Below, in pieces: positions 1-64,000 of a stretch of DNA of 64,000 bases (positions are counted from its first letter, which is position 1; each line of letters opens with the position of its first letter). The translations under genes and the position numbers were made by a program. Under the pieces are notes generated by a model that was given only the letters and a program-made list of their open reading frames with translations, ran no database searches and was not told the origin of the DNA. This DNA comes from an uncultured virus (IMG/VR IMGVR_UViG_3300037312_001617). Taxonomy: Duplodnaviria > Heunggongvirae > Uroviricota > Caudoviricetes. The stretch is from positions 1-64,000 of IMG/VR virus record IMGVR_UViG_3300037312_001617; one strand, given 5' to 3'.

Positions 1-32
1 GAAGTCCGTTTTAGCCTATTTGGAGAAATAAG

Positions 33-308
33 ATGACTAAAAAATACCGAAAGAAACCAATCGTCATTGAAGCCTATCAATATGGGGAAGAAGAAGCGCC
101 CCTTTGGTTTAAGGAAGCCATGCGAAAAGGAATTGTCACGCCTTTTTCTCAATATGGCGGTGACAAACGATGGTGTGAAGTTGAAACATCGCAAGGGATT
201 ATGAAAGGAAAACAGGGTGATTACATCATTAAGGGTGTTCAAGGCGAGATTTATCCCTGCAAAAAAGCGATTTTTGAAGAAACGTATGAATTGGTAGAGG
301 AAGAATAA
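33..308 (+). CDS. Conserved phage hypothetical protein
   Basis: YRKKPIVIEA...GDYIIKGVQGEIYPCK..IFEETYE motif typical of a widespread phage family. Confidence 0.75.
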   Translation: MTKKYRKKPIVIEAYQYGEEEAPLWFKEAMRKGIVTPFSQYGGDKRWCEVETSQGIMKGKQGDYIIKGVQGEIYPCKKAIFEETYELVEEE

Positions 309-820
309 TGAGAGATTACTTGAATGCCACTGAAAAGAATCAGTTCATGGTGCTGCAAAGCATTATTCAGCTCTTAGAAGGAAAACGACATGAAGGAAAG
401 CGTGGTCCACAAGTCACAACCATCCTGGAACAATGGAAAAACAGCAACAATTTGAGTAAAGAAGAACATAAACACTTAAAAACCTCTGAAACATACTTAC
501 GAAAATTCTTAAATTCGGTGTATGACCGCCTCAGCCCGAAAGAACAAAGCATTTTGGAGAAGAAAATCCTCAAATTCGACTTTAAACTGGTGGATGACTA
601 TACGTTGAAACAAGTAAACCGCGATATTCAAGACCGTTTTGTCAATGCGGTGGTGCCGAGGGAACAGTTTTATGTCTGGACAGAGCAAATCATGTGCGTG
701 AATTGCAAGGGATGCACAAAAGACGGAAATACATGCGAGCTGAATACAGTGTTTGAAGATAATTTCATTCCGGAGTCAGGCTTTGACCTGCCGAATTGCA
801 AGTTTGCTTATAAAAAGTAA
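308..820 (+). CDS. Hypothetical protein (DUF5651-like) with C-terminal Cys cluster
   Basis: MRDYLN start and C-x2-C-x2-C...C...C near the C-terminus; coupled to upstream ORF. Confidence 0.55.
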   Translation: MRDYLNATEKNQFMVLQSIIQLLEGKRHEGKRGPQVTTILEQWKNSNNLSKEEHKHLKTSETYLRKFLNSVYDRLSPKEQSILEKKILKFDFKLVDDYTLKQVNRDIQDRFVNAVVPREQFYVWTEQIMCVNCKGCTKDGNTCELNTVFEDNFIPESGFDLPNCKFAYKK

Positions 821-836
821 GTAGGAGAAGAATAGC

Positions 837-980
837 ATGACCAATAAGATTGTTTCCCAAACTAAGACGAAGGTCATTATCCGTATGAGTGATATTGACA
901 AAGTTCTGTTTAAACATGAAGCAGAGACCTTCCGTAAATTGGTGGATAAAATGATAGAACAGCAGAAAGAGTTGAAGTAG
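837..980 (+). CDS. Small hypothetical protein (47 aa, MTNKIVSQTK...)
   Basis: AGGAG RBS; ORF fills the gap between neighbours exactly. Confidence 0.6.
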   Translation: MTNKIVSQTKTKVIIRMSDIDKVLFKHEAETFRKLVDKMIEQQKELK

Positions 981-1235
981 ATGGCAAAAAATCCACAATT
1001 CGAAAAGAGATACCAAGAGGGTATTCGAGTCGGAATGGAAATAACAAAGGAAGTATCAGCAGCTCATTTCAGTGTGAAATTAGAACGATTATCCAAAATT
1101 CCAGGCATTGGTCCTAAGCGATTTAAACAAATCATCGATGAATTTATGAAAGATCTGACCCCAGAGGAACTGGAACACGCTACTTTCTATATTAAAGACA
1201 TCCAAAAGATTAAAAAAACGAAAGGAACAGCTTGA
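981..1235 (+). CDS. Helix-hairpin-helix protein
   Basis: LSKIPGIGPKR HhH motif. Confidence 0.65.
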   Translation: MAKNPQFEKRYQEGIRVGMEITKEVSAAHFSVKLERLSKIPGIGPKRFKQIIDEFMKDLTPEELEHATFYIKDIQKIKKTKGTA

Positions 1236-1426
1236 TGCTTAGGGTTTTGGACTATATTTTCCATCCTATTGTCTGGATCGTGATTCCGGCAATCCTACTG
1301 TTAGCTAATATCATTCTGTTTTTGATAAGTGAACAAGGTGCCAAAGACACGATGGTTTTTGGAACTATCCATATTTTAATGATTGGGTGGAATTGCATGA
1401 AATTGCAAGAGGAGAAAGAACGATGA
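1232..1426 (+). CDS. Small membrane protein
   Basis: Two hydrophobic segments; overlaps upstream stop. Confidence 0.55.
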   Translation: MMLRVLDYIFHPIVWIVIPAILLLANIILFLISEQGAKDTMVFGTIHILMIGWNCMKLQEEKER

Positions 1427-1523
1427 GCCTATTGAAAAAACTGTATTGCAAGATAACCGGGAAGCACAAGATGAATTTTTACGATAAGCGGTGTTTGATC
1501 TGTGGAAAAAAGGTACATATGTA

Positions 1524-2051
1524 ATGAGTCGAATCAGTTGGGATGAATGGTTTCTGGATTTAGCGGATGTCTATGCGAAACGAGCAACCTGCAATCGTTT
1601 GTCAGTCGGGTGTGTGATTGCGAAAGGAAATATTCAGCTCGCCGAAGGATATAACGGAAGTATTAGCGGCCAGCCTCATTGTACAGAAGTGGGTTGCCTT
1701 CCAAATGAGCAGGGAAGGTGTATTCGTACGATCCATGCAGAACAAAACGCCCTCCTAAATGCTAGTAAGAAGGGCGTTAGTGTGGAGGGCGCTACGGCTT
1801 ATGTCACCCATGAATGCTGTGAAACGTGCACTAAGTTGTTGGCTCAAGCCGGGATCAAGCGAGTAGTATTTCGCCATCCCTATTACAATGCCCAGAATCA
1901 CCAATTTAATTCAGGCATGGAATGGGTACACTACAAAAATAGGTGCAATTGCGGAAAAGAATCCACCAAACAAATGAAATTTGGCAAGAATACCATGGCA
2001 ATCTGTGATGAGTGTGCGGAAAACTTGTTGGAGATTTTAGAAAAAGAATGA
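1524..2051 (+). CDS. dCMP deaminase / ComEB family protein with C-terminal Cys4 extension
   Basis: SWDEWF..A...RATC.R..VG, GYNG, HAEQNA, CETC; start taken at ATG 1524. Confidence 0.9.
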   Translation: MSRISWDEWFLDLADVYAKRATCNRLSVGCVIAKGNIQLAEGYNGSISGQPHCTEVGCLPNEQGRCIRTIHAEQNALLNASKKGVSVEGATAYVTHECCETCTKLLAQAGIKRVVFRHPYYNAQNHQFNSGMEWVHYKNRCNCGKESTKQMKFGKNTMAICDECAENLLEILEKE

Positions 2052-2169
2052 ATGTATACGATTTTATGAAGTATCATTTCATTCCTATTGTTTTTGCCAC
2101 TGTAATTAGTGAGATTTTCTACATCGTTTATCAGATTATTTTTTATTACATCTAGGGGGTTAAACAAAA

Positions 2170-2544
2170 ATGAGCAAAATTAGTTTAAACGATACGTTTG
2201 TCTCCATCTTGGAGAAAATGAGCGAGGGTAATCCAGGTGCGTTAACATGCCTGATGGAGATGATTAAAAAGAATGACTGGTATTTCCCTGATACCGAGCC
2301 AATGGTTTACGTTCTTCATCTGGATGACATCGGAATTTATGGTTCACAACTATATATGCTGTGGAATGACTGCTGCGGTCGTGATCTAAATGTATTCGAA
2401 ACGGTATTACGCAATTACCAAACAGGAAAATTAACAGGAGCAGCAATCAGAACTAATGTATCGCAAGGTCGCGGCACCCCATTTGAAGGGTTAGTACCGA
2501 TGGAAGAATTGTTCCCGAAGGAGAAAGTCAATGAAAGCAACTAA
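2170..2544 (+). CDS. Phage hypothetical protein
   Basis: MSEGNPGAL...LDDIGIYGSQLYMLWNDCC motif; GGGGG RBS. Confidence 0.7.
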   Translation: MSKISLNDTFVSILEKMSEGNPGALTCLMEMIKKNDWYFPDTEPMVYVLHLDDIGIYGSQLYMLWNDCCGRDLNVFETVLRNYQTGKLTGAAIRTNVSQGRGTPFEGLVPMEELFPKEKVNESN

Positions 2545-2707
2545 TGAAAATATTGATAAGTTGATTAGTGAATGGCACTATAGTTTAAGTCCAATGGCGC
2601 TACATCAGTGGTTAGGTTTGACTTTGGAGCAATTCCAATACTGGGTAAAACATAAGACGTTGCCAGAAATCCCCTTATTAAGAAGCAAAGACTTGCAGGT
2701 GGGTTAG

Positions 2708-2896
2708 ATGTCTTCGAAAGCACTTATACACGATTTAGGGGAACTACAAGAAGGCGAGGAACTTCTGTTTTTGTTGAAAGGACGTTCCTATATAGTCAAA
2801 CTTGCGGACCATGACAGCATAGAGAAATACTTTGAAAGAAAGAAAGATGGGAACCAACGTGAAAGTGAAATGTCCAAAGTGCCGAAAGTGGATTGA
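2708..2896 (+). CDS. Hypothetical protein
   Basis: ORF in tightly coupled cluster. Confidence 0.5.
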   Translation: MSSKALIHDLGELQEGEELLFLLKGRSYIVKLADHDSIEKYFERKKDGNQRESEMSKVPKVD

Positions 2897-3020
2897 GCTG
2901 AAAGAACATAATACCAGGTGTTCATGCGGAGCAATGATGAAATATCTGAAGGTTGAACGAAAGACAGAAGGGGTAAATTATACCTTTGATGCAACAAACT
3001 TGAAGCGGAAGGTGTACTGA
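2847..3020 (+). CDS. Small zinc-ribbon protein
   Basis: CPKC...CSCG. Confidence 0.55.
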   Translation: MGTNVKVKCPKCRKWIELKEHNTRCSCGAMMKYLKVERKTEGVNYTFDATNLKRKVY

Positions 3021-3271
3021 TGAAAGACAGAAAATACGAATTAACTGATTTGGATACGAATGATAAGGTTGCTGCATTAGTTCAGGTTTTGTTAGATAAG
3101 CACATCATTTCCACTCAGGACTTAGAAAAAGCATTTGAGGCTAGGTTAAAGTTGAAGAATGAAGCGCTTGAGAAGTACCTTGAAGAAAATCCAGCTATGA
3201 ATATGGTTTTTGATATGCTCCCGCAGGGAGGAATGAAGGATTTTAAAATAAAAGGTGATCAAGATGAGTGA
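3020..3271 (+). CDS. Hypothetical protein
   Basis: TGATG coupling; GGAAGGTG RBS. Confidence 0.6.
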   Translation: MKDRKYELTDLDTNDKVAALVQVLLDKHIISTQDLEKAFEARLKLKNEALEKYLEENPAMNMVFDMLPQGGMKDFKIKGDQDE

Positions 3272-3494
3272 CCACACTACATCTTTTCAAGATTATACCA
3301 AGACATTAAATGAAACCCGTCGTAAGCGTGATGAAGTGAAAAACAAATTATCCATTGCCCTTAAGGAAATTAAGATGAGAAAGAAATACGAAGCTTTTTT
3401 AATGAGCTGCATCCGTTCAGGCGAGTCGTTTGATAAAGACTTCGATTGGTTTTGTGAAAAATACGAGCAAGACAGGAAGGATACGATTTTTTAA
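3264..3494 (+). CDS. Hypothetical protein
   Basis: AAGGTGA RBS before ATG 3264. Confidence 0.55.
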   Translation: MSDHTTSFQDYTKTLNETRRKRDEVKNKLSIALKEIKMRKKYEAFLMSCIRSGESFDKDFDWFCEKYEQDRKDTIF

Positions 3495-3827
3495 TGACAA
3501 ATGAAATGAAAAACCTCGTAGAACTTGCTATGAAAAGTGGTGTAACCAAAGAACAATTCAAACAATGGTTGGAGGAAAAGAAAAATGGTTAAAATCCAAG
3601 TCGGTTCAACTACAACGACCTATGGCCCCAACGGAGAAGTTACAGGCGTAACAGAAAAACCATCTTATCTGATTTTAGAAGATGGAACAAAGAAAGAATT
3701 GACCAAAGAACAAGCGAAATCTTACGGAATCGGGAGAGATGAATAATGGAAAGCTATCAATATCTTAATCTAGTGGGAGAGGCAACAGAAATACTTTATT
3801 ATGGACTGCATCCAGAGGAAGTGGAAG

Positions 3828-3965
3828 ATGAAGTTTCTGCTTAAGTTATTAATACTCGTGTGCTTTAGCCTCTTTTCTTATTACATCGGTTGGGGAAACG
3901 GGCAGGCATCAGCATATGCCAAGATCGAACATACCCCATCGTTGTTTGACCTGCTCTATAAATAA
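3828..3965 (+). CDS. Small membrane protein (45 aa, MKFLLKLLILVCFSLFSYYIGWGNG...)
   Basis: Hand-translated; N-terminal TM/signal helix. Confidence 0.55.
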   Translation: MKFLLKLLILVCFSLFSYYIGWGNGQASAYAKIEHTPSLFDLLYK

Positions 3966-3979
3966 AGGAGTGAACTAGA

Positions 3980-4174
3980 GTGATTATAAGAAAAGAGCAT
4001 TTAGACATACCGATCTGTGACCATTCGGATAACGCAACCAATGAAGAAACATATCGAGAATTTATTAGAAACAGTGAAGAAGAGTTCGGAATGGTACCGA
4101 TAGACTTAGATAATATAGACGATGGAGAATTGAACGCATACTTAGACTTTTTAGATTATCTGTGGGAAAAATAA
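3980..4174 (+). CDS. Small acidic hypothetical protein
   Basis: AAGGAG RBS, GTG start; D/E-rich. Confidence 0.6.
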   Translation: MIIRKEHLDIPICDHSDNATNEETYREFIRNSEEEFGMVPIDLDNIDDGELNAYLDFLDYLWEK

Positions 4175-4188
4175 GGGAGGGGTTAACA

Positions 4189-4347
4189 ATGAAACAGTGG
4201 AGCGAACTAAAGGATTATGTTGTAAAGCAGATGATTGTCCGTCCGAACAAAGAAACCGAGGCTTATAAAATAATTATCAAACAGATGGAGGAATTGGAGA
4301 AGAAGTACAAGAAGCTCCAAAACCCGTACATCGATTACGAGGTCTAA
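4189..4347 (+). CDS. Hypothetical protein
   Basis: GGGAGG RBS before ATG 4189. Confidence 0.55.
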   Translation: MKQWSELKDYVVKQMIVRPNKETEAYKIIIKQMEELEKKYKKLQNPYIDYEV

Positions 4348-4352
4348 TAAAA

Positions 4353-5123
4353 ATGTTTTATTTTAGGAAACTGTACTTCTATGTAACCCGTTTATCTACG
4401 CAGGCGCTGTTTCTGTCAGCTGCCCTATTTCTCCTCATAAGTTCTTCAATGATTTCATGGATTGAACCTAAGACCTTTCCCACATTCTTTGACGGACTAT
4501 GGTGGACCGTCGTAACCGCGGCGACGGTCGGCTATGGAGACCTGTTTCCTTCCACATTTTTAGGAAGGATCTTTGGCATATTAGTCATTTTTACAGGCGT
4601 GGCCCTTATCGGACTCGTGTTCGGAAAAGCAGGGGAATTGATTACGCTGCATCGAAAGAAAGAGGAGGAAGGCAAATTGGGGTATGATGGAAAAAACCAT
4701 GTCGTTATTATTGACTGGTCGGATAAAGCAGAGCATGCCATCCGGGATATTTTAAAACAAGAGAAAAAAACGCACGTGGTTGTCATCGATCAATTAGAGA
4801 AAGCTCCTTATCTTCACGAACGAGTACATTATGTTAATGGCAACCCGTCAAATGAGGTGGTTTTAAAGAGCCTTGCGAATGTTGAGAAAGCGAAAGCCTG
4901 TTTTATCTTCGGAGATGAAACGATTGGCGACCAGTGGTTAAAAGATTGCAAGACTTTGATGATTGCTACTGCAATTGAGCGTATTGCCCCTCATGTATTT
5001 ACTGTCGCTGAAATAGAAATGGATGAAAATGCACCTAACTTTCATCATTTAAAAGTTGATAAGCTGATTTTTACGGATAAAACCATATCGAGCTTGGCGA
5101 TTCAAGCCTACCAAAACAAATAA
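4353..5123 (+). CDS. Potassium channel with RCK (TrkA-N) domain, YugO-like
   Basis: 2 TM plus TVGYGD selectivity filter, then Rossmann-like HVVIIDW domain. Confidence 0.92.
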   Translation: MFYFRKLYFYVTRLSTQALFLSAALFLLISSSMISWIEPKTFPTFFDGLWWTVVTAATVGYGDLFPSTFLGRIFGILVIFTGVALIGLVFGKAGELITLHRKKEEEGKLGYDGKNHVVIIDWSDKAEHAIRDILKQEKKTHVVVIDQLEKAPYLHERVHYVNGNPSNEVVLKSLANVEKAKACFIFGDETIGDQWLKDCKTLMIATAIERIAPHVFTVAEIEMDENAPNFHHLKVDKLIFTDKTISSLAIQAYQNK

Positions 5124-5150
5124 ATAAGACCGCCCGAAGGCGGTCTTATT
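5123..5150. terminator. Bidirectional intrinsic terminator
   Basis: AATAAGACCGCC-cgaa-GGCGGTCTTATT between convergent genes. Confidence 0.8.
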
Positions 5151-5532
5151 AAATTAATTTTTGGGTTACTTCTTTTAATTTATCCAGGAATACCTTCATA
5201 TCCTCGACGATCGATTTGAGTTCCTTATGGTTTTCCGCACTATCAAAAGCCTCGTACTTACAATCAATCCTTTCAAAAAGGAACTGCACGAGATCAAGAG
5301 CCATTGGGTCTTTTTTGGCTTCGACTAATTCGAAGGCGACCTCTCTTAACTCATTTAAATATACGTCGATATCCTCAACAATATCGTTGATCTCGACGTC
5401 ACTACCTGCATTTTCTAAGCTTTCAAATTTTCTGCCCAGTTCATTAAAAAGGAATTTCACATGCCGATTGGTCATGTTCACGATTGTAGCAGCTTCACTC
5501 GACCGATTTAAGATATCAACTAAGTTTTCCAT
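5149..5532 (-). CDS. Hypothetical protein with internal tandem duplication
   Basis: Two copies of V.FLF......E........E...IVED..V.L..L.EV. Confidence 0.65.
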   Translation of the reverse strand: MENLVDILNRSSEAATIVNMTNRHVKFLFNELGRKFESLENAGSDVEINDIVEDIDVYLNELREVAFELVEAKKDPMALDLVQFLFERIDCKYEAFDSAENHKELKSIVEDMKVFLDKLKEVTQKLI

Positions 5533-5884
5533 TTGAAACCTCCTTTAATGCCATTAATTGATTGAACCAGTCTTCATCCTTTGTTTGCAAAGCCATATCT
5601 ATAAATAGCTCAATTAATTCGGGTGTATGAGAAATGTCGTTTTTGACCATTTTGTCATCTTCTTCTTCAAATGGTCTAGCATTGGCTATGATGAGGGCAA
5701 TCCTTACTAAAGTCAATGTATCTCCTTCCTTATAAAATTTGCACTGACAATCTAAGATTTTAATGGAATAGTAATGATTGCTGTTTCCTAGCACTAAAAA
5801 TATGAGCCAGTCGTCCTGAATGAGATCGCCATTTAACCTGACCTTGATTGCACTCTTATAAACTTTACCAACCTCTAATTCCAT
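5516..5884 (-). CDS. IDEAL-domain protein
   Basis: C-terminal IDMALQTKDEDWFNQL. Confidence 0.7.
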   Translation of the reverse strand: MELEVGKVYKSAIKVRLNGDLIQDDWLIFLVLGNSNHYYSIKILDCQCKFYKEGDTLTLVRIALIIANARPFEEEDDKMVKNDISHTPELIELFIDMALQTKDEDWFNQLMALKEVSNGKLS

Positions 5885-6069
5885 TAAGAATCAACCTCCT
5901 CATAAACAATGCACAAGCGCCCACACTTCGGGCACTTGTACTTAATAATGATCTCTACTTCTAATCGGGAAAAATTGCAATCCGCACTAGTACATTTATA
6001 TTCTACAAACATGGAATAATCCGGGAATCTCGTGGATTCTGTCCTATTGTTTCTTCCCACTTTTTTCAT
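5884..6069 (-). CDS. Small zinc-ribbon protein
   Basis: CTSADC...CPKCG. Confidence 0.55.
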   Translation of the reverse strand: MKKVGRNNRTESTRFPDYSMFVEYKCTSADCNFSRLEVEIIIKYKCPKCGRLCIVYEEVDS

Positions 6070-6074
6070 TTATT

Positions 6075-6350
6075 TTACCAATCCGTTCTCGATTTCATTT
6101 CATCCACATTCCAAACAATCAATTGTTTCAAAGTATCGCCATATTCGATTTTTAGTTTTTTAACAAACTGACAACACTCAGAAAATGTCGCTGGTCTTGT
6201 AGAAGGTTTTTCAATGGTTTGAATATTTTTGTCTCCTGGATTCTGAACAAAACATTTTATTAATGCTGTAAATCTCGTTCCTTCACTGACTTTCCAAATT
6301 CTTTCTTCTTTCTTTCCGTTATAATTCGTGAAATGAAGTACAGCTCCCAT
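6075..6350 (-). CDS. Hypothetical protein
   Basis: ORF in minus-strand operon. Confidence 0.55.
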   Translation of the reverse strand: MGAVLHFTNYNGKKEERIWKVSEGTRFTALIKCFVQNPGDKNIQTIEKPSTRPATFSECCQFVKKLKIEYGDTLKQLIVWNVDEMKSRTDW

Positions 6351-6440
6351 TGTCTATTTTCCACACTTACATTGATTGTAAGGTTTACCACACCACGAAC
6401 AATTTGGAACATATCCGTCTTTCATTGATTTCATTGCTTT

Positions 6441-7181
6441 TCACCCCCTTCCAATTGTTAATTCAGCCAATTGATGATCTTTCAATTGACGATTAGACCT
6501 TAATACATCGATGACTACGTTTCTTCTAAATTCATTCCAATGATCATCCGAGATGGCCTCATGTAGCGATTTAGCCATCACCTTAAGATTGCCAGTGCTA
6601 ATACTGATAATCTCTGTTCTAAAATGAAGAACCTGTAAAAGAAAGGATTCGGCTTCTTGTTTTGTTCTGATTGGATTGGAATTGATTTTGGTGTAAGGCA
6701 TCCATCTCGTAAAAATTCCATCATAACGTTCTCTTCCTACATAGAAACCATCACCGTATACGTGGTACATCTTTAATTCGCTAAGCTGACGATGTTTAGG
6801 GTGAGCGGATTGCATGGATTTTTCAAGAACAAGAACGTAGTCAATGGCATCTTCTTGTTCAGCGAAATCGTTAATAGGAAGAAACGAATAACCATCCTGT
6901 GTCTCGTCAATCATCACAACGTTGTAGCCATTTTCTTCATCGTGCGTCACAACGAAGTAACCTGGGTTATCTTTCCTAACTTTGATGTATTTAATTTCTC
7001 CACTGAAACCCAAAATCGTCATTCGTAGTTCTTCAGGAAGAACTACTTCTTCCTTGGAAACAGCTTGGGCTCTCAGCTGTGTAATGTATTCGTTCACTGA
7101 CCCAGCCAAAGACTCATGGTTCACATTATGAGCGCTTGCATAAGTTTTAATTTCATTTAATGGTTCTCTTTGTAATGTCAT
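6441..7181 (-). CDS. Hypothetical protein
   Basis: 246 aa ORF with GGGAG RBS. Confidence 0.7.
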   Translation of the reverse strand: MTLQREPLNEIKTYASAHNVNHESLAGSVNEYITQLRAQAVSKEEVVLPEELRMTILGFSGEIKYIKVRKDNPGYFVVTHDEENGYNVVMIDETQDGYSFLPINDFAEQEDAIDYVLVLEKSMQSAHPKHRQLSELKMYHVYGDGFYVGRERYDGIFTRWMPYTKINSNPIRTKQEAESFLLQVLHFRTEIISISTGNLKVMAKSLHEAISDDHWNEFRRNVVIDVLRSNRQLKDHQLAELTIGRG

Positions 7182-7204
7182 AAAAACAGCTCCCTTTTTT
7201 TTTA

Positions 7205-7444
7205 TTAAACTTCAACAACTAGAAACTTCTCAGCGAATGAGATGACCTTTTTCCTATTCCATTGTTTCTTTTTAAATAAGGATTCAGCAGCTTCCAAATC
7301 AGGAAGCATGGGAAGCATAGTTTTGTCTTTTTTTAATTCTCTAAGAGATACATCTCCATTTAACAACTGGATTGCGGTGTCTTTTACTTCTTGGCGAGTG
7401 GCATTAATGTAAAGAATTGCGGAAATGCACGTTACTTTATCCAT
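7205..7444 (-). CDS. Hypothetical protein
   Basis: AGGAGTGG RBS. Confidence 0.65.
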   Translation of the reverse strand: MDKVTCISAILYINATRQEVKDTAIQLLNGDVSLRELKKDKTMLPMLPDLEAAESLFKKKQWNRKKVISFAEKFLVVEV

Positions 7445-7675
7445 TGTCCTTCCACTCCTTCTAATTTCATAATTTCATAATTTGCCCTTTTCATGATTTA
7501 ATAATATGAAATTTCTTCCTGTTTAAGAAGTGACTTTAGTCCTATCTTCGATAAAATTTACCAAAAATAAAAAAGCACCCATTTTCGGCTGCTTATTAAA
7601 CATTTTGCTTATAATTTCATAATATTTGGTTATAATAGTAATAAAAGGTTAAACACAAGAATAGGAGGTCTTACC

Positions 7676-7915
7676 ATGTCAGGAGACATTAAAAACGCTT
7701 CCCTTATCATCTCCCCTCAAAATGAGTTGCCGTATCTCGGTCAAGTTGTTGACTTTCAAGATGAATGGTGGAGTATCATGCGGATCGCAAAGCTTGAATG
7801 GGTTGAAAATGGAATTCGTGTAAACTTTGTGATGCAAAAATTAGAAGATGATACAGTTGTCGTAACGGACGCTGAATTAAAAAAGGCCAAAAAATCAAGG
7901 TTTAAAGTCTTATAA
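7676..7915 (+). CDS. Hypothetical protein
   Basis: AGGAGG RBS, TATAAT at about 7632. Confidence 0.7.
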   Translation: MSGDIKNASLIISPQNELPYLGQVVDFQDEWWSIMRIAKLEWVENGIRVNFVMQKLEDDTVVVTDAELKKAKKSRFKVL

Positions 7916-7953
7916 AAATGAGCAACCCTTTCGATAAGGTTGCTCATTTTTAT
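7912..7953. terminator. Bidirectional terminator at end of T4SS operon
   Basis: Perfect 16-bp inverted repeat ATAAAAATGAGCAACC/GGTTGCTCATTTTTAT. Confidence 0.8.
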
Positions 7954-7996
7954 TTGACACTCTTCTTATAACACCCACGAAAAATTGTTGTAAATA

Positions 7997-9469
7997 TCAT
8001 TGCAACACCCTTGTAGCGGTAGAGAATTTCGAAGCATCATAATTGCTGATATTTACAACTCCTCCTGTTTGTGGAGCTGCAATCCATTTCCCGTTTCCAA
8101 TATACATTCCCACATGGTAAGCAGGTACGCCTTGAAAAACCAAATCTCCTGGCTTAACTTCAGTAGGAGAAATACTAGTTCCAAATAGTTGTTGAGCAGC
8201 GGCCGTACGAGGCAATTCAATTCCAATAGAACGAAAGGAATATAACATTAATCCTGAGCAATCAAATCCTGTACTTGGAGAAGTGCCGCCCCAAAGATAC
8301 GGAACACCTAAGTATTTCTGTGCTTCTGCAATAACAGCATTAGCATTTGTACCTGTAGGGGTAGTGGTGTTGTTCGTGCCAAACACAGCCACAAAATCAA
8401 TGTGAACATGGTCAGTGTGAGGATTTACTCCGTGGTAAGGTTTCCACTCTCCGCCACCTTTCGCTGTTATTCTGTGGTTGTAGATGACATATTGGACATA
8501 AGGGAGCTTTCTGGCGTATTCTGCGATTTTACTCATGATTTCTGGTGAACCACCAATGTCAAATGCGCGACCATAAGCATGCATTGATTTCGTGCTTCCT
8601 CCCCTTACGTTTCGATTGTTATAGGCTCCCATGAAGGTCGTTGGACTAAAATGTGCTATCACGTCGTTATAAGCAGCTTCAACGTAGAGCATCATTCCAC
8701 CAAAACCAGCTCCAGGCCCTATTTCAGTCGGGCTTTTCGCCTCGCCTCCTGCATAAGTAGGAGGAATACAATTACCTGGAAGATACGTAACTTTGCCTCC
8801 AACTACTACAGCATTTCCGCTTGCATAAAGAGAGGCATACATTAATACTTCTTGAACATAAGCTGCACTATGGTTGTAAGCGTAAACCGCTCCTGCTAAG
8901 TCCCCGGTGCTGGCTCCATTGGCGGCATCGTACTTAGCCGCGGCGTAAACAGCATCTTCTAAGTTGTTAGGATCTGCTTTACCGTCGTTGTTCGCATCCA
9001 CTCCATATCCTCCATATTTAGCAATAACAGCAATACTCGTTAAATCACTAGGGGGAATAGGCGCATTTCCTAACCCTCCGCAACCAGGATAATTCCAGCC
9101 AACCCATGTACAAACCATAAACTGCATGTGTCCGGTAGCTCCTACAGGGGAGATCATATTCTTGATCGTAGAAAATCTAGTTTCGACCCTATGATGGGCA
9201 GCAAGGAGATTCCAAGGAACATTGTATTTTTCTCCAGCTGCATGATAAATAGGTATATACTCTTGTGGAATTTCATTTTCACCGATTTCTGAAATAGGCG
9301 CTTGTGTAACTCCTGGATCATCGCATCCCCCTGTGATGGAGTCATCACTTTGGATCGATGAAAAAAGAAAAACAGCACTGATTCCGATTGCTACAGCAAC
9401 CGGAACACCTATAATCGTGCCTAGAAGAAACCACCATTTTATTGAATTACCCTTTTTAAAAAGGCGCAT
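7997..9469 (-). CDS. VirB1/CwlT-like cell-wall hydrolase: lytic transglycosylase + Zn-peptidase-like + NlpC/P60
   Basis: N-terminal TM; HRVET..GATGHMQF (SLT-like); HAYGRAFD..HTDHVH; YLWGG..FDCSGL..HVG (NlpC/P60). Confidence 0.88.
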   Translation of the reverse strand: MRLFKKGNSIKWWFLLGTIIGVPVAVAIGISAVFLFSSIQSDDSITGGCDDPGVTQAPISEIGENEIPQEYIPIYHAAGEKYNVPWNLLAAHHRVETRFSTIKNMISPVGATGHMQFMVCTWVGWNYPGCGGLGNAPIPPSDLTSIAVIAKYGGYGVDANNDGKADPNNLEDAVYAAAKYDAANGASTGDLAGAVYAYNHSAAYVQEVLMYASLYASGNAVVVGGKVTYLPGNCIPPTYAGGEAKSPTEIGPGAGFGGMMLYVEAAYNDVIAHFSPTTFMGAYNNRNVRGGSTKSMHAYGRAFDIGGSPEIMSKIAEYARKLPYVQYVIYNHRITAKGGGEWKPYHGVNPHTDHVHIDFVAVFGTNNTTTPTGTNANAVIAEAQKYLGVPYLWGGTSPSTGFDCSGLMLYSFRSIGIELPRTAAAQQLFGTSISPTEVKPGDLVFQGVPAYHVGMYIGNGKWIAAPQTGGVVNISNYDASKFSTATRVLQ

Positions 9470-10016
9470 TCACGTTCACTCCTGTTACTTTATATTGTTC
9501 ATTTACTTTTTTGATTTGGATATAGTACCAATCATCTCTCTCCCAAACTTTCCCATCATTATCAGTGTTTTGTGAATGGACTACTAAACTCCATACCACA
9601 TTTGTTTTAGAAGTAGAGGGTGCGCCTGCATCAGTAACGGAAACCCATTTTTGTTTAACCGTTTCTAACGTCCCTCTAGATGGATGTTGGATTAAGTATT
9701 TATAATAGTCTTCACTCATGAAATTTTTGCTATTTTCAATGTTTTGTAGGGGATGAGTTGCATCGAAATCGTGGTAGGATTTGGTGAATTGGATGGCTAG
9801 TTCTTTAGTTTGTTGAAGTTCTTCTTGAGAAACGCCTCCCTGATCTTCATCAATCAGGGAGGCGTCTTCATAATCATATGCTTTTTTGGTGGGTTGAGCC
9901 TGTTTGGGTTCAGACTTGATTTCTTTCTTATTATCACTATCTCGAGTCCCCAAAAAAAGAGCGATGGCACAAATAATTACCGCCATTAAAATATAAAATC
10001 TTGTTCTTCCATCCAT
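9456..10016 (-). CDS. Membrane-anchored conjugation protein (VirB8/NTF2-like)
   Basis: Single N-terminal TM; A..F...Y pattern; T4SS operon context. Confidence 0.6.
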   Translation of the reverse strand: MDGRTRFYILMAVIICAIALFLGTRDSDNKKEIKSEPKQAQPTKKAYDYEDASLIDEDQGGVSQEELQQTKELAIQFTKSYHDFDATHPLQNIENSKNFMSEDYYKYLIQHPSRGTLETVKQKWVSVTDAGAPSTSKTNVVWSLVVHSQNTDNDGKVWERDDWYYIQIKKVNEQYKVTGVNVNAPF

Positions 10017-10018
10017 TA

Positions 10019-11815
10019 TTATTTAGCCTCCTCAAAGACATTTTCAGCTTCATTATCTTCGTCTACTAATGGCGGTAATTCTACAAGTTCTATACGATCA
10101 GATGTTGGTTGTTCAGTCTCTTGTGGTTGTTCATTCGTTTCTTCCTGCTCTGGAAGATCAACGATTTTATCATGATTCTCTCTCCAGTCATTAATTTGTA
10201 GTGATGGTGTTGGTTCTTCGTCATGAATAGGCAGAGTGATTACTGGAGGTTTTTGAATAGGTAGGTCGCCTATTGGAGCTTTAGCTTTTGCATCAGGTTC
10301 CTTCGTTTGTCGAACATCTTCTGACGGAGAGTCACTGCTACCTATCGAGCCTCCAATTGCACCACCAATAGCAGCTCCTTGCGCTCCTCCAACTGCTGCA
10401 CCCACAACTGTTCCTGCTAATTTAGTAACAGCACCCAAATGTTGAGTAGCAGTAGTCTTGAATTCTCTTACTTCGTTAAAGATTAAATTAAATTGTTTAG
10501 ATTCTCCGAAAATACGTTTGATTGGTTTCCATAAAAGCACGAAAGCGACAAGAATGGCCATCATAGAGAATCCGGACATAATATAACCACCCATATTAGA
10601 TGCATTGATGCTGTAAACAAGGTCCGAAATCATAAAGTAGATGAATGTAGCTAGTGAGATTAATACCTTGGCGATTAATGGGAAAGACAGATGGAACCCA
10701 AAACGCTTTAATACACCAATTTGATTCGGGAATGCTGACCAAGCAAAGACAAAAGGAGCAAGACAGGAAATCGCTAAGAACCAATACTGAGTCACTTCAA
10801 GGGCAATCATTAAGATAAGGAATGGAATTCCGTTTACAAAATTAAAGAAGCTATAAAATCCTGTAAAGACTAACCGAGCATCCACGTTTGTATAAGTCAT
10901 ATTGGTATTGTTTTTGTCGATTACTTCTTTTTGTTGAATGTATTCTAAACGATCTTTGTCAGGTTTCATCTTCAAAAGTTCATTAATCCGTGCCTTCCCT
11001 ATTTTAGAGACATCATCCGTTCCGTATTGCATGTATAAATAAGGACGAGTGACAAATTGTTCCCAAACTTCAGCAAATAAATCATCTTTAATGGCATCCA
11101 TTGGTTTATTTGAATTGGTGACAACGCTACTTGGTCCAACTAACACGACCTGAGAAAGACCGGTTGCGACTTGGTTCATCCCTTTTAAAAAAGAGCCATA
11201 ATTTGAGAAGAACCCTGCGGCTAAAGCAAGAACTAGAATGGTACTTCCAATACTTTTGAAGGCCCCCATCTGAGATCGTTTTCCGATAAACAGATATAGA
11301 GCGAATAAAACAGAAAACGCTGTGATGGCTGGCATGAATGAACCAATTAAACCACCACTCGTAAAACCACCAGCTGTATTAACTCCAGCTATTCCCCTCA
11401 TAAAACTCTCGATCTTATTATTAATTAATTTATCAATGACATCATGATTAAAAGCCATTTCCAATCCGTTAATCAGAGCAGTTGTAAGAAAAACATCGCA
11501 TCTAAAGAAAAAATTAGATAACATGTTTTTCATTTCATAAAACGATGTAACCATTTTGTCTTCTAATGCTTTACCAGTAAAGAAATCTTTGATAGCTCCA
11601 GCAGCGCTACCATCGTCTTCTTCTGGATTTGCTGTAATGTCTAGATAGTAATAAGGTTTGGAACCGTCATCTAGCTTATTGGTATAACCTTTAAAAATAT
11701 TATCTTCCAACGTTGTGCTGTTAGCAGCCATCGCAGGGGTGGTAACCATTAATAAAGCAACACTGGCGATAATCACAACCAACAGCTTTTTAATCTTGGG
11801 CAACAACATCTTCAC
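10019..11815 (-). CDS. VirB6-like polytopic T4SS membrane protein (TcpH/ConG type)
   Basis: Signal peptide, multiple TMs, WEQFVTRPYLYMQYG motif, acidic C-tail. Confidence 0.8.
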   Translation of the reverse strand: MKMLLPKIKKLLVVIIASVALLMVTTPAMAANSTTLEDNIFKGYTNKLDDGSKPYYYLDITANPEEDDGSAAGAIKDFFTGKALEDKMVTSFYEMKNMLSNFFFRCDVFLTTALINGLEMAFNHDVIDKLINNKIESFMRGIAGVNTAGGFTSGGLIGSFMPAITAFSVLFALYLFIGKRSQMGAFKSIGSTILVLALAAGFFSNYGSFLKGMNQVATGLSQVVLVGPSSVVTNSNKPMDAIKDDLFAEVWEQFVTRPYLYMQYGTDDVSKIGKARINELLKMKPDKDRLEYIQQKEVIDKNNTNMTYTNVDARLVFTGFYSFFNFVNGIPFLILMIALEVTQYWFLAISCLAPFVFAWSAFPNQIGVLKRFGFHLSFPLIAKVLISLATFIYFMISDLVYSINASNMGGYIMSGFSMMAILVAFVLLWKPIKRIFGESKQFNLIFNEVREFKTTATQHLGAVTKLAGTVVGAAVGGAQGAAIGGAIGGSIGSSDSPSEDVRQTKEPDAKAKAPIGDLPIQKPPVITLPIHDEEPTPSLQINDWRENHDKIVDLPEQEETNEQPQETEQPTSDRIELVELPPLVDEDNEAENVFEEAK

Positions 11816-12284
11816 CTTCTTTATAAGTGTGAACTAAGACACCTTCATTTTCATGACCAGCTATCGCATTCTTCATTTCTCTAGCTGAGATGCCACCAAG
11901 AGTAGTACTTTTCCAATGCCCGTTCTTTTCTTTGATCATCAACAGGTTTTGGGCATAATACTTCTCGTTAATCGCATGATAAAACTCGATACGGTAATAA
12001 AGTTTTTTTTCGTCTAAGTGATTGGGAAATCGCTTGATCAGATAGCGATTCCCCATTTTCTTTGCTAATCCAGGATGTGCATAATATCCTGCTTGCAGAG
12101 CACCTTGCGCGCTAGGCAACAGCACCTTTTTAAATAATTGGTCATTCCCTTCTACACTTGCAGTTATATACTCATATACAGCTTTATCGGCGTTTTTTAA
12201 TTCAGCGTTCTTCTGTGAAAGTAAGTCATAAAAGAAGAAGGAGAAGCTAAATAACGTAAACAGGATAGTAAGAACATTTTTCAT
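11790..12284 (-). CDS. Membrane-anchored hypothetical conjugation protein
   Basis: N-terminal TM; operon context. Confidence 0.6.
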   Translation of the reverse strand: MKNVLTILFTLFSFSFFFYDLLSQKNAELKNADKAVYEYITASVEGNDQLFKKVLLPSAQGALQAGYYAHPGLAKKMGNRYLIKRFPNHLDEKKLYYRIEFYHAINEKYYAQNLLMIKEKNGHWKSTTLGGISAREMKNAIAGHENEGVLVHTYKEGEDVVAQD

Positions 12285-14866
12285 TACATTACTCCTTCAA
12301 GTATTCTTTCTTCCTCGTGTGCTCGTTCTTCTTTCGTCGAAGTGGATGAGTCAAAGGCATCTAATACTTGTTTGAAAAGAGGATTGATATAGATTTTGGC
12401 AGTACGGCCATAAATATCTTGGAAGAAACATTCCCCTTTCCTCATAGAACGAAGTTGCTCCACGTTTTCATTAGTTACAGGAAGATTGAAGTATTTTAAC
12501 ATTTCAACTGCTTCTTTCTCGTTATTTAAAGCAAAACTAAACTTCATTCCAATGTTGTTCGTATCAGCTGAAAAGTCCGTTGAGTTTTGCGAACCCTTTA
12601 GTAAAGTTGTATTGTAATAACGTCCTTTTCGTACAACGAAATCTAATAGTTGAGCGCCCGTTTCAGACCTCTCAACGCTGCTTGCTTCGTCCTGAAGGAT
12701 AATCTTATGGACAGAACGTTCACTATTTAACATGAATCGTTTAGCAAACGCCGTAAGTCCAATCATAATGACTTCTGAAAATTTCCCCTGCGGTGTAGTG
12801 GCTGGCTTCCCGTTTTCTGGAAGCTGCAATTTCTCGATCATTAACACCTGAAGAGGCGTATCGATACTTAGAACTTTTGTTTGTTGCCCAATATCGCTGA
12901 AGAGTAATTTACCAAGATTATTTTGTTTAATTTCTCTAAGCGCCCCAGCTACTCTGAAATAGTTTTTATGGTAAGGATTATCAATACTTGTTTGTTTTAC
13001 TTTTTCGTCCGCGTGTTTTTTTACTGCTCCCAAACATGGCTCATACTTTTCGATTGCTTCTCCAAGTATTTCTCCTAAAACAACGTAATCAAAGCTACCT
13101 GGTTCAATATTCTGACAGTGTGAAATGATTTCCATCGCTAAATCTCTTGCCTCTCCGATGGTTTCACAAATACGGAAGGGATCTAAGCAACCCGTATCTT
13201 CTTCAACAGCTCCTAATGTCCATACGTTGATGTATTCTTTCGGGATGTATGGAAGGCCTTGAGCCCATTTCTTCCTGTCTCCTTTTGGATCAATGATGAG
13301 AGAAATTGATCCCATCAAAACCGCTAAATAAGACAGAAGGTTCATTAAAACCGATTTACCTTTACCAGTTGCACCAGCAACCATGATCGCAAGGGAATCA
13401 TATAAGTTTTGAATGTGAGTGTAGTTTTTAGCTGCAAGATCAAGTTGTATGAAAACAGGCTTATTTTGTTTGATGGTTTGTGCAAAATAAAATCCACGAC
13501 CATCTCCAATGTTGGTTGTCGCACCAAACATCATCCCTGCTAGAACATTAGGAGCTACCGGTTTTGTATAATCCCTGTTATATCGTTTTGAGCCGATGAT
13601 GGATTCAAGGAAGTAATTCAATTGTTCACCGAATGGAGAAACCACTTCGATGTGATATTTGCCTAATTTATCTTGCAAGTCTTCCACACGTCTTTTTAGC
13701 GTAGCCCGATCGTTAGCTGCAACCCGAAATAAAAACGAGCAATTATAGGAAGGCCATTCCGTCTCGCTAAACAAATCCTGAAATTTGATTCCGTTTTGCT
13801 CTGCTTTTTTTACATCGTTACCTGGGTTAGCACCTGCATTCAAAGCTTCTTTCTCTTGGTCCGCAATGACCAATAATTTGTTTGATAAAGCGGCTTTTGT
13901 TTTGTCATTCGGTACATACTCAGCTCGGATGGAATAAGTGACAGGAAACTCAAGTTCGTTTTGAAGGGTATATAGCCATTCCCAACCGGGATGTGCAGGA
14001 AATCCGTTGATTTTATGACATGCTAGATATTGAACATAGGTTTCTTCGATATCCTGGTTGACTAACCGTTGAACGAGTAAAGTAGTTCGATCGTATTCTT
14101 GAACTTCCGCATTTTGAATGTCGTGAAATGCTTTTTTATTAGGTCGCTTGGCTTTATATTTTTTTTCTTTTATAGTACCTTCCACGATTTCAGCAGATTC
14201 AAAATCAGGTCTTAGCGTAATCTCTCTTCCAACGGAATAATTCTGTTCCGAAAAGTAAACCATTTGAGTTGAAGTTGGCTTCTCAACTTTACAACCGAAA
14301 TTGTCTTCCAACATCCTGTGTAAGTTCGACGCTTCTTTATGATAGGTATCAATTTCACTTTGGAGATAATCACCTGGATAAAGCCCGACAGCCTGATAAA
14401 GAGGAGAGGCAAATCCTTTAACTAAATCCACTATATTTTTAACAATCGTATTCCCTCTGTTATTTTCTTTTAGGTGATTATGTCCATCTCGGATTTGTAA
14501 ACCTAAAAGAGCATGATACTCAATGGAATTTTTTTCGGTTTGATGTTTTTTTAATGCCTCTTTAGAAGCCTTCATGAAATTGATACCGTTTTGCTGCAAA
14601 GCGTAGTTTTTTCTTTCAAGCTCACGAACGGTTGCATTTAATATGTGGTCTGAATTCATAGGAGTAGGTATGACAACGAAGTGGAGATCGCTTTTATTTT
14701 TACTAAGGAAATTCAGTTGAGAGAAAAATGGAGCTTTTTGTCCTTGTTCATCTAAATGTTCATACCCAAATCCTTTAATCAGATAGTAAGCCCAAACCGT
14801 TCCGTCATTTCCGAAAGTAAGATTCCCGTCAATATGTCTGACGGGATATTCCGTAAAATTAATCAT
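12284..14866 (-). CDS. virB4: VirB4-like conjugation ATPase (TcpF/ConE family)
   Basis: Walker A GATGKGKS, IIDPKGD, Walker B ILQDEA, RKGRYYN, SQN. Confidence 0.92.
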   Translation of the reverse strand: MINFTEYPVRHIDGNLTFGNDGTVWAYYLIKGFGYEHLDEQGQKAPFFSQLNFLSKNKSDLHFVVIPTPMNSDHILNATVRELERKNYALQQNGINFMKASKEALKKHQTEKNSIEYHALLGLQIRDGHNHLKENNRGNTIVKNIVDLVKGFASPLYQAVGLYPGDYLQSEIDTYHKEASNLHRMLEDNFGCKVEKPTSTQMVYFSEQNYSVGREITLRPDFESAEIVEGTIKEKKYKAKRPNKKAFHDIQNAEVQEYDRTTLLVQRLVNQDIEETYVQYLACHKINGFPAHPGWEWLYTLQNELEFPVTYSIRAEYVPNDKTKAALSNKLLVIADQEKEALNAGANPGNDVKKAEQNGIKFQDLFSETEWPSYNCSFLFRVAANDRATLKRRVEDLQDKLGKYHIEVVSPFGEQLNYFLESIIGSKRYNRDYTKPVAPNVLAGMMFGATTNIGDGRGFYFAQTIKQNKPVFIQLDLAAKNYTHIQNLYDSLAIMVAGATGKGKSVLMNLLSYLAVLMGSISLIIDPKGDRKKWAQGLPYIPKEYINVWTLGAVEEDTGCLDPFRICETIGEARDLAMEIISHCQNIEPGSFDYVVLGEILGEAIEKYEPCLGAVKKHADEKVKQTSIDNPYHKNYFRVAGALREIKQNNLGKLLFSDIGQQTKVLSIDTPLQVLMIEKLQLPENGKPATTPQGKFSEVIMIGLTAFAKRFMLNSERSVHKIILQDEASSVERSETGAQLLDFVVRKGRYYNTTLLKGSQNSTDFSADTNNIGMKFSFALNNEKEAVEMLKYFNLPVTNENVEQLRSMRKGECFFQDIYGRTAKIYINPLFKQVLDAFDSSTSTKEERAHEEERILEGVM

Positions 14867-15302
14867 TTAGTTTTTCTCCTTCCTTTGGTTCTCGATAAGT
14901 TAGAAATCCACCAAGAATCAAACTGTGGAATTTATGGTTTTTTGGTCTTTGCAAATGCTTTCCTCTGTAATAACTGACACCTTTTATTTTTCGATATCCA
15001 TATAAGACAACGGATTTTAAAAATTTAATAGGCGAACGATGTTCCGTACCGATATCGGTAAGAAAATAGGTGAACGCTGTAGGAATGATGATATAGAACA
15101 CTCCAAAATCATGAAAATCGATGGCTAAAACATCTTTTATGATTGGAATAAAATTGACTATGATCATAAAAGAAAGAGGGGCAAGGAAGTAGAGAACCGA
15201 TCTCACTGGGACCGGTTTTGCAAACTTCAAACCCCCGAAGCCATAAAATTTCTTATCAAATTTCATGGCTTCATCTAAGACATATAAATTAATTTTTTTC
15301 AT
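14859..15302 (-). CDS. TcpE family (VirB3-like) protein
   Basis: Two TMs, YGFGGLKF.KPV; directly upstream of VirB4. Confidence 0.8.
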   Translation of the reverse strand: MKKINLYVLDEAMKFDKKFYGFGGLKFAKPVPVRSVLYFLAPLSFMIIVNFIPIIKDVLAIDFHDFGVFYIIIPTAFTYFLTDIGTEHRSPIKFLKSVVLYGYRKIKGVSYYRGKHLQRPKNHKFHSLILGGFLTYREPKEGEKLND

Positions 15303-15308
15303 CTGTCT

Positions 15309-15527
15309 TTACCATCCTAGTAAGCCGCTGACTGAAGAAGAAATGCTTGAAAGTGCATCTGGAGAGTTTAGGAAATACCCAAACACAGCCATACCTAAGA
15401 TAATCCACAGTCCGCTAAACCAAGCCTTTTTCCAGATGATTCCTCCAACAGTGATGATGACAAAAATGGAGTAAAGTATCAAAGCTTGAGATTGTACCCA
15501 ATCAAAAATTCCGTCTAATGTTGGCAT
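15309..15527 (-). CDS. TcpD-like small membrane protein
   Basis: 72 aa, two TMs, between tcpC and tcpE. Confidence 0.65.
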   Translation of the reverse strand: MPTLDGIFDWVQSQALILYSIFVIITVGGIIWKKAWFSGLWIILGMAVFGYFLNSPDALSSISSSVSGLLGW

Positions 15528-15555
15528 AAATAAAACAGCTCCCTTTTATAATTTT

Positions 15556-16614
15556 TTAATTTATTTTAGTGACAACGTAATGGTCGTCACGTTGCTCTAC
15601 TGTCAAACGATAGTTTGTTAGAAACTGAGATTGAGAGACAGGATCTGCGAATTGAACTTTACAATCGACGATATACTGATTCTTGCTTTTCCCTTCATAA
15701 ACGGTGCTTTCCTCTACTTTTACAAAGCTCATTGAGTTTTGTAATCCGTTTTGATGCTTGCTATCTTCTAAGATATAAGACAATTTATCTTTACTGTCTT
15801 GAGCGTAGCTTTCAAAGAAGGTATTGAGGAAATTCGAAATATTCTGAATCAAAAGGGTGCTCGTTGCCTTTTTCATCTTATTTTCTTCATCTGCTATTAG
15901 AGTTGTTTTTTCTGGAACGGTTGTAAAAGTAGGTAATTCATAAACTCCGTAACTATTGCCATCAAATTGAACGGGGACGACAATCGTTTTTGTAGCTTCT
16001 TTCTTTTCTGGTGGAGGGGCAGGAGCTGGCTTAGCCCCTCCTGCCTGTGCTGTTTGTGCTGGTGCTGGTACGGAAGTTACTTCATAGGTAGCGGTAAAAA
16101 CGATCTTTGCTTTATTATGGCCGATATTCTCCACACTTTTGAGTTTGGCATCTTTAAAAATTGAAGTTGTTTTGATTCGATCCGTATCCAGTCCTGCGTC
16201 CGGATCTATTCCATCCGCTAAATACTTACTCATCTGTTCTTCGCGAGTTTCTTTAGCTCCATCTTCTGTACTCCAGGTGAAGTAAACAGAAACAAAATCC
16301 TTAGCAAATTGAACGGCTGCTTGTGAGGTGGCTGGGTTATCTTTTTTCACTTGAACCACAGGTGCTTTGATTTCCTTTGCGGTAGCATCCTCTTTTACAA
16401 TGTTTGTATAACTAAAAATTCCAGCTGAGATAATCACACACCAACCTATCACGGCACCCGTTCGCCGCATGGTATAACTTCTTGGTGTTGAACTTTTAAC
16501 TTTCTCTTTCTTTTTTTTATCTTTTTCTGCAAATTTATCCCAGACCATATTCACCTGATTCAATTTTTCCTGACGTTCTGCCCGTTTTTCTTCTTTCGTT
16601 TTTCTCCTTTTCAT
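15556..16614 (-). CDS. TcpC/ConB family conjugal transfer protein (VirB8-like)
   Basis: Single TM; FAKDFVSVYFTW; NFLNTFFESY second domain. Confidence 0.85.
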   Translation of the reverse strand: MKRRKTKEEKRAERQEKLNQVNMVWDKFAEKDKKKKEKVKSSTPRSYTMRRTGAVIGWCVIISAGIFSYTNIVKEDATAKEIKAPVVQVKKDNPATSQAAVQFAKDFVSVYFTWSTEDGAKETREEQMSKYLADGIDPDAGLDTDRIKTTSIFKDAKLKSVENIGHNKAKIVFTATYEVTSVPAPAQTAQAGGAKPAPAPPPEKKEATKTIVVPVQFDGNSYGVYELPTFTTVPEKTTLIADEENKMKKATSTLLIQNISNFLNTFFESYAQDSKDKLSYILEDSKHQNGLQNSMSFVKVEESTVYEGKSKNQYIVDCKVQFADPVSQSQFLTNYRLTVEQRDDHYVVTKIN

Positions 16615-16625
16615 GGCTCCTCCTT

Positions 16626-17546
16626 TTACAAGCCGGTCAATTCATTTGGATTCCCTAAAGCTCGGTATACTTTTCCGAATGGATTGACCAACAAATCGTC
16701 TTTGGATGCGACTTTTAATGGAACTAAACACTTTTCATCGCGCAAATGTTTTTGCACAATTCTCTTTGCCATAGATCCATTATTACCAATAAATAAGATC
16801 ATCCAGTGGGAAATCGGATGCTCAAAACCAACATGACGGTCGTATTTCTTCATGCGCTCCGCATATTTTTCCTCGTTACTTCTATCAAAGAAGTGATTGT
16901 ATTGATCTATTTTCCCAATAAGCGATGTGCGACTAGCGTAGGATCTCTCCATCTCCATAAAGACTCCAATGTTATTACTGCTTAATTCACCATCTTTGTC
17001 GGGTTTGCCAAGTACCATTATTCCGTCAGGACGAATTTTATGAGATATTGAATCTTTACTACCAACCTTTTTCTCAAAGAATTGGTAGTAGGCTTTTGCT
17101 TCTGCAATCCATTCTTTGACCACAATACCTGAAGCGTGAGTTTCAAAGCTTTTGGCAACTTCCGATAATGTTAATGTGTGTGGATACCAAGGAGGAGGTT
17201 GAATGCTCCACTTGGCATTCCAATGCACAGCACCTGTTAGTTGCTCTACATTATCCACTCCAAATTTTTGTAGTGTGTAAACATTAGATGGTCTTTTATG
17301 TCCTTCCTTGATTGGCAGGGCAAAAGAAGTGATATACCCTGCCTTTTCAAGTGTGGATAACCTTCTATAATTATTTTTTTCATTATTCCTTTGAAGCCTT
17401 TCGATTTCTTCTGGGGCTAATGTTTCTTCGTTTTCGATTTCTAATACGTAAATGTATTTATCGATGAACTCTTTGCTCAGATAAATGAATTTATGCAAAT
17501 GTAAAAGAAGCTGTCTGTCCTGTTCGTCTAATGGTAAGTACTTCAT
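16626..17546 (-). CDS. Replication-relaxation (Replic_Relax) family protein, putative relaxase
   Basis: N-terminal wHTH (RRLSTLEKAGYI), HTL, IRPDG, FMEMER, KIDQY. Confidence 0.85.
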   Translation of the reverse strand: MKYLPLDEQDRQLLLHLHKFIYLSKEFIDKYIYVLEIENEETLAPEEIERLQRNNEKNNYRRLSTLEKAGYITSFALPIKEGHKRPSNVYTLQKFGVDNVEQLTGAVHWNAKWSIQPPPWYPHTLTLSEVAKSFETHASGIVVKEWIAEAKAYYQFFEKKVGSKDSISHKIRPDGIMVLGKPDKDGELSSNNIGVFMEMERSYASRTSLIGKIDQYNHFFDRSNEEKYAERMKKYDRHVGFEHPISHWMILFIGNNGSMAKRIVQKHLRDEKCLVPLKVASKDDLLVNPFGKVYRALGNPNELTGL

Positions 17547-17608
17547 TGGTTCCCTCCAAAGAGATTTAATTATTGGATGGGAAAGGTGAGACCTAGCGCT
17601 TTATCACC

Positions 17609-20515
17609 TCACAAGAGATCCAAAAGGCTGCCGCTTTGTTCTTCTTGCATTTTCCGAGCCTTTTCCTGCTCTTCATCTAATGCTCGCTGCAACTCTTCAT
17701 AATCAAGTGGTTCTGGATCTTCTGATTTTTTGATGACCGTAAGCGGATAATCATCCTCACTGTTTTGATCATGACTCGAATCATTCCCTCCACTATCTGT
17801 CTTATCCAATAAAGACAGCATTGATACCACATTTTGTTTTGGTGTTTCCATCGTTTCTGCTTCTGGAACTTCTCCGTATAAATAATTGTCAATTTGTTTA
17901 TCAATCTCTGTAAAGTGCAAACCGTCATTACTTTGAAGTTCTTTCGCTTTATCCATGGTCCAACGATTAGATTCTGCAATTTTCTTTTTATCTCCAAAGG
18001 TAGCTATTTCTCCGTTCGGTAAATAACGATCGAGCGGAGGAACTTCTACGACTGTTTGATATGCTTTTTCTACTCCGTCTACATTATCCGTTATTTTTAC
18101 AACAGCGGTTCGTTTAGGAAGGTTTCTTAAAAATGCCTCGGAATAAACCGTCTTTTGCTTGCCGTTGCTATCCTCGATAGTGAAAGCAGAAGCGGCAAGC
18201 CTCGCATTTTTTGGACCCTGTTTACAGACAAATAAATTACCTGTTACCTCTGTTAAAGCGTCAAACAATTCATCCGGTAAGTCGATGATACTTTGCGTGA
18301 CAGCTCCCAGGGCTAAACCTTTTTTACGTTGTTCGCGGACAATGTAAGGGAGGATTGAAGCACGAACTTTATGAGCTTCATCAATACAAAATAGATGTAA
18401 CAATGGAGTAGATTCCGCGTCCCTTGTATCTGCAATTCGATAATACAAGTAAGTTAAGTAACTGCCTACTAACGATATCTCTGTCTCACTCATCCCACTA
18501 AAATCATAAAGAATAATATATCCTTCGTCCATCCATTTGCGGAGTGGAAAATTAAAGTTCTTTTGTCCGAACACACGCTTTAAAAACGTATTAGATGAAA
18601 AAATGTCTAATCGGTTTAATAAAGAGATAGCGGAAGCATCAAGCATTCCTTCTGCTTCATTACGCCAAAATTCAACGATATCCCGGTGTTTCCCGGTTTT
18701 AGCAAGGCGATCAACGATCGGGTCTCTAAACTTTGCATTGTAGAGAAGAGGACGAACACCCAAAACGATATGCTGTTCCTCCGTATCGGCCATTAAGGTA
18801 CGAATTGACATTTTTAAAAGTCTCTCCGTTTGTGGAGCCGGTTGAAAATAATCTTGTATCACTTTGAAAACTTGATCGGCTGCTAGTTCCTCAGATTCTC
18901 CCTCCATTTTGTAAAATAAGTTGAGCGCTGGAGGAAAATCGGAGTTTCTCCAAGAAACCCATTTTACTTTGTTCCAATTAATTTGGAATCTCGGTTCTCT
19001 TCCTTCTCTTTCTGCTGCTTGTTTTTCCCATACTTCTCTAACCATCAAATTATTCAGCATTAAAAGTGCGGTATCCCTTGCAGGGTCTATAAATGAATAG
19101 CCAGCAGACAGCACTTTATTTAGAAAATCATCATTAAAACTTTTTAAAATCTGATTTAAAAGAGTGGATTTACCCGAACCGTTTTCCCCTGTGAGAACCC
19201 AATGTTCACCGATATAACGCGGTAACACTCGGACTTCACGATCTTTTATAAACGGATGGAATTGATATCCGAATGGGACTCCGTTCTCATTGGATAGAAC
19301 ATTTTTAGGAAGAAGTTCTCTCCCCTCAGAATTATGAGGGATTAAGTCTCTTTGTTTTACGACAAGTCCTTCTCCAGTTAAGTGTGGAAAGTGGACGAGA
19401 TTGGCTAATTCGCTCCCAACCCATACCATTCGATAGCGATGCATGGAAGGATAATGAGAAACCGAATGTCTCATCTTCCGATATTTCAAACCATTTACAT
19501 CCTCCATAAGCCCATCAATCGCTTGACCTACACTTTTCAACATCTTAACGCCGGGATAGTGTTCTGTTGCAATGGAAATCGTTACATCAAAAGCAACCTC
19601 ATTTCCAGAAAAGCGATGATCCCATGATTTCAATTCCTCTTTGTCTACAAAGGATCGCTCGTTTGATTTCTTGTTGCTTTTGTTTTCTTTTTGAGCAGCT
19701 TCAATTTCTTCCCGCAGTTTTTTGCCGTTATTCGGGACGAAAGCAATTTGCAACCAAGTATTCGGCTCCATGTTATTTAAAACAATTGGGAGCTTATCGA
19801 CTTTATACCTGGAGAGCGATAAGGTTTTATCCATTTTTTTACGGATAAATTTTAATCTCCCTCCCACGGAGTTTCTATTTTTCACCTTGATTTCAAATGG
19901 AAGAAATTTAAACTTCTTCTTCTTCCACATTTCAGGAAATCTTAGTTTGCTTAGTTTATCTGGATCATAAAATTCGACCCGTGAGTAAAGGGATGACCAA
20001 TGTTTTTTGAAATAGTCAATTCGGTCTTTTGGTGCTCCCAGGTAAAAACAAATGCTTTCGTCGTCTCCATAATGAATTAAAAAATTGTATCTTTCTTTCC
20101 CGAAAATCAAACGGGCGAGAGGTGAACGTTTTGATTTGTGAATAATCCTTATGGCCTCACCTAAAGTCTGTGGTGTAACTCCATCTTTAGAATGAGGTAG
20201 CGCAAGGCTGTATACATATTTCTTTTTATTCCACAAATGGGTGAAAATTCCTCTAATCAACAGGAGAATTATCATAAGAAGTGCTGCGACCAATATTTTA
20301 GGAAAATAGTAATTTATGATGTTTTGAATCTTTGTTGTTGGTATGAATTTTGCGAGAAATGGCCGTTGATACAACCACATGTATACAAATAATGAAGGGA
20401 TGATGACTGCGGACATGATGCTAATTTGTTTGCGATTCTCCCAAGCTGACTTAAAGAACTCCTCCATTTGTTTCTCTACTTGGTCGTCAAATTTGCTTCG
20501 TTTTATAGTTCCCAC
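17609..20515 (-). CDS. virD4: VirD4-like type IV coupling protein
   Basis: Two N-terminal TMs; GENGSGKS; FIDP; CIDEAH; REQRKKGL..AVTQ. Confidence 0.88.
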   Translation of the reverse strand: MGTIKRSKFDDQVEKQMEEFFKSAWENRKQISIMSAVIIPSLFVYMWLYQRPFLAKFIPTTKIQNIINYYFPKILVAALLMIILLLIRGIFTHLWNKKKYVYSLALPHSKDGVTPQTLGEAIRIIHKSKRSPLARLIFGKERYNFLIHYGDDESICFYLGAPKDRIDYFKKHWSSLYSRVEFYDPDKLSKLRFPEMWKKKKFKFLPFEIKVKNRNSVGGRLKFIRKKMDKTLSLSRYKVDKLPIVLNNMEPNTWLQIAFVPNNGKKLREEIEAAQKENKSNKKSNERSFVDKEELKSWDHRFSGNEVAFDVTISIATEHYPGVKMLKSVGQAIDGLMEDVNGLKYRKMRHSVSHYPSMHRYRMVWVGSELANLVHFPHLTGEGLVVKQRDLIPHNSEGRELLPKNVLSNENGVPFGYQFHPFIKDREVRVLPRYIGEHWVLTGENGSGKSTLLNQILKSFNDDFLNKVLSAGYSFIDPARDTALLMLNNLMVREVWEKQAAEREGREPRFQINWNKVKWVSWRNSDFPPALNLFYKMEGESEELAADQVFKVIQDYFQPAPQTERLLKMSIRTLMADTEEQHIVLGVRPLLYNAKFRDPIVDRLAKTGKHRDIVEFWRNEAEGMLDASAISLLNRLDIFSSNTFLKRVFGQKNFNFPLRKWMDEGYIILYDFSGMSETEISLVGSYLTYLYYRIADTRDAESTPLLHLFCIDEAHKVRASILPYIVREQRKKGLALGAVTQSIIDLPDELFDALTEVTGNLFVCKQGPKNARLAASAFTIEDSNGKQKTVYSEAFLRNLPKRTAVVKITDNVDGVEKAYQTVVEVPPLDRYLPNGEIATFGDKKKIAESNRWTMDKAKELQSNDGLHFTEIDKQIDNYLYGEVPEAETMETPKQNVVSMLSLLDKTDSGGNDSSHDQNSEDDYPLTVIKKSEDPEPLDYEELQRALDEEQEKARKMQEEQSGSLLDLL

Positions 20516-20887
20516 TTATTTCACCTCGGTTACATTAATGAGGGAATGAGTGAGTGGACTGGGGATGAGTAGACAGATACTTACGTCTTGTATTGAGTTG
20601 TCAAAGGACGGTTGAGGCGAGCAGTTGAGATGGGTTGCCGCGCCCCCAAAATGGGTGAAGTTTAGAAGAAATCTGTTCCCGATGAATACCAAATTTGAAA
20701 TTTGGTCTTCACGGAAAAGAATTGAAATTTCCTCTTGATGTCAGTATAGCCTAATAATGGTAATTTTGGCAAGGACTTTTTGAGAAATTTATGCGGAATC
20801 TTTTTAGGTATTTTCTGCACAAATTTCTCATATGATTCATTATATATTCCACAATAAAATCTCATTAGGACAGAAGGGGTGCTTGTC

Positions 20888-21034
20888 ATGTCAAAAAAGC
20901 AGCGTTTTTTCATTGAAGAAAGGATCAAATTTATGGAGCTGTGTGTTCAAATTGCCAAAACATCAGAGGATGTTGAGTACTTTACGATGGAATTATTTAA
21001 CCTTCAAAGAAGAATTATTGGCAGCCAGGGATGA
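20888..21034 (+). CDS. Small protein (48 aa, MSKKQRFFIEERIKF...), paralogue of 53862..54020
   Basis: Hand-translated; AAGGGGTG RBS. Confidence 0.6.
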   Translation: MSKKQRFFIEERIKFMELCVQIAKTSEDVEYFTMELFNLQRRIIGSQG

Positions 21035-21080
21035 ATGATCTGGAAGAGATGTTGAGAAAAGGTACCAGTCTATTGTTCAT

Positions 21081-21139
21081 GTATACAAAAAAGCATACAT
21101 AAATGTATACAAATCCCAACGCATACAATTTTGTATACA
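21081..21139. repeat. Five G(T/C)ATACA boxes upstream of parM (centromere/operator-like)
   Basis: Copies at 21081, 21093, 21105, 21121, 21133. Confidence 0.6.
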
Positions 21140-21173
21140 TTTAAATTTAAAAAAACGAGAGGATTGATTTTTC

Positions 21174-22316
21174 ATGGTAAACCGGATTGCTGCTATTGAT
21201 GTTGGAAATGATTCTATAAAAGCTATTTTTGGAAATTTAGAGTACGAATTGAATATCCCAAATATCATCGCAAGGGATACAGCGGAACGTCCAATCATCG
21301 GGATCGAGGAGATAAATAGTAAAAATCCATTGGAGGGTATTCACGTTAAAGTCGTTTCTCCAGCATTAAAAGAAAACAATATGATCTATCGTGTGGGGAA
21401 TTTAGCAACTAAAAGTGATAATGCAACGGAGCTAGATCCTGGGAGCTGTAAATCAGATGAGGACCAAACATTGGTGATGTTATTTACGACTCTTGCTTTA
21501 GATGCAGTAAGAGAAGAAAATTTCAATCAGTTTAAACGGTCTGAAAATATCGTTAATGCTCATTACACATTAGGAACCGGTCTTCCTCTTCGTGAAATAA
21601 AAGAAGGGAAAGATGTAAGTTATCGGTCGAGATTACTTGAGTCCACTCACCAGATTGAGTTTCTTGTTACGCCAAAATATCAGGGATTAAAGGTTAATAT
21701 TAGATTCAATGAAGTAAAAGTCTATCCAGAAGGATTTGCAGCCTTTATCAATCTTGTTATGGATCATGACTTAAAAATTATTAATAAGGAATTAATTGAT
21801 AAACGAATTTTGATTCAGGATATAGGTGGCTTATCTACAGATATTGCTGTTATTAAAAACCGCAATGTAGATGACGATAAAGCACAAGGTTTTAACCTGG
21901 GGGTATCAGAGGCATTGGAAGCAATCAGAGAGGAAATTAGAATTCAGCATGGGGTTGAATTAGACAGTCGCAGGGATGTAGTTGAACTCCTAACCAGAAA
22001 ACAGGATCGCCATCACATTATGGTCAAAGGAAAAAAAACGAGTGTTCACCCTATCGTTGATCGCATTCTCATGGATTTAGCGAAAAAGGAATACCGACTC
22101 TTACGTAATATCTGGGCAAAGAACTCTCAAACGGAAGTCTGTTATTTTGTCGGTGGCGGTGCTAACATCCTAAAGGATTATTTGAAGACGATAAACAGTA
22201 ATTTAGATGACTACAACATTGAGTTTTTCGATGATGAAAAAGAAAGTATTTGGATGATGGCCAATGCTTATTCTAAATTAATAAAGGAATACTCTAGAAG
22301 ACAAAAAAAGAAATAA
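21174..22316 (+). CDS. parM: ParM/StbA family actin-like ATPase
   Basis: AIDVGNDSIK, GTGLP, YPEG, DIGGLSTD, VGGGA actin-fold motifs. Confidence 0.9.
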   Translation: MVNRIAAIDVGNDSIKAIFGNLEYELNIPNIIARDTAERPIIGIEEINSKNPLEGIHVKVVSPALKENNMIYRVGNLATKSDNATELDPGSCKSDEDQTLVMLFTTLALDAVREENFNQFKRSENIVNAHYTLGTGLPLREIKEGKDVSYRSRLLESTHQIEFLVTPKYQGLKVNIRFNEVKVYPEGFAAFINLVMDHDLKIINKELIDKRILIQDIGGLSTDIAVIKNRNVDDDKAQGFNLGVSEALEAIREEIRIQHGVELDSRRDVVELLTRKQDRHHIMVKGKKTSVHPIVDRILMDLAKKEYRLLRNIWAKNSQTEVCYFVGGGANILKDYLKTINSNLDDYNIEFFDDEKESIWMMANAYSKLIKEYSRRQKKK

Positions 22317-22395
22317 ACATTAAGGATCGCCAGATGGCGGTCTTTTTTTTGATACAATATAGTAAAATAGTCCTATTGAAAAAGGATGTGGAATT

Positions 22396-24246
22396 GTGAA
22401 ATTCAATAACCTGCATGATATGGAGGAATTCATTTCTAATTTGAGTTCGGGGAGTGGAGGTATCCAAATCGATGATGAATCCACTACCAGTACGATTGAA
22501 ACCTGGTCAGCGAAAAAAATAGCGACTGAGATATCGACGATAAAGAATGATACAGCGAATCTAACCAGCGGAATGACTAACATACGACAATACAATGTGT
22601 TAGGAGACGATTCTATTGGTGACAGTGACACCATTCAAGCAATGATTAACCAAAAGCGTCAAGAGATTTTGACGTTTGGGTTTTCTAAACAGAATACCGT
22701 GGATGTTCCAAGTGGTAAGTACATTATTGATAAGGAGATAAAAATGTCCCCTTATTTGAAATTAAAAGCATTGGGTAACGTGGAATTTGAGTTGCAGTTT
22801 AATGGGACCGCTTTTTGGATCTCACCTAGTATTGGAGATCCCATCTATGGCAACAACGATGCGACTAAGCCGATTCATTTGCGCAAAAACGTTTGGACAC
22901 GTGGAAAGTATTTTGACGGTTCAAATGGAACATTTACGTTTACAACCACCTTGAACAATGATTCGACTGGCAATAATACGATTGCAATTGAAATTGGGGA
23001 TCGTGACATTGCCAGCAATCAAGCTCTACCTGTTTCGAGATATGTAATTGAGAATGCCAATGTGTATGGGCTTCATGCGGCAATTAAACATAACTCTATC
23101 AATAATTACATTGGAACTTTCAAACACTGTCATTGGGAACTGAACAATCACGCCATTTGGGTAACCAGTCCGACGCCAGGAAAGCAGTACAATTCGGGAG
23201 AAAACTTCAATTACGACAACTGTATTATTGCTGGATGCAAGAAACCTGCTGTATATGTAGATGCTGCCGGCCATGACCAGACGTTTAATCATTGTTCCTT
23301 CGACTTCAACAGCTCCCCCCTCTTTTATTCCACTCATTCAGGAGTGAGCACAAGATTGGATCATTGCTACATTGAAAAAGTAGGTGATTGGTTTGGAGTA
23401 GGCGAGCAGTTGATTTATAAAGCCGAGTCCACCTTGGATGCGGAGAGCTGGGGGAGAAATTCGTTCTACATCAACAACTTGATTGTCTACTTAAAACGTC
23501 CAACCAAACTTTTCACGAATCTGCCCAACCCATCTGGCGGTCGAATCAGACTCTATTTAGATATTGATGGGATGGAGACGAGATATGACAACTATGATCC
23601 ATACGATATTGACAACCGGTTCATGGTGGACGATGAGAACGAGAATATTCGTTTGATATCCCGTAAAGTTATCAATACGAATTCGATTGCCAAAAACCAT
23701 GTATCGAGGAGCGGGAATCTCGTAAGAAATGGCGATTTTGAGGAATCGATGGTGGGAACCTATTTGACAATGGCCAATAAGGAAGCGGACGGGTCTTGGT
23801 ATTGCTCCTATCATGACAGTGTAACCGGCCCCATTATCACCCAAGAAGGATTAAAGGGTTCTAAGTGCCTCCGATACAATATCGTTCGCCCGGACAACGT
23901 GTTAAAAGTCGAATATAAGGGTTTGATTCCCGTGGAACCCGGGGAAATGCTTAATCTATCTGCTCTCTTTTTGTTAGATAAAGTGAGTGCCAGGAACGAG
24001 ATTAAGTATCGATTCAGTTGGTATGATGCCATGGGTAACTGGATGTACGATTTTGACTATTTGGAAATATTTAGTGAAAGCAGTGATGTGACGGCACAAG
24101 ACGGAACTAAATTCCGAACGTCTAGAAGTCACGCCCTGCTCTTTGTCCCAAAATACGCAGCAAAGGTCAAACCTGCCGTTATTACTGGAAACATCGATGC
24201 TGACTATATCCTCATCGATGACATCCACTTTTCAAAATCTAAATAA
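22396..24246 (+). CDS. Tailspike/pre-neck-appendage-like beta-helix protein with C-terminal carbohydrate-binding module
   Basis: IDD.ST...TWSAKKI head, NIRQYNVLGD..VPSGKY, GENFNYDNC..CSFDFN, NLVRNGDFE. Confidence 0.75.
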   Translation: MKFNNLHDMEEFISNLSSGSGGIQIDDESTTSTIETWSAKKIATEISTIKNDTANLTSGMTNIRQYNVLGDDSIGDSDTIQAMINQKRQEILTFGFSKQNTVDVPSGKYIIDKEIKMSPYLKLKALGNVEFELQFNGTAFWISPSIGDPIYGNNDATKPIHLRKNVWTRGKYFDGSNGTFTFTTTLNNDSTGNNTIAIEIGDRDIASNQALPVSRYVIENANVYGLHAAIKHNSINNYIGTFKHCHWELNNHAIWVTSPTPGKQYNSGENFNYDNCIIAGCKKPAVYVDAAGHDQTFNHCSFDFNSSPLFYSTHSGVSTRLDHCYIEKVGDWFGVGEQLIYKAESTLDAESWGRNSFYINNLIVYLKRPTKLFTNLPNPSGGRIRLYLDIDGMETRYDNYDPYDIDNRFMVDDENENIRLISRKVINTNSIAKNHVSRSGNLVRNGDFEESMVGTYLTMANKEADGSWYCSYHDSVTGPIITQEGLKGSKCLRYNIVRPDNVLKVEYKGLIPVEPGEMLNLSALFLLDKVSARNEIKYRFSWYDAMGNWMYDFDYLEIFSESSDVTAQDGTKFRTSRSHALLFVPKYAAKVKPAVITGNIDADYILIDDIHFSKSK

Positions 24247-24404
24247 AAACAACAACCAATAGGGGTGAGCGTTCATGGAAAGAGAAGGTTCGTTTGCAGT
24301 AGGATGTTTTTGGGGAATTTTGATTTCCATTCCGTTGTGGATCATCTTGTTTGGTTTAGTTGCTTTAATAGATTAACAGAAAAAGAAGCCCCGAGGGGCT
24401 TCTT

Positions 24405-24539
24405 CTATTTGATTAAATCAATTCGACCTTTTAGGGTTAGGTACGCATCAATGCCTTTTTTTAATTCTGGGCGTTTGACAATGACCTCAAGATAAGTGAA
24501 TGCGCCATCGATGATCCGCTGTCCCATATATTCCGCCAT
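24405..24539 (-). CDS. Small phage tail-associated protein (44 aa, MAEYMGQRIIDG...; XkdX-position)
   Basis: Hand-translated; TGATG-coupled to upstream gene; ends in terminator at about 24380-24405. Confidence 0.6.
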   Translation of the reverse strand: MAEYMGQRIIDGAFTYLEVIVKRPELKKGIDAYLTLKGRIDLIK

Positions 24540-24820
24540 CAGCTCATTCCCCCCATGATCATGTCGTCGAGCGCCTTCTGGACGAGGGTGAGTCTTTCTT
24601 CCAAGCTCGGCTTACTCAAACGCTGTTGGCGTTCTTTGATAAGAAGCGCCTCGTACACGTTATCTCTGACTAACTGTTTTCTCTGGTAACGAAACACCAG
24701 AGGATTCCTTAATACTTCGTGGTCTTCCACGACCTCCACTTCAATTTCCTGTTCCATGCTGCGTGTCGTGGCAATACCGACGACACGTCCCTCTTCCTGC
24801 ACGTGGATATATGCTTTCAT
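24539..24820 (-). CDS. Tail fibre assembly-like protein (DUF2977/XkdW position)
   Basis: Follows fibre gene; PSLEERL..VQKALDD ending. Confidence 0.6.
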   Translation of the reverse strand: MKAYIHVQEEGRVVGIATTRSMEQEIEVEVVEDHEVLRNPLVFRYQRKQLVRDNVYEALLIKERQQRLSKPSLEERLTLVQKALDDMIMGGMS

Positions 24821-24833
24821 GTTCCTTCCCCCT

Positions 24834-26873
24834 TTACCATTCGATGACCTGACGAAGAGTAACGTCGACTGTTCCGTTACTCATCATGTTGTTTGTTGCA
24901 ATTCCTGTGAGTTTTTCGTTATAGACATTGATTAGTTTGATGGTTAGCGCCGCACCGTTGGTATTTAAATAGCTACTAACAGAAAATGCGTGTAATTTGC
25001 CATTATAGGCTTCAGCAGCATATTTCGGTATGACGGTATAGTTGAAATCATAATCATTATAGGAAGCACCGAAGTCGTAATCACTCCAGACCAAGATCCA
25101 TCCGTTCCGGCAATCAGACAATTTTTTGGTTGGAACCACTTCTGCAACCGTTCCTGGGGATACTTCTCCCATTAGATTATTGCCTGACCACAGGACATTG
25201 GTCTTGTTGATGGTATAATCACCTCTCCAGTTCGAAGCATTCGCATACACAGGAGCCGTTGCCACCCAGCTGATATAGTTCGACCCCACCCGGCAGTTGT
25301 TACAATTGTTATTGATTCCGATGCCATAACGTGGTCGGTTATTTAATTTCGAGTCAATGTAATTATCGTCCATTTCAATGCTGTCGCTATAAACGAGACC
25401 GATGGCATCGCGGGTATTATCGGATTGATAAGCGATGTTGTTTAAACGATTTCCCCTGATGCTTCCGCCCTTCGAATAGGACATATAGATACCCGTATAA
25501 GGGATATTTGCAAGCGTATTGTTGCGGATGTTGACGTACCCTGTATATCCTAGATTTTTAAAAGTATCATCCAGTTCCGATACATAAATTCCTTCATATT
25601 GCGTGGATTCGATTCTATTATTCTCTACCGTTGCATTTAAGCAGTTATAGAGGACTACACCCCGTTGTACATCGCTTAACTGATTGTCCCGAACAACCAC
25701 GTTTTTCGCCCACGTCATCTGAATCGCATTTCCTGTGGACTTTATGCTGTCTGGTTGTACATCCGGAGCAGCCCCTCGATCGAATGTATTGTTGGTAAAG
25801 CGGATATTATCCCAATAGCCAATACCGTTTGTTCCAGCCCACCCTCTTAATACGAATGTAGAAGATATAGTACCTACAAAGTGATTTTCTGTAACGTTCA
25901 TATACGAACCACTTTGGGGTTCTTTGTCGGCATGTACCATATCTTTTGTAGCGGGATCATACACCCAAGTTTGGAAACCATCATCTGCAGAACAAAGAAT
26001 ATCATTTTTACAGCCAATAAACGTATTTCCTGACACTTTGCAGTTTTTAAATTTGAAGTTCCGAATCCCTGCGTAAGTCATCCCCTCAAACGTATTATTG
26101 ATGATTTTTACGTCCTCCACATATTCATCATGAACAGAGGAATGATTTCCAATTCCAGTTGCTACGGGCCCCATGCCAGCCGTACCGCTCGAACCAAAAT
26201 AACAGTTTTGTATGGTTATATTTTTGACGGATTTCCCGCTAAAATCACCGGTGCCTCCTGACCCTAGTTTGGTAAAAGGAGCTATCTGGATGGCTTCGGC
26301 ATAGTCCCTTGATTGATCAGTGGTGGCATCTTTATAGCCCAAAAAATTACAGTTATCTATAAGAACATTTTCAAGCGAGGCTAGATCAAGGGAATGGTTA
26401 GACTTTACATCCTTGAAGGTGATATTACGGAACGTGATATCACGACCCCGTGTAAAAGCAAACATGTTATAACTAGTGGAGTCAGGACCGGAGAGGACAT
26501 TGCCATCCCAAGTTCCTCCTTCAATGGTGATATTTCCATGCCCTGAATAAGAATCTGTTGGATCTGTAAGCGTGTCAGCGTTACTTGGATAATTGGCTAA
26601 AAACGAACCTCTTACAAATCCACGAAGCATCCGCGCATTTTGGTGAAGGATCAGCTGCACATTTCTTTTGATGAGCAACTGAGAACCAATCAAATAATAT
26701 CCATCAGGTACTAAGACGGTGCCCCCGCCTCTAGAAAAAGCTAAGTCCAAGGCTTTTTGGAGAATTGGACCGTCATTAGAGATCCCATCCCCCATCGCAC
26801 CAAGTGTCTTCACGTTGATTTCCTGGTCTTCTAAAATTCTAAACCGTTTCGTAATGGAACCTGAAAAGCCCAT
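24834..26873 (-). CDS. Pectate-lyase-like beta-helix depolymerase with phage receptor-binding C-terminal head
   Basis: NVKTLGAMGDGISND..VPDGYY; parallel beta-helix repeats; LWSG..PTKKLSDCRNGWILVWSDY. Confidence 0.85.
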   Translation of the reverse strand: MGFSGSITKRFRILEDQEINVKTLGAMGDGISNDGPILQKALDLAFSRGGGTVLVPDGYYLIGSQLLIKRNVQLILHQNARMLRGFVRGSFLANYPSNADTLTDPTDSYSGHGNITIEGGTWDGNVLSGPDSTSYNMFAFTRGRDITFRNITFKDVKSNHSLDLASLENVLIDNCNFLGYKDATTDQSRDYAEAIQIAPFTKLGSGGTGDFSGKSVKNITIQNCYFGSSGTAGMGPVATGIGNHSSVHDEYVEDVKIINNTFEGMTYAGIRNFKFKNCKVSGNTFIGCKNDILCSADDGFQTWVYDPATKDMVHADKEPQSGSYMNVTENHFVGTISSTFVLRGWAGTNGIGYWDNIRFTNNTFDRGAAPDVQPDSIKSTGNAIQMTWAKNVVVRDNQLSDVQRGVVLYNCLNATVENNRIESTQYEGIYVSELDDTFKNLGYTGYVNIRNNTLANIPYTGIYMSYSKGGSIRGNRLNNIAYQSDNTRDAIGLVYSDSIEMDDNYIDSKLNNRPRYGIGINNNCNNCRVGSNYISWVATAPVYANASNWRGDYTINKTNVLWSGNNLMGEVSPGTVAEVVPTKKLSDCRNGWILVWSDYDFGASYNDYDFNYTVIPKYAAEAYNGKLHAFSVSSYLNTNGAALTIKLINVYNEKLTGIATNNMMSNGTVDVTLRQVIEW

Positions 26874-26890
26874 AAAATGTCACCTCCCTA

Positions 26891-27157
26891 TTAATCAAAA
26901 ATAATGTCTTCCCAAAGAATGTGTAGTAGTTCCGGCCGTATCTCGATGAATTTGATTTCGTTTGCATAGTTTTGCATGTTCGTCAACTGATACTGGGTAT
27001 CTTCCCGGATTCCGAAATTCTTAATGGATAACAATCTCCACTCATTTGCTAGCTTATAATGCATATACACCATCACTTCACACGAATCGCAGTATTTACC
27101 GCAGAGATCAACCAGTTCAGTGAACCTCATTGGCGTACCTGGTACATAATCCACCAT
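26891..27157 (-). CDS. Hypothetical protein
   Basis: AGGAGG RBS. Confidence 0.6.
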   Translation of the reverse strand: MVDYVPGTPMRFTELVDLCGKYCDSCEVMVYMHYKLANEWRLLSIKNFGIREDTQYQLTNMQNYANEIKFIEIRPELLHILWEDIIFD

Positions 27158-27283
27158 GCATATCCCTCCTAATCTGTGATTTTACAAGACTTATTACCTA
27201 TAATTGTAGCATGTTATGAAATCATAATCCTGAAAACTTGGTATAATCAAACTAAGACAAATTTCCTATAAGGAGGGAATAGA

Positions 27284-30200
27284 ATGCTGATACCTAACGG
27301 TTTGACGTTGCAGATAAAGAACCTTGAGCTCATCAATCGGGCGCTTGGGGATCAAGTACTCGAACTTAATGAAACGACGTATATAAACTTTCTGACGACC
27401 ATGCAATTGCGTAAGGCGATTGTCTTGCATAACAACAAAAAGATTGTCATTCTGACGCCTATCCCACAATCGGTATTGGACTTGTTGGAAGAACCGGAAA
27501 TTCCTTATGAAGATGACCCCGATCCGGCAATCAGTTTGTTTTATCGGGATGAATTTTTAAAATACAAAGCAGAAATTGAATCGGACTATGCACTAAAATC
27601 TTGGGTCGAGGAACGCATTGTAGAAGTGAACACGGGGGGAACGGTTGATATCTCCTCTAAGGCGGATAAGACATACGTGGACACGCAGCTTTCTAAGAAA
27701 ACGGATAAAACCTACGTGGACGCGGAACTCTCCAAGAAAACGGACAAAGGGTATGTGGATGGTGAAGTAGCGAAAAAGATTGATAAAGCCTATGTGGACA
27801 ATGCGCTCTCTGCGAAGACCGACAAGACTTACGTCGATGGCAAACTGGCAGAAAAATCTGATACGACCGTTGTCGAAGCCAAAGCAGATAAAACATATGT
27901 CGATAAGGAGTTAGAGCTAAAAGCCTCCAAAACGTATGTGGAGAACCGTATCATTGAAGTCAATTCAGGCGGCACAATTGATGTCTCCCATCTGGCTCAA
28001 AAAACTTATGTGGATACCGAATTAGAAAAAAAAGCCGATATCTCATATGTGGACAACCAAGTAGCATCTAAATCGATTTATTATGAAGGGGCGACTCCTC
28101 CAGAGGATACAAACCTGATTTGGGTCGATACCAGCGATGAGGACATCGATGAGGTTATGAAGACCGACTTGGGGAATGAAATCAAGAATACAGTCGCTGC
28201 TATTAAAACAAAGGTGGATGCGCTTGAATATGCCTTGGATTATGAACTCGATCCGGGTTATTTCAAAGGGATACGGCCTGGTTCCGATGGAACATCGACA
28301 AACACTGATCCCAACGCACCTGATTTAGGGGATGGCGCAGAAGGAACCGTTGGGCACATCCTCGTCAAAAGAGGGTATAAGGCGGATATTGAAAACCTGC
28401 AAGAAGGGGAATTTGGTTTTTGCATTGATACGGAGGAGCTGTACATTGGAAACAAAGGAAGGTTGCGTCTGATTGCGAAGGTTGGAGGAACCGGCGGCAG
28501 TGGCGGAAGCGGAAATGTGACCGCCGATTACGTGGAACTAATCTCGGAGAGCGGTAAAAAATACCGATTATCCGTCAATGATGCGGGAGAGCCGATGATT
28601 TTAAGCACAGATGCCGCGACCATTAATCTTCCTGACCCAGCAGACCCTCTGAGCGCCGGTCGATTCCAAGGTTTGTTTATAAATAAGGTGTATGGCGGCG
28701 GTGCGAGGAATACCAACGATACAGTAGTTTCTCATAGCTTTATAGAATTATACAATTCAACCGAAGCAACGATGAATCTCCGGGGTTTATCCCTTCAATA
28801 TGGGGAGTACTTACAGCCGTGGAAAGTACTCGAATTGGAAGGAGAAATTAAGCCATACAGTTCATTTCTTGTAAGGTGCGCACAACATTCCGATCCGTAC
28901 CGTCGCTCTGTTCGATGCAAAGTATTCGACTTTGACATGGGATGGGACATTCCTATTTCGGACAATGGATTTAAGGTGTATCTATGTGTAGGAACAACGG
29001 CGTCCACTTATGTTAACCCTGCTAATACCGATGGACAAAAGACAAAAGCCCCTGGCTATATCAATTTGTTCGGTGTGGGGGGCGAAGACATCACCCGCCC
29101 GATTGACGGATTTGAAAAAGGATTCCTGCAACTGGTGAATAAAAATCGGATGATTAAACGCAAATATTCCGAGGATGTTATCTTTGCTTTTTCTAATACC
29201 GGGGACAATTCATATGATATCGATTATGTGGATATGAGAACTGCAGACCTGAATATGTACTCACCTCGTTCCAGCAAATTCGGTCAATGGGATTATGCGT
29301 ATGACCAGATTCCTTTGGATACATCAAGCCCGAACGTAATCAGCCTTAGTTTTGGCTACGACGGCGATACGACTCGTACCTTCACATGGCAATCCCAGCC
29401 AACTGATAAGGGGTATCTCAAATATAAGAGAAAGGGCGATCCTGATTGGATCACCGTCCCTTCGACCAAAAAATTCATTGCTCACCCAGACCATGTGGAT
29501 GTGACAGTTCATGGAGTGATTGTGAAAAATTTGGTACCCGGTACCACTTATGTATACAAAGCAGGGTACGAAGGGCATTGGAGCGATGAATATGAACATA
29601 CGGTCATAGATGCGAGAAGTACAAGCCGCCCAATCAAAATGGTGTGGACGACCGACCAGCAAAGTTGGAATGGGATGGAGTACACAGCATGGGCAAAAGC
29701 CAATGCCTATATCGAGAAAAATGAAACCTATGATTTCATCTTGAATAGTGGCGACCGCACCCAAAACGCAAACCGCTCCTTTGAATGGCGTGGTTACTTC
29801 GAATCAGCGAAACAAAATTTGGCCACCCACGTGGAGATGTCGACGGTTGGAAACAATGACTTGGTAGATAAGCTGTACAGTTATGCGTATTCCTATTACT
29901 CAACGATTGAAAACAGCCCATATCCTTCTGTTTATAGCTGGAATTATGGATATACCCACTTTATTTGTTTAGACTCGAACATCCTGACGGAACCATTGGA
30001 TCCCACCAAGTTCATTCGAGGAACCGCTGAACAAATTGAATTCGTTAAAGCAGATATGGCGAAACCGGAAAATCAAAAACGATGGGTAGTTGCGTTCATG
30101 CATGAATCCAGCTATACCATTGTAAGGGCGAAGAAGTGTGAACCGTTTATTGCTGCTCTTTATGATGCGGGAGTGGATGTCGTATTATGCGGTCACCATC

Positions 30201-30529
30201 ATTGTTACACTCGTTCTTATCGAATGGGTAAACTCAACGGCACAAAGGATGTTATTGATGATGCCAATGGCGTTTACTGGTTAATGATGCAGGCGACTGG
30301 CTATAAGTTAAGCGGGAAAACAGCTCCAGCCACAGTTGCCCCTTGGAGAGCGGTTTATGAAAAACCGGGTGATCCTTGCTATGGGACGCTCACGTTTTCT
30401 TGGGATAAGATTGAATACCATGCATATCGCCTGACAAACATCATGCCGCTCATCGATAACGTAGGCAAGGAAGTGGTTCCGATTGAGTTCGATTCGTTGA
30501 CCATCCTTCCAAAGGCGAATAGACGATAG
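27284..30529 (+). CDS. Fibre-like protein: KADKTYVD repeats + Mtd_N-like + lamin-tail domain + purple acid phosphatase
   Basis: 11-aa KxDKxYVD repeats; ILVKRG..LQEGEFGFCIDTEELYIG; INKVYGGG..FIELYN; FN3; TDQQ, SGD, GNND, MHE, GHHH metallophosphoesterase motifs. Confidence 0.82.
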   Translation: MLIPNGLTLQIKNLELINRALGDQVLELNETTYINFLTTMQLRKAIVLHNNKKIVILTPIPQSVLDLLEEPEIPYEDDPDPAISLFYRDEFLKYKAEIESDYALKSWVEERIVEVNTGGTVDISSKADKTYVDTQLSKKTDKTYVDAELSKKTDKGYVDGEVAKKIDKAYVDNALSAKTDKTYVDGKLAEKSDTTVVEAKADKTYVDKELELKASKTYVENRIIEVNSGGTIDVSHLAQKTYVDTELEKKADISYVDNQVASKSIYYEGATPPEDTNLIWVDTSDEDIDEVMKTDLGNEIKNTVAAIKTKVDALEYALDYELDPGYFKGIRPGSDGTSTNTDPNAPDLGDGAEGTVGHILVKRGYKADIENLQEGEFGFCIDTEELYIGNKGRLRLIAKVGGTGGSGGSGNVTADYVELISESGKKYRLSVNDAGEPMILSTDAATINLPDPADPLSAGRFQGLFINKVYGGGARNTNDTVVSHSFIELYNSTEATMNLRGLSLQYGEYLQPWKVLELEGEIKPYSSFLVRCAQHSDPYRRSVRCKVFDFDMGWDIPISDNGFKVYLCVGTTASTYVNPANTDGQKTKAPGYINLFGVGGEDITRPIDGFEKGFLQLVNKNRMIKRKYSEDVIFAFSNTGDNSYDIDYVDMRTADLNMYSPRSSKFGQWDYAYDQIPLDTSSPNVISLSFGYDGDTTRTFTWQSQPTDKGYLKYKRKGDPDWITVPSTKKFIAHPDHVDVTVHGVIVKNLVPGTTYVYKAGYEGHWSDEYEHTVIDARSTSRPIKMVWTTDQQSWNGMEYTAWAKANAYIEKNETYDFILNSGDRTQNANRSFEWRGYFESAKQNLATHVEMSTVGNNDLVDKLYSYAYSYYSTIENSPYPSVYSWNYGYTHFICLDSNILTEPLDPTKFIRGTAEQIEFVKADMAKPENQKRWVVAFMHESSYTIVRAKKCEPFIAALYDAGVDVVLCGHHHCYTRSYRMGKLNGTKDVIDDANGVYWLMMQATGYKLSGKTAPATVAPWRAVYEKPGDPCYGTLTFSWDKIEYHAYRLTNIMPLIDNVGKEVVPIEFDSLTILPKANRR

Positions 30530-30540
30530 GAGGAGAGTAC

Positions 30541-33500
30541 ATGTCGATTAAAGTCTTTAATAAAGAGAAAAAGGAATGGGAAAAGAAAACGTCTATGTTG
30601 GCCAATAACCTGAAGTTTGAAGATGTAGAAGGGAACTTCGAATCGGAGAACGTAGGAGGAGCCTTCAAGGAAGTAGCTGAATCCATTAAAACGATAAAGA
30701 ACGATGTAAAGTACATCTATGAAAACGGAACAATCGGCGGCGGCAGCGGCGGTGGAGGCGGAGGAGCTTCCACTCCTGTCGTAACCATTGACGGAGCAAC
30801 AGATTATCTCGTTAATTCGGATGAGACGCTAGATATCTACTATTATTTTACTTCTCCGAATCCAGGTAACGGAGAAGCCAACCTGACATGGGGCAGCAAA
30901 ATCGAAAAACCGACCATTCCGCAAGGACGAAACAAATGGACAGTTGGTCCGTTTCCTCGAGGAACACATAACCTGACAATTACAGTCTTAGATAAACAAG
31001 GTTTTTTTAGTACACCTGTTACTGTTAAGGTTATCTCGGGTTCCCTTGCTATTACGTCTCCTTTTAGCGATAGCAAGGATTTCACACTGAATGATGACAT
31101 CGCCATCCCCTATACGGTTCTCACAGAAGTAAATGAATCCGTCTTGTTGGAATATACATTCAACGGAGTGACAACAACCGTTGGTGCTAATATTGGGGAC
31201 AATGTACTGAATCTCGGGAAACTTCCTTTCATGGGGATCAGCTCATTGCGGATGAAGGTTAAAAATACTAAATATACCTCTAATGAACTGAAATATACGT
31301 TGGTAGCGACCGACTCATTGAACCTATTCATGAGTACGAGCTGGGATAAGCCAACCATAGACGTCGGTAAGAACATTCAGCTCGACTACCGAATTTCGAT
31401 GAAGGGGCAATACTCTTTCAATACCGACTACTATATAGATGGAGTCCTACTGACAACAGCGAAAACTTTCCCAGGTGTAAACTTCTGGAACGTGGGAACG
31501 AACATGAGTAAGGGACCGCATACCTTTAAAATCGTAACCACGACCGTTGACGGTGCCCACACTGCCGAATTGACGATTAACCTAGAAGTCGTTACTTCTG
31601 GTTATGAGCCTTATCAACCGGTGCGAACTGGCCTAATAGCGGAATTTGATGCTACAGGTAAAATCAATAACAGTTCAACCCAGGCGAAATGGGAGGATAC
31701 AAGCGGAAAAGGAGTCACATGTAACCTATATAACTTCAACTATTTCTCGAATGGATGGATCGATAATACACTGGTTTGCTCTGGTAAGTCCTATGCAGAA
31801 ATCAATCTACAGCCGTTCCTTCAAGGGATAAAGAACGGTTTCACGCTTGATGTCCTGTGCAAGATCAAAAATGTTGGGGATGTGGAAGCGAGGGTACTTA
31901 GCTGTAAGGCGCCACTCACTCCTTTCCAAGGTTTTGAAATTACACCGTCTTCCGCTTCCATAGCCACTAAACGAAGTGAAATGGTGAGTGTTCAATTGCA
32001 AGATGACACTTGGACGAAAATTACGTATGTGGTGAATCGAACCGACCGATTGATGACGATTTATGAAAATGGAGTTATCTCGGCTGTTACCTATTTACAG
32101 CCAAATGATATTAACCTAGAAAACTATCAAGATGAATTCACCTTTGATGGCAAGATTTATGTGGGTGCTAGAAAAGATCCTGACGGGAAAATGGTCAACT
32201 TCTCTGTTTCAGCCGTCAAAAACATCCGTGTTTACGACCGTGCCTTGACGGATGCCGATGTTTTAACCAACTACATCGCGGACTTTAAGGATGAAACCGA
32301 ACAAACAGCGTTACGTGACTTGAATTCGAATGATGAAGGGATGCCGAAGATCACCTTTACCGGTAAGTTTGACGGGATGGATGAAAACTCAGAACGTCAG
32401 GCGCAAATCTCCTATGAAGACCCGAAAAACCCTAACAAGCGTTTTGTTAAAGACTTCTGCTGGGTCAGCTGGCAGGGGACGTCCTCCAAAAACTATCCGG
32501 TAAAAAACTGGACAATCAAGTTGATGGATGGAGCCGTACCAACCACCAACTATGCACCGAAGGATGAGTGGAGGCCGGAGAGTCGTTGGACATTAAAGGC
32601 AAACTTCATGGATAGTTCCAATGCCAATAACGTTGGCACCAACAAATTTATCTATGATTTCTTCAAGCCATATCCATATCCGAACCAGGTAAAAGATCCA
32701 ACAACCCGGATGAACGTAGATGGATTCCCTGTACGTCTTATCATGAATGGGCAGGACATGGGGATTTACACATGGAACATTGACCGTTATGCCAACAATA
32801 ACTATGGATTTGAAACGTTCAATGCCGATGGAACCATCAGCCGACACCCAAATGCGGTCTCTTATGAGGTTGCCGTAAACGGAACTTCCGGTGCTGCCGC
32901 GTTCATGGACGATTCATGGGATAGTGTTCGGTCCGAATTTAAGAGCCGTTATAACTATCGTGGTGAAGAATCCGCCGTGACGGAAACGGTACTCGTTGAT
33001 GGTATTGGCACCAAAGTTTTGAAGACGGGTTCTCATAATGAATTGCAGACCTTGGTGACATGGGTTAAAAACAGCACTGACGACACCTTCCGTTCCGAGT
33101 TGGAACAGCATTTTAGCAAACGTCACCTGATTGACTATTATTTGATTGCGTATGTACTGGGGATGGTTGATAACTTAGGGAAAAACATGGTATTGTCCAC
33201 TTGGGGTAAAAACAATGAAGGAAACACCATTTGGTATCCGTCCTTTTACGACTGTGACTCTTTATTCGGTTTGAACAACTCAGGAATCATTGCCTTCGAT
33301 GCAGGTCTTGATATGGATAAAGGGGATTACAATACATCTCGAAGCAATTTGTGGGTGAAATTAAACCGCATGTTCGGAAATGAAATTTCGGAACGCTATA
33401 AGGAGCTCCGCCAAAACAGAACGATAGATGGAAAAGATGCACCGCCGATTTTCAGTTATGAGAATATCACTTCTTATGTCATGGATGAAGTTATTGATGG

Positions 33501-36500
33501 GATCGGCCAAAAATACTATAACCAAGATGCCCGCATCAAGTATTTGAACGAAGCAGGTTTACAATGGTTATATGCGTGTAACGGTTCGAGAAAGGAATTT
33601 ACGGAAAGATGGCTGAAGGAACGCTTTATTTATATGGACAGCGTTTTTGGATTCAATCAGGAAGTAAATAATAACGCCGTTATTCGTTCCTATAAGAGAG
33701 GACAACTTACTCTGAAAGTAAAAACCTACTCTCCTCAATGGATTCAAATCCGTTTCTCGGATGCCACCAATGACATCATGAGAAAGTATTGTGATAAGGA
33801 TGAATGGACCGAGTTCTCGATGTACGTTGATAATGGTACAGATAACAATATGACGGTCTATGGATGCAGCAACGTTATGTATCTCGATGGATTGAAGGAT
33901 TTGGACGTTCGTTCGCTCAACCTTGGTAATGCTAGAAAACTCGTTGAGCTGGACATCAGCAATTCCACAAGGATTCAGTCCATTTCACTCGGACAAAACG
34001 AATATCTGCAAAAAGTTTTGGTCAACGGATGTACTAACTTAGGTTATCAGGTTGATGATAAAACATTGGATCTATCCCGATGTACGACACTGAAAGAAAT
34101 CGATGCCAGCAATACTCATATTGCGAACGTCGTCTTTAACCAAACGGGTGGGGTAATCGAGAAATTAAATTTATCGAATACCGATATCACCGCCTTCAAG
34201 ATTAACGGTCAGGAATATCTGCCAGTGATTTCTTTAGATGGATGCTTATCGTTGGCTGAACTAACCATCACGAATTGTAACGGACTTCAAACCGTGACAA
34301 TGGCGAACACCAAACTCGCAAGTGTCGTCATCAATGGTTGCGATAATCTGACCTATATTGACGTTTCTAATACCAAGTCACTGCGAGCGTTGGATTTAAG
34401 CGGATGTCCGAACTTGCTGACATTAAAGATGGCAGGTGTCTCGAATCCGAGTATCACGGATCTCGATTTGACTTATTCTCTGAAATTGCAAGAATTGGAT
34501 ATTAGTTCGACCAACTATATCTCGAATGTCACGTTCGGTCAGTATACCGAAGGCGGAGTATTGAAGAATTACAATGCGCTCAAAATTTTCAGATGCGATA
34601 ACTCTGCCATCAAATCGATTAAGTATGGAAAAGCATCCCTTGCTCCGACTTACATGGATTTGGGAGGATTAAGTTTAACGTATCTTAGTTTCACCGGCTG
34701 TTCGAGTGTAACGGATATTCGAAACATTAATCTCGTTTCCACTAATGAGGATCCGTTCAACAACTGTACGAACCTTACCTCCATTCAAGGAACGGTTAAA
34801 CTAGTTGGCAGCACAAGCCGTGCGTTCTTCGGATGCGGCAATTTAACGGTACTACCTACTTTGGATTTATCGGAAATGTCCAGTATGTCCGAAACGTTTT
34901 TAGGATGTGTGAAATTAACAATGGCAAGCCTCACTCAGATTTTAGTGAACTCAGGAATCACGAGCAAGTTCACCTATGCTTGGAAGGCTTTTGGTGGATG
35001 TACTGGAATTACCGGACCTTTGCCTAGCAATCTATTTAGTAAATGCACAGGAATGGGGAACCTTCAGGAATTCTTCACTGGATGTACTGGGATAAACGGA
35101 ACATTGCCTGCTGGGTTAATGCAACCTATGACGGTTTTAACGAATGCCAGTTATTTATTTTCAGGCACTAGTATTACCGGAGAAGTTCCGATGGACTTCC
35201 TTCGTTACAACACGAAATTAACTGAAGTCGGTAGGATGTTTAATGGCACGAAAGTTACGTATGCTTATTTGGATAATCTCTTCTATTACAATACAGCATT
35301 AAACGGTGCCTACGGGATGTTTGCAGGCTGTACTTCATTACAATTGACGCCGACAGAAAATATGTTTTTAATGAATAAACAGCTTACATCGGTAGGGCAA
35401 TTCTTTAACGGATGTTCAGGTGTTGTTGGTCAAATCCCAAGAGGAATATTCAACAACATCGGAGGAAGCAATTCCACCTCCAATAACTTAAACAACGTGG
35501 AATGGTTCTTTGCGGGAACCTCCATAAGTGGAGAAATCCCGGCTTATGTGTCTGATTCTGACAAAGGAATGCTAGATAAAAGTCCTAATTTAGATTCAGC
35601 GCAATATTTGTTCCAGAATTGTACTGGTTTAACAGGTTCCATTCCGACCGATTTCTTGAAAAACAACAAAAAATTAACCAAAATAGCTGGTTTATTTTAT
35701 GGATGCAATGGTTTGACTGGAGTAATTCCGCCGAATTTATTAAAAGGGAAAACAGAAGTATGGACCATTGCTCAGTTGTTTAGAGGATGTAATAAACTAT
35801 CAGGAAACATCCCTATCGGATTTTTAGATGACAATACGAAATTGACGGATGTTCAAGAAATGTTCTACGGATGCAGTGGCTTAACAGGAGAGATTCCAAA
35901 ACGGATTTCTACTTGGAGCAAGGCACCTAGTCCACTAGACCCGAATATTCTAATTGATGTCGAAAATGTCACTCAGTATGGCTTGTTTGATAAATGTACA
36001 AATCTCGTGAACATGTCGGCTGTTTTTTACCAATGTAAACAATTACGTTCGGAGATTCCACCTACCTTGTTCATGAACGCTTCTAAAGTAGTGAATATGT
36101 CGAGCATGTTTTACCAGTGCTATTATTTATACGGACCACTTGATAAGGATTTATTTATAAATTGTCGGGCAGTCCAAAATATGAATAATATGTTCCAGGA
36201 TTGTGTAGGATTAAATAATCCTGAACTCGATGTCGACCGACCATACGCCTTGCCGGTGGAATTATTCCAAAACTGTTTTAACCTCACAACCGTTAGTTAT
36301 ATGTTCAGTATGGTCACCGTTGGCAATCCGAACCCTAGCCGTTTAAATGGGGCATTGCCGACGAACTTGTTCTCAAACTGTACGAAGCTTACCAATATTG
36401 ATGGATTTATGTATGGTTGTGGACAGATTACAGGTGCTTTAGAAAGTGATCTGTTCCGTATGAACACAAGACTCGCGAATGCTTTTTATGCTTTCAATGG

Positions 36501-36714
36501 TACAGGAATCACTTCCATCGGAAGTCAATTGTTCTTCACTTGTACGGTGCTCAAGAACCTATCCTTCACGTTTGCAAGCTGTACCTCTCTTCGTGGAGCG
36601 GTTCCAGAATACTGGCTGGAGTCCTGCCCAGTCAAAGCGACTACGTTTGCTGCTTGTTACCGTGGCGACACCGCGGTCACCAACTATGCTACAATTCTTG
36701 CAGGATGGAAATAA
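30541..36714 (+). CDS. Giant protein: Ig-like + LamG + CotH-like kinase + LRR + BspA/DUF285-like repeats
   Basis: QGTSSKNYP.KNW, LKANFMDSS, GIYTWN, DNLGKN, FYDCDS, RFIYMDS (CotH); IRVYDRAL (LamG); LxxLDLS and MFxGCxxLTGxIP repeats. Confidence 0.82.
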   Translation: MSIKVFNKEKKEWEKKTSMLANNLKFEDVEGNFESENVGGAFKEVAESIKTIKNDVKYIYENGTIGGGSGGGGGGASTPVVTIDGATDYLVNSDETLDIYYYFTSPNPGNGEANLTWGSKIEKPTIPQGRNKWTVGPFPRGTHNLTITVLDKQGFFSTPVTVKVISGSLAITSPFSDSKDFTLNDDIAIPYTVLTEVNESVLLEYTFNGVTTTVGANIGDNVLNLGKLPFMGISSLRMKVKNTKYTSNELKYTLVATDSLNLFMSTSWDKPTIDVGKNIQLDYRISMKGQYSFNTDYYIDGVLLTTAKTFPGVNFWNVGTNMSKGPHTFKIVTTTVDGAHTAELTINLEVVTSGYEPYQPVRTGLIAEFDATGKINNSSTQAKWEDTSGKGVTCNLYNFNYFSNGWIDNTLVCSGKSYAEINLQPFLQGIKNGFTLDVLCKIKNVGDVEARVLSCKAPLTPFQGFEITPSSASIATKRSEMVSVQLQDDTWTKITYVVNRTDRLMTIYENGVISAVTYLQPNDINLENYQDEFTFDGKIYVGARKDPDGKMVNFSVSAVKNIRVYDRALTDADVLTNYIADFKDETEQTALRDLNSNDEGMPKITFTGKFDGMDENSERQAQISYEDPKNPNKRFVKDFCWVSWQGTSSKNYPVKNWTIKLMDGAVPTTNYAPKDEWRPESRWTLKANFMDSSNANNVGTNKFIYDFFKPYPYPNQVKDPTTRMNVDGFPVRLIMNGQDMGIYTWNIDRYANNNYGFETFNADGTISRHPNAVSYEVAVNGTSGAAAFMDDSWDSVRSEFKSRYNYRGEESAVTETVLVDGIGTKVLKTGSHNELQTLVTWVKNSTDDTFRSELEQHFSKRHLIDYYLIAYVLGMVDNLGKNMVLSTWGKNNEGNTIWYPSFYDCDSLFGLNNSGIIAFDAGLDMDKGDYNTSRSNLWVKLNRMFGNEISERYKELRQNRTIDGKDAPPIFSYENITSYVMDEVIDGIGQKYYNQDARIKYLNEAGLQWLYACNGSRKEFTERWLKERFIYMDSVFGFNQEVNNNAVIRSYKRGQLTLKVKTYSPQWIQIRFSDATNDIMRKYCDKDEWTEFSMYVDNGTDNNMTVYGCSNVMYLDGLKDLDVRSLNLGNARKLVELDISNSTRIQSISLGQNEYLQKVLVNGCTNLGYQVDDKTLDLSRCTTLKEIDASNTHIANVVFNQTGGVIEKLNLSNTDITAFKINGQEYLPVISLDGCLSLAELTITNCNGLQTVTMANTKLASVVINGCDNLTYIDVSNTKSLRALDLSGCPNLLTLKMAGVSNPSITDLDLTYSLKLQELDISSTNYISNVTFGQYTEGGVLKNYNALKIFRCDNSAIKSIKYGKASLAPTYMDLGGLSLTYLSFTGCSSVTDIRNINLVSTNEDPFNNCTNLTSIQGTVKLVGSTSRAFFGCGNLTVLPTLDLSEMSSMSETFLGCVKLTMASLTQILVNSGITSKFTYAWKAFGGCTGITGPLPSNLFSKCTGMGNLQEFFTGCTGINGTLPAGLMQPMTVLTNASYLFSGTSITGEVPMDFLRYNTKLTEVGRMFNGTKVTYAYLDNLFYYNTALNGAYGMFAGCTSLQLTPTENMFLMNKQLTSVGQFFNGCSGVVGQIPRGIFNNIGGSNSTSNNLNNVEWFFAGTSISGEIPAYVSDSDKGMLDKSPNLDSAQYLFQNCTGLTGSIPTDFLKNNKKLTKIAGLFYGCNGLTGVIPPNLLKGKTEVWTIAQLFRGCNKLSGNIPIGFLDDNTKLTDVQEMFYGCSGLTGEIPKRISTWSKAPSPLDPNILIDVENVTQYGLFDKCTNLVNMSAVFYQCKQLRSEIPPTLFMNASKVVNMSSMFYQCYYLYGPLDKDLFINCRAVQNMNNMFQDCVGLNNPELDVDRPYALPVELFQNCFNLTTVSYMFSMVTVGNPNPSRLNGALPTNLFSNCTKLTNIDGFMYGCGQITGALESDLFRMNTRLANAFYAFNGTGITSIGSQLFFTCTVLKNLSFTFASCTSLRGAVPEYWLESCPVKATTFAACYRGDTAVTNYATILAGWK

Positions 36715-36747
36715 AAAAGGAGATCCCTTCGGGGATCTCTTTTTTTA
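36715..36747 (+). terminator. Intrinsic terminator
   Basis: GAGATCCC-ttcg-GGGATCTC + T-run. Confidence 0.85.
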
Positions 36748-37009
36748 TACAATTATGCATTTAGTATATTATTAAACTGCACAAATAGAAAACTATCACT
36801 TTACTTAAAGGTCCCTTTACATAATGTTCCTCAATACGTGATTCTGCGAAAAAAAATATCGAATTGGTCTATTTCAAACAAAATTCCCTCAACATTTCCC
36901 AGTTTCATATAAAAAAGATGACATAATGAATAGCACAAAAGTCCCACAAGGTAGGTAAAATAACCTATAATGAATGTAAGTTTGTATTTATAAAGGAGGA
37001 ATTGTAATC

Positions 37010-37414
37010 ATGGCCGGTTCAATGACAGATTACTTAGAAAATAAGATTCTCGAACATTCATTAGGAAAAACTTCTTTCTCTATGCCTGCTGGATGCTATA
37101 TCGCATTATTCACAGCGTCTCCAACAGATGCAGGCGGAGGTACAGAAGTATCGACTGCATCTACAGGTTATGCTCGTCAGCAAGTATTAGCTGCTGGTTG
37201 GGGTTCTGCTACAGGCGGATCCATCACAAATGCGGCTGACATCACGTTTCCGGTTGCGACAGCTTCTTGGAACACGATTACTGCCATTGGCATTTTTGAT
37301 GCGGTATCAGGTGGCAACATGCTTTGGTGGGGAACACTTGGGACTTCTAAAGCAATTGCTCAGAACGACCAGTTCAAAATTGCTGCTTCTAACTTAACAA
37401 TCACACTAGACTAA
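37010..37414 (+). CDS. Phage fibre/structural protein
   Basis: YLENKIL..YIALFTASP...EVS...YARQ...N...ITFP.AT..W..I...GIFDA..GGN family motif. Confidence 0.75.
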   Translation: MAGSMTDYLENKILEHSLGKTSFSMPAGCYIALFTASPTDAGGGTEVSTASTGYARQQVLAAGWGSATGGSITNAADITFPVATASWNTITAIGIFDAVSGGNMLWWGTLGTSKAIAQNDQFKIAASNLTITLD

Positions 37415-37481
37415 TAGAAATAAACGAAACAGCAATGGTCTTTATAGGCTGTTGCTGTTTTTATATGAGGAGGGACAGTAA

Positions 37482-37772
37482 ATGGCAGTAGGAGATGTAG
37501 TAACAGGACTTTCTTCCGTTGCGGCAAGTGGAACATTGGATATAAAGCCAGCTTCCGGAGTGGAGTGGGTGATTCATAATATTTATTATAACCAGGGGAC
37601 TGTTGAGTTTTATAAAACAGACGGGACGAATCTATTAAAATTTGATTCTGACTCTACTTTTGGAGGAAGGTTAGGCGTTGTGTTCCATTGTACGAATAGC
37701 CAATGGATTCAAATCAAGAATACGGCAGCGAGTGCAACCTTGATTGGATACGACGGGGTGCAAACGAAATGA
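37482..37772 (+). CDS. Small beta-sandwich structural protein
   Basis: GAGGAGG RBS; beta-rich composition. Confidence 0.65.
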   Translation: MAVGDVVTGLSSVAASGTLDIKPASGVEWVIHNIYYNQGTVEFYKTDGTNLLKFDSDSTFGGRLGVVFHCTNSQWIQIKNTAASATLIGYDGVQTK

Positions 37773-37808
37773 CAAGATTAATATCTATGCATAGTGAGGT
37801 GGTTGAAG

Positions 37809-38636
37809 GTGACTGTATTATGGGGTGACACAGGAAAAGCGGCCGTTGGACCATTAAAAACCTTTACTATTACACAGGCAACACCACGAGAAGATTTTTT
37901 TAACAATAATCCGTCGGCCACCTATTTCACTACAAACATGCCGACTGCTCAAACTGCAGGTATCGGGGCAACTTTTACAGTCCAGACGAGTGATTTCCCT
38001 ACCTTATCGCCTGTCTTTGACTGTAAGTACACCGCCTTTGTCGTAGTCAGTGGAAAAAACAACTCAGGAAACACTGTTACGATATCTCATCAGCCGTTTA
38101 AAAACGGAACCAGTGTTACTACGGCACAAACGCAAACCGGTGTAACAGCAGCGCAATTTTGGACCACTACCGTTTTTCGTTTTTATGATGTGCAAGTTGG
38201 GGATGTGTTGAATGTTCAAGTCTGGGCTAGTCTGGCCAATGTTTCCTTCGATTATTGCGCTTTGTTCATTTATCCGACTAGATTGCAGTTATCAAAAAAT
38301 GGAACGGCATTAAAAGATTTAACCTTATCTAATATTCAAAGCAGTACGTTGTTAACGACTGCAACCACTCCAGTGGACAGCAGCGCACTGAATGCCGGTG
38401 TTAATAATCAAGTTTACTACCTCTATCTCATGAACAATACAGGACAAATAGTAAGCACTAATGCAAGCGGAACGCTTACTATTCCGTTTTGGAATTTTGA
38501 TTCCAGTTATGGACTGTTAAGGGCAAACAACGGGGATACCACTTTAAGTCAATATTATGGAGCGCATTCTTCTAACCGTTATTATTCAAAACTAGCCCTT
38601 CCACAAACAGTCTCGTTCCGGGAAGTCTCGTTTTAA
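37809..38636 (+). CDS. Thr-rich structural protein
   Basis: GTG start after GAGGTGG; within structural cluster. Confidence 0.65.
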   Translation: MTVLWGDTGKAAVGPLKTFTITQATPREDFFNNNPSATYFTTNMPTAQTAGIGATFTVQTSDFPTLSPVFDCKYTAFVVVSGKNNSGNTVTISHQPFKNGTSVTTAQTQTGVTAAQFWTTTVFRFYDVQVGDVLNVQVWASLANVSFDYCALFIYPTRLQLSKNGTALKDLTLSNIQSSTLLTTATTPVDSSALNAGVNNQVYYLYLMNNTGQIVSTNASGTLTIPFWNFDSSYGLLRANNGDTTLSQYYGAHSSNRYYSKLALPQTVSFREVSF

Positions 38637-38669
38637 AAAAAATATAGGGCAAAAAGGTGGTGAAAGCTT

Positions 38670-41489
38670 ATGCCTATTACAGCTAGAGGTCTATGGACTT
38701 CGAATCGATTAGACGAGCGAGGGCGGTTTATATTCGGAAGTTTGGATGAACGCGGACAAACTGTAGCGGGAACTTCCACTGGAGCTGCGACTAATCCTGT
38801 TTTTGGGACAGTATCTCTTAATCCCAATCCTAGTGGATTGACTGTTACTGCCAGTGTTATTAAATTAACCCCTATGGCAAGCATTGATGGCGGAAGTTTT
38901 TTAAACACCCAGTTTACTTCTACTATTGATGGCGGTGCTTACCAAACAACGCAATTTAATTCCGTTAAGGATGGGGGCGTCTTTAGACTGATCGACGGAG
39001 GAATATTTAACAATTCCGTTACTACTAACACCATAGATGGAGGTGCCTTTACCGATACAACCGTAAGTAATACGAGGGATGGCGGTGCCTTTACATCTTC
39101 ACCTTCTCCTTCTAAAGATTCGGATATCAATGGAGGTGATTTTGCAGATCCGCAGGATTCCTCCGTCGATGCTGGTGGTTTCACGGATACTCAAAACTCT
39201 TCGATTGATGGCGGTGCCTTTACGGATATTTCTTCGGTTTCGATAGGGGCAAGTTCGACCGTTACTGCAAATGGAAGGTCGATTCTAACATCTTCGGTTA
39301 CGATTACTGATTTAAGTTCTCTTGTTGTTCAACCAAGTTCGGTTCCTTCTAGTGTTTCCATAAATGCTAATACGCAGGTAACCACTTATGGAGCTGCTAT
39401 CCAACAATCCTTTGTTTCCATAAGTGCTGGTACAACTATCACATCGATTGGAAACACGATACAAAATTCGTCTATATCTATTACGGCATCAGGTTCTCTC
39501 GTCTCTCAAGGAAGTTTGGTGGGAACAACAACCAATATTCTTGATGGAGGTTCTTTTAAAAATTATGTCAGCACGAACACCGTCGATGGCGGATCCTTTA
39601 CCAATACAACCGTAAGTAACACACGAGATGGCGGGGTCTTTACGTCTTTACCTTCTCCTTCTACGGGTTCCGACGTTGACGGTGGTGACTTTACTAGCCC
39701 TAACGACTCCTCAATTGATGGCGGTAATTTTACCAATCAAAATGATTCTGCTATCGATGGTGGTAATTTTGTTGATTACACCATTGTAATCAATGGCCGT
39801 TCTACTTTGATTGTATCGGGTTCTGTTTCTTCATTAGGGACGATAGATGGAGGGAACTTTGATGATCCGTCATACGATACCGTCATCGACGGTGGAAGTC
39901 CTGATGACACCGCATATGATTTTATCATTGATGGAGGAACGTTGGACTCTATTTTTATAAGTTCGCTTTCTTCGTTAAGTGCTAAGGGTGCCGGTGTTTT
40001 AACAGGACACGTTTCAATTTCCTCCGTTGGAAATGTCGTTGGAGGTATCGCTTCATCAACCCCTGTTTCCATTGAGATTGACCCTTTACCATCGAAGGTG
40101 TTCGTAACAGGAACTGTAATCAAAAAGGGAACCATTTCTTCTTCCGGAGCAGGTACCGTTGTGGTCAGCGCCGTGGGTGAATCGGTCGTTAAAACAGTCT
40201 TGTCAGGACCGATTGCGATAAATGCATCGAGTTCAACCCAGTCCTATGGAACGATTGATGGACAAGTATCCGCTTTAATTTTTGGAACTGGATTAGTCAT
40301 GGCGGGTGGAAACGTCATTTCGTCATCCGCTGTGATCACCAGCAATTCATCCAGTACGGTAACATTGTCCGCAATTTGTATGGCATTAGGTAATGTTTCA
40401 TCTTTCGGAACCGGAGTGGTGACAACAAACGGAAAAATCAAGGCGGTTTCAGATATCATTTCCATTACCTCAACAAGTGCAGCAACTCCATCGGGAATCT
40501 TGATCACAAAAGGTTCTGGCTCCACTTCCGGAATAAGTTCTGTCAGTGCTAATGGAAATGTAATTGCTGGTACCGGTGCTTCTATCGCGGCGTCAAGTGC
40601 GGTCACATCATCTTCTAGATATATTGCATCTGGAACGGCGTTGCCTGCGGGCAAGAGTAACCTTACGACTGAAGAAGGAACAGTATCTTTATCAGGTCCA
40701 CTCCCTATTCATGCGTCTAGTGTGTTAACAGCCTCCGCGTTCATAGTTGCTAAAAATACTGTTTCTTGTTCTGGCAAAGGAAATTTATCTGTTGTAGGCG
40801 ATAGGGTCGCGATCGCGCCTTCGTTCACTTTTAATGGAAAAAGTAACATAAGCATTTCTCAAATATTGACGAGACCGGCCAACGCTTCGGTTTCAAGCAA
40901 TGGCACCGTAACCGCCATTGGTAGAGTCATAAAGAGCGGAGCGATCGGCGTCAATGCTCAGGGAACGAGTACGAATGAAATCAATGGCTTTGTTATCTTA
41001 GGCGGAATCGTGAAGTTAACGGATACAAGTAGAGTGGATAGCATTCCAATCGCTGTCCGCCTAAGCGGTTCATCGTTGAAATCGGGGGCTTCTCTGACCC
41101 TATCGTTCAACGGGGTGAGACTGGCACAGGCTTCTTTTGCGGCAACGAGCTCGATTGCTGCCAACGATATCCGAATTCGTAGAGAAGGCTCAGCTGTTAA
41201 TGGTGTTACTTCTGTTGAGATAGAAGCGATCCGAAGGACACTTAATACGGTCTTATTCGGTGGACAAACGGGAGTGACCGTTAATGGATTTACGACAACC
41301 AGAAGCAAAATCCTATTAGACTCTAAATCTTCTTTACGGACCAACGGTGGAAAAACAACTCCGGTTGATGTGGTCATCTCTGCTAAAGGCGACGTAAACC
41401 TATTCATTGGCGACAAAATTATTGGGGAAGTGAATCTTGAAGGAAATGTCGCTGGCAGTGTGAGTTTTTCGGGGATTCTAAAAAATTAA
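38670..41489 (+). CDS. Ser/Thr/Gly-rich fibre/scaffold protein with about 18 (I/V)DGGxF motifs
   Basis: Two DGG clusters derived from a ~78-aa internal duplication, followed by long beta-strand repeats. Confidence 0.75.
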   Translation: MPITARGLWTSNRLDERGRFIFGSLDERGQTVAGTSTGAATNPVFGTVSLNPNPSGLTVTASVIKLTPMASIDGGSFLNTQFTSTIDGGAYQTTQFNSVKDGGVFRLIDGGIFNNSVTTNTIDGGAFTDTTVSNTRDGGAFTSSPSPSKDSDINGGDFADPQDSSVDAGGFTDTQNSSIDGGAFTDISSVSIGASSTVTANGRSILTSSVTITDLSSLVVQPSSVPSSVSINANTQVTTYGAAIQQSFVSISAGTTITSIGNTIQNSSISITASGSLVSQGSLVGTTTNILDGGSFKNYVSTNTVDGGSFTNTTVSNTRDGGVFTSLPSPSTGSDVDGGDFTSPNDSSIDGGNFTNQNDSAIDGGNFVDYTIVINGRSTLIVSGSVSSLGTIDGGNFDDPSYDTVIDGGSPDDTAYDFIIDGGTLDSIFISSLSSLSAKGAGVLTGHVSISSVGNVVGGIASSTPVSIEIDPLPSKVFVTGTVIKKGTISSSGAGTVVVSAVGESVVKTVLSGPIAINASSSTQSYGTIDGQVSALIFGTGLVMAGGNVISSSAVITSNSSSTVTLSAICMALGNVSSFGTGVVTTNGKIKAVSDIISITSTSAATPSGILITKGSGSTSGISSVSANGNVIAGTGASIAASSAVTSSSRYIASGTALPAGKSNLTTEEGTVSLSGPLPIHASSVLTASAFIVAKNTVSCSGKGNLSVVGDRVAIAPSFTFNGKSNISISQILTRPANASVSSNGTVTAIGRVIKSGAIGVNAQGTSTNEINGFVILGGIVKLTDTSRVDSIPIAVRLSGSSLKSGASLTLSFNGVRLAQASFAATSSIAANDIRIRREGSAVNGVTSVEIEAIRRTLNTVLFGGQTGVTVNGFTTTRSKILLDSKSSLRTNGGKTTPVDVVISAKGDVNLFIGDKIIGEVNLEGNVAGSVSFSGILKN

Positions 41490-41602
41490 TAGACGACCTT
41501 TCAAAGGTCGTTTTTTTTTACCATTATCAATCTTTAAACGTGATAGAATAATAATTAATTAGGACTTTCGACCTATAAGGAGGAGGTAAAGGAGGGTGCT
41601 TT

Positions 41603-41956
41603 ATGACCAAGAAGAACCAGAACTTCTCAATGGTAGCGGGCGATACCATGTTAATCAATATTGGTGTGACCGATTCTAACGGAACCCCCATTAACTTAAC
41701 AGGATGTTCCATTACATGGATTGTCAAAAAGACAGTCAAAGCCCCTATCGTTTTGGTGACTAAAACGACGCAGGATGATATTGCAATTCGGGATGTCAGA
41801 AAAGGACTGTTTGTCGTAAAACTCAACAGCCAAGATACGGCGGGATTTGATGGTCGAATGTATCACGAAGCCAAAGTAAAAGATGCTTTCGGCGATGTAG
41901 CCACGGTTGCCACTGGTTTGATCACCTTCGTTCCGAGCGGAGCGGTGGCAACATGA
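41603..41956 (+). CDS. BppU-N-like Ig adaptor protein
   Basis: GDT....VTDSNGTPINLTG...L.SQDT....YHEA.V motif. Confidence 0.7.
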   Translation: MTKKNQNFSMVAGDTMLINIGVTDSNGTPINLTGCSITWIVKKTVKAPIVLVTKTTQDDIAIRDVRKGLFVVKLNSQDTAGFDGRMYHEAKVKDAFGDVATVATGLITFVPSGAVAT

Positions 41957-41996
41957 CGAGTCGACAATTACAAGTTCAATAGATGGAGGGATTCTA

Positions 41997-43037
41997 ATGG
42001 ATAAAATTTTAGTGCGCAGAGGATTAAAAGGTGATTTGCCTGACCTTGATGAAGGAGAATTCGGATATTGCACAGACACTCGTGAAGTTTTTATTGGTAC
42101 TTCTACTGCTACGAATGTCCCGGTTGGAGGAGCATCAAATTTAGATGGTCTGACTGACGTCGATACGACGACAACTGCACCAACCAATGGTCAAGTGTTG
42201 AAATATGATTCTGCAACAAGCCTTTGGAAGCCGGGCACGGTGACAGGCGGTGGTGGAGGACCGACTTTAGTAGCTTCTTACACTCATACGAAGAACAAAG
42301 AGGTAGCTGTATCAGCTATTAACTATACAGATGGCACATTCTCTTCTACCGGTCATGGATTGGCTCTTAATGACACAGTGACCATTATTCCTAACAAGGA
42401 TATGGTTAATTCAGGTGTCAACGCTGGTAATGGTGGTAGCTATGTGGTTGGTTATTATCCTACGGGGATTTCCGCTAGGACTAAGTACTATGTAGTAAAT
42501 CCACAGACTGACTCATTCCAATTATCGGCTACTTCTGGTGGAGCGGCTATTGTTCCAACGAACCCGAACTCAACCGTGGACGTAACTAAGTGGCATTTTG
42601 AAAGACAGGTGGATTCTACTATCGACTTTGGAACACTTCCAGCGGCGGGTTCGAAATTCCGAATAGTGCTTAGTGGAAAGGTGTTACGAAGCAACACAGG
42701 TCAATTAAACGTATATGCGGGTTCATTGCAATTCCCATATACCAATTTACTTGTGTCCACCAATACTATCATGTCAGGATTCGGAAATGGCGTTTGGTCT
42801 TTAGCTGGTGACATGCACACCTACCGTGAATATGACCTTAATTCTGAGGGGTACTATTACATTCGACAAAGAGGAGTAGACTACGCTACCAATACTACTT
42901 CCGCATACACGGCTACTGTTCGTGATAATACAGGTATTTGTCAAGATTACACATTCTTCAATAAACAAATAACAAAAATAACGATCATTAACATTGATGC
43001 GGCGAATGGTTTAACTGTCCAACTTTATAGCATGTAA
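41997..43037 (+). CDS. Mtd_N-like headed tail-fibre protein
   Basis: KILVRRG..LDEGEFGYCTDTREVFIG; LTDVD...PTNGQVLKYD...W fibre motif; HGL...YYV...FQLSAT domain. Confidence 0.78.
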   Translation: MDKILVRRGLKGDLPDLDEGEFGYCTDTREVFIGTSTATNVPVGGASNLDGLTDVDTTTTAPTNGQVLKYDSATSLWKPGTVTGGGGGPTLVASYTHTKNKEVAVSAINYTDGTFSSTGHGLALNDTVTIIPNKDMVNSGVNAGNGGSYVVGYYPTGISARTKYYVVNPQTDSFQLSATSGGAAIVPTNPNSTVDVTKWHFERQVDSTIDFGTLPAAGSKFRIVLSGKVLRSNTGQLNVYAGSLQFPYTNLLVSTNTIMSGFGNGVWSLAGDMHTYREYDLNSEGYYYIRQRGVDYATNTTSAYTATVRDNTGICQDYTFFNKQITKITIINIDAANGLTVQLYSM

Positions 43038-43084
43038 TTTATGAAGCCAATAGGAGACTGTTGGCTTTTAAAGGAGGGTAAAAA

Positions 43085-45052
43085 ATGGCACCCAAAATTC
43101 AAATCAGAAGAGGGTTAAGTTCTAGTTTGCCGATCAATTTAGCAGAAGGTGAATTTGGCTTTACTACAGATTCAAAGGAACTTTATATTGGTTCAACCGG
43201 AGGGAATGTTAAGTTAGCGAAATATTCGGATTTAAGCTCGATTTCTGGTGGAAGTGTTATTGAGACTTATGAAACGGAAGCGGTAGGAGAATTATTCTAT
43301 CCGCCTGGCAACTACAACGCATGGTGTCCGAGCAATTTACAGTGGGATAAAACAAGAGGGGTCTTTGCGGTTCTGATTAATGCTGCTGATGCCCATGTAT
43401 TCACTAAGATAGACCAATACTTCTGTACAATTAATCCTGACACGCTTATTTCCACGAAACCTGTTCTTGTTAGTCCGAAAGATACTAGTGGGAATGCTGT
43501 TGCATGGGACACTCAAACATCTTCTAATAATTTTATGATACTAAATGATGGAACATATGTATTTTATAGAAGATTAGGTGGAGTTTATCAAAGAATAACC
43601 TCGACAGACGGTGGTGTCACTTGGGTTAATCAAGGACCTATTACTTTTACACCAGGTGGTATTATCACTACTTCCTCCAATATTTGGGGCATCCAAAAAC
43701 TATCTAGTGGAAGATTAATTATTGGATGGGGAGCTCAAGCGGAGGTTCGAGGAAAAATTTCATGGTCAGATAATGGGATAGATTGGAATGTTGTTAATAT
43801 CGGTTGGAATACAATAAGTCCAACACCTACAGCAGCAGAGCCTCATATTATTGAAGTGAAACCTGGTCAGTTAGTAAGTTTGGCGAGGATGACAAGCGCG
43901 GGTGCTACGGGTGGATTATCCCCTGAACCTGCCTTAATATCTTTCTCTAATGATAATGGTGCCTCTTGGACACCTTATGTAAAATCTTCATCAATTACTG
44001 ACATGAATGCATCTGGGGCTACAGCGTTTGTTCATGATGGTATGGTTGAAGTGTTCGTAGCTTCAAGATTCTATGGTAGTACAAGCAATGTAAACACAGG
44101 TGAAACTGGTGCGATCTATCATTATACCGCAACATTAGATAATGCATTAGCGGACAAATTCACCTTAAAAAATGTGAGTGTATTTGCAAATGCGGTAGAT
44201 AGCGTGGACTTCCATTCTCCTTGTGTGGCCATTGACAGTAAAAAAAGACTTCTTCTTATGTATATGGATCAAACGCATTATACCGTTACAACGGCAGAAG
44301 TGAACTATTTATTTGTAAGAGGTGGAAGGACATCTGTACCTAAATTAAATGCTGATGGAAAAAATGCGCCTCTATTTGGATATAGCGGGAAATATATTGA
44401 ATCACTAGTTTCAAATTTAAAAACAGAAATTGCTACTTTGCAAAACAAAGTATCCTTAATTAGCGGAGTAACAAATCCTGTTCCTGCTCCCAAAGGTACT
44501 TTAATTTGGACTAAAAAATATAATACTCAGCTTGAAAACAAATATGTATATGATTCTAGTAATGAATTTTCAGGTAGAGTGCAATGGGCATCACAAGCAA
44601 CTCCTTCTTACAATAATATTGAAACAGATGCAAATGGTATTAAATATCATAGTACGGGTACATCCGGAACAATTCTTATTCCTGTAACAAAGCCAAATTT
44701 TTCTATTCAATATACAGGCACAATTGGAAATGAATCGATATGGTCACCGACTGCAGCTGGTATTATCAATGGAGTAGCGTATGGAGCTATCTTTGTGGCA
44801 AAATATGGTGTTACTAAAAATATATATCATGAATTTAGATTTGAAAATTGGAATGGCAAAATGAAAGTATTCATCGATAATATTGAAATGCCTACTGTCG
44901 TAAGTACAAACTTTGATTCTAATTCATCTAATATGTACAGTAATACTTGGAGCCAAGCCCAAACTTTAGGTTATGTTGCAGGTAATACTTATGCGGTTGC
45001 CAGCATATCGTCTGGAAAAATCTATGACCTCAAATTTGGTGAATGGGATTAA
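43085..45052 (+). CDS. Mtd_N-like headed sialidase/BNR beta-propeller protein
   Basis: KIQIRRG..LAEGEFGFTTDSKELYIG; Asp-boxes STDGGVTW, SDNGIDW, SNDNGASW. Confidence 0.8.
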   Translation: MAPKIQIRRGLSSSLPINLAEGEFGFTTDSKELYIGSTGGNVKLAKYSDLSSISGGSVIETYETEAVGELFYPPGNYNAWCPSNLQWDKTRGVFAVLINAADAHVFTKIDQYFCTINPDTLISTKPVLVSPKDTSGNAVAWDTQTSSNNFMILNDGTYVFYRRLGGVYQRITSTDGGVTWVNQGPITFTPGGIITTSSNIWGIQKLSSGRLIIGWGAQAEVRGKISWSDNGIDWNVVNIGWNTISPTPTAAEPHIIEVKPGQLVSLARMTSAGATGGLSPEPALISFSNDNGASWTPYVKSSSITDMNASGATAFVHDGMVEVFVASRFYGSTSNVNTGETGAIYHYTATLDNALADKFTLKNVSVFANAVDSVDFHSPCVAIDSKKRLLLMYMDQTHYTVTTAEVNYLFVRGGRTSVPKLNADGKNAPLFGYSGKYIESLVSNLKTEIATLQNKVSLISGVTNPVPAPKGTLIWTKKYNTQLENKYVYDSSNEFSGRVQWASQATPSYNNIETDANGIKYHSTGTSGTILIPVTKPNFSIQYTGTIGNESIWSPTAAGIINGVAYGAIFVAKYGVTKNIYHEFRFENWNGKMKVFIDNIEMPTVVSTNFDSNSSNMYSNTWSQAQTLGYVAGNTYAVASISSGKIYDLKFGEWD

Positions 45053-45156
45053 TTTTTAGAAAGCCAGCATCACTGCTGGCTTTTTTATTTTCAGCAATCT
45101 TTCTGAAAGTTTGATAGAATTCTTTATAGGTATAAAGTCCTATAAGGAGGGGAAAT

Positions 45157-47574
45157 ATGACTCAAAAAATACAATTTAAGCGAGGGCAACAAAACGAACT
45201 ACCCACTTTAGCAATTGGAGAACCTGCCTTTACTTTAGATACGAAAAAAATGTTTGTCGGATCCTCTGGTGGAAATATAGAATTGGCAAAAAGTTCGGTT
45301 GTCCACAATATCTCTTATGTTGTGGACCTAGATCGATGGGGGATTACGCAAGGTTCCTTTGGAAAACCTCCTTATACAACAGACGAATGGGCGGTAGCTT
45401 ATAACAATATTCAAGGATTGAATGCCGCTTTGGTGTTTGCGAAGGATAATGGCTATAATCGAGTGATTCTTCCAAAAGGAACATATAGTTTCTGTTACAC
45501 AAACCCAACTGGCGGACCAAGACCAGTCGATATGAAGTCAATCCCCATTCAGTTATTCAGCAATCAAACATTAGACTTAAATGGTTCAACCTTTGAAGTT
45601 ATGTATGATTCCATTAACAAGAACCCATACGATTTATCACCAGATACCACAGAGCCATGGAGGTTATCAGGTAACCTTATTAGTTTGGATGAATGTATTA
45701 ATTCTCATGTAACCAACGGAAAGATCATTGGAGACATCCCCAACAGAAGTTTCTCTGATGCAGGAACTGGTTTTGAGTCGGAAAAGGGGATGGAGCAAAC
45801 AAGGGGAATTGGAATTAATAATGGAGCGAAAAACTGCTCTGTTTCCTTTATTGACATCTCTATGTTTATGGGTGACGCAATCCGTATCGGAAACACCCCT
45901 ACTCAAACAACTAACTGGAACGTCAGTGGATGGGGTAACAACACATGTAATCCTGGTTACATCAATAATGATGGGACCATTAATGCCTCTACGAGTGGAG
46001 CTTATCTCTCTCCAGAATATACCATTATTCAAGGAGAACATAAGGTTATTCAGTTGCGTACGAATGGAGGATACACACGTATCCCTGCTATCAAAGGTTT
46101 TTTCTTCGAGTTTGTATTCTTGGATAGCAGTAAAGTAGTGGTAGCAAGAAAGAAAGCTACTTACTTACAATCGGTTACTGTCCCTTATAATGCTGCATAT
46201 CTACGTATGCAGTTCACAGGACAAGATGTTGGTCTAACTACTTTTAAACCCGATTATGCGATTACTAAAGTGCAAGCAGCAAATATCCATATCCATCACT
46301 GCGATATCCACGATAACCACCGTGGAGGAATAAGTGGTGGAGCTGACGATACGCTGATCGAATGGAACCGTATTTATCATAATGGTTTAGATTCCAGTAT
46401 CGGAGTGCCTTTATTCCCTGATACAACTCGTTACTGTATCAACTTTGAGGATAGTTATTGTAATAAGGTAACGATCCGTAACAATCTGATGTTTTCCGGA
46501 TTCAATGGATTGCTATTGTCAGTCTACAATATCAATGTTACTGGGAACATTATGTACAATTTCTCTTCTGGCGTTCTTATATATAACAATGCTAGAACGG
46601 TTGTAAGAGATAATTTGTTCATTGATGCGGCTTCCATTGGATTGATGGATAATGTAGGTTTCCAACGAAGGGAAATTGACTTCGAACATAACTGGGTATT
46701 AGGCGGAAGTATGAGTGTAGACACTACCTCATATCCTTCAACGAGTGTTCAGATTAGAAATAACCGTTTGACGCCGGACTCCATTTCTCTTACAGGAGCC
46801 GTTTTATTCACAGGAAATAAATTAGACTCAACGACTGGGGATAAGAATACAGCGACTCAGTGGACTATTCGAGCTACAAGATGCACGAACAACGATTTTA
46901 ACAATTGTGCTGTACAGATTGATAAATATGATGATTCTAGCGTGTTCTCGGATAACCGCTTCAACTCTGTTGTGATCCGTCCGAGCAAATGGACGAATGA
47001 GATTGATTGGAGACGTACAAGATTCTATAACAGCTTTATCGATTGGTTGTATTTCTATGACAAGACAAAGAATGTCACAACCACTTTTACGGACTGTACG
47101 TTCCAAGATACCACATTCGATACAGGTCATGGATTCATCAACGATGCGACGAACGGAAACCTTACCGTATCAGTGCGATTCAAACGTTGTGAATTTAACA
47201 TGACCAACGCGATTGCATCTACTGTCATGATTACCTTAAATGATAACGTGGCAAGCTCATCTTACCCAGCCGGAGTAGCGCAACGTCAATACAAAGCTGT
47301 ATTCAAAGACTGTGAATTCAACAATACTTCGGATTCTCCTGTCCGTTATATTGCGAGTACGTCGAATAGTGGCTCTCAACCTAAGAACATGCTTTTAGAG
47401 CGATGCTCAATTGATACCGCTAGATTCAAGCTGTTCGGAGATTATGCGAACAACAGTGCAACCATGAGGGATACCGATTTCTTAAATGGAAGCACTCCGA
47501 TTACCATGACGAATGCTGCAGTGACTACAGTTAAACAAGTTGAGTCTAGCTGGAACGGTTCGACTTGGATATAG
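45157..47574 (+). CDS. Mtd_N-like headed beta-helix depolymerase
   Basis: KIQFKRG..LAIGEPAFTLDTKKMFVG; LPKGTY, TLDLNGS, HDNHRGGIS beta-helix. Confidence 0.8.
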   Translation: MTQKIQFKRGQQNELPTLAIGEPAFTLDTKKMFVGSSGGNIELAKSSVVHNISYVVDLDRWGITQGSFGKPPYTTDEWAVAYNNIQGLNAALVFAKDNGYNRVILPKGTYSFCYTNPTGGPRPVDMKSIPIQLFSNQTLDLNGSTFEVMYDSINKNPYDLSPDTTEPWRLSGNLISLDECINSHVTNGKIIGDIPNRSFSDAGTGFESEKGMEQTRGIGINNGAKNCSVSFIDISMFMGDAIRIGNTPTQTTNWNVSGWGNNTCNPGYINNDGTINASTSGAYLSPEYTIIQGEHKVIQLRTNGGYTRIPAIKGFFFEFVFLDSSKVVVARKKATYLQSVTVPYNAAYLRMQFTGQDVGLTTFKPDYAITKVQAANIHIHHCDIHDNHRGGISGGADDTLIEWNRIYHNGLDSSIGVPLFPDTTRYCINFEDSYCNKVTIRNNLMFSGFNGLLLSVYNINVTGNIMYNFSSGVLIYNNARTVVRDNLFIDAASIGLMDNVGFQRREIDFEHNWVLGGSMSVDTTSYPSTSVQIRNNRLTPDSISLTGAVLFTGNKLDSTTGDKNTATQWTIRATRCTNNDFNNCAVQIDKYDDSSVFSDNRFNSVVIRPSKWTNEIDWRRTRFYNSFIDWLYFYDKTKNVTTTFTDCTFQDTTFDTGHGFINDATNGNLTVSVRFKRCEFNMTNAIASTVMITLNDNVASSSYPAGVAQRQYKAVFKDCEFNNTSDSPVRYIASTSNSGSQPKNMLLERCSIDTARFKLFGDYANNSATMRDTDFLNGSTPITMTNAAVTTVKQVESSWNGSTWI

Positions 47575-47778
47575 GAACAAAAAAACGGAAAAAGGACTCC
47601 TTGTGTTTCTACAAGGAGTCCTTTTTGTTGAGCTGTTACATCTAGGGTACTCCAATTATAGCATGAATTCGAGATAAAAAGTATTGAAAGATTAAGATTT
47701 GATTAAAATTGTAAATACAAGGTGACAACTGATACAATAGTCCTAGTTTATTTTTATTAAAATGGAGGTTATCAATCT

Positions 47779-48051
47779 ATGAAAAATACCGTCACTCAAG
47801 AGCAAATTGACCGCCTGATCGAGGATGCGAAAGTCGATATACAAACCGCTTTTGGAAAAACCACGATTGTTTCGGTTCAATTGAAGAATGGATTTGTGTT
47901 TGTGGAGTCCAGCTCCTGCGTAGATCCTGCCAATTACAACGAGTCCATGGGCGCAGAGATTTGTATGAACCGCATCAAAAACAAGCTTTGGGAACTGGAA
48001 GGCTATCTGCTCCAAGAAACCATTTATCGTAATTCTTTAATCGAACAATAA
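47779..48051 (+). CDS. Phage Gp49/gp66 family protein
   Basis: KTT....LKNGF...ESSSCVDPANY...G..IC......LWELEGYLLQ. Confidence 0.85.
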   Translation: MKNTVTQEQIDRLIEDAKVDIQTAFGKTTIVSVQLKNGFVFVESSSCVDPANYNESMGAEICMNRIKNKLWELEGYLLQETIYRNSLIEQ

Positions 48052-48216
48052 AGGCAAAAAGGTCCCGTGTTTCCGCACGGGACCTTTTCTAAAGACAACT
48101 AGATAGCATAGTACGATTATACTACGTAATCGCGTCTTTTTGAATTGTCCCTTCGTTTTTATTTTCCTTTTGGCTATAATAAAGCTATTCGCTTTTATTT
48201 GAAAGGAGAAATAAAA

Positions 48217-48588
48217 TTGTTACGGCTGTTTAAAGAAAAACGGTATCGTCCTCTAGGCATTCTCTTACTGTGCCTGTTTGCTTATTTGATTGTAGCTGCA
48301 GTTGGCATGATTTCCATTTTCACAGGGCAATACGGCACGATGAAACCGATTATGGAATGGTTCGGCATGATTGTAAATTTGTATTGCCTTGTTTTCTGCA
48401 TTTTAAACTGGAGGATAGCTCACAAAGAATCCATCCAGAGAGAACAAGAATGGCAAAAGCGTTACAGTGAATTAGGAATCAAATATGAGCCGCAAATCGA
48501 TTACCTGAAATCCCGCCGTCAGTACGGATGGATGTGGACGCTTGCGATTGCAGTCAATTTGTTTTGTTTTAGCACTTACTTTTGGTAA
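48217..48588 (+). CDS. Membrane protein (3 TM)
   Basis: AAGGAG RBS before TTG 48217. Confidence 0.6.
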   Translation: MLRLFKEKRYRPLGILLLCLFAYLIVAAVGMISIFTGQYGTMKPIMEWFGMIVNLYCLVFCILNWRIAHKESIQREQEWQKRYSELGIKYEPQIDYLKSRRQYGWMWTLAIAVNLFCFSTYFW

Positions 48589-48619
48589 GCAGTTAGCCTT
48601 ATGGCTGGCTTACCATTTT

Positions 48620-49846
48620 TTATCCTATCTGTTCTAACATCTTATCTATTTCAGCTTTCTTTTCCTCAATTTTTTCTTTTTCCTCTATCAGTTTATTAAC
48701 TGTTTCAAGATTTTGCGGAAAAGATTTGTTTGCAGGATGTTTACGCATTAAAGATTTCAGGCGCTCTTGCTGTCTTTTTAATTCAGATAACGTCAATTCC
48801 TCGAAATTCTTCGTTTCAGGGCTATCCTGTTTTATTTCTTCTTTATCAAACCAATCTGGAAGCAATTCAGTTCGTATAGGTTTACCATTCCTCTTTTGCT
48901 TATCAGGAATATTGTTAAACTCTGTACGATTCCTCTTTAGCCAATTATTCATAACAGCTCCGAAGGTTTTAGGTCTTTCCGACATCTGATCCAATAAGCA
49001 AGCTAACACATAATCGTATTCAGACACCCAGTACGTTTCCTTAACGGCATTAAAATGTTTTTCAATGTCTGACACATTAATTTTATATTGAGTTAATCTA
49101 TCTATCCTATCCAGCAATGTATCCTTCACTACATCATTTAAAGAAGAATTATTGATTGATAGATTAATAAAATTATTTGATTCGTTATTAAAAGAATTTG
49201 AAACATTATTAGATATATTTGATACATTATTGGGTTTTGAATTTGAAACGGTGACCGTTTTATTTTTGAAACCCTCTACCGTTTTATTTTTGAAACCCTC
49301 TACCGTTTTATTTTTGAAACGGTACTTCTTATTAGACTTAACCAATTTAAGTTCTTTCTTTTTAGGTTCGACTGCATCGACTTTGCGTGGTCTTCCCCCT
49401 GTTTTACCCAGCTCCTTAGAAACAGATTCATAATCTTGATCCCAATCCCTAAGTTTTTCTAATCCCTGGTATTTCCTGACGATTTCATGAAACGGATATT
49501 CATAAACAATGATATTTTTAGGCTTCGTTGTTTTCCGTTCGCTTTCCTCGTATTCTACAATGTCAATTAATCCAAATTCCCATAAAGGCTTGATTAATCG
49601 ATAGAATTTACTTTTCGATATCTCTAATGTCTTTTTATAAATATTTTCAAAGCTCCTCGGAACACGATCATATTCTCTATCTTCGTCGTTGCGATCCACC
49701 CAAGTGTGAAACTTTAACCAGAGACAGAATGTTTCGTAACCTAATTTTTCAATCCAGTCATCACAAACTATATAAGTCAAATGGGGTAAGCTTAATTCTT
49801 CCCTTTTTTTCTTCCCTTTACCTACTGGTGAATTCTTTTTGGGCAT
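48620..49846 (-). CDS. Replication initiator protein (phage-type, N-terminal wHTH, internal iterons)
   Basis: LEISKSKFYRLIKPLWEFGLI wHTH; repeated KNKTVEGF; ELLPDWF C-terminal motif; GGAGG RBS before ATG 49846. Confidence 0.75.
   Translation of the reverse strand: MPKKNSPVGKGKKKREELSLPHLTYIVCDDWIEKLGYETFCLWLKFHTWVDRNDEDREYDRVPRSFENIYKKTLEISKSKFYRLIKPLWEFGLIDIVEYEESERKTTKPKNIIVYEYPFHEIVRKYQGLEKLRDWDQDYESVSKELGKTGGRPRKVDAVEPKKKELKLVKSNKKYRFKNKTVEGFKNKTVEGFKNKTVTVSNSKPNNVSNISNNVSNSFNNESNNFINLSINNSSLNDVVKDTLLDRIDRLTQYKINVSDIEKHFNAVKETYWVSEYDYVLACLLDQMSERPKTFGAVMNNWLKRNRTEFNNIPDKQKRNGKPIRTELLPDWFDKEEIKQDSPETKNFEELTLSELKRQQERLKSLMRKHPANKSFPQNLETVNKLIEEKEKIEEKKAEIDKMLEQIG
49176..49323. repeat. Iterons / origin inside rep
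   Basis: 24-bp ACCGTTTTATTTTTGAAACCCTCT at 49254 and 49278, partial palindromic copy at 49302, adjacent to ~21-bp AT-rich TTTGA..C.TTATT repeats. Confidence 0.75.
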
Positions 49847-49942
49847 AATAAAAACCTCCGATTTCCACCCGCCCAAAAAAAGACAATAGGAAAATAGAGG
49901 TTTGTTCTTCACATTTTTAAAATCGTATGTTAAAATTGATTT

Positions 49943-50045
49943 AACATACATGAAGAAACAAACCCCGTCTCTGCAAGTTTTTTTCGAAATCGTGGCCTAG
50001 GAAACCTCATTCGAATAAAACTTTTATGGCGGGTTTTTTTTATTT
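49943..50045 (+). ncRNA. Putative countertranscript RNA antisense to rep leader
   Basis: TTCACA-N17-TAAAAT promoter (49908-49936, extended TG); long stem-loop ending in T-run. Confidence 0.5.
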
Positions 50046-50062
50046 TATTTACAATTACATAG

Positions 50063-50302
50063 TTATCCACAATACGACAATTACAGACAACGTTTTCTAT
50101 TTTTATATTTGTCTGTCTATTTCTTAACTACTATTATACAAGCATAATATGAAATAATAATAGGACTAGAATCCTATCTTTTGAACAACCTTTCGACAAA
50201 GATGTGTCGAACATGTATGTAACACACAAAAAAGTCGTCCATTTGCATGCACGACAATACCGTTATCCACAGATATAAATAACTAAATAAAAGTTATCCA
50301 CA
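50063..50302 (+). promoter_or_regulatory. Three perfect DnaA boxes
   Basis: TTATCCACA at 50063, 50263, 50294. Confidence 0.75.
50192..50211. promoter_or_regulatory. Inverted pair of Spo0A boxes
   Basis: TTCGACA-aagatg-TGTCGAA (consensus TGNCGAA). Confidence 0.6.
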
Positions 50303-50497
50303 TCTGGATATCAGCTCGTCGTTAAATCCATGTTACAACAATAAGAAAATATTGGCAAGACCTAAAAATAAACCTTGCACAAAATATGAAGCTCTGTTAG
50401 TCTAATCTTGTGCCGATGGCACATAAATTAATAATATATCTGTCTCGTCGTTGAGCAGGGAAAAACACCGGAGCCATAGGCCCCGGTGTTTTTCTGT

Positions 50498-50998
50498 TTA
50501 CAATTGTTTTACATCATTCTGGTGGGTAATGTAATTAAAGACTTCATCGTCAGTTGTTCCAATAAATCCATCAAGATTGATGGGTTCTCCCTCTTTATCA
50601 TACCGACAAACAATCCAGTTTTTATCTCCATCCCAATTGTAAGTCGCTAAGTACCATCCTTCATCCTTCGTGCTGATCTCACAAGCAGAATTCATACCAC
50701 CAGTTTGAGCCATAGCCGCATCGATTCCAGCTTCTTTAAAGCGAAGCATTAAATTATGTTCGGCTGCTACGCAATCATCTACTTGAATCTTTTGACTGCA
50801 ATCGTCACAGAGAGTAACTTGATAACCTTTTGCCAATTCTTTTTCAGTAGTGACTTTATTCCACTCTTCTTCGCTTAATGTCTCATCACAAAATTTACCT
50901 GTTTTATAATCATAACCTCTGTTTTTGAATGTTGGTCCATGGCATTCATAACAAACTACTTTTGCCCATGGAGTCCAAATACCTGGTTTAATGTTCAT
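50498..50998 (-). CDS. Hypothetical protein with two CxxC pairs
   Basis: CYEC, CDDC; followed by terminator at about 50460-50495. Confidence 0.7.
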   Translation of the reverse strand: MNIKPGIWTPWAKVVCYECHGPTFKNRGYDYKTGKFCDETLSEEEWNKVTTEKELAKGYQVTLCDDCSQKIQVDDCVAAEHNLMLRFKEAGIDAAMAQTGGMNSACEISTKDEGWYLATYNWDGDKNWIVCRYDKEGEPINLDGFIGTTDDEVFNYITHQNDVKQL

Positions 50999-51004
50999 TT
51001 TCTA

Positions 51005-51613
51005 TTACCTCTTTGCTAGTGACTTTAATTTTTCTTCGGCTTCTTTTCGAGTAGGAAAAACTCTTGATAAGCTTGGTGCCTTTAATGTGAAATATTCACC
51101 TTTGGCATCATGACCTACAATATAAGCGTGGTAGTTTGTTTTTGTTCCTTTGCCGAAAACTACAGGAATAATTTCTCCGCTATTTACAAAGTAACCAGTA
51201 TCTCCTTCGTACCATTCATCCATTCCTTTTAATTGTTTACCTTCGATGAAGTCATCGACTGGAGTTGAAGGATCTGCTTTTTGATAAAAACCAATAGTTC
51301 CTTGATAATTTCTGTGCCCTTGAACGACTGCGTGAATTGGGTACTTGTTTCCAGGTTTGTAAGCTGTAATGATTGCCTTTTCTCCTTTTTCGTTTAGGAT
51401 TAGGCGACCAGGTTTAATATCCTCAGCTGAAAGAGCGGTTCCATTAACGATGGATGTACGATGTTTTGGGATTTCTACCTTCACCATCTTTTGAAATTCC
51501 TTTTTGGCTAACTCAACAAGTTCTTGATCCGAAATTCCCTTAACGACGGATAAATTAATGGTGACTGGATCTACGTGGAAAATGACTGATTTGTTTTCTT
51601 TTTTTGCTGGCAT
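51005..51613 (-). CDS. Hypothetical protein
   Basis: AAGGAG RBS. Confidence 0.7.
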   Translation of the reverse strand: MPAKKENKSVIFHVDPVTINLSVVKGISDQELVELAKKEFQKMVKVEIPKHRTSIVNGTALSAEDIKPGRLILNEKGEKAIITAYKPGNKYPIHAVVQGHRNYQGTIGFYQKADPSTPVDDFIEGKQLKGMDEWYEGDTGYFVNSGEIIPVVFGKGTKTNYHAYIVGHDAKGEYFTLKAPSLSRVFPTRKEAEEKLKSLAKR

Positions 51614-51696
51614 AATAAAACATCTCCTTTAATAATTATGAAAATAGAAAAAGAGACAATTTTCTAATCGTCTCCTTTGCTACTTTTCTTATAACA

Positions 51697-51900
51697 CTAC
51701 GCCCTTTCGGGCGCATATTTTAGTTTTGGTCTGCCATCTGTATAGCTCATGCTTTCTACACGTCCTCCAATGGTTTCTAAATAAGTTACCAATTTATCTA
51801 AGAAATGAAGTAGAGTTTCTTGATTTTCGATTTTACCTTCGTGGGCCATTTCGCAATAAAGGTTATCTGCCTGTGTTGTTAATTCATCTAATAAATTCAT
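51697..51900 (-). CDS. Hypothetical protein
   Basis: AGGAGG RBS. Confidence 0.6.
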   Translation of the reverse strand: MNLLDELTTQADNLYCEMAHEGKIENQETLLHFLDKLVTYLETIGGRVESMSYTDGRPKLKYAPERA

Positions 51901-52439
51901 AATTACATCCTCCTATAATTTCATAATTACAAAACTAGAAAATTAATAAATTATGTCATCCGAATTTCTTCTGTACCAAATAACGGCCATCTCCAAAATC
52001 CTTTTCTATTTCACAAGGGAGTACAATAATTTGTTTTCCTTTGAACTTATATTGTTCAGGATTATATCCAATGGCTGGGCGAACATCCATAAATGCATTT
52101 CGTTCTACTGGGGTGAATAATAATACTCCATTGTAATTTTTATCTGTGATTTTCATAATAAGCAACCTCCATATCCATTATTGTTATCAATGACCGGGGG
52201 TCCGTGGAATAGGGAGTGCGTGCCATGATTTCGCACGCATCCCCATCACATACCGACAACAACACAAGTTCACTCATGTGATCTAGGCTCTCCCCTTAAA
52301 TATCCTTTTGCTAGGGCAATGAGTAAATCAATTTCTTCTAATTTAATGCGACCACGCTTATAGTTGATTATGATTTTATCGAGTTCTGAGTTTAATTTTT
52401 CTCGAGCAATCTCCTGTTTAGTTTTAACAACTGTTTCGT

Positions 52440-52646
52440 TCATGCGTAAACCCTCCTTCTATTTTTGACTGGAATCAATGATGCACGAATGGATTCTCGT
52501 ACAGCTGATTCTTTTACAACACGGGGACCATCATAGTAATTACCGATAAATTGGCCATTCACATAACGGTAATGACGGAATCCAGAATTCTTTCCGCTTT
52601 TCATTCCTTGAATGTAGCGATCGACGATATTATCTCTAATACTCAT
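52440..52646 (-). CDS. Hypothetical protein
   Basis: GGGAG RBS. Confidence 0.55.
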   Translation of the reverse strand: MSIRDNIVDRYIQGMKSGKNSGFRHYRYVNGQFIGNYYDGPRVVKESAVRESIRASLIPVKNRRRVYA

Positions 52647-52698
52647 TTAAAGCACTCCCTTTGTAATTTTGTAATTATGAAAATAGAAAAAGAGGTGA

Positions 52699-53862
52699 TT
52701 ATGCAATCTCCTCTTTGTTTTCATGAAGTTTCTTTAATTGTTCTAAACGTTGCTGGCGTTCTTTCCAGAAAGTTTCATTACTTGCTTTGATTTCATCCAT
52801 TTGTTGTTTCTCAAATTTACCTAATCGGGCATTGAAAGGTGGGTTCGTGGTCATAATGTCAAACCCAAGTTCTCGTGCTTGTGCAGCTACAATTTGTACC
52901 TTGAGGTCATATGGAAGCGAATCCCATGATTGAAACATATATTCGTCGTATTCAAAAATTTCACGCTTTCGAAGATCATATGGACTCAGGAAAACTTCTA
53001 TCCATTCGCTTCCATCATCGAAAATGTCTACAGGTGCTTTGTGTTCTCCAAGTAAAGAATTGCCCCAGTAAATACGTGTATTGGTTTTAAACTCGAAGTA
53101 TTTATTGATGGTTAAGGTTTCGGGATCTGCATGCAATCCAATAATAGGTCCTGGAACATACAACAATGAAGGCATATATAGAAAGGCTTGTATGCTTGCA
53201 ACTTTGACCATTGTCAGACTCAGGTCAGCTCCCACTAAATTAAGTGAACGAGAGGGCAGAACCATTGCACCTGCCCCAATACAAGGTTCATATTGACTGG
53301 AAGTTCTGTCATCATTGTCTGCAAACACCATCATGTTTATGGCTTTGGTGATGTCTATAGGAGTTGGAAAGTAATCTAAATGACCACTTTGGCCATGTTC
53401 CCCAATGAAATGGGAAAAGTAATCTGCCGGCTCCTTTATAAGAAGACGGATATCAAACGTTTCATATAGAATCTGCCAAAGACGGTCAGGTATTTTCGGT
53501 GCTTTGAACCAAGCAATACCTAAACCATATCCAATCCATTCAATGAATTCCCAAAGTCGGTGTCCTTGGGCATAAACCCATTTCATGCAATTCTCTAACA
53601 TTTTCTCCCCGATACCTCTTCGACTACGGTCCGTAGTTACAACTGTCTCTGGCATTTGATAAGGATCATCCATATGTCTTCGGGCATTGATCAGCAGCCA
53701 TTCATACCATCGTCCTTCAAATTCTGTATCGGCTTTTAAAGCAATTCCACGCATCCAGCCAAATCGTTTTGAGTCTTCAACGGATTGAGCTGGATCGATC
53801 CAAAGAGGATGTTTCTCTAACTCTGATAAACGATACTGAATTCTCTCAGGTAATTGATTCAT
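52699..53862 (-). CDS. Orphan N6-adenine DNA methyltransferase-like protein
   Basis: YFPTP, YEPCIGAGAM (motif I), GNSL, FDIMTTNPPF (motif IV). Confidence 0.78.
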   Translation of the reverse strand: MNQLPERIQYRLSELEKHPLWIDPAQSVEDSKRFGWMRGIALKADTEFEGRWYEWLLINARRHMDDPYQMPETVVTTDRSRRGIGEKMLENCMKWVYAQGHRLWEFIEWIGYGLGIAWFKAPKIPDRLWQILYETFDIRLLIKEPADYFSHFIGEHGQSGHLDYFPTPIDITKAINMMVFADNDDRTSSQYEPCIGAGAMVLPSRSLNLVGADLSLTMVKVASIQAFLYMPSLLYVPGPIIGLHADPETLTINKYFEFKTNTRIYWGNSLLGEHKAPVDIFDDGSEWIEVFLSPYDLRKREIFEYDEYMFQSWDSLPYDLKVQIVAAQARELGFDIMTTNPPFNARLGKFEKQQMDEIKASNETFWKERQQRLEQLKKLHENKEEIA

Positions 53863-54020
53863 TAGATTACCTCCCGGTCAATTTTATTTTCTAATTCAAA
53901 TAACTTGATTGTGTACCACTCAACATCTTCGGGTTTCATCGTTCTTGCTGATTTAAGAATGGTTTCAATAAAAGCGATCATCCTTTTGATTGCTGTGTTT
54001 CTTTGATGTATATAATCCAT
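53862..54020 (-). CDS. Small protein (52 aa, MDYIHQRNTAIKRM...), paralogue of 20888..21034
   Basis: Hand-translated; AAGGAG RBS; TAATG coupling to MTase. Confidence 0.65.
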   Translation of the reverse strand: MDYIHQRNTAIKRMIAFIETILKSARTMKPEDVEWYTIKLFELENKIDREVI

Positions 54021-54090
54021 TTCTAATTAACTCCTTTCATAAATATGAAATTAGAAAAATAACAAAAAATAAAAAGGCATAGTTTTATAA

Positions 54091-54219
54091 CTATGCCTTA
54101 ACTGCTGGTTGCTGAATTCCTTGAGATTCATGTTTCATAATAGTCTTACAGATTTGAATATACCGTTCTGCATTTTTCTTTCCCACCAATTTAATTAGTT
54201 CAGCTTTTCCATTTGTCAT
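54091..54219 (-). CDS. Small protein (42 aa, MTNGKAEL...)
   Basis: Hand-translated; AAGGAG RBS behind leader cassette. Confidence 0.55.
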   Translation of the reverse strand: MTNGKAELIKLVGKKNAERYIQICKTIMKHESQGIQQPAVKA

Positions 54220-54384
54220 GTTGAACACGCTCCTTTTGTAATTATGAAAATAGTAAAAGAGACAATTATGTTAACTTGTCTCTTTTATCTCCACTGTTCT
54301 TATAACACGTTTTTTTGATTTTTTGTAAAATTTTCAGACAACTGAAATCGTTTCCATTAGAATAAAAAAAAGGAGGTATCGGCT

Positions 54385-54486
54385 ATGAAACATTTAGAAC
54401 TATCTGATCAAGAACCTCAAGAGGAAGAAAAAAGGGAGGAAGAGGATACTTTTGAATATGACTATAATAAGCGAATATGGTTTTAA
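54385..54486 (+). CDS. Acidic peptide (33 aa, MKHLELSDQEPQEEE...)
   Basis: AAGGAGGT RBS; followed by bidirectional terminator. Confidence 0.5.
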   Translation: MKHLELSDQEPQEEEKREEEDTFEYDYNKRIWF

Positions 54487-54520
54487 AATAAAAAAAGGTA
54501 TCCTGCGCAGGATACCTTTT

Positions 54521-54757
54521 TTAACTTTCTTTAAACCCTATATCATCGATGGTGTTCAATAACTTTTTTCGGTCATTTGGTCGCAAAGTATCAAGAACTT
54601 CCACTTCCTTGGCTGCCATGACTTTAATGGCTTCCATCATTTTTTGATGTGTTTTTGGTCCAATTCCAGGGATGCCATGAATAGCAGTTTCAACTAAATC
54701 CCAAGTGTCATTGCATCCTTTAATATACGAACGAAGTAACTTTTCTGACATCCCCAT
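54521..54757 (-). CDS. Helix-hairpin-helix protein
   Basis: IHGIPGIGPKT. Confidence 0.65.
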   Translation of the reverse strand: MGMSEKLLRSYIKGCNDTWDLVETAIHGIPGIGPKTHQKMMEAIKVMAAKEVEVLDTLRPNDRKKLLNTIDDIGFKES

Positions 54758-54769
54758 TTGTAGATCCCC

Positions 54770-55438
54770 TTACTGTTTAATCGTTACCCAATTTTTTTTG
54801 ATGGCCAAAAGGACTGCATTAGTGCGATCCTCTACTTTTATCTTTTGGAAAATACTGGTCATATGGTTTTTTACGGTTTTTTCGCTAATATGCAAATACT
54901 CTGCCATAGATCCGTTACTGTGCCCATCGGCTAACAACTGTAACACTTCGCATTCGCGTACAGTTAAAATTTCGAGTGGGGGATGTGCCTCTAAAGTATC
55001 AGCTTGGTTTTTTCCCACTAACGCATCGATGACAAACCCTGTTACCTCTGGGTGTAGATATTGATGTCCTTTAACCACTTGTGTAATTGCTCCAATTAAT
55101 TCAGGAGGAGTTGTTTCTTTTATGATATAACCAGATGCTCCGTTTTTTAATGAGTCGATCACATAAGATTTTTCTGCATGAACGGAAAGCATCACTACTT
55201 TTGTATTTGGATGAAGGGTAACGATTTCCTTGGTTGCTTCAATTCCGTCCATCTCAGGCATATTTACATCCATTAACACGATGTCTGGCTTTAATGTATC
55301 GACAAGATTTAATGCTTCAATTCCATTTGTTGCAGAACCAACCACTTCAAAAGACGGTTCGTTGTCCAGTATACTTTTGACTCCTTCTCTAAAAAAAAGA
55401 TGGTCGTCAACAAGGATGATCCTTGTAATTTTAATCAT
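54770..55438 (-). CDS. degU: Orphan NarL/LuxR response regulator, DegU homologue
   Basis: DDH.FREGVK.ILD.EP.FEVV, MDVNMP, YLHPEVT, ILT.RECEVLQLLADG.SN, ISEKTVKNH, AIKKNWV match B. subtilis DegU as recalled. Confidence 0.8.
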   Translation of the reverse strand: MIKITRIILVDDHLFFREGVKSILDNEPSFEVVGSATNGIEALNLVDTLKPDIVLMDVNMPEMDGIEATKEIVTLHPNTKVVMLSVHAEKSYVIDSLKNGASGYIIKETTPPELIGAITQVVKGHQYLHPEVTGFVIDALVGKNQADTLEAHPPLEILTVRECEVLQLLADGHSNGSMAEYLHISEKTVKNHMTSIFQKIKVEDRTNAVLLAIKKNWVTIKQ

Positions 55439-55575
55439 GTTTTTTCACCCCGAAATGTAATGTCTCCTCACACTTATTCTGTCTATGTTACTTTAGTCCT
55501 AAACAAATTGTAGCACCTAGCTCGTTCTTTTACAAGTCGTTTGAAAAAATGATACAATTATGTTTATGTTGAATC

Positions 55576-55735
55576 ATGTTCCAAATCTTCATAGATTCAT
55601 AGGTTGTTCACGCACTATAACAGAGGAAACCCCTTAACGGCTCACGCTTATTGTTAGTAGGGGAAGTCTTGGATAACCATATACATAATGGGTAGGAACC
55701 AACATAATTTCAAACATATTGAAAATTTGGAACAA
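55576..55735. promoter_or_regulatory. Inverted pair of Ter-like RTP sites upstream of rtp
   Basis: ATGTTCCAAATCTTCA (55576, +) and TTGTTCCAAATTTTCA (55720-55735, -) resemble the Ter core ATGTACCAAATGTTCA. Confidence 0.6.
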
Positions 55736-55754
55736 TGTTCATAAGGAGGAAATC

Positions 55755-56114
55755 GTGGGAAAGGATAGCGGTTTTTTAATGAAACAACGAGCCTTCTTAA
55801 AACTGTGCTTAATTGGTGAGACAGAGAAGGGGCGCCTTTACGGATTGAGCTTCTGGAAAAAAATACGTGAAGATTATGGGGATGCTTGCGAATATCGTCC
55901 TACGCATACGGAGATATATAAAGCGCTGCATGATCTAATTGACGATGGAGTTCTCAAACGGGAAAAAAGAGTCAAAGAGGGAATGAAGTATCAGGAAGTA
56001 GTGTACTATGTTTTTCAAGATTACAGCAAAGCCCAGCTTTACAAAAAACAATTGAAGGTGGAGCTGGAACGGAATATTAAAATTCTAAAGAAAGCGTTGA
56101 AGGATAATTATTGA
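55755..56114 (+). CDS. rtp: Replication termination protein
   Basis: GFLMKQRAFLKL..RLYGL..PTHTEIY.ALHDL.DDG...QEVV.Y.F.DY..A.LYKKQLKVEL; AAGGAGG RBS, GTG start. Confidence 0.92.
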   Translation: MGKDSGFLMKQRAFLKLCLIGETEKGRLYGLSFWKKIREDYGDACEYRPTHTEIYKALHDLIDDGVLKREKRVKEGMKYQEVVYYVFQDYSKAQLYKKQLKVELERNIKILKKALKDNY

Positions 56115-56156
56115 AAAAAACAGAGGGCAAACGCCCCCTGTTTTTTTATTATACTG

Positions 56157-56522
56157 TCATCCATCATCCTTCCTTTTCTCCGTATCTTTTAAATAATCAG
56201 TTAATACAGCTACAGCGGACTTTAAGAAACATAATAAAAAATCTTTCATCAGTGATTTGTATTTAGCTGTAAAAACCTTTTTATGATTTCCAGCAAAATA
56301 AAGTTTGACTTCGCCACCTGAACGGTCAAACCTCATTTCAGCAAAACGAATGGTTTCCTTATCTTTTTCCCCCGAATAATCGATAGCAATGTATCCATCA
56401 TTTTTAAATTTCTCTTTATACTTTCCGTACCATTCTTGAGCGATTGTTACCGCATCTTCATCAGTGTCCCGTAATATGGTCTTCTCCAATGAACCTTTAT
56501 AGATTAATGAAATGACATACAA
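56157..56522 (-). CDS. Hypothetical protein
   Basis: GGGAGG RBS, TTG start. Confidence 0.6.
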   Translation of the reverse strand: MYVISLIYKGSLEKTILRDTDEDAVTIAQEWYGKYKEKFKNDGYIAIDYSGEKDKETIRFAEMRFDRSGGEVKLYFAGNHKKVFTAKYKSLMKDFLLCFLKSAVAVLTDYLKDTEKRKDDG

Positions 56523-56806
56523 CTATTGACGCCTCCCCCGTACATAAATAAAAAATCAGTTCCACCTCCTTTTTAGTTTTATAATTATGAAATTAGAAAA
56601 GGAGACAATATTACAATTGTCTCCTTTACCATTTTCCTTATAACACTTTCTTAAAATGCGAGCGTTCGATGAAAAAATATGAATATTTTTATTAACCCAA
56701 GAATACAAACAAGTATTTTGTTCATAAGATTTAGAAAAGGGGGTTATTTATCGCAAGAAAATTGTGAATTCAAAAAATGGAAAATCTATTTTAAGATAGA
56801 AAAAAA

Positions 56807-56949
56807 TCATTACTGACTCATTACTCAGTTATTATTCATTCCCGTAAAAACGTTGTCTATCTCGTTACTAAGGTCATTACTGAGCTTTCAGTAATTACTC
56901 GAAAGGCCAGTAATGAAAAAAAGGTGACCTTCTAGCTCATCAGTAATGA
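56807..56949. repeat. Array of TCATTACT(G/C)A boxes, four direct then three inverted
   Basis: Direct at 56807, 56818, 56862, 56874; inverted at 56888, 56907, 56940. Confidence 0.6.
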
Positions 56950-57025
56950 AGTTAAGAATTACTTTCTTGAAAAAGGAATCAGTTAGAAGGGTCTAAATAA
57001 AAATTGTAAAAAGAGGAAGGTTATT

Positions 57026-57670
57026 ATGTATAGAATTACATCCACGTTTCAAGCAAAAGAATCCATCAGAGATTTTCATCCTCATTCTGGAATTGACTTT
57101 GCGCTACCTTTGAATGAGCCGATACGTTCAATCAGAGATGGTGTTGTTGAAAAAATTACTCATTATAAAGGAAACATTGGTAATGGGGTTTTAGTTCGGT
57201 GGGATGACGGGAAGGTTTCTATTTACGGTCACATGAATAAGGTTAACGAAAGCCTTCATGTTGGTGATCAGATTCATGCCGGAGAACTGCTCGGATTCGC
57301 GGGCTCCAGTGGCCATAGTTCGGGCGTACATCTCCATTTTGGCCTCAAAGAAGGAGGAAGATTTATTGATCCTTCCCCCTACATTAACGATATACAGAGC
57401 ATGAACATGAAACAATATGTGCAGCAAGCACCTGTAGTTACCCAATTGAAAATGAACTTTATGGAATATATGCAAATGCATATGAACGCAGTTAATGATT
57501 CATTATCAAACCTAAATCTTCACTTCATCAATTTCTTATCTCAAGCGAAGCTTCATTTAATTTCTTCTTTACTTGACAATTCTTTGTTCTTCCAAGTATT
57601 CAAGCAAATTTATCAATTCACGGCGACTCATTCCAGTTCGATCTATGACATAATCACTCACATCATCTAA
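57026..57670 (+). CDS. M23 family metallopeptidase
   Basis: HSGID, YGHM, GSSGHSSGVHLHF, IDP. Confidence 0.9.
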   Translation: MYRITSTFQAKESIRDFHPHSGIDFALPLNEPIRSIRDGVVEKITHYKGNIGNGVLVRWDDGKVSIYGHMNKVNESLHVGDQIHAGELLGFAGSSGHSSGVHLHFGLKEGGRFIDPSPYINDIQSMNMKQYVQQAPVVTQLKMNFMEYMQMHMNAVNDSLSNLNLHFINFLSQAKLHLISSLLDNSLFFQVFKQIYQFTATHSSSIYDIITHII

Positions 57671-57727
57671 ACGGTCTTCCCAAATGGATGTAGTATCAGT
57701 TGTGAACCAGCTGCCAAATTGTATCAT
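57569..57727 (-). CDS. Small HTH-like protein (52 aa) overlapping M23 3' end
   Basis: Hand-translated; AAGGAG RBS; IDRTGMSRRELINLLEYLEEQRIV. Confidence 0.5.
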   Translation of the reverse strand: MIQFGSWFTTDTTSIWEDRLDDVSDYVIDRTGMSRRELINLLEYLEEQRIVK

Positions 57728-57887
57728 GTTATCTCAGCTCCTTCTTAATTAATTGTCGTCGTTGTTGCCAATGATTTCTTCGATTTTGCTATCGCGATCT
57801 TTATTAAGAGTGAACATCATTTTTAATGACCTCCTGCTGTGTTGGTTGGTATGAGTATAGTATGGAACTTTTTAAGGAGTGTTATAC

Positions 57888-58325
57888 ATGTCTAATTACA
57901 AAAAAATCACGATTTTTTTAAATGAAAATATTTACAAAGAAATTAACGACATCATTGAGTATCGAAATAAACGTATTCAATACGATAAAGAAGATAAAAA
58001 AGTATCAAGCATTGAAGAGTTTGTCACAGGCAGTGCGATCCAGGTGCTCAAATGGTTAAAACATGAAGAATCTTTTGCTGGCATGGATGATTTAGGAAAA
58101 CCTTACCGACTTGAAAATTCCTTTAAGAAAATCATGACAAAAAAAGGAATGAGAGGTAAGGATCTATCGGAAATAACGAATATCCATCACGGTAATATAA
58201 GTTCTATCCTGAATAATAAAAACCAACCTTCACTGGATTATTTTCTCCGTATCTGGATAGCTTTGGGTTGCCCTCCACTTAATGAGTGCCTTCACCGTAT
58301 TAAAGATGAAGAGGAACAAGAATAA
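57888..58325 (+). CDS. Transcriptional regulator, RHH-like N-terminus + XRE HTH
   Basis: KKITIFLNENIY; KDLSEITNIHHGNISSILNNKNQPSL. Confidence 0.8.
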   Translation: MSNYKKITIFLNENIYKEINDIIEYRNKRIQYDKEDKKVSSIEEFVTGSAIQVLKWLKHEESFAGMDDLGKPYRLENSFKKIMTKKGMRGKDLSEITNIHHGNISSILNNKNQPSLDYFLRIWIALGCPPLNECLHRIKDEEEQE

Positions 58326-58582
58326 TTGTGATTTAAAAAAAAAATTTTGAAAGTACAAATTCATTTCTGGGCACAGTTGCATATAATACAGTAATTGAAA
58401 AGGAGGTTTTAGCATATGATTACAGCTTTAATTGGTATTCAAACCACATGCGTCATCGTAGCGAGCAGCTACGTTATTAAACATTTTAGACCGAAAATGG
58501 CTAAGTTAAAAGTGCATTCTAAATCCAAAGGATTCAAACATTACAAGTCATTCTAAAAAATCACAAATTGGAGGTTGCCATT

Positions 58583-58786
58583 ATGACGTTTGTAATCATG
58601 ACAGCCATAAAGTTGGGAGCGGTGCTAGGAACTGGAATTGCGCTTTCAGCTGCATTTTCTCAATTCCACAGTTATGAATGGAAACCAAAGTCAAAGAATA
58701 AGAAAGAAAAGGGTGAATCTGATGGTTCTTCGAAAGCAACAAAAGTTGGTGAGGCTTTGCGTCAAAAATCCGGATCCGCTAACTAA
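58583..58786 (+). CDS. Small membrane protein
   Basis: GGAGGT RBS; N-terminal TM. Confidence 0.55.
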   Translation: MTFVIMTAIKLGAVLGTGIALSAAFSQFHSYEWKPKSKNKKEKGESDGSSKATKVGEALRQKSGSAN

Positions 58787-59288
58787 TTATTGCTATTCCT
58801 CTCCCATCTCTATAGATGACGGAACGGTTGGTATTAATTCAATAAATTTTCATATCCCAACATTACTAGAGGAGGTGAAAAATCTTCCAAGAAAGAAAAT
58901 AAAGGAATACAAACGAATCATTCAGACATTTCTAACCACGGCAACCAGCTTCATGGCATTACCATTAAAATCAATGGCAAACACATTGCCAAGCACAACG
59001 GCGTCCACACTACCAACTCATGCCGAAGGGATTCCTCCAGAATTACTGGATCTTCTCTTAAAACTTTTGGTGATTTCAGTGGGGTCAGCGGTAATATTTG
59101 CGGCCATTCTTTTGGTAGCAGCGGGAGTAAAGAGGATGTTGGGAAATCGGAAAGAATCGAGCGAATGGACTGTCGATATTCTGAAAGGACTTGTGCAAGT
59201 AATGGTAGCCGTACCAGTCGTATTCATGATTTATTACGTGGTAAGTCTTCTCTTCAAGGGGTCAGGATGGTTCATCAGTCCTTTCTGA
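58638..59288 (+). CDS. VirB2/TrbC pilin-like membrane protein (true start uncertain)
   Basis: Signal-like segment then two TMs separated by RKESSEW..DILKGL. Confidence 0.55.
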   Translation: MRFQLHFLNSTVMNGNQSQRIRKKRVNLMVLRKQQKLVRLCVKNPDPLTNYCYSSPISIDDGTVGINSINFHIPTLLEEVKNLPRKKIKEYKRIIQTFLTTATSFMALPLKSMANTLPSTTASTLPTHAEGIPPELLDLLLKLLVISVGSAVIFAAILLVAAGVKRMLGNRKESSEWTVDILKGLVQVMVAVPVVFMIYYVVSLLFKGSGWFISPF

Positions 59289-60424
59289 AGAAAATCGCTA
59301 TACCGTTTACAGCTATAAGTACTGTCAGTCTAACGTCTTTCTTTAAAACAGCTCAGGCTGCAACCTTATCTGATGTCATTTTTCAAAAAAACGGCGTACT
59401 CACTCATGATTTTAGTGGTCAACACAATGGCGGAGGTTTTTCCATTGTAAACACCACAAAAACTGTTTACAACAACATCGAATATATCACAGGAAAGATA
59501 ATCGCATTTTTTGATTGGATTAATAATATACCTGGCTCCTTACCAAAGTACACCGCAGACCTATTCACCAGTGTTTATCACTTCTTAGCAAAGATCGCGC
59601 TACAAACTCCTCTAATCATCTTTGACAATCCATTTATTAAAAACACTTCTCTAACCTTTTCCCTTCTTTCTATCTCACTAGTCACTTTCTTATTGATATA
59701 CGAGTCATTCATGAAGATGTTGGGCAAAAAGCATACAGACTTAAAGAAATTCGCAAAACGTTATGCCATTGCCGTAACAGCTTCGGGATTTGCTCCTTTT
59801 GCTTTCAAAGAAGGATTTTCTCTTCTAAATGAACTATCAAATGCCATAATGAAAATCGGCGGCGGAATAGATGGCGGCAATATAAATGGTTTAATTTCAG
59901 GGGAAACCGTAGGATTCTTTGACACCTTGATTATCATCTTGTTTGATTTAACAACGATTGCTCTTTTAATTCCAGTATGCCTTCAAGCGGGCAGAAGATG
60001 GTGGGATTTATTTTGTTTGGCGGCTGTCACTCCACTGGCTCTTTCTTGCTACGTGTTCGATAGGCACCAGCATTATTACAAACTTTGGTGGAACAGAGTA
60101 AAGTCTTTATCAATGGTCCAGCTGGTATATTCAGTGTTTATCTTAATGATGGGGATCTTCATCTTTGCAACTCAATCCATGCAAGGCGGAATTTATACGC
60201 TTTTCATCAAACTACTTATAGTCGCAGGAGGGCTTTACAGATTAGCAAATCCACCACGATTTGTTACAAAAATGACAGGAGACAAAAAGGACTTATTGGA
60301 TTCATTCGAGGAAGGAAGAGACGCGTTTAAGTCTACGAAAAAGATACTTCTTTTTAAAGATAAGAAATTCAATCCAGTAAAAAAGTTCGCTGGAAATTTA
60401 GTGAAATGGAAGAATAAGCCATGA
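59267..60424 (+). CDS. VirB6/TrbL-like polytopic membrane protein
   Basis: Signal peptide, multiple TMs, RWWDL..L...TPLAL...F......WW...K.LS motif. Confidence 0.7.
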   Translation: MVHQSFLKKIAIPFTAISTVSLTSFFKTAQAATLSDVIFQKNGVLTHDFSGQHNGGGFSIVNTTKTVYNNIEYITGKIIAFFDWINNIPGSLPKYTADLFTSVYHFLAKIALQTPLIIFDNPFIKNTSLTFSLLSISLVTFLLIYESFMKMLGKKHTDLKKFAKRYAIAVTASGFAPFAFKEGFSLLNELSNAIMKIGGGIDGGNINGLISGETVGFFDTLIIILFDLTTIALLIPVCLQAGRRWWDLFCLAAVTPLALSCYVFDRHQHYYKLWWNRVKSLSMVQLVYSVFILMMGIFIFATQSMQGGIYTLFIKLLIVAGGLYRLANPPRFVTKMTGDKKDLLDSFEEGRDAFKSTKKILLFKDKKFNPVKKFAGNLVKWKNKP

Positions 60425-60677
60425 TATTACTGAAATTAGGTTTGTTAGCTGTACTTGGTAAAAAGTTCTATGGTGCTCTTATATACGCTCAATTGATACA
60501 GCACACAGTCAATTCGATTAAGAAAAAGATTGATAAAAAATTGGAGGTTTCAGCATGATGATAGGAACAGCTACGTTAATTTTAATTCTAAACACCACTA
60601 TGATTTTGGCTAATACAACAGTTTTATTGGTTAGTGGCGCTAAGATTTTGAAAGAAGTTAGAAAAGAGGATTAACCT

Positions 60678-62948
60678 ATGTCTCTCACACGGATCCGGAA
60701 TAAAACTCCTATTGCCAATGAGAGAACCAACGTCTATGAAATCGAAGAGTTTAATCACCACTTGCTACATGATATCCTTCAATCCAGATTCATTGCGGAA
60801 GGTGTTTACGGTTTTGAAAAGTATTCCATTGATAATTACAAAGAAGAATATATGTTTACCCCTTCCTTTGATAAAAGAGAAGGAGAATGTATCCAGAAGG
60901 AATGGAACTTTCAAAATGAGGATATAAAGGAAATCAGTGTTTATGAGTTAGTCTTAACCAAACCGTTATTTATGCCATTGGACACAAGCGCATTTCTAGA
61001 CCTGTTTAACCTAATGGATGTCGTACCGAAAGCTTCAGTCTTTACACAGGTATTGTTTTGCAAACGGCAAAAAGACTGGAAGGAAACAGCTATATCCCAA
61101 TACGAAAGCTTTTTGAAAGGTAATGATCGCCCTTTAGAAGGGAAGTTCAGTATAAAGTGGCAGGAAAAAGTTTTAGGAATGCTGACAAAACTTAATAATT
61201 TCACAATTCAACGGGACCGAATTGAGGAAATGGAGCAAAAAATTCTTCAAACCAATTATCGGTTTGAATGCAGATTCCTGGTATTTGAACAGAAATACGA
61301 AAAACAATTTATTTCTTTTTTAAAAAATGAACTTGTGAAATTACAACTTTTTAATGAATTTAAAATTACGAAGGCACGCAATAAAAGGAATCTTCTTAAG
61401 CATATTGAAAGCCGGCAATTTCAATTAGATTTAACGAATCAGATTCTCTCAGAAGGTGAAATGTTTAGTGTATTATGCGATAAGACATCAGCTGCTATGG
61501 TTGAAACAGTCGAACTAGAAATGCCAGTTAAAAGAACCGGAATATCCATTAGTATCGAAGAAGGCGCGGTTATCCAACAGGCTTCAAGCTTCATGCCTTT
61601 GACTACCAATACGACAGTTGAAATTGATGAATCTAAAATAACAGCTATTAATAATGTCTTTAAACGTGTTGGTATTGTAGATAAGGCCCTGGAGGTAACA
61701 GATATATATCAGGGGGCGAGTCTTTTAAAAGTGCAGATGGAAGTTCCACCTGAGATCACTTATACATCCATCACACGGAAGTTAAAGGATATACAAGGAG
61801 CAATGGGAAATAAGAATATTTCGATTGAAATTGGAGGTCCTGACACGATAGATGTATTTATTCCTTTAGAAGAAAGGCGACCAGTTTACTTCAACGACAT
61901 ATTAGAGTCAGAGGAGTTCAAACAATTTAAAGAAGAAAACCTATTGCCGTTTATATTGGGTGAAAATGTGAATGGCGGATATATATTCGCCTGCTTAACC
62001 AAATTAAGACATCTTTTGGTGTCAGGAACAACAGGAAGCGGAAAAAGTGTATTTCTCAACTTAATTATCCTTTGCTTTATTCTTAGCCTTCCTCCAGAAC
62101 AACTCATGATTTATCTTATAGATCCGAAGATGGTGGAATTTACACAGTTTAAAGGCTTTCCACAAGTCAAGAGTGTGATTACGGATATGCGAAAAGCCAA
62201 TGGTCTTTTGAATTCACTAGTAGAAGAAATGGAAAAACGATATGAGACCTTTTCTAAAACAGGCTGCAAAGACATTCAAACTTATAATCTGAAGAATGAA
62301 CAAAAAATACCTTATATTTTATTCGTAATCGACGAATTGTCTGATTTAATGATGGTAAATAAATCAGTTGAGGACGGTATTGTCCGTCTATGTCAAATGG
62401 CAAGGGGAGCAGGCATTCATTTAATCCTTGCTACTCAACGTCCATCGGTTGATGTTGTGACAGGTGTAATTAAGGCAAATATGCCATCACGCATAGCTTT
62501 TGCTGTAACCTCAGTTACAGATTCCAGAACAATCCTTGATAAGAGTGGAGCAGAAAAGTTATTAGGGCGTGGAGACGGCATTGCCAAGATTGAGGGAAGT
62601 AAGAATGAATTTGAACGATTCCAGTCACCTGTATTAACGCTGAATAAGGAAGAGGAGGAAGAAATCATTGATAAGCTTATTCATCTGTTTGATGGGGTTG
62701 TTGTTGAAGACGAAATTCAAGAAGCTAAAGAGGAAGAACCAATTGATCAATTAAAACGCTGTATCGCAAACACTGGAGAACTTCGAGTAAACGAATTAGC
62801 AAGATTAATGGAGCTAGGGAATAACAAAGTGCACGCACTAATGCAAAAATTATTAGAAGAGGAATGGCTGAAGAAGCCAGGGAGGAGTTACGAAATTAAT
62901 GTAGATGAAGAAGAATTAAATAAATGGAAGGATGAAAATTATGAGTAA
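60678..62948 (+). CDS. FtsK/SpoIIIE DNA translocase
   Basis: HLLVSGTTGSGKS, IDPKMVE, EMEKRY, VIDELSDL, ARGAGIHLILATQRP, GAEKLLGRGD; C-terminal wHTH. Confidence 0.92.
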   Translation: MSLTRIRNKTPIANERTNVYEIEEFNHHLLHDILQSRFIAEGVYGFEKYSIDNYKEEYMFTPSFDKREGECIQKEWNFQNEDIKEISVYELVLTKPLFMPLDTSAFLDLFNLMDVVPKASVFTQVLFCKRQKDWKETAISQYESFLKGNDRPLEGKFSIKWQEKVLGMLTKLNNFTIQRDRIEEMEQKILQTNYRFECRFLVFEQKYEKQFISFLKNELVKLQLFNEFKITKARNKRNLLKHIESRQFQLDLTNQILSEGEMFSVLCDKTSAAMVETVELEMPVKRTGISISIEEGAVIQQASSFMPLTTNTTVEIDESKITAINNVFKRVGIVDKALEVTDIYQGASLLKVQMEVPPEITYTSITRKLKDIQGAMGNKNISIEIGGPDTIDVFIPLEERRPVYFNDILESEEFKQFKEENLLPFILGENVNGGYIFACLTKLRHLLVSGTTGSGKSVFLNLIILCFILSLPPEQLMIYLIDPKMVEFTQFKGFPQVKSVITDMRKANGLLNSLVEEMEKRYETFSKTGCKDIQTYNLKNEQKIPYILFVIDELSDLMMVNKSVEDGIVRLCQMARGAGIHLILATQRPSVDVVTGVIKANMPSRIAFAVTSVTDSRTILDKSGAEKLLGRGDGIAKIEGSKNEFERFQSPVLTLNKEEEEEIIDKLIHLFDGVVVEDEIQEAKEEEPIDQLKRCIANTGELRVNELARLMELGNNKVHALMQKLLEEEWLKKPGRSYEINVDEEELNKWKDENYE

Positions 62949-63054
62949 TGATGCAAAGCCCTAGATTAATACTAGGGCTTTATTTTTTTAAGAAAAGTTC
63001 TGACTTTTCGTGCATAATACATATAGGGCTATTTTACTATCAAGAGGTGAGTGG

Positions 63055-63678
63055 ATGAGTCAAGGTGCGAACGCTCAAACGGTTTTTGATTATCTAAAAG
63101 AAAATTACCCTGATGATTGCATCCAGTGGGCAAAAACGGTTGATTGGAAATTAGATAACGAAGTTTCTCTAAAAGATATCCAAATGGCTCGGCGACCAGG
63201 TGGAGCTAGAGAAATGGATAAGGTGCGGGGTATTGCTCAAACAGTAAAAGACGGAAAGCCAATGGATCCTGTTGTTTTGGTAAGACTTCCAGACAGAACG
63301 ATTAAGATTGCAGATGGTTATCATCGTACATTGGGATTCCAACATGCGGGTAAGAAAACAATAAAGGCGTGGATCGCTACCGTGCCTGATATGAAAGGAG
63401 CCTGGGATAAAGAGATGCATGAGAAAAAACTAAACATCGGAAAGAAAGCCTATCAAGAATTTTTGGAGTTTGTTGGATTTGAGAAAGAAGCTATGGCGCA
63501 GATCCCGGAAGCATTGGGCGGCAATATTTTTAATCGCCTTGCTCAAATGGATGACGTAGCAAGCCTTGCTATTATCTCACGTAAAAAGCAGCAACAAGCA
63601 CAACAGGCGGACAATCATGAAAAGGAAGCATCTGAATTAATGGAAAGATTAGAGAAAACCACATTAACATCTTTGTAA
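63055..63678 (+). CDS. ParB/Srx-like N-terminal domain protein
   Basis: DPVVLV...IADGYHR; GAGGTGA RBS before ATG 63055. Confidence 0.7.
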   Translation: MSQGANAQTVFDYLKENYPDDCIQWAKTVDWKLDNEVSLKDIQMARRPGGAREMDKVRGIAQTVKDGKPMDPVVLVRLPDRTIKIADGYHRTLGFQHAGKKTIKAWIATVPDMKGAWDKEMHEKKLNIGKKAYQEFLEFVGFEKEAMAQIPEALGGNIFNRLAQMDDVASLAIISRKKQQQAQQADNHEKEASELMERLEKTTLTSL

Positions 63679-63803
63679 AGTGAGAGTGAATAACTCTCGC
63701 TTTTTTTATAGATAAATAGGACGTTTGGTTCATATGAAATTATGAAATTTCATGATTAAATAAATAGCATAAATACTAATTACATCTAGAGGGGATATCA
63801 ATA

Positions 63804-64000
63804 ATGGCTAAAAAGTATGCAGCAGAGTATCCAGCATTTAATGAAACATACAATATAGATGAAGTAGGAGATATGCTTAAGAACCAAAAGCATAATCTTG
63901 AAATGAACACCTATGCAACCATATCTGGGATCCGAGGAAAGCAATTCGGTAAAGAAATTTTTTCAACTGTGATTAAATTCAAAGATTTACGTGACTTCAT
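63804..64000 (+). CDS. Partial ORF, possibly DndB/DGQHR-like (truncated by window)
   Basis: ISGIRGKQFGKEIFST resembles the DndB N-terminal strand; GAGGGG RBS. Confidence 0.45.
   Translation, partial: MAKKYAAEYPAFNETYNIDEVGDMLKNQKHNLEMNTYATISGIRGKQFGKEIFSTVIKFKDLRDF

What the first reader, a model, noticed from the sequence alone, without database searches (positions are those of the whole stretch)
37010..47574. Candidate plug-and-socket fibre system: DGG-motif scaffold plus Mtd_N-headed interchangeable enzymes
Seen: the 939-aa protein (38670-41489) has about 18 copies of (I/V/R)DGGx(F/Y), mostly 11-16 aa apart, in two clusters from a ~78-aa duplication still visible at DNA level (~39050 vs ~39600). 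It is followed by an Ig-like adaptor and three genes sharing only an N-terminal module, KI..(R/K)RG...L..GE..(F/Y)..D....(F/Y).G, fused to unrelated cargoes: fibre, BNR/sialidase propeller, beta-helix lyase. A fourth copy lies inside the 27284 phosphatase protein, just after a DGG-like ELDPGYF. Known: this module resembles the N-terminal attachment domain of Bordetella phage Mtd and streptococcal phage hyaluronidases. Inference: DGGxF peptides are docking sites for these trimeric heads, giving a branched, cellulosome-like multi-enzyme fibre on a virion, spore or conjugation surface. No capsid or tail-tube genes are in the window.
Basis: partly seen in the sequence, partly recalled or inferred. 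Interest (0 to 1): 0.88.

Follow-up and report, generated by a model that had tools for sequence, protein, structure and literature searches.

The report
Phage scaffold docking several enzyme fibres
An uncultured phage-like element, probably of Bacillus-type hosts, encodes a long protein with six triplets of a short Asp-Gly-Gly-x-Phe peptide, and each triplet is predicted to grip the three-part head of a neighbouring enzyme-tipped fibre, so one protein may carry a bouquet of different surface-degrading enzymes.

Summary
The 939-aa protein (38670-41489) has 16 exact DGG plus 2 variant motifs (shuffles: mean 0.8, max 5). Three downstream genes and the 27284 protein carry Pfam Mtd_N above cut-off.

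New here: the 18 motifs form six triplets, 13-14 aa apart within a triplet. Motif-only pattern scans of viral, genome and metagenome collections found eight families whose proteins end in one such triplet. In five of the seven that could be judged, the next gene starts with a head recognised by an HMM built only from this record's five heads. Fifteen of its 20 hits in 1.41 Mb begin within 30 nt of such a stop codon; the other five lie one gene further on.

One complex prediction (three heads plus one triplet) scored ipSAE 0.70 against 0.00 for the best control, with one motif per head subunit.

Most likely the protein is a multivalent scaffold, each triplet acting as a pseudo-threefold plug for one trimeric fibre. 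Binding, occupancy and specificity are untested. Its operon also encodes a Gp80-type fibre subunit, so the Ser/Thr-rich remainder may be a "rope" as in podophages GP4 and A1002. I found no printed description of the plug.

The parts
37010..37414 (+). 134-aa Gp80-family protein: subunit of the fibre dimers of 'chain-like' fibres. First gene of the operon that ends with the scaffold.
   Evidence: PF23140 Gp80 at 3.5e-46, 157 bits against a 27-bit cut-off. PDB 8jou_a at 2.1e-13 over aa 5-130. phrog_240.
37482..37772 (+). 96-aa protein of unknown role
   Evidence: No Pfam or PHROG hit and only chance PDB hits. ESM Atlas: nearest clusters are viral hypothetical proteins of 94-95 aa, score 0.97.
37794..38636 (+). 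280-aa protein with a jelly-roll beta-sandwich (aa 25-165); role unknown
   Evidence: 8 homologues, all unnamed. AF2 with a 9-row alignment: pLDDT 70. Best fold matches are generic (Foldseek E 3.7e-3; VIA Z 6.0, rmsd 2.9, 108 aligned).
38670..41489 (+). 939-aa scaffold protein P0001
   Evidence: ORF and translation. GGTGGTG ribosome-binding site 8 nt before the ATG. No Pfam or PHROG hit. Five hits at E <= 0.001 among 1.84 billion representatives: three to its N-terminus, one to the repeat region and one weak hit to an unrelated repetitive protein.
38670..38795 (+). N-terminal module, aa 1-42 (MPIxxxGLWTS..LDERG..FGSLDERGQ): presumed anchor of the scaffold itself
   Evidence: Shared with P0006, P0007 and P0010, which carry unrelated C-terminal parts (E 2.4e-8, 1.4e-5, 8.8e-4).
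38883..38984 (+). Triplet T1 (motifs at D73, D87, D101)
   Evidence: spacing 14, 14
38991..39092 (+). Triplet T2 (D109, D123, D137)
   Evidence: spacing 14, 14. Related to T4 by the duplication.
39126..39221 (+). Triplet T3 (N154, D167 as DAG, D180)
   Evidence: spacing 13, 13. Related to T5 by the duplication.
39540..39641 (+). Triplet T4 (D292, D306, D320): the triplet used in the complex prediction
39675..39770 (+). Triplet T5 (D337, D350, D363)
   Evidence: spacing 13, 13
39843..39944 (+). Triplet T6 (D393, D407, D421). The second and third motifs are degenerate (DGGSP, DGGTL).
39957..41486 (+). Ser/Thr/Gly/Val-rich C-terminal 510 aa with a repeat of about 20 aa (also in aa 185-290): candidate 'rope' for Gp80-type dimers, or a beta-solenoid shaft
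   Evidence: Hydrophobic autocorrelation peaks at lags 20 and 40. AF2 on the single sequence predicts strands at low confidence. Untested.
41491..41513 (+). Terminator-like hairpin closing the operon 37010-41489
   Evidence: 10-pair stem followed by a T run
41603..41956 (+). 117-aa protein, weakly like BppU_N
   Evidence: PF10651 at 21.8 bits, below its 23.1 cut-off; phrog_1084 at 1.1e-12
41997..43037 (+). 346-aa fibre protein with an Mtd_N head (aa 1-43)
   Evidence: PF18454 at 28.5 bits; tail-fibre PHROGs
43085..45052 (+). 655-aa protein: Mtd_N head (aa 1-45) plus a BNR/sialidase-like part. Its head was used in the complex prediction.
   Evidence: PF18454 at 31.2 bits; BNR_2 at 29.1 bits, below cut-off
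45058..45085 (+). Terminator-like hairpin
45157..47574 (+). 805-aa protein: Mtd_N head plus a tailspike-like body
   Evidence: PF18454 at 27.7 bits; phrog_2234 tail spike at 2.5e-35
47589..47626 (.). 16-pair hairpin closing the cluster. The scan lists it on the minus strand; its printed sequence also ends in a T run on the plus strand.
28364..28453 (+). Internal Mtd_N domain (aa 361-390) of the 1081-aa phosphatase-bearing protein 27284-30529

Best explanation
P0001 is most likely a multivalent docking scaffold of a phage virion.

The functional unit is a triplet of (I/V)DGGxF motifs 13-14 residues apart in one chain. The triplet is disordered on its own. It wraps once around the N-terminal face of a trimeric Mtd_N-type head, each motif pairing with the first strand (K-I-Q-I-R-R-G) of one subunit. 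One polypeptide can thereby hold a threefold-symmetric fibre: a symmetry adaptor.

P0001 carries six such triplets. It could therefore mount up to six trimers drawn from the Mtd_N-headed proteins of the record: a fibre, a BNR/sialidase-like protein, a tailspike-like protein, and possibly the 102798 protein. P0001 itself would be anchored through its own N-terminal module.

Shown: the motifs, their triplet grouping, the heads, and the genomic rule that a triplet end is followed by a head. Inferred: binding (one in-silico job), occupancy of all six sites, simultaneous display of different enzymes, and the site of attachment.
For: 1. Triplet grouping. Motif positions are 73/87/101, 109/123/137, 154/167/180, 292/306/320, 337/350/363 and 393/407/421. 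Gaps are 13-14 aa inside a triplet and 8, 17, 112, 17 and 30 aa between triplets.

2. The same unit elsewhere. Four pattern scans that asked only for three DGGxF motifs gave 19 frames ending in a triplet, in 8 families.
- The carriers include a neck/tail terminator (PF23961, 3.7e-15) and a tail completion protein (PF11367, 6e-7). These are ring proteins as I recall them, not trimers.
- Another carrier is a 72-aa protein of Bacillaceae chromosomes.

3. Adjacency.
- An HMM built only from this record's five heads gave 20 hits in 184 loci (1,408,172 bp; own copies left out).
- Fifteen start -1 to +24 nt after the stop codon of a triplet-ending frame. The other five are the next gene of one family, after a 92-aa protein that itself has a head and ends in a DCG/NCG triplet.
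- The chance fraction of qualifying positions is 2.8e-4.
- By family, 5 of 7 that could be judged have the head.
- Pfam Mtd_N is above cut-off in the next gene of L010, L019, L021 (twice) and L102.
- The start codon overlaps the stop codon by one base in L010, L019, L022 and L102.

4. Genome-wide. In each of three Bacillaceae genomes of about 5 Mb, the only Mtd_N match is the gene after the triplet gene.

5. Complex prediction. Input: three copies of the 43085 head (aa 1-60) plus triplet T4 (aa 284-330).
- ipSAE 0.71, 0.70, 0.70; best of 3 controls 0.00.
- The tool's mark was reached by 116 of 157 solved complexes and 2 of 215 mismatched pairs. The tool says these counts hold only roughly here, because my own alignments were used and the job has several chains.
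- The runs agree in at least 92% of contacts, and partner pLDDT is at least 71.
- Head residues 4-9 of copies 1 and 2, and 6-8 of copy 3, touch the 2nd, 3rd and 1st DGG respectively.
- With the head replaced by an unrelated protein, the triplet's pLDDT falls to 32.

6. No likeness to a solved complex by sequence. Profiles of the heads (0 hits at E <= 1) and of the triplets (chance hits only) find nothing in the PDB, so a pass 'from memory' is unlikely.
Against: - Only one head and one triplet were folded together.
- In P0001 the triplets are internal and the head genes are not directly adjacent: they start 507, 1595 and 3667 nt after its stop. This differs from the C-terminal cases that carry the statistics.
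- Two C-terminal-triplet families (L022/L028, L016) have no head by the independent HMM or by Pfam. Their next genes only look head-like in alignment A1 (L022) or by eye (L016).
- Among tail-tip-like proteins with an internal triplet, several loci show no head nearby (L043, L047, L057, L107, L199). Pfam Mtd_N found none in 6 of 8 viral records with triplets; of the other two, one hit was clear and one weak.
- In the reverse test, only 3 of 9 Mtd_N-bearing genomes of one Bacillaceae-type family have a triplet gene upstream.
- T1 and T2 are only 8 aa apart, and T3 and T6 have degenerate motifs, so six occupied sites are doubtful.
- P0001 has almost no relatives, so conservation of its triplets cannot be judged.
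Confidence: 0.58

Rival explanations
1. P0001 is, or is also, the 'rope' of a chain-like fibre. Its extended Ser/Thr-rich segments, or the DGG region itself, would give serial beta-augmentation sites for dimers of the Gp80-type protein encoded by the first gene of the same operon, as in podophages GP4, VP1 and A1002. Read as an additional function this is compatible with the best explanation. Read as the only function, the DGG motifs would serve Gp80 dimers, not Mtd_N heads.
For: - 37010-37414 is a clear Gp80-family member (157 bits; PDB 8jou_a at 2.1e-13).
- It lies in one terminator-bounded unit with P0001 (hairpins at 36720-36739 and 41491-41513).
- PMC13730344 (sections 9 and 11 and passages read) describes 11 fibre dimers docked by augmented beta-sheets on an extended fibre-dock region in A1002, and five dimers on a separately encoded rope protein in GP4.
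- P0001 aa 185-290 and 430-939 show a hydrophobic period of about 20 residues. By my arithmetic from the A1002 domain limits, about 24 residues serve each dimer there.
Against: - No sequence similarity of P0001 to any PDB chain or Pfam family.
- The rope proteins of GP4 and A1002 could not be compared.
- A 20-residue period also fits a beta-solenoid.
- None of the other triplet loci encodes a Gp80 relative: phmmer found only this element's own copies. The DGG motif therefore travels with heads, not with Gp80.
Confidence: 0.3
2. The DGGxF arrays are a self-contained structural element, for example a trimeric beta-spiral or solenoid shaft or a small pseudo-threefold domain. Their position before head-bearing genes would reflect only ordinary fibre gene order.
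For: - A regular 13-17 aa period with a Gly-Gly turn resembles, as I recall them, fibre shaft repeats.
- Arrays of 8 and 13 motifs exist: L006 at the N-terminus, L016 at the C-terminus with 16-18 aa spacing.
- Several proteins with internal triplets have no detectable head nearby.
Against: - Exactly three motifs recur at the very C-terminus of unrelated, non-fibre carriers: neck terminator, tail completion protein, a 72-aa protein.
- 15 of 20 head hits begin within 30 nt of such ends, against a chance fraction of 2.8e-4.
- The triplet is predicted unstructured without the head: pLDDT 32 against 71-72. P0001 alone shows no secondary structure across the DGG clusters, but that model has pLDDT 33 and is weak evidence.
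Confidence: 0.12
3. Triplet-bearing proteins are assembly templates or chaperones, not permanent joints. Three tandem motifs would gather three nascent head strands to nucleate trimerisation of the downstream fibre and then leave, so P0001 would be an assembly platform absent from the particle.
For: - Stop and start codons overlap by one base between the triplet gene and the head gene.
- A tiny 72-aa triplet protein pairs with a single head-bearing enzyme in non-phage chromosomal context.
- The predicted contacts are with the very first residues of the head.
Against: Several carriers are virion structural proteins (tail terminator, tail completion, tail-tip-like proteins), where a permanent joint is the simpler reading. 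P0001 has its own N-terminal module shared with other proteins and a 500-aa body, which is unlike a chaperone.
Confidence: 0.1

Closest known systems
Chain-like fibres on a 'rope' protein in podophages GP4 (PDB 8JOU), VP1 and A1002 (PMC13730344; abstract, sections 9 and 11 and passages read)
   Same: One extended polypeptide offers many serial docking sites that bind fibre subunits by strand addition. A Gp80-family gene opens the operon here.
   Different: There the cargo is one or two kinds of small Gp80-type dimers on a podovirus nozzle. Here the sites best supported are DGGxF triplets predicted to hold trimeric Mtd_N heads with large, different enzyme bodies. The record has a myovirus-like baseplate gene. 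No sequence likeness of P0001 to a rope protein could be shown.
Mtd (major tropism determinant) of Bordetella phage BPP-1 and Pfam Mtd_N (PF18454)
   Same: The N-terminal heads of the three cargo genes pass the Pfam cut-off. Mtd is, as I recall, a trimer mounted on the end of a tail fibre through this end.
   Different: No other Mtd domain, C-type-lectin fold or diversity-generating retroelement was seen or sought. What Mtd_N binds in BPP-1 is not described in anything I read (listings only).
Phage T4 distal half-fibre, gp36-gp37 joint
   Same: gp36 ends in ...QDFGYY, and gp37 starts MATLKQIQFKR...AEGELA, head-like by eye.
   Different: One motif per chain of a trimer, not three in one chain. 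Pfam Mtd_N (E <= 1) and both of my head HMMs (E <= 10) do not hit gp37, so the link is by eye only.
Branched multi-tailspike adsorption complexes of Klebsiella phages RaK2 and phiK64-1 (PMC10253068: search listing and start of abstract only) and of CBA120 and G7C (recalled)
   Same: Several different depolymerase-type receptor-binding proteins are mounted on one virion through N-terminal anchor domains.
   Different: As I recall them, branching there runs through folded adaptor domains on the tailspikes themselves, not through a repetitive peptide scaffold.
   Same: One scaffold, many interchangeable enzymes that share a small docking module.
   Different: No cohesin or dockerin family hit in the cluster. 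Here the docking element on the scaffold is a short linear peptide triplet, and the partner is a trimer.

Membership tests
Pfam Mtd_N (PF18454) | Match to the 37-position model above the 26.3-bit gathering score | tested here: met
   28.5, 31.2 and 27.7 bits for 41997, 43085 and 45157; 27.1 bits at aa 361-390 of 27284; 46.2 bits at 102798
Mtd-type receptor-binding protein (BPP-1 Mtd) | Further Mtd domains (beta-sandwich, C-type-lectin-like variable region) and a diversity-generating retroelement | tested here: not met
   No Pfam family other than Mtd_N, BNR_2 (below cut-off) and PHROG tail families in the three proteins. A retroelement was not searched for.
Gp80 fibre-dimer family (PF23140) | Full-length match above cut-off and likeness to the solved GP4 subunit | tested here: met
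   157.1 bits against a 27-bit cut-off, aa 4-132 on profile 1-128; 8jou_a at 2.1e-13
Chain-like fibre (rope plus Gp80 dimers) of GP4, VP1 and A1002 | An extended rope polypeptide with repeated dimer-docking segments | tested here: inconclusive
   P0001 has a repeat of about 20 aa in aa 185-290 and 430-939, but no similarity to any PDB chain or Pfam family. Binding not tested.
Chain-like fibre (rope plus Gp80 dimers) of GP4, VP1 and A1002 | Podovirus tail with nozzle and adaptor as the attachment site | not tested
   The record shows a baseplate wedge (phrog_6) and a tail lysin, which suggests a long-tailed or contractile tail. Many of its structural ORFs have no family hit.
DGGxF-triplet / head joint (unnamed; defined here) | Three D-G-G-x-aromatic motifs 11-18 aa apart in one chain | tested here: met
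   Six such triplets in P0001. They align with 13 triplets from other loci; the two Gly of motifs 1 and 3, the Asp of motifs 2 and 3 and the second Gly of motif 2 are invariant, and the remaining Asp and Gly are 90% or more conserved.
DGGxF-triplet / head joint (unnamed; defined here) | Triplet at the C-terminus, with the head-bearing gene immediately downstream | tested here: not met
   In P0001 the triplets are internal (the last lies 514 aa from the end), and the heads start 507-3667 nt after its stop. The tail-tip-like carriers (L013, L025, L033, L105, L129) are the nearer parallel.
T4 gp36-gp37 type joint | Detectable homology of the head to the gp37 N-terminus | tested here: not met
   No Pfam Mtd_N hit at E <= 1 and no hit of either head HMM at E <= 10. 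The likeness is by eye only.
BppU_N (PF10651) | Score above the 23.1-bit cut-off | tested here: inconclusive
   21.8 bits, E 1.6e-4
Sialidase/BNR propeller (PF13088 BNR_2) | Score above the 31.4-bit cut-off | tested here: inconclusive
   29.1 bits, aa 168-321 of the 655-aa protein
Cohesin-dockerin (cellulosome) | Cohesin or dockerin domains | tested here: not met
   No such Pfam hit in the 14 proteins of 24.8-50 kb

The most novel reading that the evidence does not exclude
Tandem triplets of a five-residue peptide would be a general, sequence-readable symmetry adaptor of tailed phages. Three DGGxF motifs in one chain imitate the three C-terminal tails of a trimer, so any carrier could mount a trimeric Mtd_N-headed fibre or enzyme: a hexameric neck ring, a tail tip, a 72-aa adaptor or a long scaffold.

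P0001 would be the extreme case. It would be a six-socket board that also serves as a rope for Gp80 dimers. That would give a composite appendage displaying several different carbohydrate- or phosphate-active enzymes, and a natural chassis for swapping phage enzymes by exchanging a 45-residue head.
Probability: 0.3. Interest if true: 0.85.

Novelty: new variant of a known kind. Interest (0 to 1): 0.68.

Why it matters
If the triplet-head joint is real, fibre and enzyme architecture of many uncultured phages could be read from sequence: which protein carries which receptor-binding protein, and in what copy number.

It would also explain how threefold fibres are mounted on sixfold or monomeric carriers. 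And it offers a small, portable connector (a 40-residue triplet and a 45-residue head) for engineering phages or particles that display chosen enzymes.

This window would be the clearest case of amplification of that joint into a multi-enzyme scaffold. It sits beside a second kind of multivalent docking (Gp80 and rope) that was described only in the papers on GP4, VP1 and A1002 cited in PMC13730344.

Tried and rejected
- Word-index homologue search with P0001: no hit at near lengths; none for aa 1-70 among shorter proteins.
- ESM Atlas with P0001: best score 0.87, unnamed viral clusters, below the level that means anything.
- AF2 on P0001 alone: pLDDT 33, unusable, so no fold search was made with it.
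- PDB sequence searches with P0001, the 96-aa and the 280-aa proteins: chance hits only.
- Megablast of the region against phage and plasmid collections: no match.
- The search for related loci with P0001 returned only a second contig with the identical gene. With P0007 it returned nothing. With P0008 it returned two relatives that share the Fn3 part but lack the DGG tail.
- Most pattern-scan matches in bacterial genomes and metagenomes are exact tandem repeats of low complexity (such as PTVFPGDGGLFPS or DRPPRRDGGSFG), or lie in frames with stops (L008, L011, L015). I set these aside as unrelated. In the loci scored, 27 of 72 carrier frames were classed 'tandem' and 35 loci had no qualifying frame. 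A 639-aa frame with 22 motifs in Ureibacillus (L063) is such a repeat, not a P0001 relative.
- Fold searches for the 280-aa protein gave only generic jelly-roll matches. The top Foldseek rows were Bacillus exosporium ExsFA/BxpB at E 3.7e-3 with TM 0.22/0.36. The best VIA row had Z 6.0. I draw no function from them.
- Literature: searches for Mtd_N / tail fiber, BPP-1 / Mtd / cryo-EM / tail fiber, DGGxF / DGG motif / DGG repeat(s) (5 papers, none on phages among the 4 listed) and major tropism determinant / N-terminal domain / tail fiber / docking / trimer gave no description of this joint. The GP4 tail paper itself is not in the library.
- The A-1(L) neck-fibre paper (PMC10966104, section 8 read) describes head-to-tail bead chains but no DGG or Mtd_N joint.

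Full report
Context. The window is the first 64 kb of a 116,043-bp IMG/VR record, with completeness estimated at 29%.
- The record mixes three kinds of genes. It has Gram-positive conjugation-type genes: TcpC, TcpE, an AAA_10 ATPase, Replic_Relax and an NlpC/P60 lysin at 7997-20515 on the minus strand. It has partition genes, Alp7A-like at 21174 and ParA-like at 65005.
- It also has a structural module at about 71-102 kb with a major head protein (phrog_2522), a baseplate wedge protein (phrog_6) and a tail-associated lysin.
- The closest relatives of the cargo heads found anywhere are chromosomal genes of Bacillus, Gottfriedia and Rossellomorea. A Bacillaceae-type host is therefore likely but not shown.

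Observation. The 939-aa ORF 38670-41489 has 16 exact DGG and two variants (INGGDF, VDAGGF). Shuffles of its own composition give 0.8 on average and never more than 5. No other ORF of the record has the motif (89 ORFs).
- The duplication is visible in DNA: 146 of 219 nt and 47 of 73 aa are identical between aa 118-190 and 301-373.
- Pfam Mtd_N is above its cut-off in the three downstream genes and inside the 27284 protein, and in a fifth gene at 102798.
- The cargo labels are softer. BNR_2 is just under its cut-off. The 805-aa protein is a tailspike by PHROG only. The 'Ig-like adaptor' is a sub-threshold BppU_N match.

Anatomy found here. The 18 motifs are not evenly spread. They form six triplets with 13-14 aa between motifs, and 8, 17, 112, 17 and 30 aa between triplets.
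- T2 and T4, and T3 and T5, are the duplicated pairs. T6 is degenerate in two motifs.
- The first 42 residues are a separate module shared with three otherwise different proteins.
- The stretches aa 185-290 and 430-939 are Ser/Thr/Gly/Val-rich with a hydrophobic period of about 20 residues.
- Terminator-like hairpins divide the cluster into three units: 37010-41489 (the Gp80-like protein, two small proteins and P0001), 41603-45052, and 45157-47574.

Relatives. P0001 is nearly an orphan: there were 5 hits at E <= 0.001 among 1.84 billion representatives. One of them, P0008, ends in six DGGxF motifs after Fn3 domains.

To find the motif independently of any head, I scanned for three back-translated DGGxF motifs 7-11 codons apart.
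- IMG/VR gave 12 and 19 loci.
- One genome per species gave 75 loci.
- Metagenomes gave 96 stretches, of which 80 loci came with DNA.
- Many matches are plain low-complexity tandem repeats and were set aside.

The remainder fall into recurrent classes.
- Proteins that end in exactly one triplet: a neck/tail terminator (L010; PF23961); a tail completion protein (L019/L029; PF11367); a 183-aa protein (L021 group); a 960-aa protein (L022/L028); a 72-aa protein of Bacillaceae chromosomes (L059, L097, L102, L137); a short frame (L153, L155, L183); and L034, which is cut off by the contig end.
- L016: a 908-aa protein with a head-like N-terminus and 13 C-terminal motifs.
- Large proteins encoded after the tape-measure gene, with one internal triplet at about aa 210-290.

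Adjacency test. An HMM built only from the five heads of this record was run over every reading frame of 184 loci (1.41 Mb; own copies L005 and L017 left out).
- It gave 20 hits at E <= 1e-3.
- Fifteen begin -1 to +24 nt after the stop codon of a triplet-ending frame on the same strand.
- The other five are the gene after next in the L021 group. There the intervening 92-aa protein has its own head and ends in a DCG/NCG-type triplet.
- There were no hits anywhere else. By chance 0.03% of positions qualify.
- By family, 5 of 7 that could be judged have the head. L022/L028 and L016 do not by this HMM; L022's next gene aligns with the heads, and L016's only looks head-like by eye.
- Pfam confirms Mtd_N above cut-off in L010, L019, L021 (both genes) and L102.
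- A broader HMM from alignment A1, which includes some of these heads and is therefore independent only for the genome and metagenome loci, gave 6 of 6 hits in the genome loci within 200 nt downstream of a triplet carrier (one marginal, E 0.36). In the metagenome loci it gave 8 of 8 hits within 24 nt. These include internal-triplet carriers L105, L129/L167 and L136/L188.
- In three Bacillaceae genomes the sole Mtd_N match of the whole genome is the gene after the triplet gene.

Results against the reading.
- Pfam found no Mtd_N in 6 of 8 viral records with triplets; the other two gave one clear and one weak match.
- Several internal-triplet loci have no head by any model (L043, L047, L057, L107, L199).
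- Only 3 of 9 Mtd_N-bearing genomes among 104 of one family have a triplet gene upstream.

Structure prediction. P0001 alone folds to nothing usable (pLDDT 33).
- ipSAE was 0.71, 0.70 and 0.70, against 0.00 for the best of three controls.
- The tool's mark was reached by 116 of 157 solved complexes and 2 of 215 mismatched pairs. The tool says these counts hold only roughly here, because my own alignments and several chains were used.
- The runs agree in at least 92% of contacts, and partner pLDDT is at least 71.
- The geometry is the informative part. Residues 1-11 of each head copy (2-11 in the third) are in the interface, and each copy's first strand touches a different DGG of the triplet.
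- The triplet's confidence drops to 32 when the head is replaced.
- Neither a head profile nor a triplet profile finds any PDB chain, so likeness to a solved complex is not evident by sequence.
- This supports binding. It does not show it.

A second layer. The first gene of the operon is a Gp80-family protein matching the fibre-dimer chain of PDB 8JOU.
- According to PMC13730344, such dimers dock serially, by beta-sheet augmentation, on an extended 'rope': five on a separate rope protein in GP4, and eleven on the fibre-dock region of gp39 in A1002.
- P0001's periodic Ser/Thr-rich parts are the obvious candidate rope here, but nothing tests this.
- The other triplet loci have no Gp80 relative, so the DGG motif itself goes with heads rather than with Gp80.

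Verdict. Multivalent, mixed loading of P0001 remains inference.
- Compared with what is in print, this is a new variant of known designs: N-terminal anchor domains of receptor-binding proteins, branched tailspike complexes, and rope-type docking.
- I found no printed description of the DGGxF-head joint.
- Earlier unchecked notes of this scan describe the single-motif form repeatedly, and one describes an amplified triplet array. They were used as leads only.
- Their proposed T4 gp36-gp37 parallel is visible by eye, but it is not recovered by Pfam or by my HMMs.

Noticed in passing
window 7997-20515 (-), 21174-22316 (+), 60678-62948 (+); record 65005-65871 and 71-102 kb: One 'viral' record combines Tcp-type conjugation genes, a relaxase-like gene, Alp7A- and ParA-type partition genes and an FtsK/SpoIIIE ATPase with a tailed-phage structural module. 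It may be a conjugative phage-plasmid, a plasmid carrying a prophage, or a mis-joined contig.
   Followed up: partly
window 27284-30529 (+) and record 77543-77863 (+): The N-terminus (aa 8-65) of the 1081-aa protein is 34% identical (E 9e-7) to a 106-aa protein encoded just after the major head gene. The large protein combines a tail-fibre-like region, an internal Mtd_N, a lamin-tail domain and a purple acid phosphatase. It may be mounted on the head or neck through that domain.
   Followed up: no
window 30541-36714 (+): A 2057-aa protein with Ig-like, laminin-G, CotH-kinase, leucine-rich-repeat and DUF285 parts. It matches phrog_9915 over its full length (1769 bits), so this odd architecture recurs in phages.
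   Followed up: no
L021 (also L024, L026, L027, L030) about 5510-8543: A three-step chain. A 183-aa protein ends in a CDGGTYL triplet. The next, 92-aa, protein has an Mtd_N head and ends in an IDCG/FDCG/INCG triplet. The third, 761-aa, protein has an Mtd_N head. The 92-aa protein looks like a pure adaptor link.
   Followed up: partly
L102 3881-5850 (Rossellomorea chromosome); also L059, L097, L137: A conserved two-gene module sits between a cold-shock gene and other cellular genes, not in a recognisable prophage. It consists of a 72-aa protein ending in a DGGxF triplet (TTG start, GGAGG site) and a 583-aa Mtd_N-headed protein, with start overlapping stop by one base. It holds the only Mtd_N in each genome.
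   Followed up: partly
L016 7608-10334 (-): A 908-aa protein has both a head-like N-terminus and 13 C-terminal DGGxF motifs at 16-18 aa spacing. It could in principle bind copies of itself.
   Followed up: no
L007, L009, L012, L013, L014, L020, L025, L033, L105, L129 and others: A family of large proteins is encoded after the tape-measure gene and a small gene in Firmicute-type phages. Each carries exactly one internal DGGxF triplet at aa 210-290. In several the next gene starts MAIQ(M/V)RRG...GE(W/Y)A, a head variant that Pfam Mtd_N does not detect.
   Followed up: partly
window 1491-2051 (+), 4353-5123 (+): A dCMP/cytidine deaminase and a K+ channel with an RCK/TrkA domain lie at the start of the window.
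   Followed up: no
window 22396-24246 (+), 24834-26873 (-): Two further pectate-lyase/tailspike-like proteins lie just upstream of the cluster. Neither has an Mtd_N head, so they must be mounted by another route.
   Followed up: no
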